NCBI GenBank assembly: GCA_038150265.1
Contig: JAYOTF010000045.1
Span: 1-20,764 of the forward strand
DNA: 20,764 bases
From: Deltaproteobacteria bacterium
GTDB lineage: Bacteria; SAR324; NAC60-12
Direction of reading: 5' to 3'
Shown: piece after piece, positions 1 to 20,764 of the stretch
How positions within the stretch are numbered: position 1 is the stretch's first letter
Layout: every line of letters begins with the position of its first letter
Notes under the pieces: model-generated
Databases searched by the model: none
Told to the model about the DNA's origin: nothing
What the model saw: the letters and a program-made list of their open reading frames with translations, nothing else
Position numbers and translations under genes: made by a program

Positions 1-2847
1 AAGCCTTCTGTTCCGACCCTCTTCTGGCTCAAGCCGGCCTTGAAGAACGTCCACCCCGACCGTCCCTCCTCCTGGGCTCAGGCCCATGAGGTCCTTCAGG
101 AGCGCCTGCACGCCTTTCAGGAGCACCTTCCGCTGTCACCGGCTCCCGCTGACTCTCCAGATCCCCGGGCCGATGGCCTCCGGGAGACCCTCTTGAATGT
201 GGAGGAGCTGGAGGACCTGGTGGCATGGCGGGTGTACCTGGAGTGGGAGCTTGCGCAGGGCCTCTGCACACTGGGGCCCGATCAGGAGGGCGCCGTGGCG
301 CAGTTGCCTCGGCCTCAAAACGCCTGGCGGCTGCTGCGCGACCTGGCGTTGAGTCCGGAGGCCCCCCAGAAGGAGGTGCTGCTGCAGGCACGCCTCGACG
401 GGGCCTTTCTGCCCCTGAAGGTTCTGGTTGACGCCCTCCCGCCTCAGCGACGGACCATCCGGCAGATCCTGCGACCCCTCCGGAGGCTGGAGGAGCAACC
501 GGAGGCTTTTGTCAAGGGGCTGGTCTCGCTGGTCCGAGGAGGGGTGGTCAAGCGTCGCATTTCGCCCGCTCTGCTGCGCGAGGTTCCGGACCCCTTGCAC
601 TCGCTGCTCCTCATCCAGAAGCACCGCACGCACCTGCTGGCCCCACCGCTTCTGGAGCAACTGGAAGCCGCCCCGCACCAGTTTCCTCGCACTCCGGAGT
701 GGAAGGCCTTGAAGGAGAACCGGGCTCGGGCTCTGGCTGAGCTGGAGCAGGGCACCCTGACGGCCCAGGCGTGGACCCAGTGGATGAAGCATGAGGAGGA
801 CTTTCAGGCCCATCTGCCGGTGATCCTCCAGAAGCTGCTCAACCTGCGCCCACCGTTTCACCTCACGATCCATCCCAAGGTGTGCCGGGCTCTGGAGCGC
901 TGGCAGACGGAGCTGCCGATCTGGGCCCTGCTGTTTCTGGATGCCCCCAGGGCCAATCGGCTGATGTGGCTGCAGGCCTTCCCGCGCACTGCGGATCCCA
1001 GGCAGCTGCCTCAGGTGGTGCTCAAGGAGCTGCAGGAGCCTCTGGAGAGCCAACGCTCCTCCCTGGACGCCACCCCTTCGGAACCGCGTTTGGTACAGGA
1101 GCTGACGAAGGTGCACCGCTGGGTCCAGGGGCTCCAGCAAGCAGGGCTGCTGCACCAGGTCCTGAGCCCTGAGTGGCTGAGGAAAGCCCTGAGCCTCCCT
1201 CAGCTCTTTTCGGCAGGGCTGCGCTACCTGGAGCCACGGACGCTGGTGAGCCTTCCGGAGGTGCCTCGGGACCAGCGTGAGGAGTTCCTGCTGTGGACCC
1301 TGCGAGGACGTCCTGAAGAGGAGCCGCTGCTTCAGGGGGTTCTTCAGGAAATCACTCCGGCCCGTGTCCGGGAGTGGCTGGAGCCCTGGCGTCGGCGTCG
1401 GCTGCAACGGGGAGGTCCGGAACATGTTCGGCTCCTGGTGCAGATGTGGCAAGTGGTCCGCCAGGAGAAGGGGCCTTCCTCGAAAAGCTGGCAGGAGGAC
1501 CTGAGCGCGATGTCGCCTCAGGAGCTTCGGGCGGTCAAGGACCAGCTGGGCGCCTCGGCGCTGAAGCCTCGGGAGTGGCAGCACCTGGTGCAGCAGCCCT
1601 GGTTCTGGAAGGAGCCCTCCCTCCAGGATGACCTGCGGCACTTCCCGTTTCGGAGTTGGAAGGCTCGGGGGCAGGAGCTCCCGGCGTCAATGCGGGCGCT
1701 GGCAGAGCAGGATCCCACGTTTCTGGACTGGGTGGTGACGCGTGCTCCGGAAGCCTTTCAGGACCTCTTCCTCCAGCAGCATCCGTGGTGGGAGTTGCTT
1801 CCGATGGTGATCCATCGGGCGCTGGTGGCTCGGGCGTTTTCCTCCCACGTTCAGCCCGAACAGATTCCTCAGGCTCTGGAGTTTCTGCAGGCCCACTATG
1901 GGCCCAATCAACGAGCCGCCCTCGAGCTGGCTCTGCACTTTGGCCTTCACCATGCGCCGTTTCTGCTGGGGGTGGCCTCTGGACTTTCGCTGGGACGAGA
2001 GGAGGACCTGAAGGGGAACGAGTGCGATGCCTGGTACCAAACGCATGAGTTGCCCAAGCGCTCGGGAGGCGTCCGGGTGATCACCGCCCCCCAGGCCCCT
2101 CTGAAGCACTTTCAACGCGCCGTGCTGGACCGGGAGCTCAACCAGTGGGACCTGCATGAGGCGGCCACAGGGTTCCGCAAGGGCATGGGGATTGTGGAGA
2201 ACGCCCAACGGCACTGTGGGCATCGTCTGGTCGTCAATGTGGACATCCAGGGGTTCTTTCCAAACACCCGCCTGGTTCAGGTTCTGCGGGTGCTCACCCA
2301 GCGCCTCCGGGGGCGTTTTCAGCCTCGAGCCATCCGGCTTCTGGCGGTGCTGCTCAGCTACAATGGCGCCCTGCCCACAGGCGCTCCCACCAGTCCGGCC
2401 CTGGCCAACCAGATCCTCCGTCCGGTCGATGCCGCCCTGGCCACAGTGGCTCACCGCCAGGGGGTGGTCTACACCCGTTATGCCGATGACCTGACCTTCT
2501 CGGCCAATCATTCGGGAGCCATGAAGCTGCTGCCGTTTGTGGAAGAGGTGCTGGCCGGGCAGGGGTACGTGCTGGATCCGAAAAAGACGAACTTCTTCCG
2601 CAAGGGGCGGCGCCAGAGTGTGACCGGGCTGGTGGTCAATGAAAAACCCAATTGGCCCAAACCCCTCAGGCGCCGCCTCCGGGCAGCCGTTCACCGGCGG
2701 GTGCAGACTGAGGAAGCCGCGCTGTGGCATGGGCGTCCCGTGAGGGATGATCAGCTGCTGGGGCTGGTGGACTTCCTGGCCCAGACGCAGCCGGAAGAAG
2801 CCGCAGCCCTCCGGGCTCAGCTCCAGACGAGGGGAGTGGGGAAATGA
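1..2847 (+). CDS. Retron-type reverse transcriptase with a very long (>660 aa) uncharacterised N-terminal region; probably 5'-partial
   Basis: The C-terminal ~270 aa carry RT motifs in order: YxxxxLPKRSGGxRxIxAP, HEAATGF, NAQRH (2200-2214, retron NAxxH), VDIQGFFP, LPTGAPTSPALAN, YTRYADDLTFS (YADD 2479-2490) and QSVTGLVVN (VTG 2620-2628). The frame is open from base 1 and the TTG at 40 has no clear RBS, so the true start may lie upstream of the window. Confidence 0.9.
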   Translation, partial: KPSVPTLFWLKPALKNVHPDRPSSWAQAHEVLQERLHAFQEHLPLSPAPADSPDPRADGLRETLLNVEELEDLVAWRVYLEWELAQGLCTLGPDQEGAVAQLPRPQNAWRLLRDLALSPEAPQKEVLLQARLDGAFLPLKVLVDALPPQRRTIRQILRPLRRLEEQPEAFVKGLVSLVRGGVVKRRISPALLREVPDPLHSLLLIQKHRTHLLAPPLLEQLEAAPHQFPRTPEWKALKENRARALAELEQGTLTAQAWTQWMKHEEDFQAHLPVILQKLLNLRPPFHLTIHPKVCRALERWQTELPIWALLFLDAPRANRLMWLQAFPRTADPRQLPQVVLKELQEPLESQRSSLDATPSEPRLVQELTKVHRWVQGLQQAGLLHQVLSPEWLRKALSLPQLFSAGLRYLEPRTLVSLPEVPRDQREEFLLWTLRGRPEEEPLLQGVLQEITPARVREWLEPWRRRRLQRGGPEHVRLLVQMWQVVRQEKGPSSKSWQEDLSAMSPQELRAVKDQLGASALKPREWQHLVQQPWFWKEPSLQDDLRHFPFRSWKARGQELPASMRALAEQDPTFLDWVVTRAPEAFQDLFLQQHPWWELLPMVIHRALVARAFSSHVQPEQIPQALEFLQAHYGPNQRAALELALHFGLHHAPFLLGVASGLSLGREEDLKGNECDAWYQTHELPKRSGGVRVITAPQAPLKHFQRAVLDRELNQWDLHEAATGFRKGMGIVENAQRHCGHRLVVNVDIQGFFPNTRLVQVLRVLTQRLRGRFQPRAIRLLAVLLSYNGALPTGAPTSPALANQILRPVDAALATVAHRQGVVYTRYADDLTFSANHSGAMKLLPFVEEVLAGQGYVLDPKKTNFFRKGRRQSVTGLVVNEKPNWPKPLRRRLRAAVHRRVQTEEAALWHGRPVRDDQLLGLVDFLAQTQPEEAAALRAQLQTRGVGK

Positions 2848-3620
2848 AAAGGGTTTGGCCGGGCAATGCGGCCCACATGAGCGAGGTGGCTTCCGGAGCC
2901 GCCCACCTGGTCTTCACGAGCCCTCCTTACTGGGGGCCTGAGTCGGAAGCGGCGCTGCAGGCGCCTCGGAAGCAGCAGGTGGCCTGGGAAGCCGTGGGAG
3001 CCCAGCTTCGCGCCTTCACGGAGTCCCTCAAGCCGGTGGTTCAGGAGGTGTCCCGGATTTTGGCGCCGCAGGGCGCAGTGGTCTGGCAAATCAAGGACCT
3101 CCGGTTTGGTGAGGCGCTGATTCCCCTGAGTGACTGGCACAGCGCGTTGCTTCAGGCCCAGGGGCTTCGCCTGATGGGGCGGCTCGCGTGGCTCCCGGTG
3201 CGGGTGCGTCCCCAGCTGCTCCCGACGTTTCTCCGGCACCCGGAACGCTCCCGCTGGCATCCGCTGGATCCGGAGTACTTCCTGATCTTTGCCACCGAAC
3301 AGGGGCTGGCGCCCTCCACGCTTCCGGAAGCCTGGGTGCAGGAGCTGGAGGAGGAAGCCCGGCTGGTGGAGTGGGTGCAGCCCCTGTGGCGCCTGGCCCG
3401 TGGGTTTCACCGCAACACCCACCCGCATGCCACCCCACCGGCCCCCGCCCGGCGCCTGCTGAAGCTGCTTTCTGATCCCGGAGACCTCGTCGTGGACCCC
3501 TTTGCCGGAGGCGGGACGATCTTGCGGGAGGCGCGTTTGCTGGGGCGCCGGGTGCTGGGGTATGAGGTCAACCCCCACTATGCTGAAGTGGCCCAGCAGG
3601 CCCTGAACCCTTTGCCGTGA
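2844..3620 (+). CDS. Beta-class N4-cytosine/N6-adenine DNA methyltransferase-like protein
   Basis: N-terminal catalytic motif IV (LVFTSPPYW), then RILAPQGAV; C-terminal SAM-binding motif I (SDPGDLVVDPFAGGGT) followed by GRRVLGYEVNPHY. ATGA overlap with the RT stop; GAGGGGAG upstream. Confidence 0.88.
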   Translation: MKRVWPGNAAHMSEVASGAAHLVFTSPPYWGPESEAALQAPRKQQVAWEAVGAQLRAFTESLKPVVQEVSRILAPQGAVVWQIKDLRFGEALIPLSDWHSALLQAQGLRLMGRLAWLPVRVRPQLLPTFLRHPERSRWHPLDPEYFLIFATEQGLAPSTLPEAWVQELEEEARLVEWVQPLWRLARGFHRNTHPHATPPAPARRLLKLLSDPGDLVVDPFAGGGTILREARLLGRRVLGYEVNPHYAEVAQQALNPLP

Positions 3621-3626
3621 ACCGTC

Positions 3627-4562
3627 ATGTCCCCTCAAGATCCGAATCGTGTCACCCGAGGCGCCCTTCCGCTGCTGTTTTACACCTTCCTCCAGCACCC
3701 GGAGGCTTCTGTGCGCCAGCAGGTTCAGCAGCACCTGGACGCCTGGGTGGAGGAGGGCACCCCTCATTTTTCGGCAGAGGCGGTGGAACAGGTGCTGCAG
3801 GCTGCTTCCGGAACCCCGCTGGAGCCCTTTCGGCTGGATCCGGACAACCGCAAGGTGGCCACCTGGCTGGTCCGCATCGCCTTTTCCAAACGGTACCGCC
3901 AGACCCGGGTTGTGATCAACAGCACCTTCAATCCGCAGAACAAAGGCGGGCTGGTGGTCACGAAAGACCTGAAGGCCTTTTTTGTGGAGCGCCTGCGCTT
4001 TGTCCGGAAGAGGCGGCGGAAGGTGCCCCCGGCGGCATGGGCCTTTCATCCGGGGCGATGCCCAGACCCTGATGACGTCCCGAAGCCGCTGGAGGCCGTT
4101 GGGTTGGTCGGCGAGCGGGGCTACGAGGCACAGCTGGACATTCCGCTGTGGCTCCAAACGGCCTGGGGCTCGTCCCTGTTTGCGCGGCGGCCGAGCCGTC
4201 CGATCCTCCTGGCGACGAACTCCCGGTTGCATCACGGGCAGTCGCTCGTGGATGAAGGCATCGGCGTTTCGACAAAGGGCCGGACGCTGTCGCTGGTGCT
4301 GGAGCGTCCGGAGCAGGTGCTGCGGCTGGGACCCCGCCTGCTTTCCAAAGGACTGAAGCTGATCCTCACAACGGGGGAGCAGGAAGCAGCGCACGTGGAG
4401 TTGGACTGGAAGGTCTCTGGGACAACGCCGTTGATGCTCAAGGCGCTTCCTCGCATCAAGCGAACGGACCTGAACCACTGGTGTGACGTGGGCCCCCTGA
4501 AGGGCCCGTTACTGCCTCCTCCCCTGAAGGAGCAGATCACCCAGTGGATCGTACTGCCATGA
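3627..4562 (+). CDS. Hypothetical protein (311 aa) within the RT cassette
   Basis: ATG 6 nt after the MTase stop, co-directional, protein-like composition; no family recognised. Confidence 0.7.
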   Translation: MSPQDPNRVTRGALPLLFYTFLQHPEASVRQQVQQHLDAWVEEGTPHFSAEAVEQVLQAASGTPLEPFRLDPDNRKVATWLVRIAFSKRYRQTRVVINSTFNPQNKGGLVVTKDLKAFFVERLRFVRKRRRKVPPAAWAFHPGRCPDPDDVPKPLEAVGLVGERGYEAQLDIPLWLQTAWGSSLFARRPSRPILLATNSRLHHGQSLVDEGIGVSTKGRTLSLVLERPEQVLRLGPRLLSKGLKLILTTGEQEAAHVELDWKVSGTTPLMLKALPRIKRTDLNHWCDVGPLKGPLLPPPLKEQITQWIVLP

Positions 4563-4587
4563 CACTCTTACCCGGAGGGATCCTTCC

Positions 4588-6228
4588 ATGACTGTGACGC
4601 TTCCTCTCATGCTGACCTCCCTGCGACGCCTTTTGCCGGTTCATTCGGAGGAGGTCCCGGTTGCAGAGGCGGTTCTGTTTCAAGAACTGGTGGAGCAGGT
4701 AGTGCTGGACACACAGGTGCCGGAAGCCCAGGTCCACGGCTCCCTGGAGTTCCTGCAGCACCTGTGGCACGCGTTGGGGCTGCTCGACCCGTTTGCCCTT
4801 GGGCAGGGGCGGTGGCAGTTTGTGAGCTTTCCAGCCTCGCTGATGGCCCGCTCCCTCCTGGAGAGCCTGGCCCAGGAGCAGCCGGAGCTGCTGGGTCCCG
4901 GGTTCTGGCTTCCCGGACCCAATGAAGACACGCAGCGGAAGTGGCTCGCTGAAGCCGAGACGCAGCGCCAGAACCAGCTCCGGGAAGCGGCCCGCCCCAT
5001 CCGTCAGGTGCATGTGGCTTGGGGGCTGATTCGGCTTCAGGGGCGGATCCTGGTCAACCACCGTGAAGACACGCCTCGGCCCGGACGTCCGAATTACGTC
5101 CTGATTGGAGGGAAGCTCAACCTGCATGACCTGGGGGGAAGCTCCGCGCTGTCTCCCGAAGCCCTGGTGCGCCTTCAGCAGGCTCCTCCGGGAGAGCTGG
5201 TGCAGCAGGGGCTGTTCCTGACCCTGGAGCGGGAGCTGCGTGAAGAGCTGGGACTGCTGACCCAGCATTACGAGGCCCGTCGGTTTCATCGGCTTGAAAA
5301 ACCGTACCTCGAGATTGAAGGGTCCCGGGCCAACCATGCGCTGACGCGGTATGACATCTCCTGCTTTGAAGTCCACCTGAACGCGTCCGGGTTTCAGCGT
5401 CTCTGCCAAACCATGCAGGAGACCCCAGACGGGCAGCTGCTCTGGATGACCCCGGAGGAGGTGGCCCGAGGGACGCAGGCTGACCATCGGGTGTACATCC
5501 AGGCGTGGCTGGAAGAGGCGGGCTCCTCCGAGAAGCTGCTCCGGAAGCTCCAGACCCTGCCGGAGTCGTTTGTGGACCCACCCCTGTTTGCGGAAGGGGT
5601 TGACGTCCCGGTCAGTCCGGAGGCGGCTTTTCTGGTGGGAGAAACCGGGAAGGAGCAGAAGGTGTTTGTGGAGTTGACGGATGCTGAGCGCTGGCTGCTG
5701 GTCGGCATGGCGTGGCAGGCGCTGCATGGCACGCTTCAGGGCCCGCAGGGCGTCCATCTGCACCCGTTGGGCTGGATGGAATTCCGGGAGGCGGCCCTGC
5801 TGGAGCGCGTCCGGACGCTGCAACAGACGCTGGAGGCCCACGGGCTGCCGCTGCTGCAAGGTCGGGATTCCGGATGGTTCCGGGTGTCGGTGGCCCCCGA
5901 GAAGCTGTACCTGGCTGAGGAGTTCTTTGAGGTGCAGGCGGTGTTTGCCGAGTCCGGACGCCATGAGGTCCACCTGACGGTTCCGGAGACGGAAACCCCC
6001 GTGGGCACCCTGCCCGCCACGCGGTTTGTTCAGAAGGTGTCCGAGAAGGTCTTTCAGCTGGTGCGGGCCAGCCTGCGAGAGGAGCCGGTGTCGGTGGAGA
6101 TGGATGACCCGAAGCGGAGCCTCCGGGCCGAAGTCAATGCGCCCGCACGGAAGTGGGGCCTCCGCATTGTGTTCCGCTCGCAGAAGAAGGGGACGGAGTT
6201 CCGGACCGACTGCCTTCCTGTGGGCTGA
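4588..6228 (+). CDS. Multi-domain Nudix hydrolase-family protein
   Basis: VAWGLIRLQGRILVNHRE strand pattern, then YVLIGGK...TLERELREELGL (Nudix box REUxEExGU, split by an insertion). GGAGG RBS upstream; extra N- and C-terminal domains. Confidence 0.78.
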   Translation: MTVTLPLMLTSLRRLLPVHSEEVPVAEAVLFQELVEQVVLDTQVPEAQVHGSLEFLQHLWHALGLLDPFALGQGRWQFVSFPASLMARSLLESLAQEQPELLGPGFWLPGPNEDTQRKWLAEAETQRQNQLREAARPIRQVHVAWGLIRLQGRILVNHREDTPRPGRPNYVLIGGKLNLHDLGGSSALSPEALVRLQQAPPGELVQQGLFLTLERELREELGLLTQHYEARRFHRLEKPYLEIEGSRANHALTRYDISCFEVHLNASGFQRLCQTMQETPDGQLLWMTPEEVARGTQADHRVYIQAWLEEAGSSEKLLRKLQTLPESFVDPPLFAEGVDVPVSPEAAFLVGETGKEQKVFVELTDAERWLLVGMAWQALHGTLQGPQGVHLHPLGWMEFREAALLERVRTLQQTLEAHGLPLLQGRDSGWFRVSVAPEKLYLAEEFFEVQAVFAESGRHEVHLTVPETETPVGTLPATRFVQKVSEKVFQLVRASLREEPVSVEMDDPKRSLRAEVNAPARKWGLRIVFRSQKKGTEFRTDCLPVG

Positions 6229-6235
6229 GGGTCTC

Positions 6236-7243
6236 TTACCAGAAGTACCCCACCCAGCTCACGGTCAGCCGCTGAGTCGCCGGAACATTTTCGCCACGGG
6301 TGGGGGTGGTCGCCTGAAGGAGGACCTGCCAGGGTGCTTCCTGAGGCGCGGCTTCGAGGTCGGAGAGGGTGCCGAGTCCCACCTCCAGGGTCAGCTCCTG
6401 CAGCACCCGGGGACTGAACTGCTGCCCTCCGAGGGTCGCTGGTTGCTGCTGCAGGTGGTGCCAGTTGAAACCGTAGTGCCAGTTGTCCTGCTCCCAGCTC
6501 CAGCCATACTCCGCTTCAGCCTGATTTCCGGGCGCATACAGCACCTTGTCGCCTGCCAGGTTCTGACGGGTGCCTGCCAGCTGATTGGTCAGCGAGACGC
6601 TGAGGACGTTCCGCCAGCCCGGTGTGGTGGGCATCCAGTGGTTCTGCAAGAAGCCCGTGAGGGCGCCCTGTCCCGAGCCCAGGGTGTGCCCGTAGAGGCC
6701 TCGGGCGGTGTCGGAGGCGCCAGTGGGAAGAGTGGCCACCAATCCCCCAAACAGCACCCGGTTGAGGCCGAGGGAAAGCTCGTGCCGCAGGAACAGGCGG
6801 GCGTCTCCAACGCCGGAAAGCGTTTCGCTGGGGGTGGCTTCCTGAACCCATTCGGCAGACTGCTGCAGCGTGGCGTCTCCGGTGGTGACCGACAAATCCG
6901 CCTGTTGCGTACTCTGGACCAGCGGCACCTTCAGGCCCCAGGCGGTGCGGTCACTCAGGGCCTGGTCGTAGCGCACCTGCAGCTCGGTCCGGGATCGTGA
7001 GACCGAGCCCTCCAGCAGCGCGGCCACCTCTGGGTCACCAGACAGCAGGACCGGCCAGCGCCTGCGGTTTCCTCCAGCGTCAAAGGCTTCCTCACTGGTG
7101 GGCTCATGCAGCACACGCAGGTGCCACTGGGTTCGCCCCTCGGGAAGGCGGTCAAAGCGCTCAAGCGCGTGTCCCACGGAGGGAAGCAGGAAGAGCGCCG
7201 CCAGGCTGGCGCCCAGCAGGCGTTTGGGAAACACAGCCATCAT
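6236..7243 (-). CDS. Exported, probable outer-membrane beta-barrel protein (Phenol_MetA_deg/'transporter'-like)
   Basis: Signal peptide (KRLLGASLAALFLLPSVGHA), SGVGD and LPTG...LGSG motifs, amphipathic strands, C-terminal aromatic residues (YFW). Start overlaps the maf stop. Confidence 0.6.
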   Translation of the reverse strand: MMAVFPKRLLGASLAALFLLPSVGHALERFDRLPEGRTQWHLRVLHEPTSEEAFDAGGNRRRWPVLLSGDPEVAALLEGSVSRSRTELQVRYDQALSDRTAWGLKVPLVQSTQQADLSVTTGDATLQQSAEWVQEATPSETLSGVGDARLFLRHELSLGLNRVLFGGLVATLPTGASDTARGLYGHTLGSGQGALTGFLQNHWMPTTPGWRNVLSVSLTNQLAGTRQNLAGDKVLYAPGNQAEAEYGWSWEQDNWHYGFNWHHLQQQPATLGGQQFSPRVLQELTLEVGLGTLSDLEAAPQEAPWQVLLQATTPTRGENVPATQRLTVSWVGYFW

Positions 7244-7836
7244 CGAGGCGCTCCAAAGGAGATCCAGCCCTTTCCTGCCATTTCATGAAGAATCCGTTCA
7301 ATGGGAAACCCGACCACGTTGTTGTAGGAGCCTTCAATGCGGTCCACGAGCGCGGTTCCGAGTCCCTGAATGGAGTAGGCCCCTGCCTTGTCATCGCCTT
7401 CTCCGGTGGCGAGGTACCAGTCGATGACCTCCGTGGGCAGTGGCAGGAAGCGGACGTGGGTGCTCTCAACGCCTTCAATCCAGTCGTTCTCGGCAGGGCG
7501 TCCCACGATGTAGGCGGATTGGACCTCATGCCAGCTGTTTTCCAGCAACTCCAGCATCATCCGGGCGTGTTCGCGATCGGTGGGCTTGCCGAGCAGCTCA
7601 TTCTTGATGAGCACCACGGTGTCGCCGGCCAGCACCACGGCTTCCGGATCGGAAGGCTGCACCGCCTCGGCCTTCTCCCGCGTGACCCGGCGGATGAAGT
7701 CGGCAAGGGCCTCTCCGGGAAGGCGACGCTCATCAACATCAGGGCTCTTGGTCTCAAAATCGAGGCCGTAGCGGTGGAGGAATTCCTTGCGTCGGGGCGA
7801 GGAGGAGGCCAGGCAAATGGGGTGGTGCTGCTGCAT
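7240..7836 (-). CDS. maf: Maf-family nucleoside triphosphate pyrophosphatase
   Basis: LASSSPRR, DVDE, VLAGDTVV...LGKP, DKAGAYSIQG and IEGSYNNVVGFP motifs. Start taken at ATG 7836 (alternative 7896). Confidence 0.92.
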   Translation of the reverse strand: MQQHHPICLASSSPRRKEFLHRYGLDFETKSPDVDERRLPGEALADFIRRVTREKAEAVQPSDPEAVVLAGDTVVLIKNELLGKPTDREHARMMLELLENSWHEVQSAYIVGRPAENDWIEGVESTHVRFLPLPTEVIDWYLATGEGDDKAGAYSIQGLGTALVDRIEGSYNNVVGFPIERILHEMAGKGWISFGAPR

Positions 7837-8022
7837 GAGGACGTTGCGGACCAGGTCGTGAATCAGGGACAGGGTGGAGGAATGCGTCAAGCCCATCACT
7901 ATGAGCGAAGGGAAGGGAACGCTCAAGTCCGGAACTGCTGCAAATGGCTTGAGGGCTGAAACGAAGCATGCGAGCATTTGGGCAACCTGTTGAACCCTTG
8001 TTCCTTCCTGGTGAGGCACCCC

Positions 8023-9162
8023 ATGAGTCACCAACTGACTGCTGAAGAAATCCAGCGCTACAGCCGGCACCTGACCCTGCGCGAAGTGGGGCTTTCCGGG
8101 CAGGAGCAGCTCAAGGCGTCCCGCGTGCTGCTGGTGGGCGCCGGAGGGCTGGGGGCTCCGATGGCCCTCTACCTGGCAGCCGTGGGGGTGGGCACCCTGG
8201 GCGTGGTGGATTTTGATGTGGTGGAGCACAGCAACCTGCAGCGGCAGGTCGTTCATGGCACCCGAGACATTGGCCGGCTCAAGGTGGAGTCGCTTCAGGA
8301 TACCCTCCGGGAGATCAACCCCAATGTGCAGGTGGAGGTCCACAAGGTTCGGCTGACGGCAGAGAACGTGGAGGAGCTCTTCGAGCGCTACGACGTCATT
8401 GCCGATGGCTCAGACAACTTTGAAACGCGCTACCTCGTCAATGATGCCGCCTTCTTTGCCCACAAGCCGCTGGTCTCGGCCTCGTTGTTTCAGTTTCAGG
8501 GGCAACTGACGGTCTTCCATCCTCATGCCGGAGGCCCCTGCTACCGGTGCCTCTACTCCGCTCCCCCGCCTGCCTCGCTGGTGCCTACCTGAGCGGAAGG
8601 CGGAGTCCTGGGCGTGCTCCCAGGCGTCATGGGAACCCTGCAGGCGACGGAGGTCATCAAGATGCTCCTCGATGTGGGGAAGCCCCTCATTGGTCGGATG
8701 GTGCTGTATGATGCGCTCGACCTGAGCTTCCGGGAGGTCCGGATTCCTCGTGACCCGGAGTGTGCCCTCTGTGGGGAGCGTCCGACGCTCACTGAGCTGA
8801 CCGTGGCGTTCCCGGCTCCGGAGGCTCCGGATTGGGACAACGTGGAGGCCGATGTGACCCCCGAGGCCCTGCAGGCCCGTCTGCAGACGGAGCCCTTGCC
8901 GGTCCTGCTGGACGTCCGGGAACCGACGGAGTGGCGGATTGCCCAGCTGCCGCATGCCCAACTGGTGGCGCTGAGCGAGCTGCAGCCCGAGACGCTTCCG
9001 TATGACCGGGATGCGGAAATCATTCTGTACTGTCACAAGGGGGTCCGTTCGCGAATGGCCCTCAACCTCTTGAAGCAAGCAGGCTTCCGGAACCTCAAGA
9101 ACCTTGCTGGCGGCATTGATCAGTGGTCGGTTGAGGTGGATCCTTCGGTGCCCCGGTACTGA
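8023..9162 (+). CDS. moeB: MoeB/ThiF adenylyltransferase-rhodanese fusion (MoeZ-like), probable selenoprotein with in-frame UGA at codon 190
   Basis: RYSRH, GAGGLG, DFDVVEHSNLQRQ, DGSDNFETRY and CYRC, then VPT-TGA(8590-8592)-AEGGVLGVLPG in the same frame, CALC and a rhodanese domain (DVREPTE, YCHKGVRS, LAGGIDQW). The two ORF-track pieces share one frame, giving 379 aa. GTGAGG RBS before ATG 8023. Confidence 0.9.
8602..8628 (+). promoter_or_regulatory. Putative bacterial SECIS element
   Basis: CCTGGG (8607-8612) pairs perfectly with CCCAGG (8619-8624). The 6-nt loop CGTGCT has GU at positions 2-3 and starts after a 20-nt spacer from the UGA, fitting the general bacterial SECIS model. Confidence 0.65.
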
Positions 9163-9194
9163 CGTTTTTGACTGAACTCCCTTTAGGCCCTGCC

Positions 9195-10886
9195 ATGACC
9201 CGAACACACGCCCAGTTGCTGGAAGGAAACCTCCCGATTGACGGGGAGTTTGGCATTACGGCCGAGATCCCCAGCTTTGCGCTGCTTCAGGAGTGGCAGG
9301 AGAAGCGGGTGGCGCTTCGGCATGGCTACTACCGCATGGTCGATCCGCCTCGGGTGCAGGCGCTGCAGCAGCAGCTGTGCGACGCCTCGGAGTGTGCGCA
9401 TGCGCTCTGCTACCCCTCTCAGGAGGTGGCGCTGCATGAGTGGCTTCAGGGGACCTTCACGCTTCCGCCGCATCATCCGGTGCTGGTGCTGGCTCAGGCC
9501 GAGCACCCGGACCTCTCCCGCATGACAGCCGTGCTGGACCATCAGCAGCTGCCGTGGAAGCGCCTGCCGCCCGAGGTGCCTGCGCAACTGCCACTTTGCT
9601 CGCTGGTGGTGGTGCTCCGGGACACGCCCAACGTGGACCGGATGATGATGATCCTGTGGCACTCGCTGCCCGGGCGGCTGCCGTTGCTGGTGTGGAGTCC
9701 GGAGCCCCCGAAGGCGGTGCCCCGCAAGCTCCGGAAGGCGCCGTGGGTGTGTGGCCTCGAAGCCGGCTCCGGCGGCGCCTTGCTGCTGGATGAGGCGGAG
9801 GCCTTTGACGAGTTCCTCGAGCGGCGCAAACGTCGCGGCCCCATCCTCTCTCCCCGGGCCATTGGCGACCAGGAAGACAGCGAGGTCCGGAGCCGGCTGC
9901 TGGACTGGTTCATGGTGCAAGAAGCTGCGGCCCAGGTGCAGCTGTACCCTTCCGGAATGAACGCCTGCGCGGTGCTGTTTGACGAGCTGCTCCGGCGGCG
10001 TCCTCAGCACGTCGTGGTGGTAGGGGGAATGTACACCGACACCTACACCCTGCTGACGCACCCACGCTTCCGTCCCGAGGGAACCCGGGTGGACTTTCTG
10101 GATGTGTCAGAGCAGGACCGACTGGTGGAGGTGCTGACCGAGGAGACCGCGTTTGTCTTCACCGAAAGCATCACCAATCCGCTGGGGGAGGTTCCGGACC
10201 TGCCGCTGATTGCCGCCAATGCCCACCTCCGGGGGGTGCCGCTGGTGGTGGATAACACCCTGGCGACCCCGTATAACCTCAACCCCCTGGTGGTCGGCGC
10301 CACGGCTGTGGTGCACAGCACCGCCAAGTACCTGAATGGAGGGAACGACCACCGTGGCGGGGTGCTGGCGCTCAACGATTCTGCGCTTGCGGAAGCCTTG
10401 CAGAAGACGCAGGACCTCCTTGGTCTGAGCATGAGCGAGGCGGAAGCCCGGGTGCTCTGGCAGCGGCTGCAGGACTTTCCGGAGCGCATGGAACGCTTCA
10501 ACCGCAACGGCCGCATCCTGGTGGACTTCCTGATTCGTCACCCCAAGGTGGCCCGGGTCTTTCATCCCGAGGTCCCGGAGGCCCCTCGGCACCACTCTCC
10601 GCTGTCAGGCTCCGGAAGCGTGGTGAGCTTTCAGCTGGTGGACGATAGCCTGGAAGCCGTCCAGCGGTTTTATGATGCCGACCTGCACCCCATTGGCAAG
10701 GGCCCCACGCTGGGGTCCAACCGAACGATTCTCTGCCCCTACCCGCTGCTGGCCCATTACCATGCCCCCCTGGAGCTGGTGGAGCAGCTTTGTGGCACCC
10801 GTCACCTGATTCGGGTGGCCGCCGGATGCGAGGCCGACTTCACCGTGGCCCTCCGGGCGCTGGCCCGTGGATTGGACCAGGTTTAG
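9195..10886 (+). CDS. PLP-dependent Cys/Met metabolism enzyme, long cystathionine gamma-synthase-like (Str2-type)
   Basis: LYPSGMNA, ESITNPLG, VVDNTLATP, HSTAKYLNG (PLP lysine) and KGPTLGSNRTILCPYPLLAHY; N-terminal GYYRM segment. Start ATG 9195 or TTG 9168. Confidence 0.8.
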   Translation: MTRTHAQLLEGNLPIDGEFGITAEIPSFALLQEWQEKRVALRHGYYRMVDPPRVQALQQQLCDASECAHALCYPSQEVALHEWLQGTFTLPPHHPVLVLAQAEHPDLSRMTAVLDHQQLPWKRLPPEVPAQLPLCSLVVVLRDTPNVDRMMMILWHSLPGRLPLLVWSPEPPKAVPRKLRKAPWVCGLEAGSGGALLLDEAEAFDEFLERRKRRGPILSPRAIGDQEDSEVRSRLLDWFMVQEAAAQVQLYPSGMNACAVLFDELLRRRPQHVVVVGGMYTDTYTLLTHPRFRPEGTRVDFLDVSEQDRLVEVLTEETAFVFTESITNPLGEVPDLPLIAANAHLRGVPLVVDNTLATPYNLNPLVVGATAVVHSTAKYLNGGNDHRGGVLALNDSALAEALQKTQDLLGLSMSEAEARVLWQRLQDFPERMERFNRNGRILVDFLIRHPKVARVFHPEVPEAPRHHSPLSGSGSVVSFQLVDDSLEAVQRFYDADLHPIGKGPTLGSNRTILCPYPLLAHYHAPLELVEQLCGTRHLIRVAAGCEADFTVALRALARGLDQV

Positions 10887-10915
10887 CCTGATTGACGCAA
10901 ACACAAGGGAGTTTC

Positions 10916-13189
10916 ATGTCTCAGCCCACGACCTTCAAGTACCTTGGCAAACCGCGTGGCATCATTGACGCGCAGGAAAAACTGACGGGACAGGCCCGTT
11001 ACATTGGCGACCTGCAGGTGGCTGGCCTGCTGCACGTGCGGCTCCTGCTCAGTCCGCATGCGCATGCCCGGATTGTGGCCATTGAGACCACTGCTGCCGA
11101 ACAGGCTCCGGGCGTGAAGGCTGTGCTGACAGCCGATCGGCTCACCCACTGGAACAAGACGGCCGCCTCACGAGTGGGCGCCTTGCTGGCTCGCGGGGAG
11201 GTGATGTTTGAAGGACACCCGGTGGTGGCCGTGGTCGCCGATTCTCCGGCAGCAGCCTGGGACGCCCTGGCCCTGGTGTCCGTGGAGTATGAACCCCTGC
11301 CGGTGGTTCCGGATCTGAAAACAGCCCTGGCGCCGGGAGCGCCGCTGGTGTGGCCACAGGGCATTCCCCGCGATGAATCGAATGTCAGTAGCGACCACGC
11401 CGCGGTGACCGTCGAGGACGAGGGCCATCAGGCGCTGCCGCCCAACGTCCACTCCCAAAACGACTTTGAGCGCGGTGACGTTGAGGCCGGGTTTGCGCAG
11501 TCGGAGGTGGTGCTGGAGCGCACCTACCGGACCGGGATTGTGCATCAGGGCTACCTGGAGCCGCAGGCCTGTGTGGCCCTTCCGGAGCCGATGGGCGGCC
11601 TGGCCCTGTACACCGGAACACAGGGGCCTCGGACCGTTCATGCCGATGTCTCGCGTCTGCTGGACCTGCCCTCGTCTCAGGTCCGGGTGCACCCGATGAC
11701 GCTGGGCGGCGGATTTGGCGGCAAGCATGGGCTGCTGGAGCCGCTTGCTGGCGCCATTGCGCTGCAACTGCAGGCGCCGGTGCGTCTGGAGCTGACCCGG
11801 ACGGAAGACTTCATGACCACCATGCCGGCTCCAGCGTGTGAGGTGTGGCTGAAGATGGGCGTGGATCGCTCCGGGAAGCTGCTTGCCCTGGAGGCACAGG
11901 TGGATGTGGACAATGGCGCCTATGCTGCCGCATGGTGGAGTGCCCTGCTGGCGCTGCTGCTGGGCGGAGCCTACCAGGTTCCGAACCTGAAGATTCACTG
12001 CCAGGAAGTGGTCACGCACAAGCCCATGGCAGGTCCCTACCGGGCCCCCACGGCCCAGACGGCCTGCTTTGCTGTGGAAGCCCACATGGACGACCTGGCC
12101 CGGGAACTGGGGCTGGATCCGCTGGAGTTTCGGCTGCAGAATGCTTCCGAAACCGGAGACCCCATGGTCAATGGCCAACCGTGGCCAAGCCTGAGCATCA
12201 AGGAAACCCTGAATGCCCTCAAGGAGCACCCCACCTGGAAGGCCCGGACCACCGGAGCCCAGGAAGCCTGGGGAATCGCCCTGGGCGTCTGGCCTTGTGC
12301 GGTGGGACCCGCCTCAGCGGTCTGCCGGATGATTCCGGACGGGACGGTGCAGGTGCAGGTGGGCTCCGCCGATGTTTCAGGCGTCAACAGCAGCCTGGTC
12401 CTGGTCGCCGCGGAGGTCCTGTCAATTGACCCCTCGAAGGTGGAGATTGTGCAGGTGGACTCCCGAACCGGACCAGTGGCTCCGCCGAGCGGCGGGAGCC
12501 AGGTCACCTACAGCGTCTCTGGAGCGGTGAGCGCGTCGGCACAGGAGGTCCGGACGCAGCTTTCCAAACTGGCCGCTGAACACTTTGAGGCGGCGGAAGA
12601 GGACCTGGTCTTTGACGATGGCATGATTCACGTCAACGGCCTGCCGACGCAGCGGGTGTCGTATGCGCAACTCGCCCGGCAAGCGGAGTCTCGGAAGGGG
12701 GGCGAGGGGCCGATCATTGCGACATCGAGCAACTCGCTTCCGGAAAATGCACCTGGGGTGGCGGTTCATGCTGTGAAGGTGCACGTTGATCCGGAAACCG
12801 GAGTGGTGACGCCGCGGCAGTACCTGGCGATTCAGGATGTGGGACGGGCGCTCAACCCGCTGCTCGTGGAAGGACAGATTCAGGGAGGCGTGCTGCAGGG
12901 GCTCGGCTGGGGGCTTTGGGAGGAAATGCCGTATGATGCGCAGGGACAGCTTCAGGCGGCAAACTTCCTCGACTACGCCCTGCCGCGTGCGGATAACGGG
13001 GTCACCGTTGAGGTCACGTTACTGGAGCACCCTTCGCCACACAACGTGCTGGGGGTCCGAGGCGTCGGAGAGCCTCCCATTGTCCCCGGAGGCGCGGCCT
13101 TGGCCAACGCGGTCCAAAACGCGGTGCAGGTCCGTCCGACTGAACTACCGATCCGAGCCTCCACACTCTGGAAGCAGCTGAACCCCTGA
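10916..13189 (+). CDS. Xanthine dehydrogenase/CO dehydrogenase family molybdopterin-binding large subunit
   Basis: KLTGQARYIGDL, SPHAHARI, HQGYLEPQ, LGGGFGGK, PYRAP, SGGS, DVGRALNP..VEGQIQGG and GVGEPP motifs. AAGGGAG RBS before ATG 10916. Confidence 0.92.
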   Translation: MSQPTTFKYLGKPRGIIDAQEKLTGQARYIGDLQVAGLLHVRLLLSPHAHARIVAIETTAAEQAPGVKAVLTADRLTHWNKTAASRVGALLARGEVMFEGHPVVAVVADSPAAAWDALALVSVEYEPLPVVPDLKTALAPGAPLVWPQGIPRDESNVSSDHAAVTVEDEGHQALPPNVHSQNDFERGDVEAGFAQSEVVLERTYRTGIVHQGYLEPQACVALPEPMGGLALYTGTQGPRTVHADVSRLLDLPSSQVRVHPMTLGGGFGGKHGLLEPLAGAIALQLQAPVRLELTRTEDFMTTMPAPACEVWLKMGVDRSGKLLALEAQVDVDNGAYAAAWWSALLALLLGGAYQVPNLKIHCQEVVTHKPMAGPYRAPTAQTACFAVEAHMDDLARELGLDPLEFRLQNASETGDPMVNGQPWPSLSIKETLNALKEHPTWKARTTGAQEAWGIALGVWPCAVGPASAVCRMIPDGTVQVQVGSADVSGVNSSLVLVAAEVLSIDPSKVEIVQVDSRTGPVAPPSGGSQVTYSVSGAVSASAQEVRTQLSKLAAEHFEAAEEDLVFDDGMIHVNGLPTQRVSYAQLARQAESRKGGEGPIIATSSNSLPENAPGVAVHAVKVHVDPETGVVTPRQYLAIQDVGRALNPLLVEGQIQGGVLQGLGWGLWEEMPYDAQGQLQAANFLDYALPRADNGVTVEVTLLEHPSPHNVLGVRGVGEPPIVPGGAALANAVQNAVQVRPTELPIRASTLWKQLNP

Positions 13190-13233
13190 GGGTGCGGGAG
13201 GATTCCTGAGGAAGTTTATTGAGTCTGTCTAGT

Positions 13234-13267
13234 GTATTTTAAATTTATATTATGTAAATTTAAATAC
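13234..13267. promoter_or_regulatory. AT-rich inverted repeat, candidate operator/promoter upstream of ltaE
   Basis: TTTAAATTTA (13238-13247), 7-nt spacer, TAAATTTAAA (13255-13264): perfect 10-bp arms in an AT-rich patch. Confidence 0.4.
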
Positions 13268-13593
13268 CCGTAAACACAGACTTGCTTCACCTGCTTCCAG
13301 AAGGACAAAACACTCAGGCGCTCCGAAACGCCCCCTTCAAAGCTTCCAGAAATTTGGGTGAACTCGCTGGGTTGGGGGACTTTTCGTCCGGTTTGCGCTG
13401 GGAGACCCTGGAGAAGGGACGCTGAAAAACGGATTCGGGTCACTTCCCCAGCGAACCCTGCTGGCTGCCCCTGGAGGAAGCCCCAGGGAGGAAACCGGAA
13501 GCCCCCCACGGATCTAATTCATGAGAACCGCTGCCGTGCCAAACGCGCGAACCGGCTGGTTTTGATTCGACTCAAGTAAATAAAATACATATT

Positions 13594-14652
13594 ATGTCAA
13601 ATAATCAAATCGATCTACGAAGCGATACCATCACCAAGCCCACTCCAGACATGCTGCAGGCCATGATTGCGGCTCCGGTCGGAGACGATGTCTTGGGGGA
13701 TGACCCGACTGTTCAGGAACTGGAAGCAGAAACGGCACGGTTGCTCGGCATGGAGGCTGCGGTGTTCATGCCTTCCGGAACAATGACCAACCAGGTCGGA
13801 GTGCGGGCACACACCGAGCCCGGCGACGAGATCCTGCTGGCGGACAATGCGCACATTTACTTCTATGAAGCCGGGGCGCCGGCAGCATTGGCGGGAGTCA
13901 TGTGCCGCCTGCTTCCCAATGAGGGGGGCGTGTTCACTCCGGAAGTACTGGAGCAATTCCTGCGTCCGGCAGACATTCATTTTCCCACCTCAAAGCTGGT
14001 CTGCGTCGAGAACACCAGCAACCGCGGAGGCGGAACCTGTTGGCCACTGGAGCAGCTTGATGCGCTCGTTGAGTTCTGTGGGACCCGGAACCTGAAGCTG
14101 CACATGGACGGGGCCCGTCTCTGGAATGCCGCCATCGCGCAGTCACAACCCGAGTCCCGCCTGGTCCAGGGATTTGAATCGGTGAGTGTCTGTTTTTCCA
14201 AGGGATTGGGGGCTCCGGTCGGTTCTGCTCTGGCGGGTTCTCGTTCCTTCATCCAGCGGGCTCGCCGATTCCGGAAGCAATATGGAGGAGGCATGCGACA
14301 GGCGGGGTTTCTGGCTGCCGGGGCGCTGTATGCCCTGAGGCATCACCGCGAACGGTTGGCGGAAGATCATGCGAATGCGCGAGCGCTGGCCACCGGTCTG
14401 GCCGAGGTGGAAGGCGTGTCGATCAACTGGGAAACCCTGCAGACCAACATGTTCTACCTCAACCTGCAGCCCTTCTCAGCCCAGGTGTTTCAGAAGCTGC
14501 TTGCGGAGCAAGGCGTCGCGGTGATGGCGACGGGTCCGCACACCATCCGGGTGGTCACTCACCTGATGTTTTCGGCTGATCAAGTGGCTCCGACTCTTGA
14601 GATCATGAAAGCAGCACTGACCAGGCTCCGGAGCCTCGCTTCCACGGAGTAA
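13594..14652 (+). CDS. ltaE: Low-specificity L-threonine aldolase
   Basis: DLRSDTIT, VGDDVLGDDPTV, PSGTMTNQ, AHIYFYEAG, HMDGARLWNA, CFSKGLGAPVGS (PLP lysine) and GGGMRQAG motifs. Confidence 0.93.
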   Translation: MSNNQIDLRSDTITKPTPDMLQAMIAAPVGDDVLGDDPTVQELEAETARLLGMEAAVFMPSGTMTNQVGVRAHTEPGDEILLADNAHIYFYEAGAPAALAGVMCRLLPNEGGVFTPEVLEQFLRPADIHFPTSKLVCVENTSNRGGGTCWPLEQLDALVEFCGTRNLKLHMDGARLWNAAIAQSQPESRLVQGFESVSVCFSKGLGAPVGSALAGSRSFIQRARRFRKQYGGGMRQAGFLAAGALYALRHHRERLAEDHANARALATGLAEVEGVSINWETLQTNMFYLNLQPFSAQVFQKLLAEQGVAVMATGPHTIRVVTHLMFSADQVAPTLEIMKAALTRLRSLASTE

Positions 14653-14726
14653 AGGGACGAGCGTTTTGCATTGTATTTTCTGAAAATCCTGAAATGATTT
14701 CCTTTTTTGAAAGGAAACCCCACGCC

Positions 14727-16076
14727 ATGACTGTTACCGAGACCCTAAAAAATCAAGCGATCCAGGCCCGTCAGGCTGCTCAGCAACTGGCCCAGGCATC
14801 GACCGAACTGAAGAACGAGACGCTGCAGGCGATTGCCGCTGCGCTGCGAGCCCAGGTTGGCCCCATCCTTGAGGCCAATGCGAAGGACGTTGCCTTTGCT
14901 CAGGACCTCCGGGAGCGGGGCGAGTTGACAGGAAGTGCCGCAGCTCGCGTGGAGCTCTCAGAGAAAAAGATTGAGCAGATGGCGCAAAGTGTGGAACAGG
15001 TCGCCAGCCTCCCGGATCCCGTTGGTCAGGTGTTGCTGGCACGGCAGCTGGATGACGGCCTCAACCTGTATCGCGTCAGCTGTCCCATTGGCGTGATTTT
15101 GGTGATCTTTGAATCTCGTCCGGATGTGGTGACTCAGATTTCAGCGCTGGCTCTGAAGTCCGGGAATGCGGTCATTCTGAAAGGCGGCAAGGAGGCCCAG
15201 CACACGAACCGGTTGCTGGCCTCTCTGATTCATCAGGTTCTGGAGGCGACGCCCCAGTTGCCCACGCACGCGGTCAGTCTCATTGAAAGCCGAGACGAGG
15301 TCAGCCAGATGGTCCGGATGAGCGAACACCTGGATCTGATCATTCCACGAGGCAGCAACCAGCTGGTGCAGTACATTCAGGAAAATGCTCAGGTACCGGT
15401 GATGGGACACGCAGATGGCATCTGCCACGTGTACCTTGATCCTGAAGCGGATCCAGGCAAAGCCCTTGATATTGTAGTGGATTCCAAGACCGACTACCCG
15501 GCGGTGTGCAACGCCATGGAGACGTTGCTGGTTCATGAGCAGTTTCCGGATGACGTGCTGGCCTCCATCCTCCGAGCGCTGCAGGCTCAAGGAGTGGAAC
15601 TGCGCGGCTGCTCGCGTACCCGGGACCGACTGGAAGGCGCTGCAGATCTGGTGCTGCAGGCAGCAACAGAAGATGATTGGGCAACCGAGTACACCGACCT
15701 GATCCTCTCCATCAAAACCGTTGCTTCCGGAGAAGACGCGGTGGCACACATTCACCACTACGGATCCGCACACACGGACGCCATTGTGACGGAAAATCCG
15801 GAAACCGCCACCTGGTTCATGGAAACCGTCGACTCGGCGGGCGTGTTCTGGAATGCCTCCACCCGGTTTGCGGATGGCTTCCGCTACGGATTTGGCGCTG
15901 AAGTCGGAGTCAGTACGGCTCGCACCCACGCACGGGGACCCGTTGGGTTGGAGGGACTGGTCATTTACAAATACCGTCTGTATGGTGGAGGGCATACGGC
16001 AGGACCGTACTCTCAAGGAGAGCGCCGCTTCCAGTTTCAGGACCTCGCTCCCGAGCTTCCCGCCGCGGGGAAGTGA
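14727..16076 (+). CDS. proA: Gamma-glutamyl phosphate reductase
   Basis: PIGVILVIFESRP, LKSGNAVILKGGKEA, IIPRGS, GICHVY, CNAMETLL, SAHTDAIVT, NASTRFADG..GFGAEVGVST..HARGPVGL motifs. AAGGA RBS before ATG 14727. Confidence 0.96.
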   Translation: MTVTETLKNQAIQARQAAQQLAQASTELKNETLQAIAAALRAQVGPILEANAKDVAFAQDLRERGELTGSAAARVELSEKKIEQMAQSVEQVASLPDPVGQVLLARQLDDGLNLYRVSCPIGVILVIFESRPDVVTQISALALKSGNAVILKGGKEAQHTNRLLASLIHQVLEATPQLPTHAVSLIESRDEVSQMVRMSEHLDLIIPRGSNQLVQYIQENAQVPVMGHADGICHVYLDPEADPGKALDIVVDSKTDYPAVCNAMETLLVHEQFPDDVLASILRALQAQGVELRGCSRTRDRLEGAADLVLQAATEDDWATEYTDLILSIKTVASGEDAVAHIHHYGSAHTDAIVTENPETATWFMETVDSAGVFWNASTRFADGFRYGFGAEVGVSTARTHARGPVGLEGLVIYKYRLYGGGHTAGPYSQGERRFQFQDLAPELPAAGK

Positions 16077-16104
16077 TCCAGATAAACAGTGATATTATGT
16101 AAAT

Positions 16105-16488
16105 ATGTCTAAATACTCGGGACAACTCGCCCTCATCGTCGATGACTTTGCCACCGCACGGCGCTTCATGAACCTGACTCTGAAAGAGCTGGGGTTCGAA
16201 TGCCAGGAGGCCGCTTCAGTGGAAGACGCCATGGCCGTCATCAACGGAGGCACTCCGGTGAACCTCGTCCTCGCCGATACCCACATGCCGGAAAAAACCG
16301 GACTGGACCTGCTTCGGGACATCCGCAATGCCGGACACAAGGAACTGCCCGTTCTGTTGATGATGATGGAGCCCTTTGAGTCCATCCTGTTGGAAGGGGA
16401 GCAACTCAAGATGAGCGGTCACATCGTCAAACCCTTTGACGCCTTTGCCCTCTCCAAGACGCTGGAACAGGTAATGCCGAAGGGCTGA
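16105..16488 (+). CDS. Single-domain CheY-like response regulator
   Basis: LIVDDF acidic pocket, LADTHMP (phosphoacceptor Asp), TGLDLL and KPF motifs. Confidence 0.88.
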   Translation: MSKYSGQLALIVDDFATARRFMNLTLKELGFECQEAASVEDAMAVINGGTPVNLVLADTHMPEKTGLDLLRDIRNAGHKELPVLLMMMEPFESILLEGEQLKMSGHIVKPFDAFALSKTLEQVMPKG

Positions 16489-16489
16489 C

Positions 16490-16669
16490 ATGAGTCGTTG
16501 CATCAATTGCCGCTACTACCAAGTCACCTGGGATCCGAATCAGCCTTACGGCTGCCGGAAGTTGAACTTCAAGAGTCGGATTGAGCCCGCCCAGTACATC
16601 CTCCAGGTTTCGGGAGAGCCCTGCCTTAGTTTTGAGCAAAAAATCAAACGCAAGCCCACTTCTTCCTGA
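16490..16669 (+). CDS. 59-aa four-cysteine small protein (family often mis-annotated 'uracil-DNA glycosylase')
   Basis: Translated by hand: MSRCINCRYYQVTWDPNQPYGCRKLNFKSRIEPAQYILQVSGEPCLSFEQKIKRKPTSS. Pattern CxxC..TWD..PYGC..FKS..P..SG..C..F; starts 1 nt after the regulator stop. Confidence 0.8.
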   Translation: MSRCINCRYYQVTWDPNQPYGCRKLNFKSRIEPAQYILQVSGEPCLSFEQKIKRKPTSS

Positions 16670-16892
16670 TCAGAGCGCCTTAATTTTTAGCGATTTAGCG
16701 TGACCTTTAAAAAGAGCGTCAAAATCGCCAGAATCAAAAGAAAGGGGTTCCATGACTCATGGGTTGAGTCCCCTCAAAAAAAAGGAATGACAGCGAATCT
16801 GAAGGGTCGTTTTTTTCGGAGGGGGATGAAAGGAGGGGCCCAAACGGGGGAAGAGCGTCCGAAAGGGGGAGCATCCGGACGCGGAAAGGCGT

Positions 16893-17246
<354 letters not shown>

Positions 17247-17257
17247 TTAGGGGGTAA

Positions 17258-18166
17258 ATGCGATTGGATGAAAGGCGAATTATCTCCGACTATAGACTTT
17301 TTTTGCAAGTTGAAAAACGATTATCCCCGCCGACCATAGCGCTTTACATCAAGACGACGGAGCATTTTCTGCAATTTTGTCAAAGCTTTAGCGAGCAGCT
17401 CGACCTTCCGGAAGAGCTCCAATGGCCGGACCTGGGACGTCGGGAAGTGGAGCGCTACCTTCAGCACATGCAGGCCCAGGAGCGCTGGAAGGTGAACACC
17501 TGTGCCACACGGCTTGTGGGGTTACGCTCCTTTTTCGGATACCTGGCTCAGCAGGGAATCCTGCGGGCGAATCCGATTCAGCATTACACCTGGACGCAGC
17601 CCTTTCCGGAACTGGAGCGCGAGGAGCAGGACCTGGAAGCCCTCCACCGTCTGCTTGAAGAGGCGCCAAGTGGCTTTGAACCGAACCGGAACCGGCTCCT
17701 GCTCGAGCTGGCCTACAGCTGCGGTTGGACCAGCAGCCAGTTGGCCCGGATCGAACAGATGACCCTGAATCGCGCCAAAACCGGGGTGCAGGTTCAGATG
17801 GGGCGGGAGCAGCGGGAGGTGCCACTCGGAGCCAGCGGACGCCAGCGACTGGCGCTGTACCGCAAGCAACAGCGGAAATTCACTGAAACTTCAGGGTTTT
17901 GGCTGAATGCGTGGGGCGAGGAACTCAGCGATCAGGCCATCCGGGAGATCCTCAAGCAGCAACTGAAGCCGCTGGGCCTGGGGCTCCGTCAGCTCCGGGA
18001 GCTGTCTGCTCAGGCGTTTCAGGAGCGTGGAGCAGACATCCGCTCCATCCAAACGTTTCGGGATGTCCGCTACGTCCGACGGATGCAGTCTCTGAAGCCT
18101 GAAGACTTTGAAGCGCTCCAGGACAAGTTTCAGAAACTGCACCCCCGACGGTCAGTGCCAGAATAG
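17258..18166 (+). CDS. XerC/XerD-like tyrosine recombinase homolog with degenerate catalytic motifs
   Basis: N-terminal integrase SAM-like domain (EKRLSPPTIALY, LRSFFGYL, NP), then RNRLLLELAYSCG, REVPLG and GADIRSIQ. Catalytic residues mostly replaced. Confidence 0.75.
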   Translation: MRLDERRIISDYRLFLQVEKRLSPPTIALYIKTTEHFLQFCQSFSEQLDLPEELQWPDLGRREVERYLQHMQAQERWKVNTCATRLVGLRSFFGYLAQQGILRANPIQHYTWTQPFPELEREEQDLEALHRLLEEAPSGFEPNRNRLLLELAYSCGWTSSQLARIEQMTLNRAKTGVQVQMGREQREVPLGASGRQRLALYRKQQRKFTETSGFWLNAWGEELSDQAIREILKQQLKPLGLGLRQLRELSAQAFQERGADIRSIQTFRDVRYVRRMQSLKPEDFEALQDKFQKLHPRRSVPE

Positions 18167-18808
18167 GGTCGTTTGCCACCCCTGGTCTTCATCGCCATAG
18201 CCATGAATGAGCAGGTTGACCATCCCCGGAAGCATGGCCTGGGCCTGTTCATTCAGCTCCTTCACCGTGGTCCCAGTCGAAAGCGGCGGACGATTCTCAA
18301 TCATTTCAGTGAGTTTGTTGTAGATGGCGACCAGGTAGAGGACATCGTTGGCCGCGTACTTCAACTGCTCCGCCGAGAGGTCGGAGCGGGACCAGTTGGT
18401 CTGCTGCTGCTCCTTCTCCATCTCCACTCCCAGCAGTTCCTTGCTGAGGTCCTTCAACCCATGACGCTGGCCATAGGTCCGGACCAGCTTGCTCATCACT
18501 TTGGTGCAGCGGAAGTTTTCCACCGTCACCCCCAGGGAGGTGTGAATGAACGCCACATCCGACAGCGCATAGTGGAAGAGCTTGATGACGTTCGGATCTG
18601 TCAGCAAGCGCTTCAGGTTAGGCGGGCATCCGCCTTCCGGACGAACCAAACAGACCTGCCCTTCGGCATCACAAATCTGGTTCAGGCAGATTTCATCTCG
18701 GTACAAGCGTAACCCGTGCATCTCGGAATCAATCGCGATGACTGGCTGCGCGAGGTAATGGTTCAGGAGCGCGTCCGGAATGTCAGACACTAGCTGGTAG
18801 TCACTCAT
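18152..18808 (-). CDS. RNase D-like DEDDy 3'-5' exonuclease (single domain)
   Basis: AIDSEMHGL (Exo I), KLFHYALSDV (Exo II), QQQTNWS and QLKYAANDVLYL (Exo III). GAGGA RBS upstream. Confidence 0.88.
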   Translation of the reverse strand: MSDYQLVSDIPDALLNHYLAQPVIAIDSEMHGLRLYRDEICLNQICDAEGQVCLVRPEGGCPPNLKRLLTDPNVIKLFHYALSDVAFIHTSLGVTVENFRCTKVMSKLVRTYGQRHGLKDLSKELLGVEMEKEQQQTNWSRSDLSAEQLKYAANDVLYLVAIYNKLTEMIENRPPLSTGTTVKELNEQAQAMLPGMVNLLIHGYGDEDQGWQTTLFWH

Positions 18809-18885
18809 GGCTTCCTCTTCGTGTGAGTTGATGGCTCTTAACCTAGCGCTTCTCCCGCGAAGATGCGATTTGAATCTCGGAATTC

Positions 18886-18923
18886 TTTATATGTACGAAA
18901 ATTAACATTATCGAACATATAAA
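18886..18923. promoter_or_regulatory. 38-bp AT-rich imperfect palindrome upstream of the exonuclease gene
   Basis: TTTATATGTACGAAAA-TTAACA-TTATCGAACATATAAA: 16-bp arms with 2 mismatches and a 6-bp centre. Confidence 0.5.
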
Positions 18924-19290
18924 TTTATCACCTTCATTTCCTCAGAGCCTCACCGAGCTCCGCCTTCCTGAGCCCAACCAGAGGTGGAGGAACATTCGCC
19001 CCGCTCTCCTCGCGCAGGCGAGCATCCGGCAGAGGGATGACCAATCAGGTCCGGACCTGATGAAGCGCGAATGCCGGCGCCGACCACTTGGAACCGCCGG
19101 AACCGTAAAACGCTCCAGCAGTCGAGTGGTGTCCGATCGAGATGCAGCAGGTGCCACTCAGGTCCAACCGGAGCTCGATGTCGCCACAGCAGGCAAAGCC
19201 CGTGAGGGGGAAGCCGGGTCGGAGCAGTTTCAAAAAGAAGGGAGCGGGACTGATCCGGGAACTCACTGAGCTCCCGGCCAGGAGGAGGTG

Positions 19291-20763
19291 TTAGATGCTG
19301 AGGGGATAATTGATCTGGGAGCCAAAAGCAGAAATGCCGGGAGCTTCATCGGTTGGATCAAAATTCTTGCGGACCGACTTACCGTAGACCGCAGGGTTCT
19401 TGATCAACTCCTCAAACAGCTTGAAGTACTCACTGACCAAACCGGACTCCTTTTCATCCGTCATGGCCTTTCGGTGTTCCCGCATCCGGGCCAGGGTGTC
19501 CTTCAGTCGGTTCTGGTCTTCATCGTAAACCGAAAGCATGACCAGGATCGCCAGCGCATGAGTCCGAGCGGTATTGGAAAGGCGGTCTTCCACCTCAACC
19601 AGATTCCGGATGGCTCGTTGCATCAATCCCTGGGCCATGGACGGGAAGCCCTTCAGCAGCTGAAGCTCCGCTTCCTGAATCAGACTGTAGGCGGCCAGTT
19701 GGAGCTGTCGACCACTTCCCGATTTGCCCAACTCGCTGAGAGTTGTGTGGGTTTCCACCGCAAGCTTCCAGGCATTCAGGCCATCATCAATTTCGCGCTC
19801 ATGAATCTCTGACCAGTTGCTCACATTGCCGTCCTGGAGCTGCCGGCGCGTTTTGACGCTGGTGATCCACTTGTGCTGAAAATCCGGAGTGTCGTCCTGA
19901 ATGGGAAGAACCGGTTGGCCGTGCACATAAAAGAGCCGGTGGTCTGGCGTGGCAAACAGGCACTGCGGACACACGGCAGGCTGGTAGTTCAGAAAGTTGA
20001 AACCGGCGGTCGAGTCCAGATCCCGCTGAAGGCTGGAAAAGCCGAAAATGTTGTAGACCGGCTCGGTTCCTTCAGCCGGGTACCACAGTTCAACCTCCTC
20101 ATTGCCGCAGGTGCGGCACACCCCATACACGCCCGTCATTTTTTCATTAACGGTCTTGAGCGGCTTGGCCGTGCCCTTCTGATAATTTCCGGGATAGAGC
20201 CGATGCAGGATTCCATGATTCAGGTTGATGCGGACCCCAAAGTCGACCTGCGCCAGGTAGCTGCCCGGCGACTGCTCGCTCGGCTTGGTCATCCGAACCT
20301 TGGCGGGCAACGGTGAGAAGTAGGTGTCGCAGGTTTCCTCGTCCTCTTCCAGGTGTCCCACCTCCAGCATCACCTGCAGCTCCTCCGGAAGATTCGCCTT
20401 CGAGGAAATCGTGCAGCCTGTTCGGGTGACGTCCATCAGGATCGCCGGAATTCGGTGCTTCCGAAAGGTCAACCGAGCCTGAAGCATTTCAGCAACCACC
20501 TTATGAGCTGCGGCCACCATGCGTTCCGCGACTTCTTCCGGAAACCCCAGCTTCTGGGTGACGCTCCGGAGAAACTCTTCCTCAGTGTCGGAAAACTCCT
20601 TGTCGACCACGGCCAGCTTGGTGAGCTCCTTCAAGATCGTGAACGCGGATTGCTTGTCCAGCCGGATGTCCTGAAGCTCTTCCAGTTCCCGACGCTTCAC
20701 CTGCGCAATCAATCGCTCGGCCGCAATGGAATCCAGGAACTCAACGTTTTTCCGGAGTTCCAC
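19291..20763 (-). CDS. Multi-domain protein: TerB-like, PilZ-like and DUF2225-like Zn-binding/helical region; probably 5'-partial
   Basis: LAVVDKEFSDTEEEFLRSVTQKLG (TerB-like); RLTFR...DVTRTG (PilZ RxxxR and DxSxxG-like); CRTC...NYQPAVCPQCLFA (DUF2225-like). The frame runs to the window edge. Confidence 0.62.
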   Translation of the reverse strand: MELRKNVEFLDSIAAERLIAQVKRRELEELQDIRLDKQSAFTILKELTKLAVVDKEFSDTEEEFLRSVTQKLGFPEEVAERMVAAAHKVVAEMLQARLTFRKHRIPAILMDVTRTGCTISSKANLPEELQVMLEVGHLEEDEETCDTYFSPLPAKVRMTKPSEQSPGSYLAQVDFGVRINLNHGILHRLYPGNYQKGTAKPLKTVNEKMTGVYGVCRTCGNEEVELWYPAEGTEPVYNIFGFSSLQRDLDSTAGFNFLNYQPAVCPQCLFATPDHRLFYVHGQPVLPIQDDTPDFQHKWITSVKTRRQLQDGNVSNWSEIHEREIDDGLNAWKLAVETHTTLSELGKSGSGRQLQLAAYSLIQEAELQLLKGFPSMAQGLMQRAIRNLVEVEDRLSNTARTHALAILVMLSVYDEDQNRLKDTLARMREHRKAMTDEKESGLVSEYFKLFEELIKNPAVYGKSVRKNFDPTDEAPGISAFGSQINYPLSI

Positions 20764-20764
20764 C

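Follow-up and report, generated by a model that had tools for sequence, protein, structure and literature searches.

The locus analysed here raises the question of whether an unusually large reverse transcriptase (RT) gene and the three genes packed behind it belong together as one retron-like defence system, as the first-pass annotation of this DNA had proposed, and if so, what kind of retron that would be. The window, that is, the whole stretch of 20,764 nucleotides under analysis, begins where contig C45 begins, at codon 2 of the RT gene (Table 1). The truncation of the RT amounts to about one codon, as residue W9 in the window corresponds in the alignment to W10 of the orthologue in genome G001, which is numbered from its ATG.

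Table 1. Coordinates of the cassette genes and of the gene facing them in the window
Feature	Position	Strand	Length or residues	Source and family
RT	1..2847	+	948 aa	ORF listing; open at 5' end
RT N-terminal extension	1..1920	+	aa 1 to ~640	without known family
MTase	2844..3620	+	258 aa	ORF listing; PF01555
U3	3627..4562	+	311 aa	ORF listing; without known family
U4 (gene 4, Nudix protein)	4588..6228	+	546 aa	ORF listing; predicted Nudix fold
Convergent ORF	6236-7243	-		ORF listing

The ORF listing bore out the layout described earlier: the genes are co-directional, the RT and DNA methyltransferase (MTase) genes overlap by 4 nt, gaps of 6 and 25 nt separate the MTase from U3 and U3 from U4, and the next gene is convergent. 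A Shine-Dalgarno sequence (GGAGGG) precedes the ATG of U4 by 9 nt. The GC3 of the cassette (0.78-0.81) equals that of the flanking genes, and its composition is fully host-like. All three species of the genus examined (G000, G001 and G002) have kept the cassette, with identities to G001 of 53% for the RT, 71% for the MTase, 47% for U3 and 65% for U4, and to G002 of 50%, 53% and 63% for the RT, U3 and U4, G002 having only a remnant of the MTase. Because of the overlap, the short gaps, the Shine-Dalgarno sequence, the retention in G001 and G002 and a GC3 like that of the flanks, we regard the four genes as a real conserved operon around an unusually large retron RT. U3 and U4 were retained with the RT in all three species and are co-inherited adjacent genes. 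The proposed four-gene cassette stands within this genus, but the full set is confined to it. Promoter- and terminator-like sites were no more frequent in the window than in shuffled sequence, and the other genes of the window are metabolic, with no defence island among them.

The RT is a true retron RT. Its translation carries NAQRH (NAxxH, aa 734-738), YADD (827-830) and VTG (874-876); NAxxH and VTG had been named as diagnostic of retrons in the first-pass annotation, and all three motifs are invariant across 40 giants, as we call RTs of ~950 aa. The RT and thumb occupy residues ~672-948, and Pfam RVT_1, matched at 685-876 (E 3.4e-19), was the sole Pfam family in 40/40 giants. We base the identity on these invariant motifs, on the best profile matches of the RT, which are retron RT models (PADLOC, NCBIfam), and on the PDB matches, all 14 of which are retron RTs (Ec86 at E 1.1e-26). 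UG models were absent from the best 25 PADLOC matches, the NCBIfam models Drt2, Drt3a and Drt4 matched at E 1.7e-6 to 0.033, far short of their cut-offs, and the RT has no family-level match to DRT or UG/Abi.

Clustered at 50% identity, the giants fill at least 150 clusters, of which almost all come from uncultured bacteria, and they form a retron clade distinct from the shorter retron RTs. In the RT phylogeny, which had been proposed as a check on the first reading, FastTree split 128 long RTs and 32 fragments from 66 shorter retron RTs with branch support of 100, and the RT of the window fell among the giants. In an IQ-TREE analysis that sampled 34 giants and 40 short RTs, the split between the two had an SH-aLRT value of 100. 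The N-terminal extension had no match in PADLOC and no usable match in the ESM Atlas. It is fast-evolving, and full-length alignment was obtained with only two database proteins (P0028 and P0029). A fused type XIII HEAT/ARM accessory protein was considered as its origin and rejected on the hhalign result (probability of 0.1% against HEAT-ARM_XIII). None of the 78 RT-matching loci on viral contigs aligned with the query N-terminal to residue 619, and none of the 173 plasmid records with RT-domain matches spans 80% of the query.

The top PADLOC match of the RT was RT_XIII at 231 bits, which is a likeness to retron type XIII (the Mx162/Mx65/Ne144 group). As far as that group is covered in Mestre et al. 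2020 (PMC7736814), both have an N-terminal extension of the RT, an ncRNA directly upstream and several accessory genes, and both occur, with inheritance that looks vertical, in lineages of the 'deltaproteobacterial' type. However, the three RTs with type XIII neighbours reached 515-628 bits on RT_XIII compared to 231-241 bits in the giants, which also form their own clade. Genuine type XIII loci have HEAT-ARM_XIII or WGR_XIII plus SWIM_XIII neighbours, whereas neither SWIM nor HEAT-ARM partners accompany the giants, and in PADLOC U3, U4 and the RT extension were without a match to SWIM_XIII, HEAT-ARM_XIII or WGR_XIII. The msr motif of the giants, described below, was not found in type XIII loci. 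By RT_XIII score, clade position and accessory proteins the cassette lies outside type XIII.

In all four giants with complete upstream DNA (G001, G002, L065 and L069) an ncRNA of the msr-msd type lies directly upstream of the RT. It is bounded by perfect inverted repeats (a1/a2) of 15, 14, 15 and 11 nt, respectively, at a spacing of 162-173 nt, longer than in 200, 200, 200 and 198 of 200 shuffles. The repeats end 4-36 nt before the ATG of the RT in G001, G002 and L065, the RT start of L069 being ambiguous. The sequence of the arms varies between loci with their complementarity kept, and common to all four ncRNAs is UUAGGWUC ahead of a 7-bp hairpin that shows compensatory changes. Folding z-scores were -4.7 to -7.2, and the ncRNA cores of G001 and G002 are nearly identical, their proteins being ~50% identical. 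The motif with its hairpin occurred in no other locus of the set, type XIII loci included, and an Rfam search of five loci gave no retron or msr family. An inverted repeat at 6131-6334 of L016 was also considered as an ncRNA and was discarded, as it falls in the apparent coding sequence of the upstream gene. As the contig of the window starts at RT codon 2, the retron ncRNA lies outside the window; BLAST with the G001 RNA and the motif pattern did not find it in the window or the whole assembly, where the RT-flanking position is off-contig. We infer the retron RNA of the source genome from the ncRNAs of these relatives. The ncRNA is compact, at ~190 nt with perfect a1/a2 arms.

Of the family of at least 150 clusters, only 11 giant loci had usable downstream DNA, and here the usual order is MTase, a gene for a clade-specific U3-like protein of ~320 aa and a pair of genes for a MoxR AAA+ ATPase and a DUF2201/VWA protein, the latter combining a metallopeptidase-like part with VWA. 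The pair was present in L065, L066, L067 and L069, and L064 has the AAA gene followed by the contig end; in most relatives with enough sequence this pair is the output module. Five partner families, the MTase, the U3-like protein and MoxR + VWA among them, were found in 0/71 non-giant retron loci. The Nudix protein occupies the MoxR/VWA slot in each of the three species of this genus, where it replaces the usual pair of the clade. In G023 a truncated giant RT continues in frame into the C-terminal half of a DUF2201 protein, and BREX genes adjoin this fusion. We discarded this locus as an intact giant RT beside BREX and treat the fusion as a relic, which shows that the same bacterial family had the MoxR/VWA form too.

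In the AF2 model of U3 (pLDDT 83.7), a helical bundle at the N-terminus is joined by an Ig-like beta-sandwich at the C-terminus. Profile searches of Pfam, PADLOC and NCBIfam gave no family for it, and the protein search found only the two homologues from the same genus. Its structure had no convincing match (best Foldseek E 0.014 with TM ~0.1; best VIA Z 5.8, to generic Ig-like sandwiches), and the ESM Atlas gave only sub-threshold HEAT-repeat leads with scores of at most 0.86. Homologues of U3 follow giant RTs in L062, L064 and L066, with a weak one in L069, and the 'U3-like' gene of L065 and L067 is equivalent by position and length only (pairwise E at least 0.015 to U3). We regard U3 as a candidate adaptor, placed as a conserved positional partner of giant RTs.

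U4 was modelled as a three-part protein (AF2 pLDDT 87.9) with a central Nudix domain at aa ~135-325 (nt ~4990-5562). Its Nudix box consists of GGK, with a ~30-residue insert after the GG, and RELREELGL (REx2EE), and all 22 sequences compared keep R215, E216, E219 and E220. PF00293 was matched by 17/22 members of the U4 family, and Pfam made no Nudix call in the U4 of the window itself. The modelled fold aligned with 130/131 residues of BdRppH (Z 11.4, rmsd 3.1), Foldseek returned Nudix enzymes (E 3e-5), the VIA search with the whole model listed Nudix matches only, and no transmembrane-like segment was seen in the model. Taken from model and motif, U4 is a Nudix superfamily protein with a predicted catalytic REx2EE, in agreement with the first reading. 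Its homologues were in 41/43 genome loci without RT, MTase or U3, beside BREX in L021, MkoA (Mokosh) in L043 and L046, a Sel1 + REC/HEPN-like pair in 15 loci and DUF3825 in 5 loci, and a Macro-domain gene follows U4 both in G001 and in L021. Judged by these neighbourhoods the Nudix gene is a mobile module. The earlier pairing of the RT with a Nudix protein is seen in the three species of this genus, but elsewhere U4 mostly stands without an RT and MoxR/VWA is the usual partner of giant RTs. The predicted function of U4 is probably that of the swapped-in effector, the toxic output of the retron.

We consider it reasonably likely that the locus is a retron of an undescribed clade, with a giant RT and an upstream ncRNA, a facultative MTase, U3 and a Nudix output exchanged for MoxR/VWA, and that the complex of RT and msDNA restrains the effector. 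The RT would make msDNA from the ncRNA like characterised retrons, and the RT-msDNA complex would keep the effector inactive, probably via the N-terminal extension and U3. If a phage interfered with the msDNA or with this complex, the Nudix protein would be freed and would then hydrolyse a nucleotide-type substrate that the cell needs (NAD+/ADP-ribose, (d)NTPs or the 5' ends of RNA), aborting the infection. The MTase would most likely methylate the double-stranded msDNA stem or host DNA and so modulate sensing. Nudix and Macro domains are counted among NAD/ADP-ribose-linked effector domains by Kaur et al. 2020 (PMC7159879). As a counter-point, U4 can function in other settings, and its place beside the retron genes could be simple co-location.

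The last point leads to a reading that we find unlikely, though deserving of attention, in which RT, MTase and U3 are one unit that has lost its MoxR/VWA output and U4 is an independent defence or housekeeping gene that landed beside it. With 41/43 of its loci lacking the other three genes, U4 can work elsewhere, its neighbours are diverse, the Macro-domain gene behind it in two genomes suggests that it travels with a partner of its own, and decay is known in the lineage from the G023 relic and the MTase remnant of G002. However, U4 sits in the exact slot of MoxR/VWA, 21-42 nt after U3 and with its own Shine-Dalgarno sequence, in 3/3 species; RT and U3 are intact at ~50% divergence, which implies selection on both and a need for an output. 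The variable partners of U4 are also more in keeping with an exchangeable module, effector or accessory, than with a gene that stands alone.

The MTase matched PF01555 (N6_N4_Mtase) at 81.1 bits against a cut-off of 26.7 and was called MTase_II by PADLOC. Motif IV (SPPY, aa 26-29) precedes motif I (FAGGG, 220-224, in DPFAGGG), an order of the beta class, and the best PDB match was 2zie, followed by the DNA cytosine-N4 MTases 8s9m/8s9n. By profile and motif order it is a beta-class N6/N4 DNA methyltransferase, as first annotated, and we take the SPPY motif to point to N4-cytosine. An MTase lies downstream of the RT in 7/11 giant loci, among them L062, L064, L065, L068 and L069 (tblastn E 3e-32 to 4e-65), and is missing in L066, L067 and L070, with a 36-aa remnant in G002. 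The recurrence of MTase and U3-like genes across RT homologues agrees with the partners first proposed, as both follow metagenomic RTs of the same clade, but from this distribution the MTase is a facultative accessory member of the cassette and not essential. Since it is absent or decayed in 4/11 giant loci, methylation cannot be central. We give little weight to a more speculative model, in which giant-RT retrons guard DNA methylation: their own MTase would mark the double-stranded msDNA stem, and the extension with U3 would read altered methylation and release the output module. The triggers would be phage MTase blockers, destruction of S-adenosylmethionine or phage methylases over-modifying the stem; an altered methylation state of fresh msDNA would then release MoxR + VWA/metallopeptidase in most lineages and the NAD/ADP-ribose-type Nudix protein in this genus. 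If true, no earlier retron would be known both to produce its DNA bait and to label it chemically.

A retron without an anti-phage role, e.g. an msDNA producer domesticated for regulation, for DNA modification or for a mobile element, seems very unlikely to us. To our knowledge, every retron tested so far is a defence system, defence genes adjoin some relatives of the cassette (L065 with a NERD-UvrD helicase, L067 with an AriA/NsnB-like ATPase and the G023 relic with BREX), and swapping of output modules is typical of conflict systems. The metabolic flanking genes, the host-like composition and the seemingly vertical inheritance in the genus would nevertheless suit such a role, and vertical inheritance is also described in Mestre et al. 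2020 (PMC7736814) for the myxobacterial type XIII retrons, which for long had no known role. We regard as extremely unlikely a modification-based system (restriction-modification- or BREX-like) in which the MTase marks self and the RT with the other proteins restricts unmethylated DNA, for although the MTase is the best conserved cassette protein (71% vs 47-65%), follows the RT in 7 of the 11 loci and the G023 relic has BREX genes beside it, it is lost or decayed in four loci where RT, U3 and effector genes persist, loss of the self-marking enzyme from a restriction-like system should be lethal, and the searches (Pfam, PADLOC) gave none of the cassette proteins a nuclease domain.

The retron with an exchanged output, our preferred reading, shares with Retron-Eco1 (Ec86), Ec67, Ec78, Ec83 and Eco8 a homologous RT core, the arrangement of an a1/a2-flanked ncRNA, RT and effector, and, as we read it, the logic of RT-msDNA restraining a toxic effector. 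In contrast, the RTs of the solved retrons have 310-600 aa and the giant adds an N-terminal extension of ~640 aa, which is unseen in described retrons. The effectors of the solved retrons are NDT, Toprim, PtuAB or OLD, whereas Nudix or MoxR + VWA output modules are new to described retrons, as is a dedicated DNA methyltransferase within the operon; no solved retron has such a gene.

An RT beside a Nudix protein is also known from UG23, a class 1 UG/Abi RT associated with a 2TM-NUDIX protein that is regarded as an exchangeable effector, according to the account of these defence-associated RTs in Mestre et al. 2022 (PMC9226505). In that account, the UG23 Nudix protein is small, SMODS-associated and has two transmembrane helices, whereas U4 has three domains. 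Further, UG/Abi RTs are not retron RTs and have no known msr-msd RNA, and the NCBIfam DRT models match the giant RT weakly, at E 1.7e-6 or worse. The MoxR-type AAA+ ATPase and VWA protein that relatives of the cassette carry side by side resemble the MoxR-vWA (VMAP) couple, read as a thresholding chaperone for effector release in Kaur et al. 2020 (PMC7159879). There the couple is tied to DGR-type RTs and many effectors, and in the passages searched there is no link to a cassette of retron RT, ncRNA and MTase; the window itself is without a MoxR or VWA gene.

The giant-RT cassette is a variant of retrons from a lineage for which no description was found in the literature searched, and in that literature, Table 1 of Mestre et al. 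2020 (PMC7736814) included, no described retron type pairing an RT with these partners was found, in agreement with the first-pass annotation. RTs of 300-600 aa underlie the division of retrons into 13 types and the models now used to detect them, and as the giants have cross-family PADLOC scores and stay below the NCBIfam cut-offs, such models may leave the clade unclassified. Within a single bacterial family, the clean swap of MoxR + VWA for Nudix provides a natural experiment on how modular the effectors are, and the compact, defined ncRNA makes the system directly testable and possibly a useful new msDNA producer. The search of sequencing runs listed none of RNA. On the upstream side of the window, Logan contigs of runs X2 and X3 reach 456 and 198 nt past its start.

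On sequence grounds, the reverse transcriptase (RT) of gene 1 belongs to the retron lineage, where it stands in a clade of its own. Its translation holds NAQRH, YADD and VTG, its top match in PADLOC is RT_XIII (231 bits) with other retron RT models close behind, and 14 of 14 PDB sequence matches are retron RTs (Ec86, E 1.1e-26), which bears out the retron-type RT of the first-pass annotation. All NCBIfam retron models were under cut-off for this protein, and DRT models were far weaker. Searched exhaustively by phmmer with the window RT, a set of 1.84 billion representatives yielded 14,389 matches. Among the best 150 of these, 122 are at least 780 aa long with the RT at the C-terminus, and the N-terminal 640 residues were aligned by only two database proteins, P0028 (53%) and P0029 (38%). 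The phylogeny that the annotation called for was built from 226 RT-domain rows (150 database matches, the window and 75 of 80 metagenome loci, the remaining five having an RT-domain alignment of <180 residues). A branch with support 100 places all 128 long RTs and 32 shorter or cut sequences on one side and 66 shorter retron RTs on the other, and IQ-TREE with a random subsample (34 giants, that is, RTs of ~950 aa with a ~640-aa N-terminal extension, and 40 short RTs) returned the same single split (SH-aLRT 100). The giants are not members of type XIII, since they score 231-241 bits on RT_XIII (window, L065, L069) compared to 515, 554 and 628 bits for three RTs whose neighbours are SWIM_XIII and either HEAT-ARM_XIII or WGR_XIII, and fall below even L112 and L072, which lack a family-level RT_XIII score and still reach 260-273 bits (the top match of L112 is the type III-A model). 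RVT_1 is the sole Pfam family in 40 of 40 giants, and the extension of the window RT has no PADLOC match. A HEAT-ARM_XIII-like extension was rejected (hhalign probability 0.1%).

The four genes form a conserved operon. The spacing described earlier was exact in the ORF listing (four co-directional genes, a 4-nt overlap, gaps of 6 and 25 nt), as was the convergent gene at the end of the cassette. Pfam places RVT_1 at aa 685-876 of gene 1 and N6_N4_Mtase in gene 2, and matches neither gene 3 (U3) nor gene 4 (U4) of the window. GGAGGG lies 9 nt ahead of the start of gene 4, promoter-like and terminator-like sites in the window are not commoner than in shuffles, and the GC3 of the cassette genes (0.78-0.81) is that of the flanking genes.

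Coordinates of the cassette, its surroundings and features of related loci
Feature	Location	Strand	Remark
Gene 1 (RT)	window 1-2847	+	ORF
Gene 2 (MTase)	window 2844-3620	+	ORF
Gene 3 (U3)	window 3627-4562	+	ORF
Gene 4 (U4)	window 4588-6228	+	ORF
Convergent ORF after gene 4	window 6236-7243	opposite to cassette
Low-GC part	window 13000-20764
Tyrosine-recombinase-like gene	window 17258-18166		low-GC part
3'-5' exonuclease-domain gene	window 18152-18808	-	low-GC part
Cut RT/VWA frame	L016:6258-9095		G023:C121
Macro-domain gene	L014:1082-2909		G001
Macro-domain gene	L021:7790-9529		BREX-adjacent, other bacterium
Partial second msr 5' motif	L014:9545-9583	-	G001
ADP-ribosylglycohydrolase	L065:2807-4294	-
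NERD + UvrD-like helicase	L065:12270-13970	-	PADLOC RTasNERD-Hel
AAA_15/AAA_21 + DUF3696 ATPase	L067:5083-6864		NsnB/AriA-like

Of the 88 phylum genomes compared, four reach E <=1e-40: the window's own, two other species of its genus (G001 and G002) and a relative in the same family (G023). G001 keeps all four genes (identity: RT 53%, MTase 71%, U3 47%, U4 65%), and G002 keeps RT (50%), U3 (53%) and U4 (63%) with a 36-residue remnant of the MTase. In G023 the giant RT breaks off at about residue 779, short of YADD, and lies in one open frame with the C-terminal half of a DUF2201/VWA protein, directly upstream of the BREX genes brxA, brxB and brxC; this frame is what a deletion has left of the cassette's MoxR/VWA form. 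That form was seen in a metagenome scan of 80 retron loci, nine of them in the giant clade. Counting the 11 giant loci with at least 700 nt 3' of the RT (three genus loci included), an MTase directly follows the RT in seven (window, G001, L062, L064, L065, L068 and L069; tblastn E 3e-32 to 4e-65 in the five metagenomic ones) and is absent in L066, L067 and L070. U3 has clear homologues in six loci (window, G001, G002, L062, L064, L066) and a weak one in L069 (E 2e-5). L065 and L067 each hold a gene as long as U3 and in its place, and these two genes are mutually related but not demonstrably related to U3. L070 has none, and the L068 contig stops too early to show one. A MoxR-type AAA+ gene and then a DUF2201_N + DUF2201 (VWA) gene are found in L065, L066, L067 and L069, and the L064 contig ends within an AAA gene. 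Profiles of the MTase, U3, AAA, DUF2201 and U4 families matched none of the 71 non-giant retron loci, and the usual cassette is therefore ncRNA, RT, optional MTase, U3, MoxR and VWA. Thus, of the proposed neighbourhood, MTase and U3 recur after giant RTs, but U4 stands beside the RT in the window's genus only. Defence-type genes also flank the cassettes in L065 and L067.

The window comprises bases 1-20,764 of contig C45. As W10 counted from the ATG of the G001 orthologue aligns with W9 of the window RT, this contig opens at roughly RT codon 2 and the window cannot hold the ncRNA, nor was it found in the window's own assembly (3.39 Mb, 87 contigs). In G001 and G002 the spacer 5' of the RT (370-480 nt) contains a ~190-nt block that is near-identical between the two, while the proteins are only ~50% identical. 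Perfect inverted repeats mark both ends of the block, GCGGCAACCGGGTTA / TAACCCGGTTGCCGC in G001 and CAGCAACCGGATTA / TAATCCGGTTGCTG in G002, with compensatory differences between the species; 162 nt (G001) and 164 nt (G002) separate the arms, which stop 20 and 36 nt ahead of the ATG, respectively. Two distant metagenomic giants share the layout, and their arm sequences are unrelated. In L065, 173 nt separate arms of 15 nt that stop 4 nt ahead of the ATG, and an internal hairpin has 41-nt arms; in L069, 170 nt separate arms of 11 nt, and an internal hairpin has 35-nt arms. The longest repeat was shorter than the real arms in 200, 200, 200 and 198 of 200 mononucleotide shuffles (G001, G002, L065, L069), and the folding z-scores are -4.7 to -7.2. 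Common to all four RNAs is UUAGGWUC and then a 7-bp hairpin varying by compensatory changes (UCCGGCG/CGCCGGA versus CCUGGUG/CGCCAGG), a motif present in none of the other loci searched, type XIII included; no Rfam family matches the RNA. As read from these features, the upstream RNAs have the classical order a1, msr, msd, a2 and RT gene. The window contig starts precisely where the ncRNA gene should end, public contigs from other runs reach 456 and 198 nt past that point, and the assembly break seems to fall in the retron RNA region. The partial second msr 5' motif seen only in G001, GGATCGATCCGG.GTTTCGCCGGAGGGG, ~225 nt upstream of the full ncRNA, is a stretch of the retron RNA gene that has been duplicated locally.

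The Nudix assignment of gene 4 was upheld. Its translation has a split Nudix box (GGK...RELREELGL), and a word-indexed protein search found 21 homologues; R215, E216, E219 and E220 are invariant in the family, together with N-terminal (WxFxSFPA) and C-terminal motifs, and PF00293 matches 17 of 22 members, the window's protein not among them. In the AlphaFold model (pLDDT 87.9) the core, which has a helical domain on its N-terminal side and an alpha/beta region on its C-terminal side, matches BdRppH (Z 11.4, rmsd 3.1, 130 residues), and sequence and model agree on a Nudix fold with a predicted intact catalytic tetrad. In the window's genus U4 occupies the place held elsewhere by MoxR and VWA, and gene order shows an exchange of the putative output module between the two. 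Under the main rival explanation, U4 would be an independent neighbour of a retron that has lost its own output; U4 relatives lie in 43 loci (one-genome-per-species contigs), with RT, MTase or U3 in only two, both in the window's genus. Their neighbours include BREX pglZ/brxL (L021), MkoA (L043, L046) and DUF3825/cold-shock-domain proteins (five loci). Two further genes recur as a pair: one encodes a protein with Sel1 repeats (about 900 aa, range ~820-1000 aa), the other a ~480-aa protein whose N-terminus is receiver-like and which carries the HEPN-like motif RNWxxH (Rx4H). This second gene was present in 15 of 43 loci. Since these neighbours vary, U4 acts as an interchangeable module of conflict systems, in line with the module exchange that we prefer. 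The pair, which has no PADLOC match, lies beside U4 (~8001 in most) in L022, L028, L032, L036, L037, L039, L041, L042, L044, L047 and others; with U4 it has the look of a conflict system of three genes that has not been described. A Macro-domain gene directly 3' of U4 in two loci, split into two ORFs in G001 and lacking after U4 in the window, hints at ADP-ribose or NAD-type substrates.

Gene 2 is an MTase as annotated, with N6_N4_Mtase in Pfam and SPPY preceding FAGGG; among solved structures, 2zie comes closest, along with two DNA cytosine-N4 methyltransferases, and SPPY is the usual motif of N4-cytosine methyltransferases. The best of five U3 models (pLDDT 83.7; the others 66-74) has a bundle of helices at the N-terminus and a sandwich of Ig-like type. 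Neither a convincing structural relative nor a catalytic signature was found, and we read U3 as a candidate adaptor.

Building on the retron-lineage RT, the retron-type ncRNA of the orthologues, the conserved operon, the Nudix fold and tetrad and the module exchange, we propose by analogy with characterised retrons that the RT would make msDNA, and that the RT-msDNA complex would restrain the output module together with the extension and U3. Phage perturbation would free this module, and U4 could then deplete or alter an essential nucleotide pool and abort the infection, the MTase probably being an accessory acting on the msDNA stem or host DNA. The earlier suggestion that no described type has MTase and Nudix partners agrees with the passages of Mestre 2020 (PMC7736814) on the 13 retron types, none with an MTase, MoxR/VWA pair or Nudix partner, and with full-text literature searches, which found no description of a retron with Nudix, MoxR, DUF2201 or methyltransferase + AAA, nor of a 'type XIV', though supplementary tables could list such RTs as unclassified. 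The text of the 2026 SPIRE retron survey mentions neither methyltransferase, Nudix nor N-terminal. The nearest published RT-Nudix pairing, going by the relevant passages of PMC9226505, is UG23 with a 2TM-NUDIX protein, but UG23 is in a different RT family.

Past ~13 kb the GC content of the window falls from ~0.65 to 0.52-0.60, and the edge of a piece of acquired DNA, without relation to the cassette, may lie here.
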